Shown: one piece after another, positions 1-64,000 of the stretch
Position numbering within the stretch: position 1 is the stretch's first letter
Layout: the number at the start of each line of letters is the position of its first letter
Position numbers and translations under genes: made by a program
The notes under the pieces: model-generated
Told to the model about the DNA's origin: nothing
The model's database searches: none
What the model saw: the letters and a program-made list of their open reading frames with translations, nothing else
From: Giardia intestinalis
Taxonomy: Eukaryota
DNA length: 64,000 nt
NCBI GenBank assembly: GCA_000002435.2
Contig: CM018793.1
Strand: one strand, 5' to 3'

Positions 1-1
1 G

Positions 2-802
2 GCCGTCATCTTCATCGACGAGATTGACGCCCTTGCCTCTGCTAGGGGCGGCGGAGAGGAGAGCGACGCGTCTCGCCAGATCAAGACCGAGTTCCTCGTG
101 CAGATGCAGGGCGTCGGCAAGACCGGCGGGAACGTCCTGGTTCTGGGCGCGACAAACTACCCGGAGGCGCTCGACAGCGCCATCCGCCGCCGCTTCGAGA
201 AGCGCATCGAGATCGTCCTCCCAGACGCCGCTGCCAGAAAGAATATCCTACGAAGTGGTATCGGCTCCACGCCTAACGTGTTGACAGATAGTGACTTTGC
301 TGAGCTAGGAGAAAAGACAGCCAATTACTCTGGCTCCGATCTTAGTGTATTGTGCAGAGAGGCTCTCATGGTTCCGATTCGCGAACTACAGCGCGCTGAA
401 TACTTCACTAAAAAGGACGGGTTCTACTATCCATGCGAAGCCAACGATCCTGGTGCAGAGAAGCTTTCTCTAACCGATTTCACACTCAATAGTGACGATA
501 GAAAGCTCGGCGTGCCGCCGGTTACCAGGAGACATATGGACATGGCCCTGAGTACTACAAAATCCTCAGTTTCAAAAGCTGACATAGAAAGAATTAATAT
601 GTTTTCCAAAGAGTTCGGTGAAAGTGGTGCCTATAATCCAGACGTAGAAGCAGAACCAGAACAGAACCCAAGCCATGATCAACCGAAGGCAGATTCATCC
701 GCTTCTGCGGGGAATGCTGGTAAGAAGAATACATCTCCTGCAAAGAAGTCGCATTCGAGGGCATCTACGGGTGGATCAAAATCTGGAAAAACTTCCAAGT
801 AA
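2..802 (+). CDS. VPS4: VPS4-like AAA ATPase (ESCRT-III disassembly), 5'-partial. The frame is open from the window edge. It ends with an unusual ~55-aa low-complexity K/S-rich C-terminal tail.
   Basis: In-frame translation from nt 2: AVIFIDEIDALASARGGGEESDASRQIKTEFLVQMQGVGKTGGNVLVLGATNYPEALDSAIRRRFEKRIEIVLPD. This covers Walker B, the second region of homology and the Vps4 C-terminal domain (VPPVTRRHMDMAL) typical of meiotic-clade AAA ATPases. No stop between nt 2 and the first Met at 98. Confidence 0.85.
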   Translation, partial: AVIFIDEIDALASARGGGEESDASRQIKTEFLVQMQGVGKTGGNVLVLGATNYPEALDSAIRRRFEKRIEIVLPDAAARKNILRSGIGSTPNVLTDSDFAELGEKTANYSGSDLSVLCREALMVPIRELQRAEYFTKKDGFYYPCEANDPGAEKLSLTDFTLNSDDRKLGVPPVTRRHMDMALSTTKSSVSKADIERINMFSKEFGESGAYNPDVEAEPEQNPSHDQPKADSSASAGNAGKKNTSPAKKSHSRASTGGSKSGKTSK

Positions 803-812
803 ATAAAAATGA
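798..812 (+). promoter_or_regulatory. AGTAAAT motif overlapping the VPS4 stop (Giardia-type polyadenylation consensus AGTRAAY). It is followed by an A-rich tract (AAATAAAAATG) that runs straight into the start codon of the next gene.
   Basis: agTAAataaaaATG: stop at 800-802, next ATG at 813. The motif matches the diplomonad polyA signal and the A/T-rich initiator arrangement described for Giardia. Confidence 0.4.
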
Positions 813-2441
813 ATGGATCCTAATGTAGCCATGCGCTTTGTTCAGGATAAGTTGACGCTCTACCGCAAGCGCATGGATGTGAGCGCAATCAAAGATTTGA
901 TATCCAGAATCAGAGTTTTGAAAACACCGGAGGACGCCGAGGATCTCGTGATGAGGGTCATTCTTTGCTCAACCGGAGCTATGATTACGAGCGATATCTA
1001 TGCGAATATTGTAACCGCACTAGAGTCCCAAGGATCGGACATTTTCAAAGCAAGCGCGATTCTGTCTCTGGGTAATACGACTCCATTTTATTCTGTACAT
1101 GAGGACCACCTAATCCTGACCTCAGGCGTGCAGAAACATACACGCGAGACTATCTCCAATACTATCAAGCTTCGCATAGCCTTTCTGCAGAGACATCTTT
1201 TGCAGTATGTTAATACTACCTTTCCCATTGGCTCTAAGGATGCGCTGTTTGCTTCGTGTTTAAATTCTTGTAAGCACCTCTCATCACTAGCTTTGCTGGA
1301 AGGAAATAACAGCTCTTGTGTCCTGGTTGCGGGAGTGCTCCATGACACTCACGACGCTTTGCAACTAGAAGATGAAACTGCCCTTGTTACTTTGTTATTA
1401 GACAAAATAAAATACAACAATATTCAAAATTTTGACACATTTTTTTTAGAAAATCAGACTCAAGTTTCCTTGCCTCTTCTAAACCAGGCAGTTGTGGCAG
1501 TGGTTGGATCGGTGGAAGGCGGGAAGCTACGGGCTAACGCAATATTTACTCCACTGATCGAAACGCCGGAGAGCTTCAATGCCTTGATGGGCACAGATAA
1601 GACGCCTGCATATAAAAGCATCTTCAGTACAGTTCATACAAACACACCCGAATTCGGTTTAGTATTTTCCCAGGTATTCTTCTCCGACAGTCGATGTGTT
1701 AATGACCTCCTGCTCATGCTAAAAGAATACGACAGGAACACAGAGAGCAAACACATACCTTCGCACATAATTATTTTCGGAGTTTTTTGCGAGGGAAGAC
1801 AATCTTCTCCGTCTAATGCGCTTCTGAACATAAAAAAGTTTCTTGATGCGTTAATTACCGAGCAGCTGACCAAGATGACTGAACATACACTTTTTGTGTT
1901 TGCTCCCCACAAAGCTGACCCGTCATTGACAGGTGATGTATATCCTCGACAACTCTTTTCCAAAAAAACTGTCGATACATTAAGGACAGACTATCAGACA
2001 CTAAAGCTGTCCTTTCCCACAACGCCATTCCACCTCGCGTACGGGCACCAAACATTAGTACTTTCGAGCATGCCCCATGAGGAAGTATTTCTCAATCTCA
2101 CAAAAGATAGTACAGTGATGACGGAGATTGAGGAGTACTATGCGACGCACGAGGAGCTCGCAAACTTCATCGTCGCCCAGAAAAACTTATTTCCATTTCC
2201 CCACAGCACGGCCCCTTGGCTCTGGGGCGCAGACCCTTTGCTAAATCTTCTTCCACTTCCAAATAGCATTATACTAGCTGATGGTGCGTTTGCACGGTGT
2301 TCTGTAGCTTCGGGAGTAACTGTTGCGAGTCCTGGAAGTTTTTATACTGATAGAACGTATGTTGTCTTCCACGCGGCCAAAACCAACTCACCCATTGACA
2401 TTCTTCAATTGAGCAAGCAGATGGACAGCGCAGAGTTGTAA
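813..2441 (+). CDS. Hypothetical protein, 542 aa. Weak resemblance to the B-subunit (calcineurin-like phosphoesterase fold) family of replicative DNA polymerases.
   Basis: Long ORF starting 11 nt after the upstream stop. Motifs TLFVFAPHKADPS and PWLWGADPLLNLLPLPNSIILADG resemble the VLVPGPNDP / PD-x-GN region of Pol alpha/delta/epsilon B subunits. The resemblance is by eye only. Confidence 0.5.
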   Translation: MDPNVAMRFVQDKLTLYRKRMDVSAIKDLISRIRVLKTPEDAEDLVMRVILCSTGAMITSDIYANIVTALESQGSDIFKASAILSLGNTTPFYSVHEDHLILTSGVQKHTRETISNTIKLRIAFLQRHLLQYVNTTFPIGSKDALFASCLNSCKHLSSLALLEGNNSSCVLVAGVLHDTHDALQLEDETALVTLLLDKIKYNNIQNFDTFFLENQTQVSLPLLNQAVVAVVGSVEGGKLRANAIFTPLIETPESFNALMGTDKTPAYKSIFSTVHTNTPEFGLVFSQVFFSDSRCVNDLLLMLKEYDRNTESKHIPSHIIIFGVFCEGRQSSPSNALLNIKKFLDALITEQLTKMTEHTLFVFAPHKADPSLTGDVYPRQLFSKKTVDTLRTDYQTLKLSFPTTPFHLAYGHQTLVLSSMPHEEVFLNLTKDSTVMTEIEEYYATHEELANFIVAQKNLFPFPHSTAPWLWGADPLLNLLPLPNSIILADGAFARCSVASGVTVASPGSFYTDRTYVVFHAAKTNSPIDILQLSKQMDSAEL

Positions 2442-2471
2442 ATAACTAAGTCTACAGGAAAATCACGAGGA

Positions 2472-3257
2472 TCACATGATGAAGCACCCACCCTGCTTAT
2501 CCGCAGAGCTCTTGAAGTTGTCCCACGACGCGCCATCAATGAAATCATAGTCGTCTGCGACACCTCTGGCCAGACAGAGGACAGACCGGACGATCGACTC
2601 GGTATACACGCTCACCTCAGCCCAACGTAGCTCTCTGTCGAGCACAAAGTTGCGCATTTGTGCCTTTAGCTGCTGATCTACCACATTCTCAACATTGCAA
2701 ACAGCCAAGATGTGTGGCACAAAGCGAGGAGCAGTCATGGCACGCTTCAAGGTGTCTAGTGTCAGGCCAGAGGAAGGATCAGACGACGCTGGGAGAAGAG
2801 CCGCATTATAGATGCTCTGGAGTCGGACAGACTCTTTTCTGAGGATGACAGTCACCTCGTCTACGTGTGCCTTCATGAAGGCTACTGATGCGTCTGAGGA
2901 CAGATCGCAAACGAAGACACATGCAGAAGTAAGAGGATAGTCCTTCTGAATTCTTGTTATCCCCTTTTCAGGCACATTAATAATCTTAAGGCACAACTGC
3001 TTGCTGTCGATGAAGCTGGCAACCGTTAGAGAGTTGCTTTTTTCTCCCTTTTCCCCGCACGGAATCTGAAAATACTCTCGCAAAAGCTCAAATAGTTGTG
3101 TCTTACTAGAGTCATCTGTCCCCAGCAACAGTATAGTGAGCGTGTATTCCCGTGATTCCTGGGGCCGTGGGGCTGTCCTCTCTTCTATCAAAGATACTAT
3201 TGATTCAACAACTGCCGGCTTGAGTGGCGCTGTTGTAGAATTAACGATTACTTCCAT
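2472..3257 (-). CDS. Hypothetical protein, 261 aa, with a degenerate Ras-superfamily-like P-loop arrangement. Possible pseudo-GTPase.
   Basis: Hydrophobic strand plus G-TDDSSKT (GxxxxGKT with the second Gly changed to Ser), followed by weak G3/G4-like segments (KIINVPEKG, ILAVCNVEN). Long ORF in a compact region. Confidence 0.45.
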   Translation of the reverse strand: MEVIVNSTTAPLKPAVVESIVSLIEERTAPRPQESREYTLTILLLGTDDSSKTQLFELLREYFQIPCGEKGEKSNSLTVASFIDSKQLCLKIINVPEKGITRIQKDYPLTSACVFVCDLSSDASVAFMKAHVDEVTVILRKESVRLQSIYNAALLPASSDPSSGLTLDTLKRAMTAPRFVPHILAVCNVENVVDQQLKAQMRNFVLDRELRWAEVSVYTESIVRSVLCLARGVADDYDFIDGASWDNFKSSADKQGGCFIM

Positions 3258-3350
3258 CTTTTTTGTGATGATGGCAGAATTTAAGTTTTTTGTCCTCTCT
3301 TGATTCTGTTCTGGAGATCTAAAGCCGGGGCCGTTTTTACTGCTTACCCC

Positions 3351-4118
3351 CTACTTCTTGCGTCCACGGCCCTGCACCTGCTCCAGTTGTGTCAATATCT
3401 TCTGTCCCTGGCCTTTGTCTCCACTGTGCTCGTCCATATAGCAGACATAGAACTTCAGCACGGTTTCAAAGAAGGGACAGGGGCCACATAGCGCGAGAAT
3501 AGAGCGCTGGAAGACGTAAAGATCGACAGCCATCGTCTCTGGGGTGATTGGCGACCTAGAGGCTAACCCAAAATCTATGACACTGAGCCTGCGCTCATCT
3601 CTATTATAAAGTAAATTACTTGTAGTCAGGTCGTTATGAACTATGCGAGCCATATGAAGCCTCGCAATGGTAGACCCTACGAGCTTTGCAAACGCCTCAT
3701 CGAATAATAAATCGGTGCTGTCAGCCAGGTGGGTGGAGACGGAGGAATCACGTATCCAGGACATGTATATACACCCGTTGGGCTCATCAACATAAAGCAC
3801 ACTAGGAACAGCTAGGCCAGCTGCGTGTGCCGCTTCCAAGGCTCGTGCTTCAGCTCTAGTTCGCCTCTGTCGAATCTGCCTGTCTAGTGCAGGGTGCCTG
3901 TATTCTTTAGGGAAGCGGTGCTTTGCGATAGCATCCTTCCCTGACGTGGACAGAGTCCCGGAATAGATGCGCGCCTCAGCGCCCTGAAATAGAAGGGAGC
4001 AGTTGTCCAGGGCTACGGTGAAGTTAGATGTGCCTGGAGGTCCCGTTTTCATTGCCGTGGTCCCAGATTCAATCATTAAAACTTTTTGACCACATGTTCC
4101 CCTCATTGCATTTGTCAA
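3351..4118 (-). CDS. BUD32: Bud32/PRPK (TP53RK) atypical protein kinase, KEOPS complex subunit
   Basis: GAEARIY ... KHRFPKEYRHPALDRQIRQRRTRAEARALEAAHAAGLAVPSVLYVDE ... HNDLTTSNLL ... IDFGLA. This is the characteristic Bud32 glycine loop, the KxYRHPxLDxxL-RxRRTxxEAR segment, the catalytic loop and DFG. Confidence 0.8.
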   Translation of the reverse strand: MTNAMRGTCGQKVLMIESGTTAMKTGPPGTSNFTVALDNCSLLFQGAEARIYSGTLSTSGKDAIAKHRFPKEYRHPALDRQIRQRRTRAEARALEAAHAAGLAVPSVLYVDEPNGCIYMSWIRDSSVSTHLADSTDLLFDEAFAKLVGSTIARLHMARIVHNDLTTSNLLYNRDERRLSVIDFGLASRSPITPETMAVDLYVFQRSILALCGPCPFFETVLKFYVCYMDEHSGDKGQGQKILTQLEQVQGRGRKK

Positions 4119-7100
4119 TTAGGCCGAACTTTTCGCAGAGGAGTGTCATTGGTGTGGCCATCTACACCTACTCCACTCCCCTCAAGCTTCCCCTTCCCAT
4201 TATACCCATATTCTGCAGGTCTTCTATCATCAAACAAATTCTGCTTAATGGTATTGAATGCCCTTCAGAGGCTTTGTTTCCCATCAACCACAGCTTACTA
4301 TACTCGGCGGAAAGTGCACCGAAACCCTCAAAGTCTTACACCTCTCTTTTAGACCTTCAGGATCTCGTTTACACAGCGCGCACCGTCAGGTACCGTGTCG
4401 GGGACTTCTATTTAGATCTCAGCTCACTTCTTCCTCAGTTTGCTTTAGCGGAACAACTCAAGGCATCAAGCACGGCATTGGGTGGATCCCTGGACCCAGA
4501 CGCTACAGACACCGTCAAGGATCCGCTACACGCATCAGCTGCAGCCCCCCGATTCAACCTCATGACCATCACTATTATTTTCGAGACCTGCAACAGATCT
4601 CTTTTTATTGAGTACCCCAGTACCTCCACTCTCATGTCTGGACGGCTGAGCACAATGTTAGTCGTTGGAAACACTGGCAACTCAGCTGATTGGTTGCCCA
4701 TTCCATTGTTTTCTATGTCGGTTAGCCACAACATTACTCTTCAGTTCGCTTCGTTACCACAGGAGTATAGGCCAATCTGTGGGGGCCGGCTGTGTATCTG
4801 CAGCCGAGCTGGTAGTCAATCTCTTCCCGCTACACAGGTCACATGTGCCTCGACGGGATATCTATTTACGGATCTTTTCGGGAGTTTGCACAAGCTGTGC
4901 TTTATTATTGCACGTGCTAATGGATTTCTTCACATGGAACCCTTCCATACTCCAGATGCTAAGAATGTAAAAGATGGAACATCAGCTAATAGAAAGGAGT
5001 CTCAGCATAGCTTTGACTTCCTCAGAACAGAGTACCATAAGCTTATTGACCAGCACAGAACAATTAGTATTTACGAATTAGTGAGATTGTCACCAATTCT
5101 CCAAAGCATCTTCACGTTTCCTCATAACGCCAAAGATGGAGGGTTCATCGGGTTAAATCTCGTTTGCTATACATTAACAAATATGAGGCAGTACGATCTT
5201 TCTGCACAGGTGTATACTCTTTATAAAGCGTTTAGGCTGGCCATAGACTTCCTGTCACTCACACCGCACAGGGGCCGAAATTTCAATATTGCTATCTTTT
5301 TTGATGGCTGTGGTCGCACGATAATCGGAAATGGCATCATTGTTATCCCACTGATGCCCTGCAACTATATGGCTGCATGCATGAGCTATATGAGGGTTAT
5401 TTCCGAGGTCGTCGCCAAGTACATATTTGGGGTTCACGTTCCCGCTGCAGACTACGCTAGTCAGCCCGTATGCACGGTTCTTCAGCAGGCTCTCATGCTT
5501 CACATACGGCACGCGTTGCTTGGTGCTGTGGATACTCGTCGGTTCTATTACGAAGTGAGCATTCGAGGGGCGTCGGAGGTTTCCGCGTCAAGTCCTGCAC
5601 TTTGGCATCAGTACCTTACGCATGATGTTGAAGAACGGTACAACCCAGGCCAGTTTTACCTCCATCACATCAAGGGAGCTCTCAATTATGGCTTGTATGG
5701 CACACCAATGGATAGGATTGATGGCCTCTTGAAGAATGTTGGCTGTACATCCAAAGGCACACTGAACGCCAGCATAAAAAAGGCATCAATCAAGGCACCT
5801 GCGTGCATAAGTCATCTGGAGGCAGTCTATAACTTCTTAGATACTTCTTTCGGCACATCCTACAGCGTAAAGCCAAGCAATAAAAATGTATGGTTAGCAG
5901 AAAGTGACAAGGATCGCTTGCACTTTCTGAACAGTCAGGGATCATATAAAAGCGCAAATTTGAAGCTGAAGAAAGGGAAAAAGTCCCATGCCTCAAAGTC
6001 CCACGAGTACTATCCGTCCGATTGCCAGATTTATACCACACATTTAAAGGAAACAAATCCTATTGAGGTTGCTGCGCTGACAGCAGACAAGTCTCGATGG
6101 TTTAATCATAATACTCTTTACAATGTTGATTTTCTATTGAATTTGTATCGATCAACAGCCGCAACAGCTTTCACACAGATGGGTGCACTCACTAATAAGC
6201 ATGTAGAAGATCTTGCGCAGACAACTATCCATCATTCCAAACATGCAGTCTCATTGGATCCAGATAACTTCTCGCTCGGCAATTCCTTTTCCTCTCCTAC
6301 TATGCCGCGTAAGATGGGGATGCAGCTCTCAACGGCACTTAAGGTAGACCAGTCTTTTGAGGTTGATGATGTTGTGACAGATTTCGGTGTAGACATTGAT
6401 AGTCAATCGGCAGCATCAAGTTCAGTTTTTGCTGGAGGAAAGCAATCTGGAACGTTCCGTAGCGTCGATACCCAAGCAGCATATACACTGTACGGCACTC
6501 AGAAGTCCGGGATTCTCAAAGGAAGCCAGTACTCGGCCAATATGTCTGACGGAGTAGATGGCGATTCAGCCCTTCTACTGTCGCTTAAGCGACCCATGGA
6601 TGCATGCATTCAATCACTGGCCAACTCTCTTTGCCTGGACATGGAATCGCTGTCTTTGATGTACTTTTATATTAATGAGCCATTCTTCCCCATAGCATAT
6701 GCGGTTCCCGAAGATAAGATCCGCACCCGTGCAGAGATTATTGGGATGACCATCAGGAACAACCTCACTACTCAGGGTTTTCGCAGCTTTCTCCAGAGCT
6801 TTCTTGACATAGGGTATGTGCAAATTAATTTGTTCTTTAAGTTCCTGGACGAGGTTTGCTCAAATAAAAGCTACTTCACCGGGGGAACGTGGCTTAAGAC
6901 AGTAGCAAGCGATGCACCAGACATTTCTCCGGAGAAAGATGCAGGGGTTGACTTTCCGGATCCTAACCTTTCACTTTTGCCCGACACAGGTGAGTATAGT
7001 TTGAACATCACAGTACTAAAAGGAGCCGCTGGAGCGGGTGAAGGCTTCTCTGCTGAGCAGTACAAGTTGGGCCACGAAACGCTTCATGCCAGTTTTTCTT

Positions 7101-10100
7101 TAGATGCTTCTTTACGTGAAGCCTCTTTTGACCCTAGAGCTGATATTGAAGGTGTTTACGCTAGTATGTCTCCTACAGCACGACTCGGTGACGACGGATA
7201 TAATAAGCTCGAACAAAACCAAAGCGACACACAAGCAGCTTCCAGTCCTCATCCATTTACATTTCTAATCCACAAATTGGGTATTATGCCCAATTACATA
7301 TCAATAGCATACTCCTGTCAGCAGGATAGCACAAACAATCAGTTCACAGACCAATTTGATATCATTCTCTTAAATATGACTACAGGGCTAACAGACTGTT
7401 TAAAAGACACATGCACGAAAATAGGTCTACCATTAATCAATAGAGGAGAGTCTGCGGCTGGATGCAGACGCTTGCTATTCTTCCCCAACATAGAAGGGCC
7501 ACATGAGTTCAGCAAGAGCTACGATTTTACTACTTTTAGAGGCACTATGGCATCGGATGCTAACCTTGCGGTGCATGAAATTACTGACATGCAGCATGCG
7601 GAAAGACACGATAGCCGCTCCTTCACAGTTATAAAAGGCGCAAGCAGCAACCTTTATGCTAGCATTCATATGCTCCAGCAGCCGGGACGGATGGGCAGTG
7701 GTGGATCCGGGACCTTGAGCTTTAACCTGTTGACAAGGATTGGAAGTGAGTTTCTAGAGAATATAAAAGCTGAAACCTTTATTGAGAAGAGCTTTTACGA
7801 TACTATCAAGACCAAGAAGTTTGCACACGTGATTATAGACCCTTATAATCAGCTCCCGTTTGCATATAAGCACCACTATGCGGAAAAGAACGATAAAGAT
7901 AATAACAATTGCTACAGATCTATCGCCAAGGTCGATTGTGAACGAGACATAGCTGTGCAGCTAGAGTCTTTGAACTCACTTAGCTATAATTGTAACAATG
8001 ACGTCATTCCCCTTCTCTTGGGTATTCTTTATTCTGAGGCAGTAGCACCAGCACTCCAAGAGACCGCGTTCAAAATTCTCATCTATAAAATAACCCGCGA
8101 TAACTTCTATGAGGCTGTTAACAAAGAAATGAGCCGTCTTGAAATGAATAGCAAGGTTAAAGAGCAAAAGCAGTGGATTCTCTTGTTGAACATATACTTC
8201 TTCGGCCATAGACGCCTGTTGAACGCATTTCCCATTCTTCCAGATGGGTACACCGGGCTAACGGCACACAGATATGATCACGAATGCATTATGAAGCTAG
8301 ATGTAGGATCGTTGGTCGCTTATGCCCTGCTGTGTGGGTATGTCTCTATGTCCAAAGCCACTGACCTGCTCTCCTTGTTAAACAAGGACAGTGATACTGC
8401 CTCCTCTAGTCACGCACTAACGATAGCGGTTCTTCAGGCACTTACCTGGCAAATAATCCGTAAAGTGATCGTTATTAATACAGAAGTCTACATGGTCTTG
8501 CTCATCTTCATCAACTTTCTTATTAGCAACGCCACTATGATCTCTGTTCGCCGAATGGCCATTTGCTCGTTGACATTAATCGTATCGACGGCCTGGGAAA
8601 ATCCTGGAGTAGCGACTGCTCTTATTGATCTTTTCAATGAAAAGGAGCTTATTTCGGAAAAGATACGCCTCCTTATTAGTTGCTTATTTGGTGGTGGTTG
8701 TTGCGACCAGGATTTGCATGCTATTAGACCCAGTTTGCTCGATACAAAAGATCGTCCTAGATGCTCCTGTAATTGCTGCAACTGTGCACTTATAAACAGC
8801 GATAAATCACTCGGTCCCTTTATTATTATAAGGGTGATTTTTGTCCACATTCTGTTAGATATCATAGATTTATACCTTGAGAACAATAGAAATTCATCTG
8901 AATCCAGTATGGACGCGACACACCTGCATTACTCTCCAGCTGTGGCCGGGATGTTCATCAGCCGGGAGGTTGTGGACGAGTGCTTCCACTGCCTGGACTT
9001 GCTGGGAACAAATAACTACATGACCTCCAGCGACTCAACCGCGTACATCGTCCAGCCGCTCTCGAGCCGCTTCGTCGCGGCCCTGTACAGAGGGACGGTC
9101 TACTCCCAGACACACAGCATGGACCCGTGCAACCGCTACGCCATGTCCAACGCGGAGGCGCTGGTCTTCATGATGGCCTACGTGACCCATCTCTTCACCC
9201 TTCCCCTTAACGAGTCCAAACAGGTTGAGTGGGACGTGCTGCGCGGGTGCCCCGTATGCCTCGTCAACGGGGGCTGCCGGTGCGTACGAGTGAGCTGGCC
9301 TGCCGTCAGGAGCCCCGACTCAAAGTCTGCCCCACAGAACTACGTGACCGTTCGGTGCCTGACGTCGGACTTCTTCTGGACATACGAGCAAAGCTCTAGC
9401 AGCTATGCTAGCCTTGAGGAGTACTTCGATAAGCATTACGTGGCCCAGGACCCCATCACAGCCGCAGTGTTTGAAAACGGCAGGCTGGTCAACGCCCACT
9501 TCAATCCCAAGAAGCGCTACGACGCGGTCCTGTTCAGACGAGCGGACAGGGCGGACAGAGAAGACAATAGCACAAACCCCGAGCCCCGGGCGAGCTCGTG
9601 CTACCCGGAATTCATGCTTCCGTGCCTCTACAACCCGACCACGCGCATCAACTATCCCGGGTACCTATTCAGACAGTGCCTCTTCGACGCCGCGGGCTGC
9701 ATGATCGGGCAGTCTGTCGCATCCCGGCTCATCGACATGCTCTTGTATCCGGCAGGGCCCCGGGTGCAGCAGAAGGAGGAAGCCGGCGATGCCTGCACTC
9801 CCGCCGCCTTAGAGTTGTTCAAGAGAGCAGCAGGATTTGGAGAAGACATGCCACTTCTTATCCTTAACGCCATCAGCACGCTGCACGGCGTGAATCTCCT
9901 TAGGGCTCTGCCGCCCTCTCAATTCGACAGTGAGGCAGAGATCGAGGCCCTGGCAGAGCACCAGAGGACGGCATCTTTCAAGGACGCACTGCTGGCAGCA
10001 ACGCACAGCCACAGCGAATACGTCAACGTTATGACGACGTTCTGCGAAGAGAATGTCACGCTGAAGGCGGGAATGAACGACAACGTGTGCAAGATGGAGC

Positions 10101-10207
10101 ACAACATGGGGTACCTCATCCACGCGCGGTATGAGTCGTCCAACGACCAGGTTCGAGGAACGGTGCTGCGGTTCGCTGGATTTGTAATAGGTTACATGCC
10201 CAACTGA
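4028..10207 (+). CDS. Giant orphan protein, up to 2059 aa, no recognisable domain. The true start is probably a downstream Met (for example nt 4559), because the first Met overlaps the Bud32 start region.
   Basis: A 6.2-kb uninterrupted frame in 40% GC DNA, which cannot be explained by chance. The last ~430 codons (from about nt 8900) switch abruptly to about 60% GC. Confidence 0.7.
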   Translation: MCLEVPFSLPWSQIQSLKLFDHMFPSLHLSIRPNFSQRSVIGVAIYTYSTPLKLPLPIIPIFCRSSIIKQILLNGIECPSEALFPINHSLLYSAESAPKPSKSYTSLLDLQDLVYTARTVRYRVGDFYLDLSSLLPQFALAEQLKASSTALGGSLDPDATDTVKDPLHASAAAPRFNLMTITIIFETCNRSLFIEYPSTSTLMSGRLSTMLVVGNTGNSADWLPIPLFSMSVSHNITLQFASLPQEYRPICGGRLCICSRAGSQSLPATQVTCASTGYLFTDLFGSLHKLCFIIARANGFLHMEPFHTPDAKNVKDGTSANRKESQHSFDFLRTEYHKLIDQHRTISIYELVRLSPILQSIFTFPHNAKDGGFIGLNLVCYTLTNMRQYDLSAQVYTLYKAFRLAIDFLSLTPHRGRNFNIAIFFDGCGRTIIGNGIIVIPLMPCNYMAACMSYMRVISEVVAKYIFGVHVPAADYASQPVCTVLQQALMLHIRHALLGAVDTRRFYYEVSIRGASEVSASSPALWHQYLTHDVEERYNPGQFYLHHIKGALNYGLYGTPMDRIDGLLKNVGCTSKGTLNASIKKASIKAPACISHLEAVYNFLDTSFGTSYSVKPSNKNVWLAESDKDRLHFLNSQGSYKSANLKLKKGKKSHASKSHEYYPSDCQIYTTHLKETNPIEVAALTADKSRWFNHNTLYNVDFLLNLYRSTAATAFTQMGALTNKHVEDLAQTTIHHSKHAVSLDPDNFSLGNSFSSPTMPRKMGMQLSTALKVDQSFEVDDVVTDFGVDIDSQSAASSSVFAGGKQSGTFRSVDTQAAYTLYGTQKSGILKGSQYSANMSDGVDGDSALLLSLKRPMDACIQSLANSLCLDMESLSLMYFYINEPFFPIAYAVPEDKIRTRAEIIGMTIRNNLTTQGFRSFLQSFLDIGYVQINLFFKFLDEVCSNKSYFTGGTWLKTVASDAPDISPEKDAGVDFPDPNLSLLPDTGEYSLNITVLKGAAGAGEGFSAEQYKLGHETLHASFSLDASLREASFDPRADIEGVYASMSPTARLGDDGYNKLEQNQSDTQAASSPHPFTFLIHKLGIMPNYISIAYSCQQDSTNNQFTDQFDIILLNMTTGLTDCLKDTCTKIGLPLINRGESAAGCRRLLFFPNIEGPHEFSKSYDFTTFRGTMASDANLAVHEITDMQHAERHDSRSFTVIKGASSNLYASIHMLQQPGRMGSGGSGTLSFNLLTRIGSEFLENIKAETFIEKSFYDTIKTKKFAHVIIDPYNQLPFAYKHHYAEKNDKDNNNCYRSIAKVDCERDIAVQLESLNSLSYNCNNDVIPLLLGILYSEAVAPALQETAFKILIYKITRDNFYEAVNKEMSRLEMNSKVKEQKQWILLLNIYFFGHRRLLNAFPILPDGYTGLTAHRYDHECIMKLDVGSLVAYALLCGYVSMSKATDLLSLLNKDSDTASSSHALTIAVLQALTWQIIRKVIVINTEVYMVLLIFINFLISNATMISVRRMAICSLTLIVSTAWENPGVATALIDLFNEKELISEKIRLLISCLFGGGCCDQDLHAIRPSLLDTKDRPRCSCNCCNCALINSDKSLGPFIIIRVIFVHILLDIIDLYLENNRNSSESSMDATHLHYSPAVAGMFISREVVDECFHCLDLLGTNNYMTSSDSTAYIVQPLSSRFVAALYRGTVYSQTHSMDPCNRYAMSNAEALVFMMAYVTHLFTLPLNESKQVEWDVLRGCPVCLVNGGCRCVRVSWPAVRSPDSKSAPQNYVTVRCLTSDFFWTYEQSSSSYASLEEYFDKHYVAQDPITAAVFENGRLVNAHFNPKKRYDAVLFRRADRADREDNSTNPEPRASSCYPEFMLPCLYNPTTRINYPGYLFRQCLFDAAGCMIGQSVASRLIDMLLYPAGPRVQQKEEAGDACTPAALELFKRAAGFGEDMPLLILNAISTLHGVNLLRALPPSQFDSEAEIEALAEHQRTASFKDALLAATHSHSEYVNVMTTFCEENVTLKAGMNDNVCKMEHNMGYLIHARYESSNDQVRGTVLRFAGFVIGYMPN

Positions 10208-11367
10208 GCAGCACTGAGACCAGGAGGCAGCAGCTCGTGCCGGCGCCAGTTGTCCCTCACAAGAGAAAGCGCCTCGTCCCTGGATAGGCTGCGCTCAGAC
10301 GCAAGAACCTCAATCGCGGTCGCCATTGACCTGTCCCAGTCGTCCTGGTCCTCGCGGTACCAGTCCGTCTCCAGAAGCAGGCACTCCTTGTCAGACTTCC
10401 GTATGCACGCCCGGGTGGCCTTGTTTGCCTCTGTGAAGTGGGACACGGAAAGGAGCACGCGTCCGTGGCATGTAGAGACGGCAGCCTGCAGCTTGCGGAA
10501 TGTCTCGTGGGTCCCGTTGTAGGAGTGCATTATAATGCTGCGATTGTAGCTGGCATACTTCCTGGCCATGGCCTCCAGCTGCTCCGTGAAGATAGGCCAG
10601 AGGCCAGGCTTACGAGAGATGATGTGGACGTTGCAGTCCCTGTTCATCTCGAAGGCCATCTCCAGCTGCGGGGAAAAGTAGCGGGTCTGTGTGTCCAGTG
10701 GAGAGTCAGCCAGCGCGGCCGGCCGAGTGTCCAGGCCTATCTCCCCCACAAACGCGGTCTGGTCCGCAGCCAGTCTTGCTCTGACTTCAGCCAGTGTCGC
10801 TGCAAGATCGGGGTGCATGTGCAGGTAGTACGGGTGCACTCCGTACCCGACTCGTACAGAGAGGGGATGGATCCTCCTGAACTCGGCAAGGTCTTCGAAC
10901 TGAGTCGGGTCTGTGGCGTTCAGGAGATAGACGTGGTCCGGCCTGAACCAGGTGCCGACAAACGCCGAACTGAAGTGGCAGTGAGCGTCAAGCATTTTAA
11001 GTGTCGCCCCTGGGGGCATCGGAGAGATCAGCGTGGGTCTGGAAGAACCGTCGGACGTCCTCAGCAGTAGCAGGGGCTCCTCGAGCTGGCCGCTCCGCTG
11101 GCGGTGGGCCTCGGACGACAGGTGTTGCACCAGGGCCAGGGAGTCCTTGAAGGCGAGATCGCACAGCGTGCACCTCAGACAACCGCTGGATGCACGCTTC
11201 CCGTCGTCGATGACGGTCTGGGTGCCAGAGAGGGCGACCAGCTGCGCATACCTCGACATGCGGACGGTGTCCGTGCGGTCAATTTTCGTTGGTCCATTCA
11301 CTCCTATATCTCCGGACGCTTCACCGCGCCAGGACCTAGAAGGGCTCTGGCGGTACGTATCCTTCAT
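10192..11367 (-). CDS. TatD-family metal-dependent nuclease with an N-terminal C2H2 zinc finger
   Basis: CLRCTLCDLAFKDSLALVQHLSSEAH (C2H2 finger), then MLDAHCHF ... VGEIGLD ... HSY ... ETDW, the TatD/TIM-barrel hydrolase motifs. The gene is GC-rich (about 60%). Its 3' end overlaps the convergent giant ORF by 16 nt. Confidence 0.75.
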   Translation of the reverse strand: MKDTYRQSPSRSWRGEASGDIGVNGPTKIDRTDTVRMSRYAQLVALSGTQTVIDDGKRASSGCLRCTLCDLAFKDSLALVQHLSSEAHRQRSGQLEEPLLLLRTSDGSSRPTLISPMPPGATLKMLDAHCHFSSAFVGTWFRPDHVYLLNATDPTQFEDLAEFRRIHPLSVRVGYGVHPYYLHMHPDLAATLAEVRARLAADQTAFVGEIGLDTRPAALADSPLDTQTRYFSPQLEMAFEMNRDCNVHIISRKPGLWPIFTEQLEAMARKYASYNRSIIMHSYNGTHETFRKLQAAVSTCHGRVLLSVSHFTEANKATRACIRKSDKECLLLETDWYREDQDDWDRSMATAIEVLASERSLSRDEALSLVRDNWRRHELLPPGLSAAQLGM

Positions 11368-11561
11368 CTGTGCGTTTTTCTTCTCACTTATCTCCCTTAT
11401 ATCTTAGGGATACTTCTTTCTGGAGGACTTAGAAGCTACCAATAGGGCAGAGAAGTTAGAGGTTAAGGAAATGGAGGCAAAGCCATTGATGACTGATTTA
11501 TGACGTTGTTTGCACAGCAATTATCACAGGCTTAGGAGACATCCCCCTGTAAGTAGGAAAC

Positions 11562-12233
11562 TCACGAGACAATGAAGCTATTGATCCACGTACACAGGTC
11601 TTTCTGCTCGGCCAATGAACAAAAAATATCCGCTACGCTCACCCCTCCTGGAAATCTTTTCATCATATCATTAATCTCTTCGCCAAAAACGTCTATTTTA
11701 TCGGACACGTGTGTAAATAATAACTTATCATTTTTCGGAACTTTGATCTTCTTTTCGGCCTCTACCAGGGTTTCGTTGACTTCCTCTGAATTGGACACAA
11801 TATCCTGAAGCTGTTTCAGTGCTTGGTACTGACTATTACTAATGGCTTCGACTCTATTCTTGGCACTTTTTAGTTCGTCCCGCAGGCGGTGTAGCTCCAA
11901 GTCAAGCTCGTACGCGTACTTGTAGTGAGTAGCGAACGCTGCGATATGGCGGGATGTCTCTTCTGCAAATTCTCTGTAGAGCTGCTTAAGCTTTGAGAGC
12001 GCCATCTTGCTGGGCGGCCCCTCAGACGCCCTAGTTAATTGATCTGCGGCACCACTTGCCGAGTGAACCAGTCCTGGCTTCTGACCAAAGTTGAAAGCAG
12101 AGCTTGTTGTGTTCAACTGTGAGAGGCCTAGCTCACTCCCACTCAATGGAGCCACCCCGAATCCACCGGTAGACCCTCGAGATAGGTCCACCGCCGGTGC
12201 CAACGAGCCCCCGAATGAGAAGCCGCTCTGCAT
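11562..12233 (-). CDS. FG-repeat protein with a C-terminal coiled coil, nucleoporin-like (Nup62/Nsp1/Nup54-type architecture)
   Basis: N-terminal SGFSFGG / GGFG / FNFG repeats followed by a heptad-rich segment (LKQLYREFAEE ... LELHRLRDELKSAKNRVEAI ... ALKQLQDIV). Confidence 0.5.
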   Translation of the reverse strand: MQSGFSFGGSLAPAVDLSRGSTGGFGVAPLSGSELGLSQLNTTSSAFNFGQKPGLVHSASGAADQLTRASEGPPSKMALSKLKQLYREFAEETSRHIAAFATHYKYAYELDLELHRLRDELKSAKNRVEAISNSQYQALKQLQDIVSNSEEVNETLVEAEKKIKVPKNDKLLFTHVSDKIDVFGEEINDMMKRFPGGVSVADIFCSLAEQKDLCTWINSFIVS

Positions 12234-15200
12234 TAATAAAAATCTTTCGCGGAGAGCAGCTCGCTATGCTGGAGGTCTTCATCTCCGTTTTTGTTTTTCT
12301 TCGACATCACTCCTTTGATGCTAGCCCTGCTGTTTTACTAATGTCCATCTTTTGGGTTATTGCCGGTACCACACTACTGCTGAGCCCCCAGCTGGGTTCG
12401 CCTTATCTTCTAAGCCATTACATATATAACGTCATAATGTCTATGCTTTTGATAAAAGATGTTTACTTTTTTCCCAGCAAGGCGAGTGTACTGCTCCTTC
12501 TAATTCCTCTTTTAAATTTACTTCCATTATTTATGATAATCTTGATAAGATTTTTTACTCCACGTCCTCCTAACACCTTCATTTACATATTATGTTATTT
12601 AACGCAAATTTTTATGTTTCTGTGGCTAGAAGGCTGTGGGCCGTATGCGTTTTACAAGTTGTCCGGGTCGCTGGCCCTTTTGCTCAAGCGCATTGCGGAA
12701 GGTATCGCCACCAGGGGGTTTTTTCCTGCCATCTTTAGCACCGATTCTCTTGTACTAATCTACTATAGCGTGCTTACCGTGTTCCACTACCAAATCAATC
12801 TATCCTTTATGCATGCCCAGAACACTGCAGCCATAAGGGAAACAAAGCTGTTCTTTGCGCCCTCGTTCATTCCTCTGCAGCGGTTTCGTCTACTTTATCT
12901 CATTTCCTTGATCGTCCAGCAGTTCTTTGAAAACATAGTCTTTTCCATCTACTTTGTCTATTGCGCTCTGGTCTTTGTTAACGCTTATCTCATTGCTTCG
13001 CGCGGTTCGCTCTCCCATGTTCACAACGGTCCCTGGATAACCCTATCCCTTTCAACCTTCATTTTATTTTACAGCTGCTACAATATATTAATAACCATAT
13101 TTCCGTTGATCGTAGGTAAGGTCTCTAGATACAGTACTCTTTTAATGATTTGTCTACCAATCTCTTTGGCTGTTTCAGTCGGTGTGACTGTAACGCTCCT
13201 TGTGCTCGGAAAACGAATTAGGATAAACGTCATTAACGATCATAAGCGGATCAAGGTACGGCACTCTTCTAGCTTTCGTGGACGACACAGGTGCCTTACA
13301 ATCAGACTTCTGTCCACCATTCCGGCAAAGAATGTTAGCGTTAAGGTTCTGACTTCAGATGGCCATCATCCTGCCATGCAGAAGGACACTGCTGTTCTCC
13401 TGGATCCTACTGCAATCCAGAACTATACCCTTCATACTCCTCTCTCTAAATCTATGGTGATGATATTGGCGTTCTATTTTGACATTCATACAGTCGCTAG
13501 CTTTGTTTTACCAAATGACTACACGTTCACAACCGATGATATCAATAGCTTGGTGTACCTCATAAAGGATAGCAAGTCCACCAGGCGTCTGCCAGAAGAG
13601 CGCGTCAAGGAAAGACCAGGAGCACATCCCAATTCTATTGTTTCTTTACCACAGCTGCATAGCGACGCGAACAATCTAATCGGCTCCCCGCCCCTTACCA
13701 GCTCTATTGTGGATTCATCAAATATTGAGCGGCCACGTTCAGCCAGTGCTACCCACCGACATACCACTTTCCTACACCACGCCTTTTCAATTCCCGACAC
13801 TAGCCTCACCATGAATAGAGAGGCACTGGCGGTTGAGCACTTGGTGAGCTGCTCGACAGATGCACCAGCGCCCTGTTACAAGTCATCGAATGACGCTCTC
13901 ACTTATCCATCTAATAGCTCGTCCGAAGACTCGCCCAATTTGTATGGCATATCAGCTACACAAGGCGCTAACTGCCCGTTGCCAACTGGACATACATCCA
14001 AGGCTTCGACCACCCCTAAAACGGGCTGTGAGACACCAAAAGAGCTTCCCCTTACGCCAAATCAAAAGATTTTTAGGGATTTTCTGGGCACATTAGACCC
14101 TCAGAAAATCTTCACATATGTTGTACAAGCAGAGAACCTTCTAGAGGATTTCAGACTTTTCTATGAGAATATATATGCATCGCTGTTTCTTTCTTATTGC
14201 GCTGCGTCGCAAACTTTAGAGTCTATGACGTTACTGGACATTGAGGAATGCCTGCCTATCCCTCTTCTTTTACGCTATCTGCGTGCATGGAAGACGCCTA
14301 GTGACGCATATAACAGTATTATATACTACATTGATCAGTTAAAGAGCGTAGACGACTTGAAGCGGGAATACCAAGCAGCGCGAGCCACCCGTCGAGAACT
14401 TGAACATGCATCCACTGCCCCTAATGCAACGCGCAGCCTTACTCTCAAGCCCATTTTCGTGGAAGCAAGGAAAATACCATCTTTCACTTGTAGCAACTCG
14501 TGCACAAACTGCCCTCGGTGTAGGGTACACGCAGTCTGCAACCACTGTCATGCAAAAATAGCAATCCTTCTAAAATCCACATTTAACTTTGTTATGGGGA
14601 GAATGAAGACAGATAAACCGCCATCTAGAGGCTTCAATTGTCCAGATTGCAATCGGCCATGTTCGCTCAAGATTGTAGAGTCACTCTCAAAGAAACAGAA
14701 TAGGAAGATCCCCGGCACAACTCTGCACACCACATCTGTCAAGCCAAGGATACCTCAAAATTACACAACATTTCTAAACAAATTGACCCCTCTTGGGCGG
14801 CGCATTCAAACACCCACAGCCTACTCCAGAAAAAAGCTACCAGCCGTGGACTTCTTAAGCTTTGAGACTGTATCAGAGCAAACAGACGCAAACCTACCTC
14901 ACTCTCGCCAGCATTCAAAGCGCTTGTCGCGGGATGTTGTGCAGTTATTACTAAAGGCATTTATAAATGACATGGAAAACAGCATAAACGAAGAGACCCC
15001 CATGATATGCGAGTGGGCCACACAAAAGTATGCGTCCACTAATGCTACTGATCAGGCCAGTCTCGATGCAAAGCAGCGGCCAAACTCAAACACAGACTCT
15101 AAGATGTTTTCCCGAGATCAAAATATTGGACTTCTGCACAAGAGTTACTCCGTCATCTCTCCTCAGAACTTCAATGGATCAATCTACTTTTTATCGCCCG

Positions 15201-18200
15201 AGATATTTGCAGATGTCACCATATCCGAGGAATCGAAATCTTTCCTCTATAACTGTAGAAAGCAGAATTATCTCTTTACGATCTTCCTCCCAACAATTAC
15301 AAGCACATCAAGCACAACAGGCAACATCCATCGTTTAAGTTTTGCCTATGACAGAGCGGCAAGCCTCACTAGCCCCCTGAGAATTCTACGGATGAAGGTG
15401 CTAATCCACCTGGCTCGGATGCTTTTCCCTGTCCATCTGTATGTGGATAGTATTTACCCAATCCAGCTTGTCCCATGCTACAAGTTTTATACACTTGGAA
15501 GAAGCTATATAGAAAATGCCACAAACCGTGTTTCTATGATCTATAGTCCTGAATTTTTATTAAAAAGACAAAAGGACTCGGAGGTCCGTGTAATTAGTAA
15601 GAACACGAGCCTGAAGAAAAGCATACAAGCAATGTATCATCAAGAGCCTCTCTACCTATATTGTCTTGCTCAGAATGCTCTAACTATAAAGACACAAGAC
15701 AAAATGGATAGCTCTATTCTGCAGTTTGTTAACGTAGAGTATTTATTTATGCAGGCTGCATTTACTGGTATCAGTAGCTCCTATCTATCGTTCTTCTATC
15801 GCTTGTACTATACCAATAACGTCTCCTTTTTCACCCACTTGCTATCTCTCTCGAAACACTCCAGCGACGCCGATTTTCCAGTGGATCTGACAACGAAACT
15901 GGACAAGCACGGATCCAGCCTTTCTACTATTCCTGGGTCCATAGCTATCAATGGACTATCAATAGCTTTGAACTGCCACACCTTATCAGATCAAACGGCG
16001 GATGCCTACGCAGTGATTGATAGGTTGCTAGGTGGAATGTATTCGGTTCAAATACCGATCTATACTTGGCTGGAAATGGCAAAGATACGCCTCTCTACAT
16101 GCACTGTTTATTTGGAGCTTTTGCGCGGACTTAACTCTGACATATTTTCAAGATACGAGAGTGTGCCTGCAATCACCAGCAGCCACTCTGTCCCCATGGA
16201 AATGTCAAGCATACCAAGCATACCATCGGGTTTGGAACTGGATGCTGATGAGAAACGGACTCCATTGGTATTTGAACACGGCATTACAAACGCAGAAAGG
16301 CAGGACAAAACGCGTCTCAGACACGGGCACTCCTTTAATGTGTCTACACTTGAAGATTACCACCGTCTGCATGATGCCATTGCCGAGCTGCTCTCTGTAT
16401 GCCAAACCCTCCTGGATAAACAAGTGAGTGAGCTAGGATTTCCTAATGAATCACATGAGGTCCAGATGACAAGAATATTAGATGGTTGTAAGAGCTTTTT
16501 TAGGCATTACTATGTGTTCTCCACGCAGCACTTGCTTCACGTTGTCTTTGATCTTCCTGGTATAGTGAAGTACGCTCCTCGCAACACTCGTAGTAAGCCT
16601 ATTTATCGTTATCGCAACGGTATCCCAGAGCTCATTACTCACTCACGAAAGTATTCTAATCATCCGACTGATACCCTAGATGCAGCAAGCGCTGATACTG
16701 AAGAACTTGGGAGCGAGTCTAGCAGCGACTATCTGGAATCTCCCCCCTTGCGTCTGGAGCCTGACATTGAGGACAGTGGGTCCGATGTCCAGGACAATTC
16801 TACTGCCTTTGTGGCACACTCCCCGGCGCTAGCATTGGATGGCTTCAACAAGTTATTTATTCCGCAGCTCCCTCACATGGCGACCTCCTCCCACCCAAAA
16901 GCCTTAGTGATTTCCAAAAAGCAGATTGCGGCTAATTTATTTGCTATTTATGAGCATGTGATCCTAGAGAATGATATGTTGGAGACTATATTATTAAATA
17001 ATATTACCATCAACGGACTGCCATCAATTGACATCAATGGCATGCCCTTTTCTCTTCTATCTCTTTTGGGAAAGACCCCATCTCGGTGTGTCGATGGTTC
17101 CCCGACAAAAGACTCGAGCGATACCCCGCACGGGTGTACCCCTACCACGTCCATAGACGTAGCCAAATTGCAAGATTTACTGAGCTCACATGCACAAGCA
17201 CTAGCAAAAGAGAAATACATTGATAAGCTCATGCAGCATTTTAGCTCTCGATCTCTCTATGACAAGGTGGGCTCTGATCATTACTCGCAAATCTCCGCGC
17301 CTCGTCTGCGTCAAATTATTCTCTCTCTTATTACAGATAATGCAAGCGACTACCAGAGTAGTGCTTCGGGTTACGGTAACATGTCCTTGGATAATGCCCC
17401 GCCCTCGTCGAGCGTCTTGGATTCCGAGCCATGTGCTGGTGCGGCTCCGGCCCTCCCCAATGTATCGGCAACATTTAGCGCAACGTTTAGCACCAGTGCC
17501 AGCACAACCTATTCTCACGTAACAGAGGCCCAAAACACGTTTACTGAGCCCCTAGTTTCTGCTAAAGACTTCGCATTCTTGGGGCCAACAATGGCGAGTA
17601 ATGTAGATCGGTTTGGCATAAAGAGGAAAGCAGGCTACAAGTCCTCCAAGCTTTCAAGTTGGAAGTTCTCGCTTTCCTCATTAAACTCATCAAAGCTACT
17701 TCGTAGGTTTATCAGCAAAGGAAGCAAGAGCTCATCGCTGTCTCTTTTGGAACCGGAAAAAATCAAGCTCTTCTTAAAAGCAGGTTCCGCATATGTCCCA
17801 TTTGATTTTCCTCTTTCAGGCGGCTCAGTGTCATCTTCACTTGCAAGCGATCCTGTTAGCACGCAGCAGCTACTCCTTGCGATGATTGTGATGCTCAATT
17901 TACTTCACCTGTACTCCTCTTCTAACGTGCTCACAACTTATGAATATCGTGGCCGGCAGCTTCTAACTCTTCAGCAAAATCGCTTCATTGTGGACTCGAC
18001 TGGAGAGTATTATCCGGCAGCCTATAGACAAGAGCTAGAGCAATCCTATACCCTTAACTTTAATACTCAAAATCCAGACGACGCTGTCAAGAAGTTTATC
18101 TATTGCTTTGATGAATCCTTCACGGGACTGTTCCCAATCAAAAGCCCGATCCTGTGCAAGCGCTACCTTAACACAGACTTTGATCTGACGATACCTATTG

Positions 18201-21200
18201 ATGGTATGAAGTATATCCACGTGTCAGATTCCCCCAGTAACCTTCTAGCACCTACATCGCGCTCTAAGTGGCTTGAGAACTTAAAGCAGCCAGATTTCAA
18301 TACACCAATCAACGTTTATGAATGTATAGAAGCACAAGTATCAATGAACATGGGATTCTCGCTGATTAGATATAGACTGAGGTTTAGGAACTTGCTACTA
18401 TATAATAGTATTGTCTTCGACACTCTTATTCAGTTGCGGAATATAATTAGGGTAGATAGCACCTTGAGAGCAAAGATACATGCCTATAAGATGCTCCCTC
18501 GCTTAGGAATGTTCTCTAACCACTCTGATGTCCTGCTAAAGAGCTTCTTTGAGAAAATAATAAATATCCAGGACTCCATTCTTACATCAGATCCATCTGC
18601 ACTCCACATACCTCATGGTGGGGCCACCATGAAGGCCTCAATTGCTGACACGAGAAACAGCGCGCCCACACCCATGCTAATCCATCACTGTAAGCGCCTC
18701 CACGAGTGCCTAGATGTACTGTGCAGATATGAGCACATCCTTCAGAGTCTTTGGACCATGAGACTTACGCTGTTGCGCCACAGCTATGCAGAAGAGGACT
18801 TTCTTCTTCTGCTACAAAACGAGTGTCTCAGAGCCCTCTCCACAAGCTATGGGATTCCCAGTGAGTACTTCTTTGCGCTCTTTTCTAATATTATGAACTT
18901 GGACCCCGAGACGAAGCAGTGCTACATGTCCTCGTCCATAGAGCATGCGTTCCCGAAACATTATGCACTATTGTACCAATTACGATCCAGTAACCAAGAT
19001 GATAGGGAGGTTACTCTATCGTATCCACTATTGGATGAAAGCACATATGCCCGACAGCAAAACGTTATTCGTTACTTTTCGGCGATGGAGTATGACGCAA
19101 AGAGAATCGAGACGGCAAACAGAAAGTTCTTTATCACGATAGCAGAGCTGTTCGCATTAGGAAAAGATCCGCTCGGGCAGATAGAACATATCTTGGCAGC
19201 GTCACCCAGGGCCGCAGGAGCTTACATTCTCGGACCAACTTTTGATACCTTACAATTATTTAAAGGAACTATTGGGGTTGATGCGGCTTTTCCTCACTCC
19301 AATATCTCAATTGCAACAAAAGACCCTCTAGACAAAGCCGAGGAACCCAAGGATTTCGATGATCTTGCATATTCTAGCTCAGTCTTAACAGATGACCCAA
19401 CCAATAGCCTGTGTCCTTCGTCAGAGACGACCTTATCAATGACGCAAAATTCTCATCCTCCATTGGCCAAAACAACCGCCAAAGACGTGCAGCATTCTGA
19501 TTTTCAGAGTATCTTTCGCAAAGACAACTCCACAATATCAAATGTTAAGGATGACTCGTTCAATCGGAACAAACGTAGCTGTGGAAAACCAGATCTTAAT
19601 TCAGGAGCCTGTGCGCGCATACATACGCAACATTGGCGGATTGTAGCTTGTCTCTATACAAACAGCTCACTGATCCTGATAACGCTCTTTTACATTTTCC
19701 TTGTGTGCTACCTTCTCTTTATCTACTCATACTCCCTAACAAACCACGTAATAGCTAAGAGCTTGCTTCAGCAAGGCGGGCATATCTCAGGCATGATGGC
19801 GGCCCTCTCAGACTTGCAGACTGAGATAAACATGAATGTGGCCCTCCAGCAAACCAAGAATAATCCCTTTGAGATTCTTTCCAGCTATGCCGAACGGTTT
19901 AATGAAATTGCAAACAATGCTTATTCTGCCCACGTAATCACGGCTGCCATGTACAATGGTTTATCTATTAACGATGTTGTTCAAAGGGAGCTGGAGCTCT
20001 CTGCCTTCTGGCCACCCCCGATGTTATACTATTCTGGAGAGCAGATAATGAACGTAGAAGACTTGAATGTTAATAGTGGTCATCAAAATATCACTTGCAC
20101 AGTTACAATGGGTACCCTTTCCGACCAGTCTATTGCCACCTTGACGAACTCCAGGGACAAGTGGCCAGCGAACTTAAGCTATTTGAAATCGAAATTATTG
20201 CCACTTAAAAATCTAAAGTACCTTTTAAACTTTAAAGTTTGGACGCAGACAAGGGATTTTCTACAATTGCAACAATCAGATATAAAAGAGTACCTCGACA
20301 CTTACAATGAGTTTAGCATAGGACTATATGATGGGAGCTTCCGTAATTTTATCACTAACTACCCTGTTACAATCCCAATTACCTCATCTTATTCGATTGA
20401 GCAACCAGATGGCACACTAAAAGACCAACTCAATTCTCACAGTACTAATTATTTTGAAACTACTGATATACTCGTCAATAGGGTAGTGTGCATAGCTGCC
20501 TCTATGATATATATTTCTCAGCAAGCCTCTAGCTTTAATCCTCAATACATATCCTCCAAAGAGTCCTCAATGTTGACTCTTTATAGGCCAATGGCCAGCC
20601 TGATGTTGGAAACAGATTTCTTACAAACAACTTACCAGAGCATGTATGTTAATCTTCAAGAGATTATGATAAACACGTGGGCAATGTACTCTAGATACAC
20701 GCTTAACAGGCTGGTTCTTCTTGCATTTACATTTCTGGCAGTTGGACTTTTTATTCCCCTCTATTACTTAAGCTTTCAGAGAGTGCAGCGAAGGCTTTTG
20801 AAGGCAAAGCTTGACCGCGCCTGCACCCTTGCCAACATCCTCTCCTTACCAAAAGCTATATTAGAGAGCCTAATGGACAATTATGCTCAAGCCTCGATGA
20901 TCCCCTTCAAGCAATTCTTGTGGGGGAATAAGGGGTATTCGGCAACAGACATAGACTTGCCCAGAGAATACTACTCCGACATATACTCATATACTCAGAG
21001 CAAATCAGTGTACAATCAGACACACTTTAACTTGGCGGAGCTCACCATACATTCCTCCAAAGTCATTGAAAATAACGTGAAAATCAAGCAACACAACGAC
21101 CCCGACTGCAGCTTAAAATTTTATTCGCACACAGACGAGATCTCCCTTATTCTTCGCCTTGTTGCTATCTACGACAATTTAAGCAATAGCAAGATGCACA

Positions 21201-23971
21201 TCTTATTATATACCTTTGCCTGTATGGTGTTCTTTTTCTTTTTCATCGTTAACATGACATTTCCACTTCATTTTCGGAGTCCCTTTGTCTCCTCTGGGCT
21301 AGACATCAACAGCTACTACGGACACTGGGGTAACATCTCTCACTTAGCTTTCCAGCTTCCTGTCAATGGCTGGGACTCTGCAACGATATATACGGAGCAA
21401 CTAGCGCAGCGGCAACTATATAACATTAGCCAAATCACAAAGTATTGGGCAGCAGTCCAGTCAACCCCGTCTTCTTTTATCGTCGATGGCAGCGACCTAG
21501 TGGCATACATGACTGGAATTCGCGCCACCGAATTTGCTTCCGACAAACTTTATTCCCCATTCTACATTAACAAGTACATGGATGAGCTTGTGCAGACACC
21601 GTTTCTATATGCTTTTGACTACATTAAGGATCATACTAAACTGGTTGTGTCGCTTCTGCAATGGTTAGATGATGTCAGCTTTATAAGCTCCGCATCCTAT
21701 GGCGCCTCGAGATGCTTGGAATGTACCACAATATACTACCTCTTGCAGTATGTTCTAAAAGTCTCTCCTGTGTCGCTAATATACCAGATAGAACTATTAT
21801 CCCATCTTTCTAGCGTCAGCACAGAGGATCTTATAAAAGCTGACTATTATCTGGATTTCTTCACGGTACACAAACGCTTTTTAGACGTGTTTTCAAATAT
21901 TCATGATAAGCTGTGGCAGGGACTTGCCTCTTCTGCAGACGTATCCACCATTTCTGCATTTATGCAGCGCTATAAGTACTTTGCCAACTATAATACCACA
22001 GGGGCTGCCAATTACGATGAAAGCGCAGCTATTGCCCTGGTGAACAGTGTGCCGCCTAATACTGCCCTACCGAGCATGATCAGCAAGCATGGAAACCTTG
22101 TGCGCAAATTACTCGAACGTCTCTATGGAGGGTCTATTATTTTTGATGCTATCATCTTCTTGCTATTCTTGATCTCCTTGACTGCATACTTAATAGTAGG
22201 CTGTGTATTTGTATACAAGAGCGTTCTGTTGACGGTTAGAATGTATACGAAAATCTCTGCTGTCACACGGTGCGCGTGTAGTATCAAATACCTTGTTTCT
22301 TGCTTTCTGCCCCTTGACTTAATGTTTTTGGTTCCGGCTCTGTTAGTCGTGGCCCTTATTATGTCGCTGCCGATCATTTATGACGCAAGCACAACCATGG
22401 TAGCAATACTTGGCAACTACATAAACTATCCTCTATCTGCTGAGGCCATTTTGCGTGAAAATGCCGCATTTTCTCATCAGCTGACTCCTTTGTCATATAC
22501 AAAGTTCTCCACGATGCAGACTATCACAAACTACCTTGCTCTTCTAATCTTCTTGTTGTCCTCGCTGTCTCACCACGTAATTCTTCGTAGCAGAACGGTT
22601 ATTGATACCGTAGGCTACATCAGGTATACCAAGGGACAAGAGCAAGAGCTGTTCAACGCAGAGAAGAATCCATTTGTGCTTTCTATTAAGGAAAAGGTTA
22701 CTATCTGCAGGCCTGCGAACAACTCGGCTATGGATCATGACAAAAATGATGATAGTAACGACAGTAACGCTTACTTTAATTTGTATGATGATTATATACC
22801 TACAGCTGATAGTCTAGCATGCGATGATGCTAAAAGCATTGGGAAGGCTGGCGCCCATAAGCCAAATAAGGACCCTTTCCTGCGAGAAGAGTGCGAAACA
22901 ACTGCTACTTATGACCTACCCGTTTTTCTTCCACCGTTGTTCATACCTAAACAGAAGTTGGAATATGTTGAGGTCTTCTTGCGCTACGCTCTGATCTGCT
23001 TGCTTATCTGTTCAATACACTTACTTCTTTCTGCATCTCGTTTGGCAGACTACAATCCAAGGAACATCCCAATTGCGTTTCTTGATCAATTAATACATAA
23101 TTATAATGTGCTACGGGGGCAACTCTCACAGATGTATGCATATCCGCCGACAAAGTACAGAGAGTCCCATCTGATCGTCACTACCTTTAGATGCTTTAGA
23201 CAACTGATCACCTTTCTCTTGGCCAACAAGTACACGCAAAGGACCCTATCCATCCCCATTCAAAGCATGCGCGTCTTCAAAAATATAGGCATAGACAACG
23301 CCTTCTACCAGTATGGCCAACACATTAAAGACTTTCTCCAGTCAAACATATATGGCTATACCAATAAAGTGATGGACTTCTCAGGATCAAGTGTGGAATA
23401 TGACCCCGTAATGCCGACCACGTGGATGAGTGGGAGCAAGTATTATAACATGTGGTCCAACCTTCCACCTAACAACAGGTCACGACTGTTTGTGTCAACC
23501 AAGATTCCTAACTATCACAAAGACGGGTTTGCTGACAACAGTGTCCTTTTTCCGCTCTACCAAAAGCTTCTTCTTTTTGAGTATGCATACTATCAGCCGA
23601 ACTTCGCCAATATTCAGAAGGACCTGGATAACTTGTTAACGCGCTCGGCTACTGGTACGTATGGATATAACTTTCCTAATTTTCTCCCTGAGCACAAGAA
23701 GATCATATTCTTTGACATACTGAGGAACCAGATGTGGACGGAGAGCCTCTATTGTAACCATTACCTTAGAATGGCCGGCATACTTCTACACTCTATTTCA
23801 ATCCTCCGAGCGCTCACAGAGCTGTCGGTTCTTTTAATTATCATTCTAGTTGTTGCAATTATTCATATAACGGCATACAAGCTTCTGTTACTGTTTTACA
23901 ATAAGAAGTTGACTCTATATGAGGTTTTTACGGTCCTGTTGTTGAAGCGGATTCGTGGCCTCGTGAATTAG
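12197..23971 (+). CDS. Giant multi-pass membrane protein, up to 3924 aa, unknown function. The likely start is the Met at nt 12266, because the first Mets overlap the divergent upstream gene.
   Basis: An 11.8-kb uninterrupted frame. There are many hydrophobic helices in the N-terminal ~330 aa and again at about aa 2520-2560, 3050-3130 and 3330-3440, and at the C-terminus. A Cys-cluster CSNSCTNCPRCRVHAVCNHCH lies near aa 750. No P-loop or other known motif. Confidence 0.75.
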   Translation: MPTSPRMRSRSALIKIFRGEQLAMLEVFISVFVFLRHHSFDASPAVLLMSIFWVIAGTTLLLSPQLGSPYLLSHYIYNVIMSMLLIKDVYFFPSKASVLLLLIPLLNLLPLFMIILIRFFTPRPPNTFIYILCYLTQIFMFLWLEGCGPYAFYKLSGSLALLLKRIAEGIATRGFFPAIFSTDSLVLIYYSVLTVFHYQINLSFMHAQNTAAIRETKLFFAPSFIPLQRFRLLYLISLIVQQFFENIVFSIYFVYCALVFVNAYLIASRGSLSHVHNGPWITLSLSTFILFYSCYNILITIFPLIVGKVSRYSTLLMICLPISLAVSVGVTVTLLVLGKRIRINVINDHKRIKVRHSSSFRGRHRCLTIRLLSTIPAKNVSVKVLTSDGHHPAMQKDTAVLLDPTAIQNYTLHTPLSKSMVMILAFYFDIHTVASFVLPNDYTFTTDDINSLVYLIKDSKSTRRLPEERVKERPGAHPNSIVSLPQLHSDANNLIGSPPLTSSIVDSSNIERPRSASATHRHTTFLHHAFSIPDTSLTMNREALAVEHLVSCSTDAPAPCYKSSNDALTYPSNSSSEDSPNLYGISATQGANCPLPTGHTSKASTTPKTGCETPKELPLTPNQKIFRDFLGTLDPQKIFTYVVQAENLLEDFRLFYENIYASLFLSYCAASQTLESMTLLDIEECLPIPLLLRYLRAWKTPSDAYNSIIYYIDQLKSVDDLKREYQAARATRRELEHASTAPNATRSLTLKPIFVEARKIPSFTCSNSCTNCPRCRVHAVCNHCHAKIAILLKSTFNFVMGRMKTDKPPSRGFNCPDCNRPCSLKIVESLSKKQNRKIPGTTLHTTSVKPRIPQNYTTFLNKLTPLGRRIQTPTAYSRKKLPAVDFLSFETVSEQTDANLPHSRQHSKRLSRDVVQLLLKAFINDMENSINEETPMICEWATQKYASTNATDQASLDAKQRPNSNTDSKMFSRDQNIGLLHKSYSVISPQNFNGSIYFLSPEIFADVTISEESKSFLYNCRKQNYLFTIFLPTITSTSSTTGNIHRLSFAYDRAASLTSPLRILRMKVLIHLARMLFPVHLYVDSIYPIQLVPCYKFYTLGRSYIENATNRVSMIYSPEFLLKRQKDSEVRVISKNTSLKKSIQAMYHQEPLYLYCLAQNALTIKTQDKMDSSILQFVNVEYLFMQAAFTGISSSYLSFFYRLYYTNNVSFFTHLLSLSKHSSDADFPVDLTTKLDKHGSSLSTIPGSIAINGLSIALNCHTLSDQTADAYAVIDRLLGGMYSVQIPIYTWLEMAKIRLSTCTVYLELLRGLNSDIFSRYESVPAITSSHSVPMEMSSIPSIPSGLELDADEKRTPLVFEHGITNAERQDKTRLRHGHSFNVSTLEDYHRLHDAIAELLSVCQTLLDKQVSELGFPNESHEVQMTRILDGCKSFFRHYYVFSTQHLLHVVFDLPGIVKYAPRNTRSKPIYRYRNGIPELITHSRKYSNHPTDTLDAASADTEELGSESSSDYLESPPLRLEPDIEDSGSDVQDNSTAFVAHSPALALDGFNKLFIPQLPHMATSSHPKALVISKKQIAANLFAIYEHVILENDMLETILLNNITINGLPSIDINGMPFSLLSLLGKTPSRCVDGSPTKDSSDTPHGCTPTTSIDVAKLQDLLSSHAQALAKEKYIDKLMQHFSSRSLYDKVGSDHYSQISAPRLRQIILSLITDNASDYQSSASGYGNMSLDNAPPSSSVLDSEPCAGAAPALPNVSATFSATFSTSASTTYSHVTEAQNTFTEPLVSAKDFAFLGPTMASNVDRFGIKRKAGYKSSKLSSWKFSLSSLNSSKLLRRFISKGSKSSSLSLLEPEKIKLFLKAGSAYVPFDFPLSGGSVSSSLASDPVSTQQLLLAMIVMLNLLHLYSSSNVLTTYEYRGRQLLTLQQNRFIVDSTGEYYPAAYRQELEQSYTLNFNTQNPDDAVKKFIYCFDESFTGLFPIKSPILCKRYLNTDFDLTIPIDGMKYIHVSDSPSNLLAPTSRSKWLENLKQPDFNTPINVYECIEAQVSMNMGFSLIRYRLRFRNLLLYNSIVFDTLIQLRNIIRVDSTLRAKIHAYKMLPRLGMFSNHSDVLLKSFFEKIINIQDSILTSDPSALHIPHGGATMKASIADTRNSAPTPMLIHHCKRLHECLDVLCRYEHILQSLWTMRLTLLRHSYAEEDFLLLLQNECLRALSTSYGIPSEYFFALFSNIMNLDPETKQCYMSSSIEHAFPKHYALLYQLRSSNQDDREVTLSYPLLDESTYARQQNVIRYFSAMEYDAKRIETANRKFFITIAELFALGKDPLGQIEHILAASPRAAGAYILGPTFDTLQLFKGTIGVDAAFPHSNISIATKDPLDKAEEPKDFDDLAYSSSVLTDDPTNSLCPSSETTLSMTQNSHPPLAKTTAKDVQHSDFQSIFRKDNSTISNVKDDSFNRNKRSCGKPDLNSGACARIHTQHWRIVACLYTNSSLILITLFYIFLVCYLLFIYSYSLTNHVIAKSLLQQGGHISGMMAALSDLQTEINMNVALQQTKNNPFEILSSYAERFNEIANNAYSAHVITAAMYNGLSINDVVQRELELSAFWPPPMLYYSGEQIMNVEDLNVNSGHQNITCTVTMGTLSDQSIATLTNSRDKWPANLSYLKSKLLPLKNLKYLLNFKVWTQTRDFLQLQQSDIKEYLDTYNEFSIGLYDGSFRNFITNYPVTIPITSSYSIEQPDGTLKDQLNSHSTNYFETTDILVNRVVCIAASMIYISQQASSFNPQYISSKESSMLTLYRPMASLMLETDFLQTTYQSMYVNLQEIMINTWAMYSRYTLNRLVLLAFTFLAVGLFIPLYYLSFQRVQRRLLKAKLDRACTLANILSLPKAILESLMDNYAQASMIPFKQFLWGNKGYSATDIDLPREYYSDIYSYTQSKSVYNQTHFNLAELTIHSSKVIENNVKIKQHNDPDCSLKFYSHTDEISLILRLVAIYDNLSNSKMHILLYTFACMVFFFFFIVNMTFPLHFRSPFVSSGLDINSYYGHWGNISHLAFQLPVNGWDSATIYTEQLAQRQLYNISQITKYWAAVQSTPSSFIVDGSDLVAYMTGIRATEFASDKLYSPFYINKYMDELVQTPFLYAFDYIKDHTKLVVSLLQWLDDVSFISSASYGASRCLECTTIYYLLQYVLKVSPVSLIYQIELLSHLSSVSTEDLIKADYYLDFFTVHKRFLDVFSNIHDKLWQGLASSADVSTISAFMQRYKYFANYNTTGAANYDESAAIALVNSVPPNTALPSMISKHGNLVRKLLERLYGGSIIFDAIIFLLFLISLTAYLIVGCVFVYKSVLLTVRMYTKISAVTRCACSIKYLVSCFLPLDLMFLVPALLVVALIMSLPIIYDASTTMVAILGNYINYPLSAEAILRENAAFSHQLTPLSYTKFSTMQTITNYLALLIFLLSSLSHHVILRSRTVIDTVGYIRYTKGQEQELFNAEKNPFVLSIKEKVTICRPANNSAMDHDKNDDSNDSNAYFNLYDDYIPTADSLACDDAKSIGKAGAHKPNKDPFLREECETTATYDLPVFLPPLFIPKQKLEYVEVFLRYALICLLICSIHLLLSASRLADYNPRNIPIAFLDQLIHNYNVLRGQLSQMYAYPPTKYRESHLIVTTFRCFRQLITFLLANKYTQRTLSIPIQSMRVFKNIGIDNAFYQYGQHIKDFLQSNIYGYTNKVMDFSGSSVEYDPVMPTTWMSGSKYYNMWSNLPPNNRSRLFVSTKIPNYHKDGFADNSVLFPLYQKLLLFEYAYYQPNFANIQKDLDNLLTRSATGTYGYNFPNFLPEHKKIIFFDILRNQMWTESLYCNHYLRMAGILLHSISILRALTELSVLLIIILVVAIIHITAYKLLLLFYNKKLTLYEVFTVLLLKRIRGLVN

Positions 23972-24140
23972 TGTTTCTTTTTTGACTACTATGAACGTTG
24001 TCTACCGACAATCGTTGCGAAGTCGTGGATACCACGGTTTGGGGTTCGCATAACTGTTCAGGTTCTAACTGATTAACCGACTATTTAATTTTGTCTTCAA
24101 TTACAATTAGACTTTTCCTTAAAAAGGCGAAAGATCCTGG

Positions 24141-25688
24141 ATGAGTGACCGACTTTTTCACAGTGGCTGGATTTTAAAGACTGACAGCGTGTCAGCGTCG
24201 CACGGTCATGGAGCAAAGCCTGTGTTAGCATCTCGGCGGGGCGGATCGGTGCCTAGCAATATTCGGCGCATAAGGACATTGAATCAATCTGGGCCGACTG
24301 TGGCGACGCCACCGTCAAAGCGACGCAATCATTTCAATGTCCCGGTAAGCCAGGTGATGTCGAAAGGGAACCTCCCTGGGCATGTTATTGCGTCAACTCC
24401 TGGGCACACCTTCGGAGAGACGTCAGAATCGCTCCAGCAGGACATGCGGCTAAGCAATCCGGCCCGGCAGAACACTCCGCAATCAAACATTTTCTCCGAA
24501 TCAGCCCTGCACCTCAGCGGCGAGCACATTAACATTGGACGCAGTAAAGAAAAGTCGTCCCGATTTGACGACTTCAGTCAGTACTACGCCGTTCTTGTGG
24601 GCACGATAGCTTCAGCGGACAATCCAGCTATTGCGGAAGTGAGTGAGTCATGTAACTTTTACACCGGCCTTACGGACAAGCAAGCTCTTGAGCTTAAGAG
24701 CCTCGTCAAAAATAAAATAGCAGCAAAGAACGCATTTGATGAAGTAAGTGTTGTGCAATTTCTCACGTCATTGTATTATTCTAACCAATCTCTCAATAAA
24801 GTCGGACTAGTAGAGCTTATTGAGGACTTAGGCGCTGCATATGTTGTCACTGACCCTCTGCGATTGATCAAAGAAAGAAATAAGAGAAAGGGCTTGAACA
24901 TTTACGGTGAACCATTGGAGGCAACTACTGCTCGAACTCTAGGTAAACCGCCAGAAGCTCCTCGCAAACAATCAAAGGAGCTGTCTCCGCAAGAGCTTCA
25001 GCTGAAAGATGAGCAAGTCATCAATCGGTTGGATTCTCCTGATCCCGTACCTATTTTATCTAGCATATCTTCAGTCTTACGCCAACGCCCAGAGGAGGTT
25101 TCTGTTGGAGTCGGCTCTATAAATATTACTACCAACGCAGACGAGCCAGAATCAGAAGAGGTCTCTGCTGCTGGAGCGCAACAATCGAGTAACAAATATG
25201 GGCTCAGACTCAACTTACTTCCCAATGCTCCTCCACTTATGCACGAATCGCTATTATTGTCGTCACGACGCCGATCTCCAAGTATTGTAGGGATGGGAGG
25301 AACTCCGCGACCTGATCCATATGCCAAAGCAACCTTTGTCGAAGGCTCAATCCCTCCTCAATCTGATATCGACCTTGTGGGTGGCACTCCACGTGTTTTT
25401 GATACCCAGCCGATTCAACATGCTAATCACGCTACCTCTCCTATCCGTAATAAAGATGCTATCACTATAAATTATGCAGAGGCCTCTGGTCTTCTGGGAG
25501 GACCTGACAAAAGCGGCATATCTCTTGTTACGGAGGATTACCAACGCGATCATTGCAATCTCGGTAATTATACTCTAAATTATCTCACGGGCCTCGAGAG
25601 CGAATCCATAATAGGATATGAAGGTCCAGCAGATACCAACAAAGAGCCCTATGTAATGGGCCGTTTTATAGATCCATATGACAATTAA
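24141..25688 (+). CDS. Hypothetical Ser/Pro-rich protein, 515 aa
   Basis: Long ORF with an A-rich tract before the ATG. Low complexity, no recognisable domain. Confidence 0.5.
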   Translation: MSDRLFHSGWILKTDSVSASHGHGAKPVLASRRGGSVPSNIRRIRTLNQSGPTVATPPSKRRNHFNVPVSQVMSKGNLPGHVIASTPGHTFGETSESLQQDMRLSNPARQNTPQSNIFSESALHLSGEHINIGRSKEKSSRFDDFSQYYAVLVGTIASADNPAIAEVSESCNFYTGLTDKQALELKSLVKNKIAAKNAFDEVSVVQFLTSLYYSNQSLNKVGLVELIEDLGAAYVVTDPLRLIKERNKRKGLNIYGEPLEATTARTLGKPPEAPRKQSKELSPQELQLKDEQVINRLDSPDPVPILSSISSVLRQRPEEVSVGVGSINITTNADEPESEEVSAAGAQQSSNKYGLRLNLLPNAPPLMHESLLLSSRRRSPSIVGMGGTPRPDPYAKATFVEGSIPPQSDIDLVGGTPRVFDTQPIQHANHATSPIRNKDAITINYAEASGLLGGPDKSGISLVTEDYQRDHCNLGNYTLNYLTGLESESIIGYEGPADTNKEPYVMGRFIDPYDN

Positions 25689-26249
25689 ATTTTTTTAGAT
25701 TAATAGTGAATTATTTAGATTGGAATTTATTCAACACTCATTTTTAGATTAAAGATCAAGAGTAAAGGGTTGATAAGTTATGTTTCTAACGTTAGTCGTA
25801 TCTGTGCCTTGGCTCTATTGGCCTGTAATGTGGAGTATATGAAGCGTCGTGACATGGTATGCCAAGAAGCGCCCGGCGAGCAGGTATGCGCTAATAACCA
25901 TGGAAAAAAGCACTAGGGCTCTAAGGAAAACATGACCACGCGCGCCTAAGTTTATGAGGGAATTGCCTAATAACAAGTCCATTAGAAGCAAATTGATCCG
26001 AAGGAATTCAAAGATGCCTTGAAAGACGAACCTTCCCTGATAAGCATGTTCATCCGATATCTAAAAGTGTTACTTAATATACGAATTCTGTGAGATAAAG
26101 GGTAAAGGGGGCACTTTCTTATAAGATATGAATCATGTACTAACTGCTACAGATTCTTCTGACCTGGAGATCCTATGCTAATGATCTTTACTATGTATTC
26201 ATTGTGACTCTCAGACCATGGTATGTTGATTTTCTTTGGCAGTCTTCCA

Positions 26250-29200
26250 GACATGCCTTACGACGCGGGCCTCTGCCTGCTGGCCCTTGCTGCGGGGGGA
26301 CGCCCTTGCCGTAGCGCCCTGGTGGCCCGCGTCGCCGCTGAGTGTCCGCCGGCGCGTAGAAGACGAGGCAGGCCGAAGACGGCCTCCGTTGCCGGACGGG
26401 CGACGCACGGAGAGCATCCTGCCTCTAGCGCTATGCGTTACAGCAGGCTCGGCGAGCTGCCCTGGTGACCTCTAGTCTGTCCAGGCCAGCTGCAAGAGCG
26501 GGGGACTCGAAGGAGACGAGCCTCGTATGTTGTGGGCAGATGACATCCCGGACTAGCGATAGGAGCATGCTATCTAAAGCCTGCTCTCGAGCTTTGTAGG
26601 AAGAGCCTGGGATCTGGATGGCAGAGGCGCGATCGTGCAGATGCTTCGGGCCAAGCGGTGTGTTCGCCTAGCCATTGAGTGTGCTGAGTACCTCGATGCT
26701 GGTCACAGCTACCGGAGACTCGCAACAGAGACAGGCTCTGTGCAGTTGCTTAAGAGTTCTCGGTGCAGCATCAGATTCCCCGTACTCTTTCGATGACCAA
26801 GTACAGGCTGCCCGATGGTTCTAGATTTCAAAAGAAGAGGCTCCTCTGCCGGTTTGCCTATCTCGCACGACGGAGAGAGCAGTTGGGGCTATAAGGAACA
26901 TCGCAAGCGGCACTACTCAGGCCTGCTGGCTCCCTATAAGCACAGAAGAGAACCTTTTAGGTTCTGAGAGCATCTCGGGGGTCCTTGCCATACGCAGCAC
27001 GATAATTGAGAGCATCGCCTCCATACTGCAACTAGCAGGGTAGCTCTGCCGCAAGTGCCGAACCTCCCCAAAGAGAAGAATATAGTGATGAGACATCTGG
27101 ATCTCTGCACATTCTGAGAGCCTGGCTTGAGATACTAGCTGCTGTGCCCTTCGGTATCTCTGTGAAGCAACGGGCACTGCCACGGTGCCCGTTCACTGTC
27201 CCTGTGCATTCTTCGGCACGTGACAAAAACCACACAAAAGAGGCTGCTACTGGCTATGATATTGCCGATAGAAATTCTGACACCATTTACTTCGACCGAG
27301 TGAAGAGCGCAGGCCCGCTTCTATTCTCTCATAGAGGAACTTGGCTCTAGAGCTTTGATCTCTGTTCACACCTATTGGCCCCTGTGATCTGGCTTTTGTT
27401 CGGGGACGCGCAGATAGACCGTTTACAATAGATCGCGTCCGCGGCTTCTAGCCTTCGACAAAAGCTTAGCGACCGCCCAAGTATGTCCAAAGGACAATAG
27501 CAAAGAGAAAGCATACATGCTCAGATACACGGTCACACTGGATGTACTCGACTTGCCTGACGACGGTGATAACCCAGCCATTCAAGCAGGGAATACTATG
27601 ACCGCGAGTATAGAAGAAGCACCCTATCCAAGGGTCTACACTTGCTGATGGCACGGTGGTGCCCGTCCAACCACTTTTCTGATCCGGACTGGAGTCCCTG
27701 CCCACCTCTCTGCGCTGCATGCTCTGTTATGCAAGGGTCTCTGCACAGAGTCCGCTTGCTCGGTAGGACCGGCCAGTCCAGCAAGGCCGCATGTAAGCAT
27801 CAGTAGAGCTAGCCTTCTACCTTCTGCATCGATAAAGATCCGCCTTGAAAGGAGATGGATCGGGTACTAGAAGAGTAGACTGTCCGTCGAGATATCCGCG
27901 TCTTGAATTCCGTGGCACTATAGGTAGTGACTCTCGATCTCGATCTCGGTCACGGAAGACCGAGAGGAGGAGTGGCCCTCGCAGAGAAATCACCGAAAAG
28001 GCTGGGCCGCAACAGCGTTAGAAGCTACATTGCACAGCCTTCCAGCGTATGTTCAGCATGTCACCAGCGACGACTAGCGGGGACTACAAGATGGCGCGCT
28101 GCAGCAAATCTCGGCCTGCCGTCAGGTCTCTTGGGGCCTGGGTCTGACATGTGCGCATCAACATCAGAAGGATATGCATGCGTACTACAAGGGCCTAGAA
28201 AAGATCGTTGAGGATACTCTGCCGGGTATTAAAGATAAGAGGGAGCCATTTGCGAAACTAGCGTGCACGTAATATAGTCGGGTGGGCACATACTGGATAC
28301 CTGTTAAGAGAACGCTGCTTTATGCTAACGCATTTTTGGGACCACAGAAGAGCACTTCGGACGATTCTAATAAGGGCACAACCATACTCGTCAGGGCTGG
28401 CAGATGCTTCTCTTAAGTCTAGGCACTTCGAGACATCTCAAGCGATCGAGCAAAGAGCTCTGGGATTTTGTACTAAGGTTATGCTTAGACTGAAAGAGGC
28501 GAAGGAAGGATCCACAAACCATAGTGTTGTCTGTTAATAGAAGGATGCCTTGGGCAGACTCTCTAGAACATCTATCAGCGTGTATCAAAACTGATCTGCA
28601 GCATAGTACGGCTTAATTTTAGGAACTTCTGTCCAGGCTATGGCATGCTAAATATAGTCACTACGTAAGAAGATTGGTTTTCAGGGTACCACATTGCGCG
28701 CAATACACAGTGTGGTTCATTGGAAAATTTGTGTCTAATCATTGTGGCAACAGGGCTTCCATCTTGGTAGGTCATTGTCTGGCCAGTAACAAGACTTGCT
28801 TTCGATTCAGAAAAATGAGCGTCTAGGAAAAAATCGCGCACTCCAATGTGCATAGACACTCCGCCCGGCCTATTTTCCTGGGCAGAGCCACCTGTTGGCG
28901 CCTGCGTTGCATATGCCAGAGTTGGAAGGGGCCTCGAAGAAGCCAGCAGCTCACCATGGCTATTGCTGAGGAGCTGGATCGGATCCTCTGTGGCCTGTGC
29001 TATGCTAGGGAAGAACAAGCTGAGGGACGCAAGATCTTAAGCAAGGGCCCGTTGTTCTTACCGCTACGACGGACTACATTAATCATTACGCTTGAGCCTT
29101 GATTACGTCCTTAAAGCAATACTATAGCATAGCAGCAGAGACTGTGAGAATGCTAACTGACCCTAGTAATATATGCTATTGCTAGTGCAGCCCCAGGAGT

Positions 29201-32200
29201 GACGTGTCCTTTCTATTCTGCTATGTTACTCTGCACTGTTGCGTGTCACTTCCCACGTCTGGGGCCATGGATCACAGCAGCGAGCCATTGGGCCGCTCGA
29301 AGATGTGCTTTAATTATTCCGAAGGTGCATGGCCTTCGTTATCTGTCTGGATCAGTAGATGAGCCAATATTCTGGCCATTGCGGCTAAAAGTTCCCACAT
29401 GATCTTTTGTGACCCAACAGTACACGACCAGTAGACAGCCAGATGGGTTATTGCCGGTCCATTCTCCACCCTGGGCTAGATGGGCGCGCATCCTCAGCAG
29501 AGTGGGCTCCCCTGGAACTTCTGTGGTCTCAGATCATTTAGAGCATTCTGGGAGCATCCTTGATTCAAACTTGCATTAGACAAGCACGAACCGTTACATG
29601 ACTCAGAGGATCTCTAACTGCTCGACTACCCTACAACCAATGGTCAAACAGGCATTACAATGAGCGCGCCGGAATATCGGTTAATAGCTGTAATAATTGT
29701 GTCATCGATAGTCATCTAGAACGCTACGCTGCAGCTAACATCAAGGAACGCACTTCTGGAAGTGCCGCAGCCCGTTCAGCCACGGCTTCTGCTACCCTCA
29801 GGCCTAGTCAAATTGCTTCGCCAGGACAGAGAGTCATATGACTCCACAGTAGGTAGCTATGCGGCTCTCACCAGGACACTCGGCTTAGGCCAGCAACTGA
29901 TTCAACTTCCCTAACACGGGAACGCATGTTGACCCACTTCGCAATACGCAGTATGGCATCTTTTGAGCGTCGTCTTTGCACTTTGATGCACGGGAGAAAG
30001 CTTCCTGTTTCTGGCTAATTGGCACAGTGTTCACCGTACACTACACCCAGACCCTGCTTAGTTTCTGTGCATAACGCTTATCAGTGCTAGCAGGCGCAAT
30101 GAGTCTGCTATGGGCCGGGCATTCGTGGAACTGTAGACTGGCACAACGATATTCCAACCGCCGTATACTTCTGTGGTCAGAAGGCCTGGACAAACATACG
30201 AACTAAGCACCGTCTCTTAGGCGTTACTGCAGTAGCAGATCGGGTAGAGAGGACGGGAGGAGACCTGGGCAGAGAATCAGACATGGATCCAATTGAGTTT
30301 GGCTGCAAGGGCTATAAAGACCGGGATCGTACAAACAGCAAACGAACTTCTCCAGTAAAAAATATGCAAGACGAAGCATGGGCCTGTGGGAGGGTGCCAC
30401 TCCTATGGTCAATTACGATTAGCTTAACTCATTAGGATGAATAGGACAGTTTCTTCAATGTAGCCCGCCTAATGAAAAGATAATGTGCTAAATACTGCTC
30501 CACAAATAGATTTGTGTAAGCAGCCATGCGTGGCGTAAGGTAATTACTTGTAAACAGATACAAGTAGGGAGATACGTTGCTAATTTTAACGGCCTGACTT
30601 TGCGGAAGGCAACTTAATACCTGTTATGCAGGGGGCAGCTGACTGATGATTTATGCAACCCTGTATTTGGAGAAAGATACCTTGTGAGGGTCAGATAGTT
30701 TTCAGCCATACGCAATCTGACACCAACCGGTAGATCCTCTGATTCTATCGCATTCTGGTCTACCTCTATCTCTTTGCGTCTCTTCCCATTACCTGGACGG
30801 CCTATCTTTTTGGATACATCATGGCAGCTTTCTAGGCCTGCAAGATGCCTCAAAGTTTCTGCTTGAAACTATAGTAATTCGTACCTCTCGATGACGGTGC
30901 GTACTAGAGCTGAGTACCAACTACATATTGTGGTGGTTGTCAACGGAAGCGATACTCTGCGTAGTATCTCTTAAGCTTGCCGTAACAGGCCCCATAGATA
31001 TAAAGGCCACATGTAGTCTCCAGAGAAGCCCTTGAAAGTATCTGTGTTTGGTGACACAACGCACCAGAAACGAAGGGGAACGCCAAAGCGTCGTATGTTG
31101 AGTCGAAATAAGCCAATCTAATGGCTAGGGGTTTGGAGGCTACTTGATGCATTAGTCGTACACGGATAACAAGGAGATCGGGCTTTCATGCGTACAGGAG
31201 TCACTATCTCGGTCAGCTACTGTCTTCTATCGTTTGGCTCTAGGCCCCTAGTCTGCACTCATTATGAAGGGCCCCCTGCATTCGCGGTATAGGATTTGCT
31301 TTGTGTTCAAGCCATTGTGATCCTTATGGATCTGCTGTTGAGGAAGACCGAGCGAGCAGCCACTAAAAACCATAATAAAGAAATAGGGTCTGTGATCTTT
31401 CCACGCAAGCCACCGCCACCCTGGGCAAGCGGGTATCTCCCACCCTTGCATGGCTGAGATCCACAATCCACAATCCAGAATCCAGAAATTGAAATCTGAA
31501 GTCTGAGATCGGATGTCTTCGATCTCGGCAGGAGGAGAAGAAGTTTTGTTCTGCCGCTCGGGAGTCTCTGCTGCTTCTCGCGGTGTCTTCTGAGGATTCA
31601 TCCCATCCTTTGGCTCGTCGGGGTCACTACCGTTTGGCACCAGTGAGCACACACTATCTCAGGGTCCTGCGTCAGTCGCGACGGCAAGCTTGGCCTTGAG
31701 GGAGCAGCTGACCCTGGTCATGTACTCCAAGGTCTTGGTTCTCTATGATGAAGATCGCATGCCATGAACTTCGGGATATCAACCTCTAGTTCTTCGAGGT
31801 GCTTCTTCGTCTTCTCACGGATTGTATCATCGGTCCCGAGTATGATCAGAGGGTGCGCTCCCCGTGCGCCTCTATCTTGGAGTCATAGTACGCGTTTGTG
31901 GATGTCGATGGAGCACTCCCATGTGTTGTGTCGGGGAAGAGGCTCGGCCCTCTGCTCATGGATCGCAGTGCGCTCTTGCAGGTGGTCCGTCACTCAGCAC
32001 GAGATCATGTCGACGCTCACCCTGTGCAGTGCGTCTAGCTCAGTGATGTGTGGGCTCCATCCATCCTCGCATCACATGGTGTGCTTGGGGTGATGCTTCG
32101 GTCTGTCGAGGCGTCATCCAAAGCATCACGAGCGATCGGGACCGGTTCGCCGTTAGGCCGTCTCTCTCTACAACCGGCGCCCGTCTACTCGAGGGTGTCA

Positions 32201-35200
32201 GGCACTGCCAGCTGCTGTGGCAGATGCCCGGCAGGTGGCCCAGGTCACCACTCTTCGGTGCGGGCAGGATCAGTCCACTTCTGTCAGCCAGACACTCCAA
32301 GGATCCCGACTTGCCTGTCGAGGGATTCACATGGGTCACGTGTGGGTCCATCCTGGCCAGCTTGGCGAGTGATTGGTGCCATCACTGGCTTCGGCCCTCG
32401 GTTGTCTTGGGGGATCCTTGAGACCGGCCAGGAAGGAGGCCTCCTGCCCCTCAGTGCTCCTACACCCAGTGCTGACCGTCAAGCCATGTTGCTTCGCCAG
32501 GCCTGTCGCCTCTGTGACTGTCCCCATCGCGTCACTGTCGTCAATATAGACACTGAGTGGGGCATCTCCTTCAGTTCCTGGTGAGCAGGTTCTGTACCAC
32601 GCCGCACAGAAGCATGCGCAGGGCCCTGAGGGACCGAGTCCAGATACCTCGTGTGTCGCGGCCGAAGGAAGGCCTCGACGCAGCTCCTCGGGATGAGGGG
32701 TACACTTGCCTGGGCGAGGCCGTCTGCTGTTGGGGCTCTCGTTATGTCGAGCAAGACCGCTGTGCCCATCAGTCTGCGTCTCCCTGCACCGTGCGAACGC
32801 CGCCCATGTACATCCAGTGGAACGCAGTCTGCTAGGTCTCGAGGAAGGCCAGGGTCTGGGTCTCCAAGCGGCTCGGGACTACCTTGTGAAGCGAATCATG
32901 ATCGTCTGCTGATCGTGGTTGTCCTGTCCCATTCTTGGGGAAGGGCCAGGCGGAACCGTACGGAGCACGCATCCCATCCTATGGATCGCACTGAGGATCT
33001 CGTTGAAGGCCTGTTTAGGGGCCCCGGAACGCCTGCACCCGGATGGACTCGCCAGCGCAGGCCCGGGGACTTCGAGCCCCGCGGACTGGCCGTCCGTGCT
33101 CTCCGATGGCTGAGGGGGCTCTTGTCTCTCAGGGGCCAGGCCGTCCTGATCCGGCCCTCTGGATAGCAAGGTGCTGGTCGTCGGTGGCGCTGTCAGGGTG
33201 CAGCTCCCCCTCGAGGCGAGGCAGAGGCTGCAGGCCGGGCAGTAGGATGGTGATGCCGCTCCTCCGCTTCCCCGCTGTGTGAGCGAGGCGCGTCTCCTCG
33301 GCTCTCGACTGGAGCTCTGCGGGGTGGTAGGTACCCTCCCCTGAGCACGTTCGCACGACGGGTGCTGAAGAGGACGTCCTTCTCTATCCCCGTTGCCCCA
33401 CTCAGTAGCACCCTACATCCGGTGTCTGTGCTGTAGTGCGTCTGGACGGCCTCGCCGCGGAGGGTCTTCGCGCAGGACAGGCACGTGCTCTTCCGCTCCT
33501 ACTACTTTGGCGTTCGCCCGGTGCCGCTCCAGCGCAGAGTGCTCCTCTCCGTCAGGTTCCTAAGGTCCTCGTTCTCGCTGTGATACCTGATCTATCCCTC
33601 TTGAGGGGTGGGGTTCACGGTGCACTGGTGCGTGTCCGGGGCGACGTCTCCCTTGTAGAGTTCTGCAGGTTCCACGACCCTCTGGGGATAGCCAGCGACT
33701 GGGACCCCTGTTTGAGGCTAGGGCTGGCCTGGCTCCACCGGGCCGCGAACAACTCAAGGGCGCTCTGGTGTTGCTGGTCTCTCAACCGCACAGACTTGGC
33801 CTGTCCTGGCAGATAGTTGGGGTCGTCCCTGAGCGCCTCCGAGGAGTCTGGGAAGCGCTCCGGTCCGATGCTTTCTGTCCGGGGCATCATGGCAGGCAAT
33901 GGTGAGGGCCCACGCGGGACACCGCGCTCGGGCGCCGAGACCTGGTGCGTGGGCTGGCACCGTCTGTCTGTCGCAAGGCTGCAGAAGGAGCTCAGACGGA
34001 GAGGGTTTCCCAAACGTGTTGCTCGAGGCCCTTCGAGAGTCGAAGGAGGCGTGATAGGAGACGCAGAAGTGGCCGAGTGGCTCCTCGTGCTGTGGATGAT
34101 GTAGGAGGTCCTCAAGGGTACAGGCCCGTAAGTGAACTCCGACATTCGTGAGCCAGTTCGTATAGTCAGTGATTGACCCTGTCGGGGCCAGGTGGTCTCC
34201 TGGAGAAACGGTCATTGAGAGCCTTGCCACCACGCAATCGTTCTTTGACACAGGGAGGTTCGGTGGGGGGAAGAGAATGTGGGAGTTCCCTTACTCTCGT
34301 CTCCTGGCCTCTTCGTTCACGTTGCTGGGCGCTTTCTTGGCGTTTCGCTCCAGGGTCCTAGGGACCTTCCTCAGTGGCGCCTCATGGGAGCAGTCGCGGA
34401 TTTATTGCTTACTGGGGACTGGACATCGGGGCCGTCAGCTTTCTGTTTGGGCTTCTTCTCCCGCCGGAACTGGACGACGTCTGATTTCTGAACTCTGGGT
34501 TCAGGTCTTGGCTGGAAGCAAGCAAAGGCCTGCTTGCCTAAGGTGGTGGTGGCTTGCACGGGAAGATCACACTCAGACAGCAGGTGACAACCTCACCCCA
34601 ATGAAACAGAGAGAGTAAACCTTTTATAATAAAGAACTAGCCTTCATTATCATCGGCCGCTCGCTGTGGGGCGTGGTGCAGCGGGAGCATACTGACACTT
34701 GACATATTTGGCCGGTTTCCGGTTGTTGAGTCACGACCCGGGTTCGACTCCCGGCGCCTCAGTTGTTCGCCTTTTCCCCTTCTGTCCTTTCTCCGCATCC
34801 CTGAGAGGCCACGTTTTAATCTTATTAACCTTAATAGGTGCCCAGTCCACAGGTCGGCGCCTCTGCATGCGGCGAGAAGGCTACTAGAAATCGCCGGTAA
34901 TGCCGATCATTCCAACCTGCTCTATGGCGCGGCGGTAGCAGAGCCTGTCTGCGCCACGGCCACCCATCACATCGCAAATTGCGACTACTCGTTAAGGAGC
35001 AGCGCTTCTGGAAGTATGTTTGCATGGAAGTGGCCACGCTGCAATGATCTCAAGTCCCTAGGATTGCTCTCTTTTCAGGACAGAACAAAGTTACGGAAGA
35101 TGAAGCCAGATATGCTGATGAATTCTGCAACAGACCCCTTGTGTCTGTAAGCAAAGCATCGACACCTATGTGCTCTGGGCATTGTGATATGAGGCGTAGA

Positions 35201-35590
35201 AAAGCCGCAATGCATCCCAAGTCACGGTGTATTGCTCTCGAACTGCCCGCTTAGTTACTCCACGACGTGAGGTAACATATGGCTCTTCACGCTTATATAC
35301 TAATCGGTGTAAAGTCGCGCTACAGAACCTCTGCGCTAATGTTGGCGATCTCCTAAAACCGCAACCCACCAGTTGAGGCAGCGAGCCTGAAAGCCAGACC
35401 ACCATGGTATCCCGGCGTGTGCTGTGTGCCGCTTGCTGAGGCTTTCACTATGGATTCTGTGCTCAAGTGGAATCGTACTCACCTTTACTTTGAGCCGGCC
35501 GAGACTCCGTGCCCTAGCCACTGCAGGCTAGAATAGTACCCCGTCGGCCGGCCGGGCGGAGAGCACCTAGCTACATGAGTCGTTGCCTTA
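26250..35590. repeat. Left arm of a large inverted repeat (about 9.34 kb). GC-rich, with no convincing coding capacity.
   Basis: Every six-frame ORF in 26211-35521 has an identical reverse-complement partner in 39106-48432. Coordinates map as x to 74627-x. Boundaries were read directly from the sequence: the outer edge is near 26250 and the inner edge near 35590. Confidence 0.9.
34667..34761 (+). tRNA. tRNA-like element. Possibly an intron-containing tRNA gene, a pseudogene or a tRNA-derived repeat.
   Basis: Canonical T-arm CCGGG-TTCGACT-CCCGG. Acceptor 3' strand CGCCTCA pairs 7/7 (one G-U) with TGGGGCG at 34667-34673. D-arm GTGC-AGCGGGA-GCAT has U8, A14, G18G19 and A21. The anticodon region is 45 nt and cannot be folded into a standard arm: a TGAC/GTCA stem encloses 33 nt, so there is either an intron or decay. 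Confidence 0.35.
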
Positions 35591-35796
35591 GAGAATTGGT
35601 ATACTGCTTTGTTCAGTCATTCTTACTACTTTGTCGTTTTCAAGTAAAACATGCTTTAAATGGCTCTGGTAATTGTAATGTGTTCCCAACCGTAAATATT
35701 ACTTGTTAGCTTTCATTTTCGCAAGTATCTAGCTTCGACATTTTTGTACCATTACCATCGAAAATAATTTGAGTAGCTTTGCTTTCATAAAAATCC

Positions 35797-38700
35797 ATGA
35801 CAATGCACGACCCTGACCAGCTGAGTCAACCAACTGAACCCCTACGAGTGGACCAATGTAATCCTGTGGCGTGCGGTGTCATTGGAACTGTTTATTCTCT
35901 TAAAAATTATCCTGACGCTGTGGTCAGGGAAATCAAAATCGGCGACCTTCCTCCGGATATTATGACAGCTTTGGAGACAGAAATAGACATTCTGCCTCGA
36001 CTCGCACATCAAAACGTGCTTGAGTATCATCAAGTTTTAACAGCCAAGGATGTAGTCTACATTTGCTTACCCCGTTATTGTTGGACCCTCTCTGCAATAA
36101 TTGCTATTTCCGATATAAAAAACAAGCGTTTTTCCGAGCAGACTGTCTGCATTATATTTGGTCAGATTGCTTCTGCTCTGGCATATCTCCACGATCCAAA
36201 TAAATGTGATATCAAGGGAAATCCCCTCCCAGTCTTTATTCACCAGGATCTCAAGCCAGACAGTATCTTGGTCAGCGCAGACGAAACTCAATATGTTATT
36301 ACAGACTTTGGATTCTGTAGAGAAGACCTAGATAGAGGATCTGTTGTTTTGGGTGTGCCTGAATATGCTGCTCCCGAGGCGCTTATTCTTAAAAAGTATA
36401 CTTCTGCCTCTGATGTATGGAGCTTAGGCTGTATTGTTTATGAACTTATAACTTTAAAAAGGCCTAACTTTGTAGGAACTCGCAAACCAGCCGAAGTTTT
36501 TGTCGATGATTGGAGTCCTAACTTAAGTGCTATCAAGAGTACGTTTCTGAAAGAAATGCTCAGACGCATTTTTGTTGTTAAGCCTGAAAATCGTGTCTCG
36601 GCTAAGGAGCTTGCAGAAATACTTGAGACGTGGAAAAGCTCACGCTATATAATTAGAGAGCTTAAGCACAAGGAGCAACAAATAAAGTGGAATCAGATGC
36701 TCATCGATCGTTCTAAGAGATTAGAGGAAAATTGCAGACAGTTGAAAGCAACGCTAGAAGATTCCAAAGCAGAAGTTAGAAACCAAATAGATACTATAGC
36801 TAAACTTGAAAACCAGAGTAACGAGTCTTCTTTGAGAATTAAACTATTGGAAAAGGAGATTGCTACCTTGAGAAGAACTATAGCATATCTAAGTCCCACT
36901 ACTGAAAGCGCCTCGTCAACTACTCTTATAGATGCTGTGAAAAACAATAGTATTGATTCAGTTAAGTCATTGGTCCAAAACTTAGAAGGACTTGGCCTCC
37001 GTGACGCTACGGATACGACAACTCTTATGTGCGCTGTTCACCAAGGAAAGTCTGAACTTGTTGAGCTTTTGGCAACTCTAAAAATGGGACTGCAGGATAA
37101 TAATGATAGAAATTCTCTTATGCATACTGCGATTCATGATTATCTCCAGGTTTCCAAGATTCTTCTCCCACATGAAACAGAGATTAAAGATGGCAACAAT
37201 AACACAGCCGCGATTCTCACTGCAAAGGAAAGGCATGGAGATATTGTGGATCTTTTCACTTTCTTGAACAAGGATGGTACTACAGCGCTTATGCAGGCAG
37301 TGCTACAAAATAATATTAAAGCAATAGATGTCCTCATTCCCCTCCAAAAGGGCGCCAGAGATAATAAGGGCATGACGGCACTAATGTATGCTGCTGCGAA
37401 TGGTCATACAGATGCCGTGCGTTTTCTTCTTGAGTACGAGAAAGGAATAAAGGACAAAAATGGTCATAATGCACTTTGCCATGCTCTTAAAAATAATCAC
37501 CTAGAAATTGCTAATAGTATTCTTCAGCATGATGATCCTACTGACACCGAAGGAGTTACAGCACTTATGCGAGCAGCCGCGAATAACAATGTAGCAATTG
37601 CAAGGCTACTTTTGCCAATACAAAAATGCCTAAAAGACAATAAGGGAGCAACTGCACTCATGCACGCAGCTAAAGCAGGTAGACTAGAGATGGTTGACTT
37701 GCTCGCTGAGTACGAGTCCAAGTGCAGGGATAATAATGGTCAGACCGCACTTATGTATGCAGCTTCTAATGGCTATTTTCAAGCAACTAAGGCTCTTCTA
37801 AAGTACGAGGTACAAATGAAGGATAATTATAATAACACTGCGCTCTCCTTGGCTATTAAACACAGACACACAGAGATAACTAAGCTTCTTCTTTGGTACG
37901 AAAACGATCCTTCTTGGACTGCTCTCATGTGCGCTGCGGTTACTGGTGATTTTGAAACAGCTAGGAGGCATATCAGTGAAAGAGATCTAGTGGACAATAA
38001 TGGGAGAACAGCTTTAGATCTTGCTAAGGAAGCAGGACATGGATCAGTTATTGAAATTCTTGACCATCTGGATGAAAAGGGTTTTACAGCTCTCATGCGG
38101 GCTGCTGCGCAAGGAGACCTGGATATGGTAAAGGTTCTCATTCCTGTTCAGAAGGGCATGCAAACTGTTACAGATGGAGAATGCTCTTGTAAAAATGATA
38201 AGTACTGGTTCAATAAGGGCACAACGGCACTTATGCTTGCTGCCCACTATGGTCATGTAGACATTGTAAAGGAGCTTGTGAAGCATGAGTACAATGTGCA
38301 CGATACTCGTGGCCGAACTGCTCTCATGATAGCCGCTGCATGGGGGAAGATTAATGTTGTAAGGGATCTTATACCTTTTCAAAAAGGGATGCAAACCACT
38401 GGTGATGGAGAATACGAAGCTGGGGAGCAGGGATTTTGGTTTAATAAAGGCTCTACAGCACTTATATTTGCCTCAAGACATTGCAGACTAAACGTTATCA
38501 AAGAACTTATAGAACATGAAAGCCGAATGCATGATGAGTTTGGTGGAACCGCTCTCATGTGGGCTGCACGACATGGACACACCCAAGCTATTTCACTCCT
38601 AATGGAGAGGGAAGGTCGAATGCAGAATGAACGAGGGTGGACAGCTCTGATGTGGGCTGTGCATAGTATTAAGTTAGAGGCTGTGAAGCTACTAATAGAG

Positions 38701-38907
38701 TATGAAAAGGGAATGAAGAGTACACGTGAATCAGAAACTATTCAGCATAATTCAAGCAGTCTTTCTGTTATTTTCAATGTAATACCGGACTCCTTTCCCT
38801 CGGGCTCAACAGCACTTGCGATAGCTAAGAAATGCAGCAAACTATTCGTTGGAAATTATCACCCCATTATCAATCTTCTTTCTCAGTATCCTGAAGAACG
38901 TTATTAG
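35797..38907 (+). CDS. NEK-like Ser/Thr protein kinase with a long C-terminal ankyrin-repeat array (1036 aa)
   Basis: Kinase subdomains VIb/VII appear as IHQDLKPDSILV and ITDFGFC, with APE present. These are followed by a coiled coil and at least 15 ankyrin-type repeats of the form TALM.AA..GH..-v..LL. It is the only gene in the unique spacer of the palindrome. Confidence 0.85.
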   Translation: MTMHDPDQLSQPTEPLRVDQCNPVACGVIGTVYSLKNYPDAVVREIKIGDLPPDIMTALETEIDILPRLAHQNVLEYHQVLTAKDVVYICLPRYCWTLSAIIAISDIKNKRFSEQTVCIIFGQIASALAYLHDPNKCDIKGNPLPVFIHQDLKPDSILVSADETQYVITDFGFCREDLDRGSVVLGVPEYAAPEALILKKYTSASDVWSLGCIVYELITLKRPNFVGTRKPAEVFVDDWSPNLSAIKSTFLKEMLRRIFVVKPENRVSAKELAEILETWKSSRYIIRELKHKEQQIKWNQMLIDRSKRLEENCRQLKATLEDSKAEVRNQIDTIAKLENQSNESSLRIKLLEKEIATLRRTIAYLSPTTESASSTTLIDAVKNNSIDSVKSLVQNLEGLGLRDATDTTTLMCAVHQGKSELVELLATLKMGLQDNNDRNSLMHTAIHDYLQVSKILLPHETEIKDGNNNTAAILTAKERHGDIVDLFTFLNKDGTTALMQAVLQNNIKAIDVLIPLQKGARDNKGMTALMYAAANGHTDAVRFLLEYEKGIKDKNGHNALCHALKNNHLEIANSILQHDDPTDTEGVTALMRAAANNNVAIARLLLPIQKCLKDNKGATALMHAAKAGRLEMVDLLAEYESKCRDNNGQTALMYAASNGYFQATKALLKYEVQMKDNYNNTALSLAIKHRHTEITKLLLWYENDPSWTALMCAAVTGDFETARRHISERDLVDNNGRTALDLAKEAGHGSVIEILDHLDEKGFTALMRAAAQGDLDMVKVLIPVQKGMQTVTDGECSCKNDKYWFNKGTTALMLAAHYGHVDIVKELVKHEYNVHDTRGRTALMIAAAWGKINVVRDLIPFQKGMQTTGDGEYEAGEQGFWFNKGSTALIFASRHCRLNVIKELIEHESRMHDEFGGTALMWAARHGHTQAISLLMEREGRMQNERGWTALMWAVHSIKLEAVKLLIEYEKGMKSTRESETIQHNSSSLSVIFNVIPDSFPSGSTALAIAKKCSKLFVGNYHPIINLLSQYPEERY

Positions 38908-39036
38908 CCTTTTCGATAGCAGCGTCAATCCTCCACTTCGAGACATCAAAAAACATGCTGAGTTCGTTAGCTTTGGTTTCTCTGCCTTTATTAAAGCTAT
39001 AGCACATTTAAATAGAGAAGTGTTGAAGTAGTTCTC

Positions 39037-42000
39037 TAAGGCAACGACTCATGTAGCTAGGTGCTCTCCGCCCGGCCGGCCGACGGGGTACTATTCTAGC
39101 CTGCAGTGGCTAGGGCACGGAGTCTCGGCCGGCTCAAAGTAAAGGTGAGTACGATTCCACTTGAGCACAGAATCCATAGTGAAAGCCTCAGCAAGCGGCA
39201 CACAGCACACGCCGGGATACCATGGTGGTCTGGCTTTCAGGCTCGCTGCCTCAACTGGTGGGTTGCGGTTTTAGGAGATCGCCAACATTAGCGCAGAGGT
39301 TCTGTAGCGCGACTTTACACCGATTAGTATATAAGCGTGAAGAGCCATATGTTACCTCACGTCGTGGAGTAACTAAGCGGGCAGTTCGAGAGCAATACAC
39401 CGTGACTTGGGATGCATTGCGGCTTTTCTACGCCTCATATCACAATGCCCAGAGCACATAGGTGTCGATGCTTTGCTTACAGACACAAGGGGTCTGTTGC
39501 AGAATTCATCAGCATATCTGGCTTCATCTTCCGTAACTTTGTTCTGTCCTGAAAAGAGAGCAATCCTAGGGACTTGAGATCATTGCAGCGTGGCCACTTC
39601 CATGCAAACATACTTCCAGAAGCGCTGCTCCTTAACGAGTAGTCGCAATTTGCGATGTGATGGGTGGCCGTGGCGCAGACAGGCTCTGCTACCGCCGCGC
39701 CATAGAGCAGGTTGGAATGATCGGCATTACCGGCGATTTCTAGTAGCCTTCTCGCCGCATGCAGAGGCGCCGACCTGTGGACTGGGCACCTATTAAGGTT
39801 AATAAGATTAAAACGTGGCCTCTCAGGGATGCGGAGAAAGGACAGAAGGGGAAAAGGCGAACAACTGAGGCGCCGGGAGTCGAACCCGGGTCGTGACTCA
39901 ACAACCGGAAACCGGCCAAATATGTCAAGTGTCAGTATGCTCCCGCTGCACCACGCCCCACAGCGAGCGGCCGATGATAATGAAGGCTAGTTCTTTATTA
40001 TAAAAGGTTTACTCTCTCTGTTTCATTGGGGTGAGGTTGTCACCTGCTGTCTGAGTGTGATCTTCCCGTGCAAGCCACCACCACCTTAGGCAAGCAGGCC
40101 TTTGCTTGCTTCCAGCCAAGACCTGAACCCAGAGTTCAGAAATCAGACGTCGTCCAGTTCCGGCGGGAGAAGAAGCCCAAACAGAAAGCTGACGGCCCCG
40201 ATGTCCAGTCCCCAGTAAGCAATAAATCCGCGACTGCTCCCATGAGGCGCCACTGAGGAAGGTCCCTAGGACCCTGGAGCGAAACGCCAAGAAAGCGCCC
40301 AGCAACGTGAACGAAGAGGCCAGGAGACGAGAGTAAGGGAACTCCCACATTCTCTTCCCCCCACCGAACCTCCCTGTGTCAAAGAACGATTGCGTGGTGG
40401 CAAGGCTCTCAATGACCGTTTCTCCAGGAGACCACCTGGCCCCGACAGGGTCAATCACTGACTATACGAACTGGCTCACGAATGTCGGAGTTCACTTACG
40501 GGCCTGTACCCTTGAGGACCTCCTACATCATCCACAGCACGAGGAGCCACTCGGCCACTTCTGCGTCTCCTATCACGCCTCCTTCGACTCTCGAAGGGCC
40601 TCGAGCAACACGTTTGGGAAACCCTCTCCGTCTGAGCTCCTTCTGCAGCCTTGCGACAGACAGACGGTGCCAGCCCACGCACCAGGTCTCGGCGCCCGAG
40701 CGCGGTGTCCCGCGTGGGCCCTCACCATTGCCTGCCATGATGCCCCGGACAGAAAGCATCGGACCGGAGCGCTTCCCAGACTCCTCGGAGGCGCTCAGGG
40801 ACGACCCCAACTATCTGCCAGGACAGGCCAAGTCTGTGCGGTTGAGAGACCAGCAACACCAGAGCGCCCTTGAGTTGTTCGCGGCCCGGTGGAGCCAGGC
40901 CAGCCCTAGCCTCAAACAGGGGTCCCAGTCGCTGGCTATCCCCAGAGGGTCGTGGAACCTGCAGAACTCTACAAGGGAGACGTCGCCCCGGACACGCACC
41001 AGTGCACCGTGAACCCCACCCCTCAAGAGGGATAGATCAGGTATCACAGCGAGAACGAGGACCTTAGGAACCTGACGGAGAGGAGCACTCTGCGCTGGAG
41101 CGGCACCGGGCGAACGCCAAAGTAGTAGGAGCGGAAGAGCACGTGCCTGTCCTGCGCGAAGACCCTCCGCGGCGAGGCCGTCCAGACGCACTACAGCACA
41201 GACACCGGATGTAGGGTGCTACTGAGTGGGGCAACGGGGATAGAGAAGGACGTCCTCTTCAGCACCCGTCGTGCGAACGTGCTCAGGGGAGGGTACCTAC
41301 CACCCCGCAGAGCTCCAGTCGAGAGCCGAGGAGACGCGCCTCGCTCACACAGCGGGGAAGCGGAGGAGCGGCATTCACCATCCTACTGCCCGGCCTGCAG
41401 CCTCTGCCTCGCCTCGAGGGGGAGCTGCACCCTGACAGCGCCACCGACGACCAGCACCTTGCTATCCAGAGGGCCGGATCAGGACGGCCTGGCCCCTGAG
41501 AGACAAGAGCCCCCTCAGCCATCGGAGAGCACGGACGGCCAGTCCGCGGGGCTCGAAGTCCCCGGGCCTGCGCTGGCGAGTCCATCCGGGTGCAGGCGTT
41601 CCGGGGCCCCTAAACAGGCCTTCAACGAGATCCTCAGTGCGATCCATAGGATGGGATGCGTGCTCCGTACGGTTCCGCCTGGCCCTTCCCCAAGAATGGG
41701 ACAGGACAACCACGATCAGCAGACGATCATGATTCGCTTCACAAGGTAGTCCCGAGCCGCTTGGAGACCCAGACCCTGGCCTTCCTCGAGACCTAGCAGA
41801 CTGCGTTCCACTGGATGTACATGGGCGGCGTTCGCACGGTGCAGGGAGACGCAGACTGATGGGCACAGCGGTCTTGCTCGACATAACGAGAGCCCCAACA
41901 GCAGACGGCCTCGCCCAGGCAAGTGTACCCCTCATCCCGAGGAGCTGCGTCGAGGCCTTCCTTCGGCCGCGACACACGAGGTATCTGGACTCGGTCCCTC

Positions 42001-45000
42001 AGGGCCCTGCGCATGCTTCTGTGCGGCGTGGTACAGAACCTGCTCACCAGGAACTGAAGGAGATGCCCCACTCAGTGTCTATATTGACGACAGTGACGCG
42101 ATGGGGACAGTCACAGAGGCGACAGGCCTGGCGAAGCAACATGGCTTGACGGTCAGCACTGGGTGTAGGAGCACTGAGGGGCAGGAGGCCTCCTTCCTGG
42201 CCGGTCTCAAGGATCCCCCAAGACAACCGAGGGCCGAAGCCAGTGATGGCACCAATCACTCGCCAAGCTGGCCAGGATGGACCCACACGTGACCCATGTG
42301 AATCCCTCGACAGGCAAGTCGGGATCCTTGGAGTGTCTGGCTGACAGAAGTGGACTGATCCTGCCCGCACCGAAGAGTGGTGACCTGGGCCACCTGCCGG
42401 GCATCTGCCACAGCAGCTGGCAGTGCCTGACACCCTCGAGTAGACGGGCGCCGGTTGTAGAGAGAGACGGCCTAACGGCGAACCGGTCCCGATCGCTCGT
42501 GATGCTTTGGATGACGCCTCGACAGACCGAAGCATCACCCCAAGCACACCATGTGATGCGAGGATGGATGGAGCCCACACATCACTGAGCTAGACGCACT
42601 GCACAGGGTGAGCGTCGACATGATCTCGTGCTGAGTGACGGACCACCTGCAAGAGCGCACTGCGATCCATGAGCAGAGGGCCGAGCCTCTTCCCCGACAC
42701 AACACATGGGAGTGCTCCATCGACATCCACAAACGCGTACTATGACTCCAAGATAGAGGCGCACGGGGAGCGCACCCTCTGATCATACTCGGGACCGATG
42801 ATACAATCCGTGAGAAGACGAAGAAGCACCTCGAAGAACTAGAGGTTGATATCCCGAAGTTCATGGCATGCGATCTTCATCATAGAGAACCAAGACCTTG
42901 GAGTACATGACCAGGGTCAGCTGCTCCCTCAAGGCCAAGCTTGCCGTCGCGACTGACGCAGGACCCTGAGATAGTGTGTGCTCACTGGTGCCAAACGGTA
43001 GTGACCCCGACGAGCCAAAGGATGGGATGAATCCTCAGAAGACACCGCGAGAAGCAGCAGAGACTCCCGAGCGGCAGAACAAAACTTCTTCTCCTCCTGC
43101 CGAGATCGAAGACATCCGATCTCAGACTTCAGATTTCAATTTCTGGATTCTGGATTGTGGATTGTGGATCTCAGCCATGCAAGGGTGGGAGATACCCGCT
43201 TGCCCAGGGTGGCGGTGGCTTGCGTGGAAAGATCACAGACCCTATTTCTTTATTATGGTTTTTAGTGGCTGCTCGCTCGGTCTTCCTCAACAGCAGATCC
43301 ATAAGGATCACAATGGCTTGAACACAAAGCAAATCCTATACCGCGAATGCAGGGGGCCCTTCATAATGAGTGCAGACTAGGGGCCTAGAGCCAAACGATA
43401 GAAGACAGTAGCTGACCGAGATAGTGACTCCTGTACGCATGAAAGCCCGATCTCCTTGTTATCCGTGTACGACTAATGCATCAAGTAGCCTCCAAACCCC
43501 TAGCCATTAGATTGGCTTATTTCGACTCAACATACGACGCTTTGGCGTTCCCCTTCGTTTCTGGTGCGTTGTGTCACCAAACACAGATACTTTCAAGGGC
43601 TTCTCTGGAGACTACATGTGGCCTTTATATCTATGGGGCCTGTTACGGCAAGCTTAAGAGATACTACGCAGAGTATCGCTTCCGTTGACAACCACCACAA
43701 TATGTAGTTGGTACTCAGCTCTAGTACGCACCGTCATCGAGAGGTACGAATTACTATAGTTTCAAGCAGAAACTTTGAGGCATCTTGCAGGCCTAGAAAG
43801 CTGCCATGATGTATCCAAAAAGATAGGCCGTCCAGGTAATGGGAAGAGACGCAAAGAGATAGAGGTAGACCAGAATGCGATAGAATCAGAGGATCTACCG
43901 GTTGGTGTCAGATTGCGTATGGCTGAAAACTATCTGACCCTCACAAGGTATCTTTCTCCAAATACAGGGTTGCATAAATCATCAGTCAGCTGCCCCCTGC
44001 ATAACAGGTATTAAGTTGCCTTCCGCAAAGTCAGGCCGTTAAAATTAGCAACGTATCTCCCTACTTGTATCTGTTTACAAGTAATTACCTTACGCCACGC
44101 ATGGCTGCTTACACAAATCTATTTGTGGAGCAGTATTTAGCACATTATCTTTTCATTAGGCGGGCTACATTGAAGAAACTGTCCTATTCATCCTAATGAG
44201 TTAAGCTAATCGTAATTGACCATAGGAGTGGCACCCTCCCACAGGCCCATGCTTCGTCTTGCATATTTTTTACTGGAGAAGTTCGTTTGCTGTTTGTACG
44301 ATCCCGGTCTTTATAGCCCTTGCAGCCAAACTCAATTGGATCCATGTCTGATTCTCTGCCCAGGTCTCCTCCCGTCCTCTCTACCCGATCTGCTACTGCA
44401 GTAACGCCTAAGAGACGGTGCTTAGTTCGTATGTTTGTCCAGGCCTTCTGACCACAGAAGTATACGGCGGTTGGAATATCGTTGTGCCAGTCTACAGTTC
44501 CACGAATGCCCGGCCCATAGCAGACTCATTGCGCCTGCTAGCACTGATAAGCGTTATGCACAGAAACTAAGCAGGGTCTGGGTGTAGTGTACGGTGAACA
44601 CTGTGCCAATTAGCCAGAAACAGGAAGCTTTCTCCCGTGCATCAAAGTGCAAAGACGACGCTCAAAAGATGCCATACTGCGTATTGCGAAGTGGGTCAAC
44701 ATGCGTTCCCGTGTTAGGGAAGTTGAATCAGTTGCTGGCCTAAGCCGAGTGTCCTGGTGAGAGCCGCATAGCTACCTACTGTGGAGTCATATGACTCTCT
44801 GTCCTGGCGAAGCAATTTGACTAGGCCTGAGGGTAGCAGAAGCCGTGGCTGAACGGGCTGCGGCACTTCCAGAAGTGCGTTCCTTGATGTTAGCTGCAGC
44901 GTAGCGTTCTAGATGACTATCGATGACACAATTATTACAGCTATTAACCGATATTCCGGCGCGCTCATTGTAATGCCTGTTTGACCATTGGTTGTAGGGT

Positions 45001-48000
45001 AGTCGAGCAGTTAGAGATCCTCTGAGTCATGTAACGGTTCGTGCTTGTCTAATGCAAGTTTGAATCAAGGATGCTCCCAGAATGCTCTAAATGATCTGAG
45101 ACCACAGAAGTTCCAGGGGAGCCCACTCTGCTGAGGATGCGCGCCCATCTAGCCCAGGGTGGAGAATGGACCGGCAATAACCCATCTGGCTGTCTACTGG
45201 TCGTGTACTGTTGGGTCACAAAAGATCATGTGGGAACTTTTAGCCGCAATGGCCAGAATATTGGCTCATCTACTGATCCAGACAGATAACGAAGGCCATG
45301 CACCTTCGGAATAATTAAAGCACATCTTCGAGCGGCCCAATGGCTCGCTGCTGTGATCCATGGCCCCAGACGTGGGAAGTGACACGCAACAGTGCAGAGT
45401 AACATAGCAGAATAGAAAGGACACGTCACTCCTGGGGCTGCACTAGCAATAGCATATATTACTAGGGTCAGTTAGCATTCTCACAGTCTCTGCTGCTATG
45501 CTATAGTATTGCTTTAAGGACGTAATCAAGGCTCAAGCGTAATGATTAATGTAGTCCGTCGTAGCGGTAAGAACAACGGGCCCTTGCTTAAGATCTTGCG
45601 TCCCTCAGCTTGTTCTTCCCTAGCATAGCACAGGCCACAGAGGATCCGATCCAGCTCCTCAGCAATAGCCATGGTGAGCTGCTGGCTTCTTCGAGGCCCC
45701 TTCCAACTCTGGCATATGCAACGCAGGCGCCAACAGGTGGCTCTGCCCAGGAAAATAGGCCGGGCGGAGTGTCTATGCACATTGGAGTGCGCGATTTTTT
45801 CCTAGACGCTCATTTTTCTGAATCGAAAGCAAGTCTTGTTACTGGCCAGACAATGACCTACCAAGATGGAAGCCCTGTTGCCACAATGATTAGACACAAA
45901 TTTTCCAATGAACCACACTGTGTATTGCGCGCAATGTGGTACCCTGAAAACCAATCTTCTTACGTAGTGACTATATTTAGCATGCCATAGCCTGGACAGA
46001 AGTTCCTAAAATTAAGCCGTACTATGCTGCAGATCAGTTTTGATACACGCTGATAGATGTTCTAGAGAGTCTGCCCAAGGCATCCTTCTATTAACAGACA
46101 ACACTATGGTTTGTGGATCCTTCCTTCGCCTCTTTCAGTCTAAGCATAACCTTAGTACAAAATCCCAGAGCTCTTTGCTCGATCGCTTGAGATGTCTCGA
46201 AGTGCCTAGACTTAAGAGAAGCATCTGCCAGCCCTGACGAGTATGGTTGTGCCCTTATTAGAATCGTCCGAAGTGCTCTTCTGTGGTCCCAAAAATGCGT
46301 TAGCATAAAGCAGCGTTCTCTTAACAGGTATCCAGTATGTGCCCACCCGACTATATTACGTGCACGCTAGTTTCGCAAATGGCTCCCTCTTATCTTTAAT
46401 ACCCGGCAGAGTATCCTCAACGATCTTTTCTAGGCCCTTGTAGTACGCATGCATATCCTTCTGATGTTGATGCGCACATGTCAGACCCAGGCCCCAAGAG
46501 ACCTGACGGCAGGCCGAGATTTGCTGCAGCGCGCCATCTTGTAGTCCCCGCTAGTCGTCGCTGGTGACATGCTGAACATACGCTGGAAGGCTGTGCAATG
46601 TAGCTTCTAACGCTGTTGCGGCCCAGCCTTTTCGGTGATTTCTCTGCGAGGGCCACTCCTCCTCTCGGTCTTCCGTGACCGAGATCGAGATCGAGAGTCA
46701 CTACCTATAGTGCCACGGAATTCAAGACGCGGATATCTCGACGGACAGTCTACTCTTCTAGTACCCGATCCATCTCCTTTCAAGGCGGATCTTTATCGAT
46801 GCAGAAGGTAGAAGGCTAGCTCTACTGATGCTTACATGCGGCCTTGCTGGACTGGCCGGTCCTACCGAGCAAGCGGACTCTGTGCAGAGACCCTTGCATA
46901 ACAGAGCATGCAGCGCAGAGAGGTGGGCAGGGACTCCAGTCCGGATCAGAAAAGTGGTTGGACGGGCACCACCGTGCCATCAGCAAGTGTAGACCCTTGG
47001 ATAGGGTGCTTCTTCTATACTCGCGGTCATAGTATTCCCTGCTTGAATGGCTGGGTTATCACCGTCGTCAGGCAAGTCGAGTACATCCAGTGTGACCGTG
47101 TATCTGAGCATGTATGCTTTCTCTTTGCTATTGTCCTTTGGACATACTTGGGCGGTCGCTAAGCTTTTGTCGAAGGCTAGAAGCCGCGGACGCGATCTAT
47201 TGTAAACGGTCTATCTGCGCGTCCCCGAACAAAAGCCAGATCACAGGGGCCAATAGGTGTGAACAGAGATCAAAGCTCTAGAGCCAAGTTCCTCTATGAG
47301 AGAATAGAAGCGGGCCTGCGCTCTTCACTCGGTCGAAGTAAATGGTGTCAGAATTTCTATCGGCAATATCATAGCCAGTAGCAGCCTCTTTTGTGTGGTT
47401 TTTGTCACGTGCCGAAGAATGCACAGGGACAGTGAACGGGCACCGTGGCAGTGCCCGTTGCTTCACAGAGATACCGAAGGGCACAGCAGCTAGTATCTCA
47501 AGCCAGGCTCTCAGAATGTGCAGAGATCCAGATGTCTCATCACTATATTCTTCTCTTTGGGGAGGTTCGGCACTTGCGGCAGAGCTACCCTGCTAGTTGC
47601 AGTATGGAGGCGATGCTCTCAATTATCGTGCTGCGTATGGCAAGGACCCCCGAGATGCTCTCAGAACCTAAAAGGTTCTCTTCTGTGCTTATAGGGAGCC
47701 AGCAGGCCTGAGTAGTGCCGCTTGCGATGTTCCTTATAGCCCCAACTGCTCTCTCCGTCGTGCGAGATAGGCAAACCGGCAGAGGAGCCTCTTCTTTTGA
47801 AATCTAGAACCATCGGGCAGCCTGTACTTGGTCATCGAAAGAGTACGGGGAATCTGATGCTGCACCGAGAACTCTTAAGCAACTGCACAGAGCCTGTCTC
47901 TGTTGCGAGTCTCCGGTAGCTGTGACCAGCATCGAGGTACTCAGCACACTCAATGGCTAGGCGAACACACCGCTTGGCCCGAAGCATCTGCACGATCGCG

Positions 48001-48378
48001 CCTCTGCCATCCAGATCCCAGGCTCTTCCTACAAAGCTCGAGAGCAGGCTTTAGATAGCATGCTCCTATCGCTAGTCCGGGATGTCATCTGCCCACAACA
48101 TACGAGGCTCGTCTCCTTCGAGTCCCCCGCTCTTGCAGCTGGCCTGGACAGACTAGAGGTCACCAGGGCAGCTCGCCGAGCCTGCTGTAACGCATAGCGC
48201 TAGAGGCAGGATGCTCTCCGTGCGTCGCCCGTCCGGCAACGGAGGCCGTCTTCGGCCTGCCTCGTCTTCTACGCGCCGGCGGACACTCAGCGGCGACGCG
48301 GGCCACCAGGGCGCTACGGCAAGGGCGTCCCCCCGCAGCAAGGGCCAGCAGGCAGAGGCCCGCGTCGTGAGGCGTATT
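39037..48378. repeat. Right arm of the inverted repeat, reverse complement of 26250-35590
   Basis: Mirror-image ORF set. Only one difference was found by inspection: a 1-bp indel (an extra T at about 41380 versus left about 33245) that shifts the reading frame of the mirrored ORFs. Confidence 0.9.
39866..39960 (-). tRNA. Mirror copy of the tRNA-like element in the right arm
   Basis: TGAGGCGCCGGGAGTCGAACCCGGG at 39866 onward is the reverse complement of the left-arm T-arm and acceptor. Confidence 0.35.
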
Positions 48379-48567
48379 CAGGAGAAGAGATCATCCTATG
48401 GCGGGACATGTGACTATATCATTTTCACGTGACAATGTCATCTTTTTTGTACCACCAAGGTTGCAGATCCATTAGTGCGTCTACTTTTTCTTTGTTAAGG
48501 CAAAACCTCATTGGCTCTTGAATTCCTTAGCGAATTTCCTTTTCACTTTGTATATTATTAACGCACA

Positions 48568-50367
48568 ATGACTATAGACTTTAGAACCATTAGGCTCCAG
48601 GAGGATAGAACCCGAGGCTTGCATATCAATGAGCGGTGTACATCTGCACTAGGATCTACTGTGACAGATGCTATCGAGGACCTTGAAGGCACAGAAATAA
48701 TACTTAAAAGCAGATACTTGCAAACACCACAAATGTCAACTACACATCGCACTGTCTTTCTTTCGTTGTTACTTAAGCTGCGGGAGGGCATTCGGTATAT
48801 CTTCAACATGTTTTCGTCATTTAAAAAGGAAACGTACCTAATTGGCATTCTTTTGCATACTCATGACGACGGTTTTATGATACTGCAAATTAACACGCAC
48901 GGAATTCTGGACATTCTTCTAGACGAACCCACAGAGCCCTCCACTTCTACAAAATACCTGGCCAAGTTAAAGAAGGCCCTCCTTCAGATTGAGAGCTTTC
49001 CGATGGTCAAGCTAACTATGATGGCTTCTCATACAAATAACATTTCAGTGCTTTTTCTCGGAGCGCTCTTGGGTCTTGAGGGTTTATACTATGATCAAGA
49101 AAATTTCTGTGTAACATCTATTGTTCAATACTACAATGATGCTGCTACCGTTCAGCAGAACCAGGCCAGTTCCCAAGACACCGGTACCTTAGGAGTTACC
49201 TTAAAAGGGATGAGCATGCAACAAACCATAACAGTATCTAAGAGTTTTCGCCTTCTGGTGCTCAGAGGGCCATTTATAAAACCTTATTACTCCATTAAAA
49301 TGGCGGTAGATGTAATACATAAATTGGTAGAGAAGTTCGAGGCGTCCGTTGTTCTCCTGACGGGTCCACTTTTGTTAGAGTACCCTTCCGACCCTACGGA
49401 CTATAACAGTAAGGAGCCCCATAGCCTAGCCCAACAGTACCTTTTGACCTTTCTTCTGGCCTTGCACATCTCCATGCTTGAAAACAGGTGTCATGCTATT
49501 TTGATTACAGATTGTAACTGCCTACTTGCCCCAGATTCATATTACCCTACTCTACCTCATAGTACAATGCTACCAGATACTACTTCACTTTACAAGACAA
49601 TATCGTTTGGCGGTGATCCCCTTTGCTTTTCTATTTGCGGCGTCAATCTTGCGTACTTCAGCAGTGCATTACTTGGATTTCAGTTTATTGAAAGTAGCTA
49701 TCTAAGTCGTCACAAAGAAGCCTTGCCGTCATCTCCACAACCTTCTCATAGTAAGCCTAGTGCGTCAAGTCCTCGTTCGCCTGAATGCCCGTTTGTATCC
49801 TCCTTACCAACTACCTCTCAGTCCAGTCCTTTTAAAAGAGTTACAGTCCCAGATTCGCCATCCCGCAATCTATCTAACGGCCCTCCCATTCTATCTAAAG
49901 TACCCCCTACACCGACACGCTCAGATGAGACCACCGATACACCCCGAACTATACTTCCAAATGAGAACCTCTTGGGTCTATGTGACAGTCTTATTGAAGG
50001 CAGAATACTTGCTCAATCCACTGACGCTGGTATCCTCGTAGGATTGGAACAAAAACGCCTTTTATACTATATCAACGCATCACTTGAGCTTCAAACATCA
50101 ATACCAGAGTTTCCTTCTTCGCGACCTTTGCTTCATTCTAGAACACCAAATGCGTGGTTGAACCCGGAGACAGACATAGTCATAACCACTCTACCAGCAT
50201 TCTCAGCACCCTTATTAGTGACGATATATGGAAAGCCCCGCATAATTGTTCCCCTATTGGAGAAGGATGGACAAGGAGCAGTCATTACGTTACGACAAGG
50301 AAATGGTACTATCGATAATTTGGCACACTGTGAAACCTACAGCTTTGCCATTAACTTTGCAGAATGA
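48568..50367 (+). CDS. Hypothetical protein, 599 aa
   Basis: Long ORF beginning about 190 nt outside the palindrome, with an A/T-rich tract before the ATG. C-terminal half is S/P-rich. A VVLLTGPLL motif faintly resembles polymerase B-subunit / phosphoesterase folds, without support. Confidence 0.5.
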   Translation: MTIDFRTIRLQEDRTRGLHINERCTSALGSTVTDAIEDLEGTEIILKSRYLQTPQMSTTHRTVFLSLLLKLREGIRYIFNMFSSFKKETYLIGILLHTHDDGFMILQINTHGILDILLDEPTEPSTSTKYLAKLKKALLQIESFPMVKLTMMASHTNNISVLFLGALLGLEGLYYDQENFCVTSIVQYYNDAATVQQNQASSQDTGTLGVTLKGMSMQQTITVSKSFRLLVLRGPFIKPYYSIKMAVDVIHKLVEKFEASVVLLTGPLLLEYPSDPTDYNSKEPHSLAQQYLLTFLLALHISMLENRCHAILITDCNCLLAPDSYYPTLPHSTMLPDTTSLYKTISFGGDPLCFSICGVNLAYFSSALLGFQFIESSYLSRHKEALPSSPQPSHSKPSASSPRSPECPFVSSLPTTSQSSPFKRVTVPDSPSRNLSNGPPILSKVPPTPTRSDETTDTPRTILPNENLLGLCDSLIEGRILAQSTDAGILVGLEQKRLLYYINASLELQTSIPEFPSSRPLLHSRTPNAWLNPETDIVITTLPAFSAPLLVTIYGKPRIIVPLLEKDGQGAVITLRQGNGTIDNLAHCETYSFAINFAE

Positions 50368-50416
50368 CGTAGTCTAGTTGAAATGTATTCTATATAATTA
50401 ACATTGGAAATTATAA

Positions 50417-50863
50417 ATGACCGAGACAGCAGGTTCACGCGTCAGCACAAGACCACGGGGAAAGCGAGTTCGTCACCCACCTGGGTATAGATCCTCTACG
50501 ATTATCTCTTCTGAACTCGATACAGCGCCGCTTCAATCGCGCCCCTGGCTTGCAAGAATGGAGTATCTATACAAGCTGTCCCACCTGCTTCCGTTTCATT
50601 CACAGCACTATCTCAAGCGCATGCTAGGAATCGCGGCAATGACAACTCTTCGTTTAGACCCTTCAATTAAGGGTACTATATGTAAGAGATGTAAATACCT
50701 TCTGATCCCGCACCAGACTGCAACACTTAGCGTCTATCGCCGTGCCCCACAACTACAGTGTCTAAATTGCGGAGCGATGCGTATCCTTGCCCAAACTAAA
50801 AAATCTAAAGCTCTTCATGAAGCACATAGGTCTCCACAAAAATCTGGGACACAAGGCTTATGA
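50417..50863 (+). CDS. RPR2: RNase P/MRP protein subunit Rpr2/Rpp21-like zinc-ribbon protein
   Basis: An Arg-rich helical region (YLYKLSHLL ... HYLKRMLGIA) followed by CKRCKYLLIPHQTATLSVYRR ... LQCLNCG. This matches the Rpr2 pattern CxxC ... LIPG ... R ... CxxC. Confidence 0.6.
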   Translation: MTETAGSRVSTRPRGKRVRHPPGYRSSTIISSELDTAPLQSRPWLARMEYLYKLSHLLPFHSQHYLKRMLGIAAMTTLRLDPSIKGTICKRCKYLLIPHQTATLSVYRRAPQLQCLNCGAMRILAQTKKSKALHEAHRSPQKSGTQGL

Positions 50864-52511
50864 GCATAGAGACGTGTATTCTAATAGGTCGTTTCCTTTA
50901 TGCATAGTCAGCAATGTCATTGACGCAAGTTTTGCTTGTACATTAAGCCTATTGCATGTGCTATCAACCCTCTCACAGATTTACTTTTGGCTCCTGGCTA
51001 CTACAGCTCTGTGTGCTTGCACCCATTACTCGCATTTTCCGACGGAGTTAGATGACAGTCAGACATCAGTGCACTTCAGTATGACCGAGACAGGTTTGTG
51101 CAAGTACATAGCCAGCGGATTTGATATTGCACCAATGGCTGCTCAGGGCGTCGCTGGAATGGAGATGGATCTCACCATAGGTGTAATTAAAGTCAAGGTA
51201 TCGGATTTGTCCGTGAATGAGCTATCAGTTGAGAGCTATAAAACCCCCCTCATTGAAAATGCAGATAGTCGCTATGTTGAGTTTACTGGAATTACCATTG
51301 AAATTCAGTTGAAAATCGCTGTTACTGTCTTGCTTGTCCCCATGGAGGCTGTGATCTCGATTGGGATACCGCGTGCGAACGGCTACGCTTCCGGCCAAGT
51401 TGATATCAGCAACACGTGTCCTTACCATATATCTATAGACATCACTAACACGAAGATTGATTTTGATGAGATCACTCTTCAAGTTGTTGATGGGGATTCA
51501 GGGCTGTTGGGGTCGTTCTTACCTGGCTTCAAGTCTCAGATAGAGTCGGTCTTGAAGGGCGACCAGATGTCTTCTACTATGGCACAGGCATTCAATGCGA
51601 TCAAAGATGGGATGGAGAGTAGTGCCGACTACATTATCAACTTCTATGAGGACTCGGCAAAGAAGAAGACGCTCGTTGATGTACGCTATACTGGGTTTCT
51701 TTGGGGTCGTAACTTAGTCACGTTGAAGGCAGGTGGATACACTTATCCGTTTCTTGATGCTGGTGCCGATGGCTCCACACAGATACATTATGAAGGACAA
51801 CGAGAGACAGCGACTATGCCAACACAACTAAATGACAAGGACTGGCAGTTTATCATTGATGTGTCCGCATTTAAGTCTAACCTGGACGTGAACAATCGAG
51901 AAGCAAAGCTTTACGATGTCCAGTTCCGGTCTGACGACCTTAAATCTGTTTTTGGTAAAGCGTCGGCACCGGGTCATCTGATGGTGGCCGTTACAAACAA
52001 CGCCTCTCCAACTGTGTTAAAGGTAGGGGGCGCGGGCCTCAAGTGCTCTTTTGACATCACCGCAAAGATGTGGATTACCAAGAGTGATACGGACATGGAG
52101 AAGCAAGAGGATATTGGGTCTGTGCACCTTGTTTTTAGTGGTCTGGCGGCAGTCGGAGCAGACCAGTATCTCTGGACGGAGACTCTGAACACTACCATAA
52201 TATATCCTTCCTTTGAACAAATAATAGACATTAAGGGAGAAGTGTTGGAGAACCACGCTTCGTTTACACCAGGGGATGAGTACTGGTATAAGGAGATAGG
52301 CTCTGCCCTGGAGGTGGATTATTTCGGTGCACTCCACCCTATTCTTAGAAGGACCGGTCTTACATGGACTAATTTGAATTTTGCTAATTTCTCCGGTGTC
52401 CAGATAGTGTACCTCCCCGAGACGCTGGTCCTTGTCAGTGGGGACTTCTTTGACACTGCTGCTTCTGCAAGTAGTAGGGGTCACAGACGGCAGCCCCTTT
52501 CTCTTCGCTAA
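50787..52511 (+). CDS. Hypothetical secreted or membrane-anchored protein, 574 aa. The first Mets overlap the Rpr2 3' end.
   Basis: Long ORF. Hydrophobic segment at aa 44-80 (signal anchor?). The beta-rich remainder faintly resembles lipid-binding BPI/TULIP-type proteins. This is a guess. Confidence 0.45.
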   Translation: MPKLKNLKLFMKHIGLHKNLGHKAYEHRDVYSNRSFPLCIVSNVIDASFACTLSLLHVLSTLSQIYFWLLATTALCACTHYSHFPTELDDSQTSVHFSMTETGLCKYIASGFDIAPMAAQGVAGMEMDLTIGVIKVKVSDLSVNELSVESYKTPLIENADSRYVEFTGITIEIQLKIAVTVLLVPMEAVISIGIPRANGYASGQVDISNTCPYHISIDITNTKIDFDEITLQVVDGDSGLLGSFLPGFKSQIESVLKGDQMSSTMAQAFNAIKDGMESSADYIINFYEDSAKKKTLVDVRYTGFLWGRNLVTLKAGGYTYPFLDAGADGSTQIHYEGQRETATMPTQLNDKDWQFIIDVSAFKSNLDVNNREAKLYDVQFRSDDLKSVFGKASAPGHLMVAVTNNASPTVLKVGGAGLKCSFDITAKMWITKSDTDMEKQEDIGSVHLVFSGLAAVGADQYLWTETLNTTIIYPSFEQIIDIKGEVLENHASFTPGDEYWYKEIGSALEVDYFGALHPILRRTGLTWTNLNFANFSGVQIVYLPETLVLVSGDFFDTAASASSRGHRRQPLSLR

Positions 52512-52597
52512 TGTGTGAAAGACCACTGTGAGTGCAAACACTGCCTTTGATGTTCTGGCTTGTGTAAATATGTCTTCTATTAAGTACTACCACTTTA

Positions 52598-53110
52598 CTA
52601 GTCCCAAAATGCTCCTAGGGCTTTAGATTCTTTGAGAAATGTATCTTTCCACGTCATGACTCTCTTTAAGGAAATGTACTCTTGGCCTCCATGAGTAACA
52701 ATAGAAGGTGCTAGATAACGCTTAAAGTGGTCAACCATCTTGATAGTGGCTCGGTTCAAAAGAGTGAGCTCATAGTCAGTTGGCTGATACGGTAGGTTCT
52801 GGTCCACAGACTCTAAAGGAACCAAGGTCAAGCAAAGAGAGAATGGCAGCTCTGCCTTATTAAGCCGCTCTAACCCAGTGACAAACGTAATGCTAGGAGA
52901 ATACTCTGTCAGGTAACCAATCTTCTCGTAAAATCCATCAGCAGAAACAGCAACCTCGACGGCGCAACTGGTCAAGCTGGCAGGGGTAAATGTAAAAACG
53001 CTGATGTTTCCGAGGCCGAAGGAATTAGGAAACGAAAGAACATAGTTCCCTTCTGTGGTCTGCTGGAATTGGTCTGAGTACCCCAGATGACAAACAACGC
53101 AGCCAAACAT
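52598..53110 (-). CDS. Hypothetical protein, 170 aa
   Basis: ORF filling a compact intergenic gap. No motif recognised. Confidence 0.4.
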   Translation of the reverse strand: MFGCVVCHLGYSDQFQQTTEGNYVLSFPNSFGLGNISVFTFTPASLTSCAVEVAVSADGFYEKIGYLTEYSPSITFVTGLERLNKAELPFSLCLTLVPLESVDQNLPYQPTDYELTLLNRATIKMVDHFKRYLAPSIVTHGGQEYISLKRVMTWKDTFLKESKALGAFWD

Positions 53111-53179
53111 GGCAGGTCCAGATCAATCTTTATTAATTTAAAATTTCTTTTTTGAGACAAAGACCACCCTCCCCGTTCT

Positions 53180-54340
53180 ATGATTGACATCCAGGCAAAG
53201 ATTCGACACCAGGCACTCAGCAACGCTGCCGCGCTCAAAGAGGTCGGGGAATTTGTTGAGCGTATCTCCAAGAAGGACGAGGAAGCCACACACGCTGCCG
53301 CCACATTTGATCCATCGACCGTTAAAGTGCCCCCCATCCGGTGCTATGAGATTCCACTTGAGGAAGAAAAATCGGGGCTGTACACCGCTGAAGAGTATAA
53401 GGCTGTTGGTAACAAGCTGTTTGGAGAGCGCAAGTTTGAGAAGGCATTGGACTACTACGAGTGTGCCGGACGCATAGACCCAGGTATGGCGGCTGCCTTT
53501 GGGAATGCAGGCCTCTGCTACCAAAAGCTTAAGCGCGAAGATGAGGCCCTTGCCTCCTTCTCACGAGCTATAGGGATAGACCCTCAATATACGAAGATAC
53601 TCGTAAGACGTGGACGTCTGTATCTAGATCGAGGAGACTACCAAGCCTCATACGCCGACCTGTCCTTGGCACTCACTCTCCTTCCTGAGAAGGGGCGACA
53701 GGAGGTGCAGCAGGACTTAGAGCTTGTTAAATCAAAGTTAGTACCGGTGACTACTGTCACTACTACCACTGTAGGAGCAGCCGATATATTTGCTACTCAA
53801 AACACAGCAAGCAGAGGGAAATCCATCGCCATAGACATGAGCTGTCTCGATGAGGCGGTCGAGTCAAAGTCTCCCATAGGCTCTCCGTCACGCCCAACAG
53901 CCGTTCGGTTACGAGATTGCAAGAGAAACATCCCTTCCAACAAAGCCAAGCCTTCCGTTCCTCCTCCACCAACTTCAGCATTTTCTTTGTATAGCGACGT
54001 GCTTCATCTAAGTGAGCACTTGGACGTCTTGGCAGAATATCTTAACTCCTTCCACAGTGCGGTATTAGAATCTTACCTGTCAAGCCAGTTGACTGATAAG
54101 GAAATCAAGAGCATCGTGGCTGCCATTGGCCTACACAAGCTTTCCGCAAAGAAAACCATCAATACCCTTTATGCACTGACTCGCTTACCAAATCTCTCCT
54201 TCCTAAGCCCCTTTTTGTCAGAGGAGATAAAAACGACCATGCGTGCTACTCTTGAGTGGGCATTGCATCAGATTCCAGAGGACCAGGCTGAAGTATATAA
54301 TGAGAGAAACGATGAGGTGCGCGAGGCCTTTTGTCTCTAG
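53180..54340 (+). CDS. TPR-repeat protein, 386 aa
   Basis: At least three consecutive 34-aa TPR units (AEEYKAVGNKLFGERKFEKALDYYECAGRIDP / AAAFGNAGLCYQKLKREDEALASFSRAIGIDP / TKILVRRGRLYLDRGDYQASYADLSLALTL). Confidence 0.6.
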   Translation: MIDIQAKIRHQALSNAAALKEVGEFVERISKKDEEATHAAATFDPSTVKVPPIRCYEIPLEEEKSGLYTAEEYKAVGNKLFGERKFEKALDYYECAGRIDPGMAAAFGNAGLCYQKLKREDEALASFSRAIGIDPQYTKILVRRGRLYLDRGDYQASYADLSLALTLLPEKGRQEVQQDLELVKSKLVPVTTVTTTTVGAADIFATQNTASRGKSIAIDMSCLDEAVESKSPIGSPSRPTAVRLRDCKRNIPSNKAKPSVPPPPTSAFSLYSDVLHLSEHLDVLAEYLNSFHSAVLESYLSSQLTDKEIKSIVAAIGLHKLSAKKTINTLYALTRLPNLSFLSPFLSEEIKTTMRATLEWALHQIPEDQAEVYNERNDEVREAFCL

Positions 54341-54535
54341 TTGTACTCGTATCTGTGTCCTGAGAGGGACATAGATCGATCCCTGAAGCCGTGTAGGTGT
54401 AAGAACCTATAGCAGCACGTTCTAAAGTAAACAGCCAGGTTTTAAAAGCACCCACTATTTACAGTCCCCCCGAAGGATAGAAAAATGAAGTAAGATAGAA
54501 CTAGTCTCCCATCATAGCTGAGTTGAAGTTGAGAA

Positions 54536-55663
54536 TCAATACACATCAACGTCCATCTGCTGACGTCGGATGTTGGCAGCTGCATCTTTGATTAGAGAAG
54601 GTGGTAAACTGATCCCCTTCGCCTTAAGCATTTGGCGAAGCTCGGTGACCTCTATTTTAGGATGCTCAGCTAAGATAGCTGCGATTGTTGAGTGCATTTC
54701 GGGGGAAACAACCTTCTTGGATCTCCGCCCCCTCGGCCCCACCTCAAGCTGACCACAATCTCGGAACTTTCTAACGATGTTTATTGCTGCACTATACTTT
54801 AGGTTGAGTTGCTTCACTGCTGATTGCACGTTCATCCCATCAATGCACACCATGTGAATAAGCCGCTCACGCGTTTCCTGGGGTATGATTAAATACTCTC
54901 TTTTGTTGCTAGCTGATCTCCCTCGTTGAGGGATATGAATAGAATGATCTTCAGGGCCAAGCTCACTAATGCTTAGTTGGTCATGTTCGTGGATTTGATT
55001 CTGGTTATAATCTTGGTGACCGTTGTTCTCTTCTGGCATGGTGTTGATCCCTAAAGTGAGGCTAAGCTTAGGATCAGAAGCCGGTCCATGATCATGAGGC
55101 AGGTCAGGGTCGTGGACAAGAGTGATAGTATTATCGGGAGCCGAGTTAGAATCGGAGCCGAGGCTAGTGCCAATCCGCTGCTCAACGTGCTTAACTATGC
55201 CTTGCTGATTTTGGCCAGGACCCAGATTGGCGGGTGGCATGAAGTCATCTCTGAAGAGCTGCCCATTGTCGACTTGCGGTAGCTCAAAGACATGATCCAT
55301 GTCTGGTCTATAGAATGTACAGCCCATGCTCCTTTTCCCGCTGCTGCTAGATAGCGATACATTAATCGATGGTGGGTCATTCAACCCTATTCGACTGGCC
55401 TTCAGAGAAGATGAATGCGAGCTAGGAGTGCTGCCATTTGAGCCTATATCTTTAAAAACAGGTAACATGTCACCATCTCCAGGGATAGCTGAGATGGTGG
55501 ATCGCCGCAAATTCCGAGCGGATGTGATAAGCCCCGGGGGCAACTGTCTAAACAATGGGGAGGTTAATTCCCGACTAAGCTCGGTCATCAGGTCTGTACC
55601 GCTTCCTGAGAAGACAGGAGCATGCTCATCATACTCGGACATTGGCAATGTATAGGTGAGCAA
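54536..55663 (-). CDS. Hypothetical protein with a C-terminal helix-turn-helix DNA-binding module of the paired/Tc1-transposase-N-terminal/CENP-B-like type
   Basis: The C-terminus RLIHMVCIDGMNVQSAVKQLNLKYSAAINIVRKFRDCGQLEVGPRGRRSKKVVSPEMHSTIAAILAEHPKIEVTELRQMLKAKGI looks like two tandem HTH units separated by a GRxxK linker. The N-terminal 250 aa are low-complexity. Confidence 0.45.
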   Translation of the reverse strand: MLTYTLPMSEYDEHAPVFSGSGTDLMTELSRELTSPLFRQLPPGLITSARNLRRSTISAIPGDGDMLPVFKDIGSNGSTPSSHSSSLKASRIGLNDPPSINVSLSSSSGKRSMGCTFYRPDMDHVFELPQVDNGQLFRDDFMPPANLGPGQNQQGIVKHVEQRIGTSLGSDSNSAPDNTITLVHDPDLPHDHGPASDPKLSLTLGINTMPEENNGHQDYNQNQIHEHDQLSISELGPEDHSIHIPQRGRSASNKREYLIIPQETRERLIHMVCIDGMNVQSAVKQLNLKYSAAINIVRKFRDCGQLEVGPRGRRSKKVVSPEMHSTIAAILAEHPKIEVTELRQMLKAKGISLPPSLIKDAAANIRRQQMDVDVY

Positions 55664-55745
55664 GACCGAGAGGTCTGCAACCGACAGGTATTTTTTTAGG
55701 CTGACGAATCAGAAGACGGTTTACTTTGGACGGGGGTATACAATC

Positions 55746-56462
55746 TTAGATAAAAGATCCAGGAGTACTGAGCAGGGACGTACCTTCAGGTTGGAGGATG
55801 CCCGAGTTTGGTTTTATGGGCGCGGAGGATCTCTTTTGCCTTTTAATGAGGAAATAGAAAGCCAGAGTTGTCATAACTGCACAGAGAAGTACGGTGACTA
55901 TCACTGAGATGGCTACGGCTGCGCCTGCCGAAAGACACTTATCAGAATTTCCAAAACCTGCACAGATGCAATCTCCATAGGCCATAGTCCACCCATTCTT
56001 GCATGATACGCAGTGTTCTCGCTCTCTGTCGTACGAGTCGTTATATCGAAAGCACATTCCTCGACTCAGAGATCGATAGCAGCCGTTCCCGATTTTCTGA
56101 TACCCTTTGCTACAATCGTGACACGTTGGGACAATCTGGTCTCCCTCATGCTTAAGGTTGCAGTTTCCAAATTCAAACTGCTTCCAGCAACTTTTATCTA
56201 TAAGGACGTGGTCGTTCGTGCAAGCCGTACATCTGATTTCCTCGTCATTATAATGAAAGCAATTCTCGTTGAAGCAATATGTGCATGTAGGGTAGCACAA
56301 TCTGTCCGCGTCAGTGTCTTGGGGATTCACGTAGGGCGTGTATCCTACCTGGCACGTGCAAGCGTCTGTACCCGCACCAGTTATGCAAGGAGCGGGATCA
56401 GTTGCACCTTTAAATCTATATGGCAGAAGCCACAGTGTAGCTGCAACTAGAGTAGCAGCCAT
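55746..56462 (-). CDS. Cysteine-rich type-I membrane protein (high-cysteine membrane protein / VSP-like)
   Basis: N-terminal signal peptide, about 30 Cys in CxxC/CxC spacing, a single C-terminal TM helix (AAVAISVIVTVLLCAVMTTLAFYFLI) and a KRQKRSS cytoplasmic tail. It lacks the CRGKA terminus of true VSPs. Confidence 0.6.
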   Translation of the reverse strand: MAATLVAATLWLLPYRFKGATDPAPCITGAGTDACTCQVGYTPYVNPQDTDADRLCYPTCTYCFNENCFHYNDEEIRCTACTNDHVLIDKSCWKQFEFGNCNLKHEGDQIVPTCHDCSKGYQKIGNGCYRSLSRGMCFRYNDSYDREREHCVSCKNGWTMAYGDCICAGFGNSDKCLSAGAAVAISVIVTVLLCAVMTTLAFYFLIKRQKRSSAPIKPNSGILQPEGTSLLSTPGSFI

Positions 56463-56602
56463 CTATAAACAAGCGAGAGATTTATTTTCCCTTACAAGAG
56501 AAAAGATTTGCTTTCTAAACTCAGAGAGAGGCCCTTAGTGTAAAATAGTAGAGTAAAGTTAAGGCAGATCAAGGCGGAGTACCTTTTACACGCTATAGTA
56601 AT

Positions 56603-57652
56603 TTACATCATCCTTTTAGCGGCTTCAGCTATGTTTTCTAGACAGGGTCTTTCCGCTGGGTCTATAGATAGACAGGCGTTTAAGACGTGCCTCAATTCAT
56701 CACTAAATTGGCTCTGTGACTGTTGCATCACGTTCGGGCTACCATTATTAGATGGAATCTGCTTCGTAGGAAGCCTTGTAGGAAGTTCGATGGGCCTGGG
56801 AAGACGTGTTATGCTTAAGTAGAGGTCTATTTCGCGTCCTGTGGTAAATGGGCGCTTCTTGAAGATCAGCTCGTACAAGTAGCAGCCAAGGGCCCATATA
56901 TCGCCCGACAGAAGAGTATTTGTCGCTCCAGGGACGCTGTCACCGTTGCTGTTGGTTTCAAGTTGCTCGGGCGCCTTGTACAAGTCTATGGCTACGGATA
57001 TGTGCAGATTTAGGGGTGCGGTTATTTTCAGCTCTGACGACATCCCCACATCCATGAGCTTCACACTCCCATCTTTGTCCAGGTATATGTTTTCGGGCTT
57101 AAGAGAGGCATGTGCCACAGGGCCCCTACCAAGGGGGTTTCCGTGCAAATATCTGAGCGCGGACACTATCTGACTCAAGGTCTTCCATATCATGGACTCA
57201 GTCATGGGCTCGTGGCTTCCAGAAGCACCCATGCTCTCTCTCAAGCTGGGACGGGCCTCATCACGCGAAACTAGCTCTCTAGCGTCCCCGAGGAGAGGGG
57301 AGATAATGTACAATCGAAGGATAGTTGAATCATATATGGCATCGATGGGCGAATTGATGTTTGGATGGCATAGCTGCAGCTGGATACTCGCACACTCAAG
57401 GAGCTGCTTTTGATGAGGCTCAGTATACATGTCACAAGGTATTTCTTTGCATGCAAAAACCGTTTTGGTATTTTTCTTACGAACGACATATACGCGGCCG
57501 TGTGGACCCAGGCCCACCGAGGCTGACATTATGAAGTACGTTTTTGTCTCATCACTATAAGGGTTTAGTTTGACAGTCTTTTCAACAGGGATTTCCTCTT
57601 TATCATAATACTCAGCCAGGCTACCACTCCTAATCCCCGCGGGAAACGCCAT
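56603..57652 (-). CDS. NEK-like protein kinase homologue, predicted catalytically inactive (pseudokinase)
   Basis: Kinase fold is recognisable (VAIDLYKAPE, GDIWALGCYLYEL), but the catalytic loop reads HASLKPEN rather than HRDLKPEN and the Mg-binding motif reads DVG rather than DFG. Confidence 0.7.
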   Translation of the reverse strand: MAFPAGIRSGSLAEYYDKEEIPVEKTVKLNPYSDETKTYFIMSASVGLGPHGRVYVVRKKNTKTVFACKEIPCDMYTEPHQKQLLECASIQLQLCHPNINSPIDAIYDSTILRLYIISPLLGDARELVSRDEARPSLRESMGASGSHEPMTESMIWKTLSQIVSALRYLHGNPLGRGPVAHASLKPENIYLDKDGSVKLMDVGMSSELKITAPLNLHISVAIDLYKAPEQLETNSNGDSVPGATNTLLSGDIWALGCYLYELIFKKRPFTTGREIDLYLSITRLPRPIELPTRLPTKQIPSNNGSPNVMQQSQSQFSDELRHVLNACLSIDPAERPCLENIAEAAKRMM

Positions 57653-57718
57653 CTAGCGACCTTTTTTTGTTTACATGTAAATATTTAGTGTTTTAGATGT
57701 GGCGTCGATGCAGCACCG

Positions 57719-58624
57719 CTACCGCCTCCCAACGTGCATGGCCCGCATCAAGACCACTAACATACCCACGACATCGGAGTATATCTTCAAGGTGTATTTG
57801 GCCCAATCAGAGCAAGTACTCTTATTGACTGCCAACCACACATCAACTATCAAAAACAAAGCATATACAAGGCAAATAAGGACAGAAACTACCACAGTGG
57901 TTATTGAGTAAGATTTTTGGCTCCCGAAGAGATTCCAAATGAAGAGCATGGGGTACAGTAGCCAGAGGAGCTGACTGCAGCAAATGGCTATCAGAATCAT
58001 CACCCAAACCTTTGTCTCGCTCTTAATGCACAGCGCTATAGATGTACAGAAGACCAAAATGAACAGAACACAGAGTAATGATGATCCAAAAACTATGATG
58101 TTGGTCACCATTGAAAGGCCGATAAAGAGTATGCTCGAGAAAACTGGCCCAATTATCAGCAGGGTGATCGTGCCACACTTTCCAATAGAATCCATGCAGC
58201 ACGAATTGATCATAGAAATTACGATATACCCTATGCAGCCGACAGCAATCAGGATTACCTCGGTGATAAAGTACGTATACAGTAGTTCAGGTGAAACGAC
58301 TCCGTTATGAACTTTGAAAATAACAGTCGTTACTAATATGTATAACCCGATTGTTAAGATTGCAGTTCCCATTATCATTATTGCCAGGGTCAAATATATC
58401 TTAATAGTCAATGATCGGCGGATTGATGTCTCAAAACCATTAACGGTCTGTTCATACAAACTGTTACTGCCTCTTGTGTTGACATTGCTCGTGTATTTGT
58501 GGCCATCCTCGATTCTATTCATTCTTAGCGTTTCCTCATTCTCCTGCCTTCTACTGAATCCAGCAGGAGCCAAATAGGGCTGGGGGCATCTCGCTTGGTC
58601 GTACGATGTCATGAGCTTCTCCAC
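57719..58624 (-). CDS. Multi-pass (about 7 TM) membrane protein, 301 aa, unknown function
   Basis: Seven hydrophobic segments of 20-23 aa with short loops. No motif recognised. Confidence 0.5.
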   Translation of the reverse strand: MEKLMTSYDQARCPQPYLAPAGFSRRQENEETLRMNRIEDGHKYTSNVNTRGSNSLYEQTVNGFETSIRRSLTIKIYLTLAIMIMGTAILTIGLYILVTTVIFKVHNGVVSPELLYTYFITEVILIAVGCIGYIVISMINSCCMDSIGKCGTITLLIIGPVFSSILFIGLSMVTNIIVFGSSLLCVLFILVFCTSIALCIKSETKVWVMILIAICCSQLLWLLYPMLFIWNLFGSQKSYSITTVVVSVLICLVYALFLIVDVWLAVNKSTCSDWAKYTLKIYSDVVGMLVVLMRAMHVGRR

Positions 58625-58877
58625 CTGATTTTTTAAATCTCTTTTTTAAACCTGCGATGTCTATCATTAATGCATAAAGTTATTAAGCAAATTGTAAAGC
58701 CTTTAGCCTTTCAGCAATTGTCTTTTAAATCAACACCTTGAGAACAAAACATAACGCATCAGCGGTTGAACCATGGCCATCTAGAACCAGTGCGCTGTAC
58801 ATACTATAAACCCTGTGCATACTATTTTTACACTCCTTCAACACATACGTTGCGGTGTTCAGCCAATTTTTCGGAAG

Positions 58878-61800
58878 TTATGTTGTCAAGAGAACATCTA
58901 AGAAAAACCTCGCTCCATATTCCTCGAGCTGCTCTCGGAGTGGCTTACTATTGGATTTTAGATCTCTATGTTGCGATAGAATAGATAATACATTGTTGAT
59001 ATGGCAGCCCCGGATGTAACTCAGCCCTGCCATGATCACGTCAGCCATTCTCTTGTACGCGCCCTTAAATCCGGTGCTACGATAGATGATGTCAAGCAAG
59101 GATTGAGCCAGATAATCGGCTGACCTTTGGGAGATAACTGCGGTATCGACTACGGCAATGTGCACTAGAGCGACGCGGGTAAACGTTAGAATGTTGATAA
59201 ACCCATGAGACGTGGGTGGGAATATCTGGAGAACTCGCCGGGCCACATAGAGTGCTTTTACGAGTAGGCCTGCTCGAGCATACGCCTCCAGCAGCACGGA
59301 GCAAACAAGCTTAGAGGGCAAGAGCGTTGCGTCGGAGCGCATGTATTGAATGCTTAATATCGAAATGCTGTCAAAGTCGGGAAGGGACTCCTTGTAGATT
59401 GCCTTGGCACCCTTGCTAGTAAAGGGAGTGGATTCAGAGTCGTCAGTGGGAGCCCCCTCTGACTTCTGTGTAGAGATAAAGGTAATGTTGTCCTTTTCAA
59501 GCAGTTCCGCCTCATTTCTAATTCTGAAATACTTGCAGCAGCACGCAATCACAAAGATGCATACATTGAATACGCATTCCTTTATAGCCACCATGTTGTT
59601 GTAAGCGACCTGGCACTCAAAGGCCAGCGTTTCCAGCTCACTAGCATTTCTGAAGGAGAGGAAAGCACTGGTCGCATAGAGGCACAGAGCGAGAGGCTGC
59701 GATATAACATTCTCTACCACATCGCTGGATAGGAGATAGATCGTCTGTTTGTACGAAATAAGGTGAGCACGCACGGTTTGATCAATGTGGGGAAGAATGT
59801 GTATTGACGTTAGCTCAAAGATGTAAGATAGTAGAGGAGGAATAAAGTTGTAACTCTGTAACGACCTCTCCGCAGAGCCCATTGTTTTTTGAGACTTTGT
59901 TTCTTCTAGCTGCAGCATCTCTGCAACGGCCTTCACAATGTGGAACATTGCGGCCTTGGGGAGCTCGTGAATGTAACTTGGAGCAATAGCTGCAAGAATC
60001 CCTATCATGGCAATTCCCTCAATTGTTGTCCCATACAAGAGGCACCGCTCCACCATAGCTGCTGCCAGTGACAAGTACAGCTCCGTTAAGTCCCGTAAGA
60101 AAAGCGCATAAAAGATAAGGAAGAGGAGCTTTTGGATGGATCTCTCCAGCAACGATGCCCTCTTCATATATTGCATAAGCGCATAGGGGGTCGAGGGAGA
60201 CTTCAGTGAGTCAAAAGCAACCATGATTGCAGCCTGTGGATGCGGCTTCAGTCCATTACCCTCAACAAGATTGGTAGTGAAGAGAAGAGAGAGGGTCGCA
60301 ACAATAGTGTCCCGGTGAATGCTTTTATTCATGGTTATCATAGGTAGGAAAGCGTTGATGTGCGCCTCATCTCCAAGCAACTTCTGCAGCATTGAGACAG
60401 CGATTGAGACAGCCCGCGCCGGCTTGTTACTCTGTATCATGCCCAGTGTCCACTCCCATATAAGTCCCAGCCAGTAATGCTTGTACACCTCATTTGATAG
60501 TTTGTCGGTTACATATGTGGACTGCACCAGATTGTATCTTGTGGTGAAGCGGATTGACTGTACCGAATAGCAGATGCTGTTTGCACATGTAAAGTTAAAT
60601 AGCAAGGGAAATGCATTGTACAACGCGGTAAGTTCAGAATCGGTACCGACCTGTATGGTCTCATTATACATTGTGTCAATCATGTCTGTCGGATCCGTCC
60701 CATTGGGGTCTGACTTTGAAACCAGGCTTTGGAGCGCATTTGGTTTACCAGGCAGAGCATCTGCATTGCCACTGGTAATGGGAGAGCTGTGGGCACTGTT
60801 AGGGTTTGAGAGTACACCTATGGTACACTTGAGTAGCGAGTCTAGGTCAAGGGAATTAGCAGTTTTGAACGTCAGCAGGGGCCTCTTCTGGGCAACAACC
60901 TTATAGTTCGACAGGGACCAGTTCTGCCTTTCCATTGGATTGAGACATAGCATGGCCATAGCAGTCCAGATTTCGTGCTCAGCTGACTTTGCCATTGAAA
61001 GGTATTTGCTGATGTCAGCAAAGCTCTTAGAGAGGATGTCGCATGCATATGTGTTTAGTCTCAGAAGTTCATACTGGTCATAAATGTCGAGCAATTTGCT
61101 TGCACACGGATTGAGGCACTTCAGAAGCTTGGTTATGTCCACAAAAAGTCCATCATATTGCTCTAGGAGACATGCCCGTGTGCTTGGTGTTCTGAGGTCG
61201 GCTTCCATTTGCTTAAGAAAAGCCTCTTGCTGTTGCCAGTTGTTTACCCCCATGTTATGGTCAAAAAAGAAGGTCTTGTGAGTGCGCAAAGCAATCCGTA
61301 ATGAAAGAGAGGCCTTGTTAATCTGAAGATCATTTAATGAAACATCTGCCGCCTTACCCGAAGCCCTCAATAGAGAAACAAAGTCCAAGTGGAGCTTTCT
61401 GATTAGTTCTCCCGTCTCCAGCTCTCTGGGATCATAGTTTCTTATATAGAGGGACGGCTTAAGGTCGGATTTTCTCTCCAAAACAGAGTCCCGTGCAATC
61501 CACCTCTTCCGAAGATATAGTGCGATCAGGAATAGCTTTTGGCTCATGCCAGATGTAAATGACTCTTCCAGAACCTTGCATAGACTGATATTATTAAACA
61601 GAAAAATGTAGCCTATCCGATTTGTAGATTTGTTAGGATTGTAGGGATTGTGGGCTAGGTCCACGCCATGGTCTGCACCTCCTTGTGCATAAAGCGGATG
61701 CCTAAGCTGTACAAATTGTGGGGCGCAAGAAATTAGATGCATATTAGAAAGCTCAGTGAGAGACGTGAGGATCACATCGTCGTTACTGTAATTGAGGGCA

Positions 61801-63977
61801 CTTGTAAGCCAGCGCATGTCGAAAATAGTGCCAAAGACAGACGATGCGCAAAGTATACCCATGTCCCCGTCCGATAGCTTCTTAGAGTTTCTCAAACCAA
61901 GAAAGCGTCTTAAGATAACCTGATCTATGTCAGGAATCGCGTCTAGAGCAGTCTTGCTATAGCGCGCTTGCGAGCCTGTGATGCCAGAAATACCATACAG
62001 CGTCAGAATCAGCAATTTGATGTTGAGCATTATTGACCCTGATTTCCTCAAGATCTGCTCCACCAAGTCCACCGTATTAACAGATGGGAGTCCTCCCTTT
62101 CCTTCTGGGCCATCTGGCGATAACATGAGGGACTTCAATATAAAGGTTTGTGCCATGTCATCTGGAACTTGATCCAGTAAGATGTAAGACGGGTTAAGCA
62201 AGCGTTTGACTGCTAAGTTGAAGCTGTATGGCCGGGCAAATAGGTCTTTAATCTTTAGCTCTTGGTTGGAATTGCGTGCAGAAGCAGAATATCCTTGAAC
62301 ATAGCTTTGCTTTATACCAGAAGAGAGAACCGATGCCCCTGAGGCGCTGTTGACGCTAGTTGATGAGCGTGCGTCATCAACTGTCGACTGAGCCTGCGTC
62401 TTGGTACTAGCTTGATGAGTGGGAGACTCTTTGGATAGCACCTTGAAGGACGATAAGATCTTTTTTGCTCTGCTGTACTGCTTGCCAGAAACAGGAGAGA
62501 CAGCATCATCCTTTGTATTCGGCGCAGAGTCAGGTGTTCCAGTCCATGAAAAGCTCTCGGGATATATGCAAGGGGAAAGAGACTCACTTAAAATGACATA
62601 AAATCTATCAACATTGAGATTGCCTACGAAAGAATAAAATCTTTTGATGAAGTCCTTACTGCACTCAGAGACTAGGTCGTCGAGAACAAGGACAAAGACA
62701 GATGCACGGGTAAGCACAGAGCGAACCAAAATCCCAAAGACGGACTCATAGTAATCTATGGAGACAGCAGTTTTAATATCATCTAGCTTCCCGCGTATGT
62801 TCATTGCTGCAGCCAGAGATGGTAGAACAAAGGGTAACTTAGCTAGTATACTGGGATTCATCTTTTCTCCGATGCTACTGAGCAAGGGCTTGTCATCTAA
62901 CCTAGCGATATACCTAGCAAGATAGAGATCTATCAAATGAAACTCACCGTCGAACTCAATGTACGAGTGTGTGAGCTTGCACTTTATATCATCTTCTGTG
63001 AGATACAACATGGGCGACAATTCTGGGCCTGAAATACAAGACAGCACATCACCATTATCCTCTGTTTGTATGTGACTTTCAAATCGCTTCAGTTGCTCGG
63101 GTGTTTCAATTTCTTGCATACTTTTAGGCAACTCCCTAATCAGGTGTGAAGTTGTGTGACACATTCTGTAGTAGGTAGCATCGCATGTGTAAAGGTTGCG
63201 CTCATCATCAAACGCAAAAGAGCTAGAGATTTGCTTGAAAGGCACATAAAGGCAGAAGCCGAGCAGGCTATCTCTGACTATACGCATTAGGTCCCCAAGC
63301 AACACAGACCTGCCAGATCCCCGTAGGCCAGCCAAGCAGCAAATCTTTTTCAGAGGTCGAGCTGCACACTGGGTCTTAGTTGAAGAATAGGCAAATAAGT
63401 TTTGCTGAAGGGCCGGAGTCTCCTTTTTTATATTTTCGAACGCTAACATTGCTTTTCTAGTGGCTAAAATGTCATATATCTCTGGAAGCTCTACCGAATA
63501 ATGGGACGCCGTATAGCACTCGACTACATAGTTAGTATCTGTCTTGAAAAGAGCTCGACGAAATTCAACCGGAAAAGTCTCTGAAATGTTCTTCAGTATT
63601 GCTTGAATGTGTATGTCATTGAATGAGAGCCGTATGGAGAGCATTCTCTTCACCATCACCTCAGAGGATAGAGGGTTTATGGGCATGTTCTTAGGTAAGG
63701 ATGCCTCGAGAAGCATTGCTGGGTTTGCGTTGACCGCCTTCCAATAATTCAAAATGTCAGTGTGAGCCTCTGCTGCAGAAAGATAGATCCGAGACTCTGA
63801 AAGGCACAGCAGGCGTAAGATAAACTCGTTGCAGAATGGACCCAAGCTGTACTGCTGGAGCTTCTTGAGCGCGTCCTCCCTTGCTCGTCTCCACCCCGGT
63901 TCTGCGTCATGATATTTCAGTGAGAACGGGGAGGGTGGACACTCTTGCGTGAGAAGCTTGTAGAGGAAAAACCCCAT
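58878..63977 (-). CDS. Large STAND-like P-loop NTPase followed by a long alpha-helical (TPR/HEAT-like) region, at least 1699 aa, probably 5'-partial at the window edge
   Basis: Walker A-like CCLAGLRGSGRSVLL (GxxxxGRS, Arg replacing the canonical Lys) and Walker B VFVLVLDDL about 240 aa downstream. A long helical remainder follows. The frame stays open upstream of the first ATG up to nt 64000. Confidence 0.65.
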   Translation of the reverse strand: MGFFLYKLLTQECPPSPFSLKYHDAEPGWRRAREDALKKLQQYSLGPFCNEFILRLLCLSESRIYLSAAEAHTDILNYWKAVNANPAMLLEASLPKNMPINPLSSEVMVKRMLSIRLSFNDIHIQAILKNISETFPVEFRRALFKTDTNYVVECYTASHYSVELPEIYDILATRKAMLAFENIKKETPALQQNLFAYSSTKTQCAARPLKKICCLAGLRGSGRSVLLGDLMRIVRDSLLGFCLYVPFKQISSSFAFDDERNLYTCDATYYRMCHTTSHLIRELPKSMQEIETPEQLKRFESHIQTEDNGDVLSCISGPELSPMLYLTEDDIKCKLTHSYIEFDGEFHLIDLYLARYIARLDDKPLLSSIGEKMNPSILAKLPFVLPSLAAAMNIRGKLDDIKTAVSIDYYESVFGILVRSVLTRASVFVLVLDDLVSECSKDFIKRFYSFVGNLNVDRFYVILSESLSPCIYPESFSWTGTPDSAPNTKDDAVSPVSGKQYSRAKKILSSFKVLSKESPTHQASTKTQAQSTVDDARSSTSVNSASGASVLSSGIKQSYVQGYSASARNSNQELKIKDLFARPYSFNLAVKRLLNPSYILLDQVPDDMAQTFILKSLMLSPDGPEGKGGLPSVNTVDLVEQILRKSGSIMLNIKLLILTLYGISGITGSQARYSKTALDAIPDIDQVILRRFLGLRNSKKLSDGDMGILCASSVFGTIFDMRWLTSALNYSNDDVILTSLTELSNMHLISCAPQFVQLRHPLYAQGGADHGVDLAHNPYNPNKSTNRIGYIFLFNNISLCKVLEESFTSGMSQKLFLIALYLRKRWIARDSVLERKSDLKPSLYIRNYDPRELETGELIRKLHLDFVSLLRASGKAADVSLNDLQINKASLSLRIALRTHKTFFFDHNMGVNNWQQQEAFLKQMEADLRTPSTRACLLEQYDGLFVDITKLLKCLNPCASKLLDIYDQYELLRLNTYACDILSKSFADISKYLSMAKSAEHEIWTAMAMLCLNPMERQNWSLSNYKVVAQKRPLLTFKTANSLDLDSLLKCTIGVLSNPNSAHSSPITSGNADALPGKPNALQSLVSKSDPNGTDPTDMIDTMYNETIQVGTDSELTALYNAFPLLFNFTCANSICYSVQSIRFTTRYNLVQSTYVTDKLSNEVYKHYWLGLIWEWTLGMIQSNKPARAVSIAVSMLQKLLGDEAHINAFLPMITMNKSIHRDTIVATLSLLFTTNLVEGNGLKPHPQAAIMVAFDSLKSPSTPYALMQYMKRASLLERSIQKLLFLIFYALFLRDLTELYLSLAAAMVERCLLYGTTIEGIAMIGILAAIAPSYIHELPKAAMFHIVKAVAEMLQLEETKSQKTMGSAERSLQSYNFIPPLLSYIFELTSIHILPHIDQTVRAHLISYKQTIYLLSSDVVENVISQPLALCLYATSAFLSFRNASELETLAFECQVAYNNMVAIKECVFNVCIFVIACCCKYFRIRNEAELLEKDNITFISTQKSEGAPTDDSESTPFTSKGAKAIYKESLPDFDSISILSIQYMRSDATLLPSKLVCSVLLEAYARAGLLVKALYVARRVLQIFPPTSHGFINILTFTRVALVHIAVVDTAVISQRSADYLAQSLLDIIYRSTGFKGAYKRMADVIMAGLSYIRGCHINNVLSILSQHRDLKSNSKPLREQLEEYGARFFLDVLLTT

Positions 63978-64000
63978 TTGGTAAAGGTCTGTAAGTGGGC

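Follow-up and report, generated by a model that had tools for sequence, protein, structure and literature searches.

The window, a 64,000-nt stretch of the Giardia duodenalis WB genome (assemblage A), contains a GC-rich tract shared by two convergent genes (Table 1). Two open reading frames (ORFs), one of 2059 aa on the plus strand (4028..10207) and one of 391 aa on the minus strand (10192..11367), had been described in an earlier note and were recovered as given there, including the 16-nt overlap of the giant ORF and the TatD gene (10192-10207). The giant ORF has no Pfam match, and it has orthologs in G. muris as well as in assemblages E and B. Only its last ~420-430 codons fall within the GC-rich tract. 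The C-terminal module defined by this part aligns at 97-100% amino-acid identity with five other proteins (P0014, P0015, P0018, P0022, and P0025). Searches of the whole window with Rfam at gathering thresholds and with ARAGORN returned no match.

Table 1. Features of the GC-rich tract and its surroundings in the window.
Feature	Position (nt)	Strand	Basis
Giant ORF, GL50803_112295, hypothetical protein	4028..10207	+	2059 codons; ORF list, cluster member name
Old duplication edge, AT-rich, not homogenised, still recognisably paralogous	8864..8929		66 nt; paralog alignment
C-terminal 432-codon module; also stand-alone gene GL50803_60539 (418-447 aa) at the second locus	8909..10207	+	alignment
Homogenised (gene-converted) core of the 2.5-kb segmental duplication = GC-rich island	8930..~11340		paralog identity, GC/GC3 profiles
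TatD-family DNase GL50803_92892, 275 aa, convergent with the giant ORF	10192..11019	-	Pfam TatD_DNase, homologs
Small zf-C2H2_jaz ORF, upstream of TatD	10997..11367	-	Pfam zf-C2H2_jaz, residues 64-89
1-nt deletion in G run	~11072		extra G present in 10/10 other aligned copies
GL50803_7685, 223 aa, 'R1' flank	11562..12233	-	exact match to KAE8305503.1

The convergent ORF carries a TatD_DNase domain (PF01026; E = 5.6e-22) at residues 127-376 of its 391 aa, with a score of 78.8 bits against a gathering cut-off of 27 and with positions 2-250 of the 253 profile positions covered. In a search by sequence, TatD matched no solved structure at E <= 1e-3, and nothing relevant was found in the literature on the four gene identifiers or on Giardia TatD. 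Homologs of TatD are 267-288 aa long. In other copies of the tract the zf-C2H2_jaz ORF is separate and encodes 87-123 aa wherever it was called (L003, L004, L005, L008, L009, and L017), and the copies that keep the extra G include the giant-linked contig L007 and assemblage E. The 1-nt deletion creates an in-frame zf-TatD fusion ORF of 391 aa, which among the aligned copies occurs only in the WB window sequence. What had been taken for a 391-aa TatD gene is thus better described as a 275-aa TatD and a small zf-C2H2_jaz ORF joined by this deletion, and to judge from the aligned copies the 391-aa TatD of the reference annotation is a probable frameshift fusion.

At nt ~8910-8940 the GC content climbs from ~0.43 to 0.60, and it returns to lower values at ~11350, which delimits a block of 2.5 kb at ~0.60 GC in a window with a background of ~0.45. 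In 300-nt windows, GC is 0.41-0.46 between 7800 and 8900, 0.54 at 8851-9150, and 0.56-0.64 between 9001 and 11400, followed by 0.48 and 0.42. The step is carried mainly by third codon positions, where GC3 increases from ~0.44 to 0.69-0.88, while GC1 is slightly raised (by ~0.1 in TatD, whose GC3 is 0.74) and GC2 remains almost flat. A maximum-likelihood change point for the third positions of the 2059-codon ORF was placed after codon 1638, at nt 8942 (2-lnL interval 8903-8954), with GC3 of 0.476 to its left and 0.782 to its right. With a gain of 67 lnL units, this change point is far beyond chance. The discrete GC step without a stop that had been reported for the giant ORF is therefore real, although the first 4.9 kb of the ORF measured ~45% GC instead of the 40% stated before.

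The island exists in two copies. A single 90%-identity protein cluster holds the giant GL50803_112295 and the 418-aa GL50803_60539, and each of these partners has an adjacent TatD gene, GL50803_92892 next to the giant gene and GL50803_91127 next to the short gene. The second copy, a stand-alone 418-447-aa protein with the second TatD, is located elsewhere on the same 4.0-Mb chromosome beside an ankyrin-repeat gene (the gene order at this second WB locus was inferred from the order of accession numbers). The flanks of the giant-linked and ankyrin-linked copies differ. Both copies were found in assemblages A (window, L004, L010, and L014), E (L003 and L017), and B (L001 and L018; L001 was placed in B because its giant protein falls in a cluster with named proteins of that assemblage), and two loci are seen in strains WB, DH, and P15. 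Contig L011 shows a third left flank and may be a chimera. The right edge of the core is marked at 11336 by breaks in four short-read contigs and at 11347 by the loss of homology to the copy that is R2-linked in P15, an assemblage E strain. According to the gene orders read from L004, L005, and L017, the R1 flank (GL50803_7685) lies beside the giant-linked copy in WB and beside the ankyrin-linked copy in DH (AII) and P15 (E).

A near-identical 2.5-kb repeat, at whose edges short-read contigs break, and a flank arrangement in WB unlike that in DH and P15 could also be signs of an assembly artefact, in which a collapsed or chimeric repeat makes a false junction and a false composition step. However, contigs of the giant gene cross the step in P15 (L003), in L001, and in L007, which comes from an independent set of assemblage A reads. 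Furthermore, the orders giant-TatD and ankyrin-TatD-16916 are present in the 2007 and later WB annotations alike. An artefact is thus extremely unlikely.

Comparison of the two copies within and between assemblages clarified their history. In A, the window core and its ankyrin-linked counterpart L010 are 99.58% identical over 2406 nt; the paralog cores of E and B reach 99.63% and 99.44%, respectively, whereas either locus compared between assemblages reaches only 88.7-89.0% (A-E) or 77.5-78.2% (A/E-B). The duplication extends slightly beyond this core: homology to the window ends at 8864 in every contig that has the short copy, the last flank-type mismatch between the copies is at 8929, and paralog identity is 50/67 in the edge thus defined and 19/66, a random level, just upstream. 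In the 42 nt from 8864 to 8905, the giant-linked copies of A and E share 36/42 positions and the ankyrin-linked copies of A and E 32/42, as opposed to 28/42 between the two copies of A and 22/42 between those of E. The edge therefore groups by locus and not by assemblage, which implies that the duplication is old and that the core has been evolving in concert. The ankyrin flank and the intergenic sequence are also orthologous across A, E, and B. Hence, the duplication took place before assemblages A, E, and B separated, which excludes recent independent duplications, and recurrent interlocus gene conversion holds the cores at 99.4-99.6% identity in each assemblage while the assemblages diverge by 11-22%. 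Synonymous divergence is only slightly lower inside than outside the island (0.21 versus 0.28 for A-E, 0.43 versus 0.45 for A-B) and is not diagnostic.

The composition follows the limits of this homogenised tract in every assemblage. In A, the GC3 change point at nt 8942 (8903-8954) coincides with an identity boundary at ~8930, and in E the corresponding values on L003 are 12120 (12108-12126) and 12114. In B, the change point on L001 is 8274 (8202-8313) and the boundary is 8308, equivalent to window position ~9153 and thus ~220 nt further in. Codons 1636-1708 (73 codons), which lie within the A and E tracts and outside the B tract, have a GC3 of 0.86 in A and 0.78 in E, compared with 0.37 in B (p = 9e-10 and 8e-7 for the contrasts with B). 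At the far edge, the tract reaches ~400 bp further in E, into a 1659-aa gene whose final 157 codons it includes; GC3 is 0.75 in these codons versus 0.51 in the preceding 300. A non-functional fragment of the same gene in L017 has 0.53-0.63 GC, and its flank 0.34-0.46. The first 22 codons of the short gene in A and the first 14 in E are outside the tract and have a GC3 of 0.45 and 0.36, respectively, as against 0.84 and 0.79 in the next 100 codons. GC enrichment ends exactly at the end of homogenisation, and as a result the giant ORF and the short gene each contain a step, as does a third gene in E. In assemblage B the enrichment is much weaker (GC3 of 0.57 in the giant C-terminus and 0.49 in TatD), although its paralogs are as similar as those of the other assemblages. 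A nested, separately expressed gene beginning at the in-frame ATG at 8909, with AT-rich sequence before it, was also considered. It was rejected because this ATG occurs only in the assemblage A giant copy, with GTG in E and in the short copies, and because GC3 tracks the identity boundary and not start codons.

An abrupt 17-point GC step within one ORF, together with a neighbouring gene of the same composition, had suggested that the giant gene had been fused with a GC-rich module of other origin and that the adjacent TatD is foreign too. However, GC1 and GC2 change little across the step, and the G. muris ortholog of the giant protein (P0012) is colinear across the junction to its last residues. 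Only one copy was found among the annotated proteins of G. muris, and it has no step but a uniform GC3 of ~0.6 across the homologous junction. The switch thus sits at synonymous sites and not in the protein, which leaves the fusion without support. TatD, in turn, has orthologs in all sampled G. duodenalis assemblages and in G. muris, and its GC3 of 0.49 in B is ordinary; every source-named homolog found for either protein belongs to Giardia, the remaining clusters being unnamed. Moreover, codons 1636-1708 are AT-rich in assemblage B, so their composition evolved in place. A foreign or chimeric origin, now highly improbable, is rejected along with the gene fusion. Of the earlier interpretation, the fusion and the foreign TatD therefore fall, and the alternative of a local GC-biased conversion tract was essentially right: the island is one of two duplicate copies homogenised by conversion.

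Translationally selected codon bias was reportedly described in Giardia by Lafay and Sharp in 1999. If the short gene and TatD were highly expressed and codon-adapted, conversion might do no more than transfer their GC3-rich sequence to the giant gene's 3' end. Every codon favoured in highly biased Giardia genes has G or C in the third position, and Giardia genes vary in GC3s from 26% to 99% (PMC8393687); it would also be in line with translational selection that the tract is nearly all coding and derives from a convergent gene pair. The codons themselves point elsewhere. At four-fold sites in the island C and G both amount to 0.35, which gives a C/(C+G) of 0.50 (0.48 and 0.51 in the opposite-strand genes). 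This ratio differs from the 0.61 of the high-CAI set (p = 8e-5) and resembles the 0.52 of the low-CAI set (p = 0.5), these sets being the top 5% and bottom 5% of Giardia genes by codon adaptation index (PMC8393687, Table 4). Likewise, the CTC/CTG counts are 17/39 in the island versus 4153/2262 in the high-CAI set (p = 3e-7), and the pooled C/G counts for Leu, Val, Arg, and Gly are 65/84 versus 14432/7234 (p = 1e-8). G- and C-ending codons are thus raised alike, unlike in highly biased Giardia genes. Nor does the bias span whole coding sequences: in the giant ORF, as in the short gene and in the E gene of 1659 aa, the step comes partway through. That of the short gene is not at its start but further in (GC3 of 0.36-0.45 in the first 14-22 codons), and in E the enrichment reaches into the last 157 codons of the unrelated 1659-aa gene and into the non-functional fragment at the other locus. 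Finally, GC3 of TatD is only 0.48-0.49 in assemblage B and the L015 lineage. Translational selection is therefore a quite improbable cause of the island.

A second alternative invokes GC-biased mutation, either associated with recombination or specific to a locus (through AT-to-GC changes that arise from repair synthesis in repeated rounds of conversion or from a property of the second locus), whose products were then spread by conversion and not by biased fixation. Such a process predicts the coincidence of boundaries and the symmetry of G and C equally well. It would also fit with the young, paralog-specific differences, which are not dominated by S>W changes (8 W>S, 9 S>W) despite a tract GC3 of ~0.78, but this sample of only 17 is tiny and underpowered and its polarisation is uncertain. 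Among the differences fixed in both copies, W>S changes number 67 and S>W changes 48, and the underpowered contrast with the young differences, a direct test for fixation bias, is not significant. To our knowledge, no GC-biased mutational process is linked to recombination, and we regard this alternative as unlikely.

The most convincing explanation is that the island is a copy of an ancient ~2.5-kb duplication kept near-identical by conversion, and that GC-biased gene conversion (gBGC) probably enriches its silent positions in G and C. Heteroduplex repair during conversion would be biased towards G and C, and because of this bias weakly constrained sites, mainly third codon positions, would drift from ~40% to ~78% GC in the converted tract only. 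Converted regions typically have higher GC and GC3 than their flanks (PMC2720389), and the conversion tracts inferred in G. duodenalis assemblage A likewise lie in genes enriched in GC (PMC12669663). No direct measurement of conversion bias in Giardia was found in the literature searched. It counts against gBGC that the tract is almost wholly coding and thus offers little truly neutral sequence for comparison, and that the enrichment is so much weaker in assemblage B despite the similarity of its paralogs. A further point against it comes from elsewhere in the window, where a 9.3-kb inverted repeat has arms that are 99.98% identical and GC-rich only in their inner third, a pattern indicating that homogenisation alone does not guarantee high GC; the 10 longest ORFs of these arms have no Pfam match.

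The island is thus a clear example of an already known process and not foreign DNA, and an odd compositional step is explained without foreign DNA. It provides a clean, internally controlled case from a diplomonad that ties GC enrichment to conversion, as the same codons are GC-rich where converted and AT-rich where not. High GC3 in Giardia genes should accordingly not always be read as a sign of high expression. On the practical side, the 2.5-kb near-identical repeat breaks or confuses short-read assembly and read mapping, the annotation contains the probable TatD frameshift fusion, and the WB flanks are arranged unlike those of DH and P15. It is conceivable, but on the whole doubtful, that a strong GC-biased process of recombination or repair operates in Giardia, and that reciprocal exchange through the 2.5-kb repeat also rearranged the 4-Mb chromosome in sub-assemblage AI. 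With such a process, much of the very broad spread of GC3 among genes (26-99%), long taken as translational selection, would be a footprint of conversion and recombination, and GC3 steps could serve to trace past recombination in an organism of disputed sexuality.

Several known systems resemble the island in part. It shares a high GC3 and G/C-ending codons throughout with the translational codon bias of Giardia (PMC8393687), but C-ending codons are not preferred over G-ending ones, CTG exceeds CTC, and the bias starts and stops within ORFs. In the same organism, the conversion tracts inferred between AI and AII of G. duodenalis measure 3.3 kb in the median, and their genes are GC-enriched (median 0.541 versus 0.488; PMC12669663). 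Those tracts formed between lineages, were inferred from population data, and are VSP-enriched, whereas the island reflects within-genome conversion of two paralogous loci, kept since before the A/E/B split. An intragenic step attributed to biased gene conversion is also known from the Mus musculus gene Fxy (Mid1), which lies across the pseudoautosomal boundary and, according to the summary in PMC2631073, has an ordinary composition in its 5' part and strong GC enrichment in its highly recombining 3' part. In that case, the enrichment is driven by allelic meiotic recombination in the PAR, with many amino-acid replacements; in Giardia, conversion is interlocus (ectopic) between two dispersed copies, and the changes are mostly synonymous. 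Mosaic concerted evolution with raised GC3 in the converted part has been described for the mammalian pairs DDX19A/B, TUBG1/2, and BMP8A/B (PMC2720389), and histone genes are a similar case (Galtier 2003, as cited in PMC2720389). As in these pairs, the Giardia tract is present twice, each time between different flanks; over a defined stretch its paralogs resemble one another more closely than orthologs do, with divergence outside it, and GC, especially GC3, is higher in the tract than in its flanks. Unlike them, it belongs to a protist, a diplomonad that has two nuclei and whose sexuality is disputed. It covers two convergent genes that overlap, and one partner of the pair is no more than the 3' part of a gene of 2059 codons, which places the step within an ORF. 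The tract boundaries moreover differ between assemblages and so provide an internal control.

Against a window background of ~0.42-0.50, the GC content rises to 0.56-0.64 across ~8900-11400 (300-nt windows). In the giant ORF (4028..10207, 2059 codons; GL50803_112295 according to protein cluster membership), GC3 is 0.35-0.57 until codon ~1600 and 0.69-0.88 thereafter, with GC1 increasing slightly and GC2 remaining nearly flat across the step. Likelihood analysis of third positions placed a change point after codon 1638, which adds 67 lnL units and separates a GC3 of 0.476 on the left from 0.782 on the right. The convergent ORF (10192..11367) shares 16 nt with the giant ORF and has a GC3 of 0.68-0.80. 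The earlier note had described a GC step inside the giant ORF next to a GC-rich convergent neighbour; GC windows, codon-position profile, and change point all bear this out, and the GC3 profile contains a discrete step at nt 8942.

The convergent ORF corresponds to GL50803_92892 and encodes a TatD_DNase domain and a zf-C2H2_jaz finger. Homologs place the window in G. duodenalis assemblage A, and the adjacent 223-aa gene exactly matches WB protein KAE8305503.1. No Pfam match was obtained for the giant protein. In the other copies with called ORFs, the finger is a distinct ORF of 87-123 aa. At ~11072, one G is absent from a G run in the window only and present in 10 of 10 other copies compared. 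This 1-nt deletion fuses the finger ORF with TatD and thus is the source of the 391-aa "TatD" now annotated in WB. Either the frameshift is specific to WB, or the homopolymer was misread in sequencing.

The compositional step had also raised the possibility that a native gene was fused with a differently sourced C-terminal module, or that the whole segment is foreign. Both readings were rejected and dropped, because the Giardia muris ortholog of the giant protein (P0012) is colinear with it from residue ~27 through the step to the C-terminus and has a uniform GC3. Thus, the switch is synonymous and arose within G. duodenalis.

The GC-rich region is one of two copies of a segment. At the 90% identity level, the giant protein clusters with proteins of 418, 432, and 447 aa that match its last ~430 residues at 97-100% identity, and the TatD cluster holds a second WB gene, GL50803_91127. 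In contigs with this stand-alone short gene, an ankyrin-repeat gene sits to its left, and homology to the window starts at 8864 and extends rightward only. Identity between the copies is 29% (random) upstream of 8864, 75% at 8864-8929, and 99.6% from 8930 onward. On the right side, several short-read contigs stop at 11336, and in the differently flanked copy of P15 (assemblage E) homology to the window ceases at 11347. Both the giant-linked and the ankyrin-linked locus exist in assemblage E (contigs L003 and L017, respectively), and assemblage B also carries both (L001, L018). At position 2996 of contig L010 (window 8864), the start codon of the short gene, ATG in DH and P15, is ATA in AI-like copies, consistent with the shorter 418-aa WB gene model that starts at an internal Met. 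In one short-read contig (L011:1-1271), the usual flank on the ankyrin side continues for just 89 nt before giving way to a proteasome-subunit gene; this contig represents a third arrangement, a third copy, or a chimera created during assembly.

Boundaries, domains, and identities of the duplicated segment in G. duodenalis assemblages A, E, and B (giantX and ankX, giant- and ankyrin-linked copies in assemblage X)
Feature	Position or sequences compared	Value	Remark
TatD_DNase	residues 127-376 of 391-aa ORF		Pfam
zf-C2H2_jaz finger	residues 64-89 of 391-aa ORF		Pfam
GC3 change point, A	window	8942 (8903-8954)	identity boundary ~8930
GC3 change point, E	L003	12120 (12108-12126)	identity boundary 12114
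GC3 change point, B	L001	8274 (8202-8313)	identity boundary 8308
Core identity	paralogs within A	99.58%	
Core identity	paralogs within E	99.63%	
Core identity	paralogs within B	99.44%	
Core identity	A vs E	88.7-89.0%	whichever locus compared
Core identity	A or E vs B	77.5-78.2%	whichever locus compared
42-nt edge	giantA-giantE	36/42	
42-nt edge	ankA-ankE	32/42	
42-nt edge	giantA-ankA	28/42	
42-nt edge	giantE-ankE	22/42	

Within each assemblage the two cores are nearly alike, whereas the 42-nt edge shows the opposite pattern and clusters by locus. The duplication therefore predates the split of A, E, and B, and gene conversion homogenises its core. Such a mosaic is the classic pattern of concerted evolution (PMC2720389). 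The arrangement of the flanks differs between strains. According to the accession order in two WB annotations, WB has the giant ORF, TatD, and the 223-aa gene (flank R1) at one locus, and the ankyrin gene, the short gene, TatD, and a 1661-aa gene (flank R2) at the other. In DH (AII) the ankyrin gene is combined with R1, and P15 has ankyrin with R1 and the giant ORF with R2. Hence, the flanks of the two WB copies are swapped relative to DH and P15 (L003, L004, L005, L017), and the simplest reading of these gene orders would be a reciprocal exchange inside the 2.5-kb repeat (8864-11347) in the AI lineage. By accession order, the two WB loci share one 4.0-Mb chromosome, where ~615 genes separate them, and their orientation appears to be direct.

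In each assemblage the GC3 change point coincides with that assemblage's own identity boundary. The boundary in B is equivalent to window ~9153. Codons 1636-1708 belong to the tract in A and E but not in B, with GC3 values of 0.86 (A), 0.78 (E), and 0.37 (B). Upstream of these codons GC3 is 0.34-0.45 in all three, and downstream it is 0.76 (A), 0.75 (E), and 0.57 (B), the enrichment being weaker in B than in A and E. At the far side, the tract in E extends ~400 bp further and covers the final 157 codons of a 1659-aa gene, where GC3 is 0.75 vs 0.51 immediately before; the fragment of this gene at the other E locus is GC-rich, too. The first 14-22 codons of the short gene, which lie outside the tract, have a GC3 of 0.36-0.45, and the following 100 codons 0.79-0.84.

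With respect to selection versus biased conversion, highly biased Giardia genes favour C-ending above G-ending codons (PMC8393687, Table 4). At four-fold sites of the island, C and G each reach 0.35, with the same ratio on both strands. The proportion C/(C+G) is 0.50, compared with 0.61 in the high-CAI (p = 8e-5) and 0.52 in the low-CAI Giardia genes (p = 0.5) of that table; CTC/CTG counts are 17/39 vs 4153/2262 (p = 3e-7) and 1399/1690 (p = 0.03), respectively. The codon usage of the island looks like background usage in which G/C has evenly replaced A/T, the outcome expected of biased gene conversion, and the GC3 steps within three different ORFs likewise favour this process. Among young differences, confined to one paralog, 8 were A/T to G/C and 9 the reverse, and among fixed differences 67 and 48; with so few young changes, the contrast was not significant. 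A local GC-biased conversion tract, the other origin that the earlier note had considered, is thus supported by the match of GC3 to tract edges, the even rise of C and G, and the intragenic steps.

Composition also varies elsewhere. A more divergent Giardia lineage (L015, ERR3333380), whose TatD has ~72% identity to both A and B, shows no GC enrichment (TatD GC3 0.48); there, an additional NEK-kinase gene lies between TatD and a flank of the R1 type. Outside the tract (813-8900 and 11562-12233, compared with L003/L017), GC3 of the A genes exceeds that of E orthologs by 0.08-0.16, for example 0.48 vs 0.34 in the N-terminal part of the giant ORF. With B as outgroup, this neighbourhood accumulated 114 A/T to G/C vs 25 reverse changes in the A lineage, and 46 vs 94 in the E lineage. 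No such gap is seen for the ankyrin genes of the second locus (0.49 in A vs 0.48 in E), and the difference is a regional, lineage-specific drift in GC3. Window 1-300 has 62% GC and, by synteny with P15, probably belongs to the 3'-terminal part of a gene for an AAA/Vps4-like ATPase that runs off the window. Farther downstream, a 9,342-bp inverted repeat (26255-35595 and 39032-48373; arms 99.98% identical) encloses a 3.4-kb spacer with a NEK-kinase/ankyrin gene (35797-38907). In both arms, GC reaches 61-66% over the inner ~3.5 kb and is ordinary in the outer part. The arms contain no ORF of at least 200 aa, and their 10 longest ORFs have no Pfam match; they may consist of degenerate repeats or pseudogenes, or form a real palindrome.

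A literature search found no publication on the island locus. In Giardia, AI-AII conversion tracts of ~3 kb have been inferred in GC-enriched genes (PMC12669663). The intragenic compositional step of the giant ORF resembles that of mouse Fxy at the pseudoautosomal boundary (PMC2631073). The mosaic concerted evolution with raised GC3 described in PMC2720389 is the same process, and the island is a new example of it.
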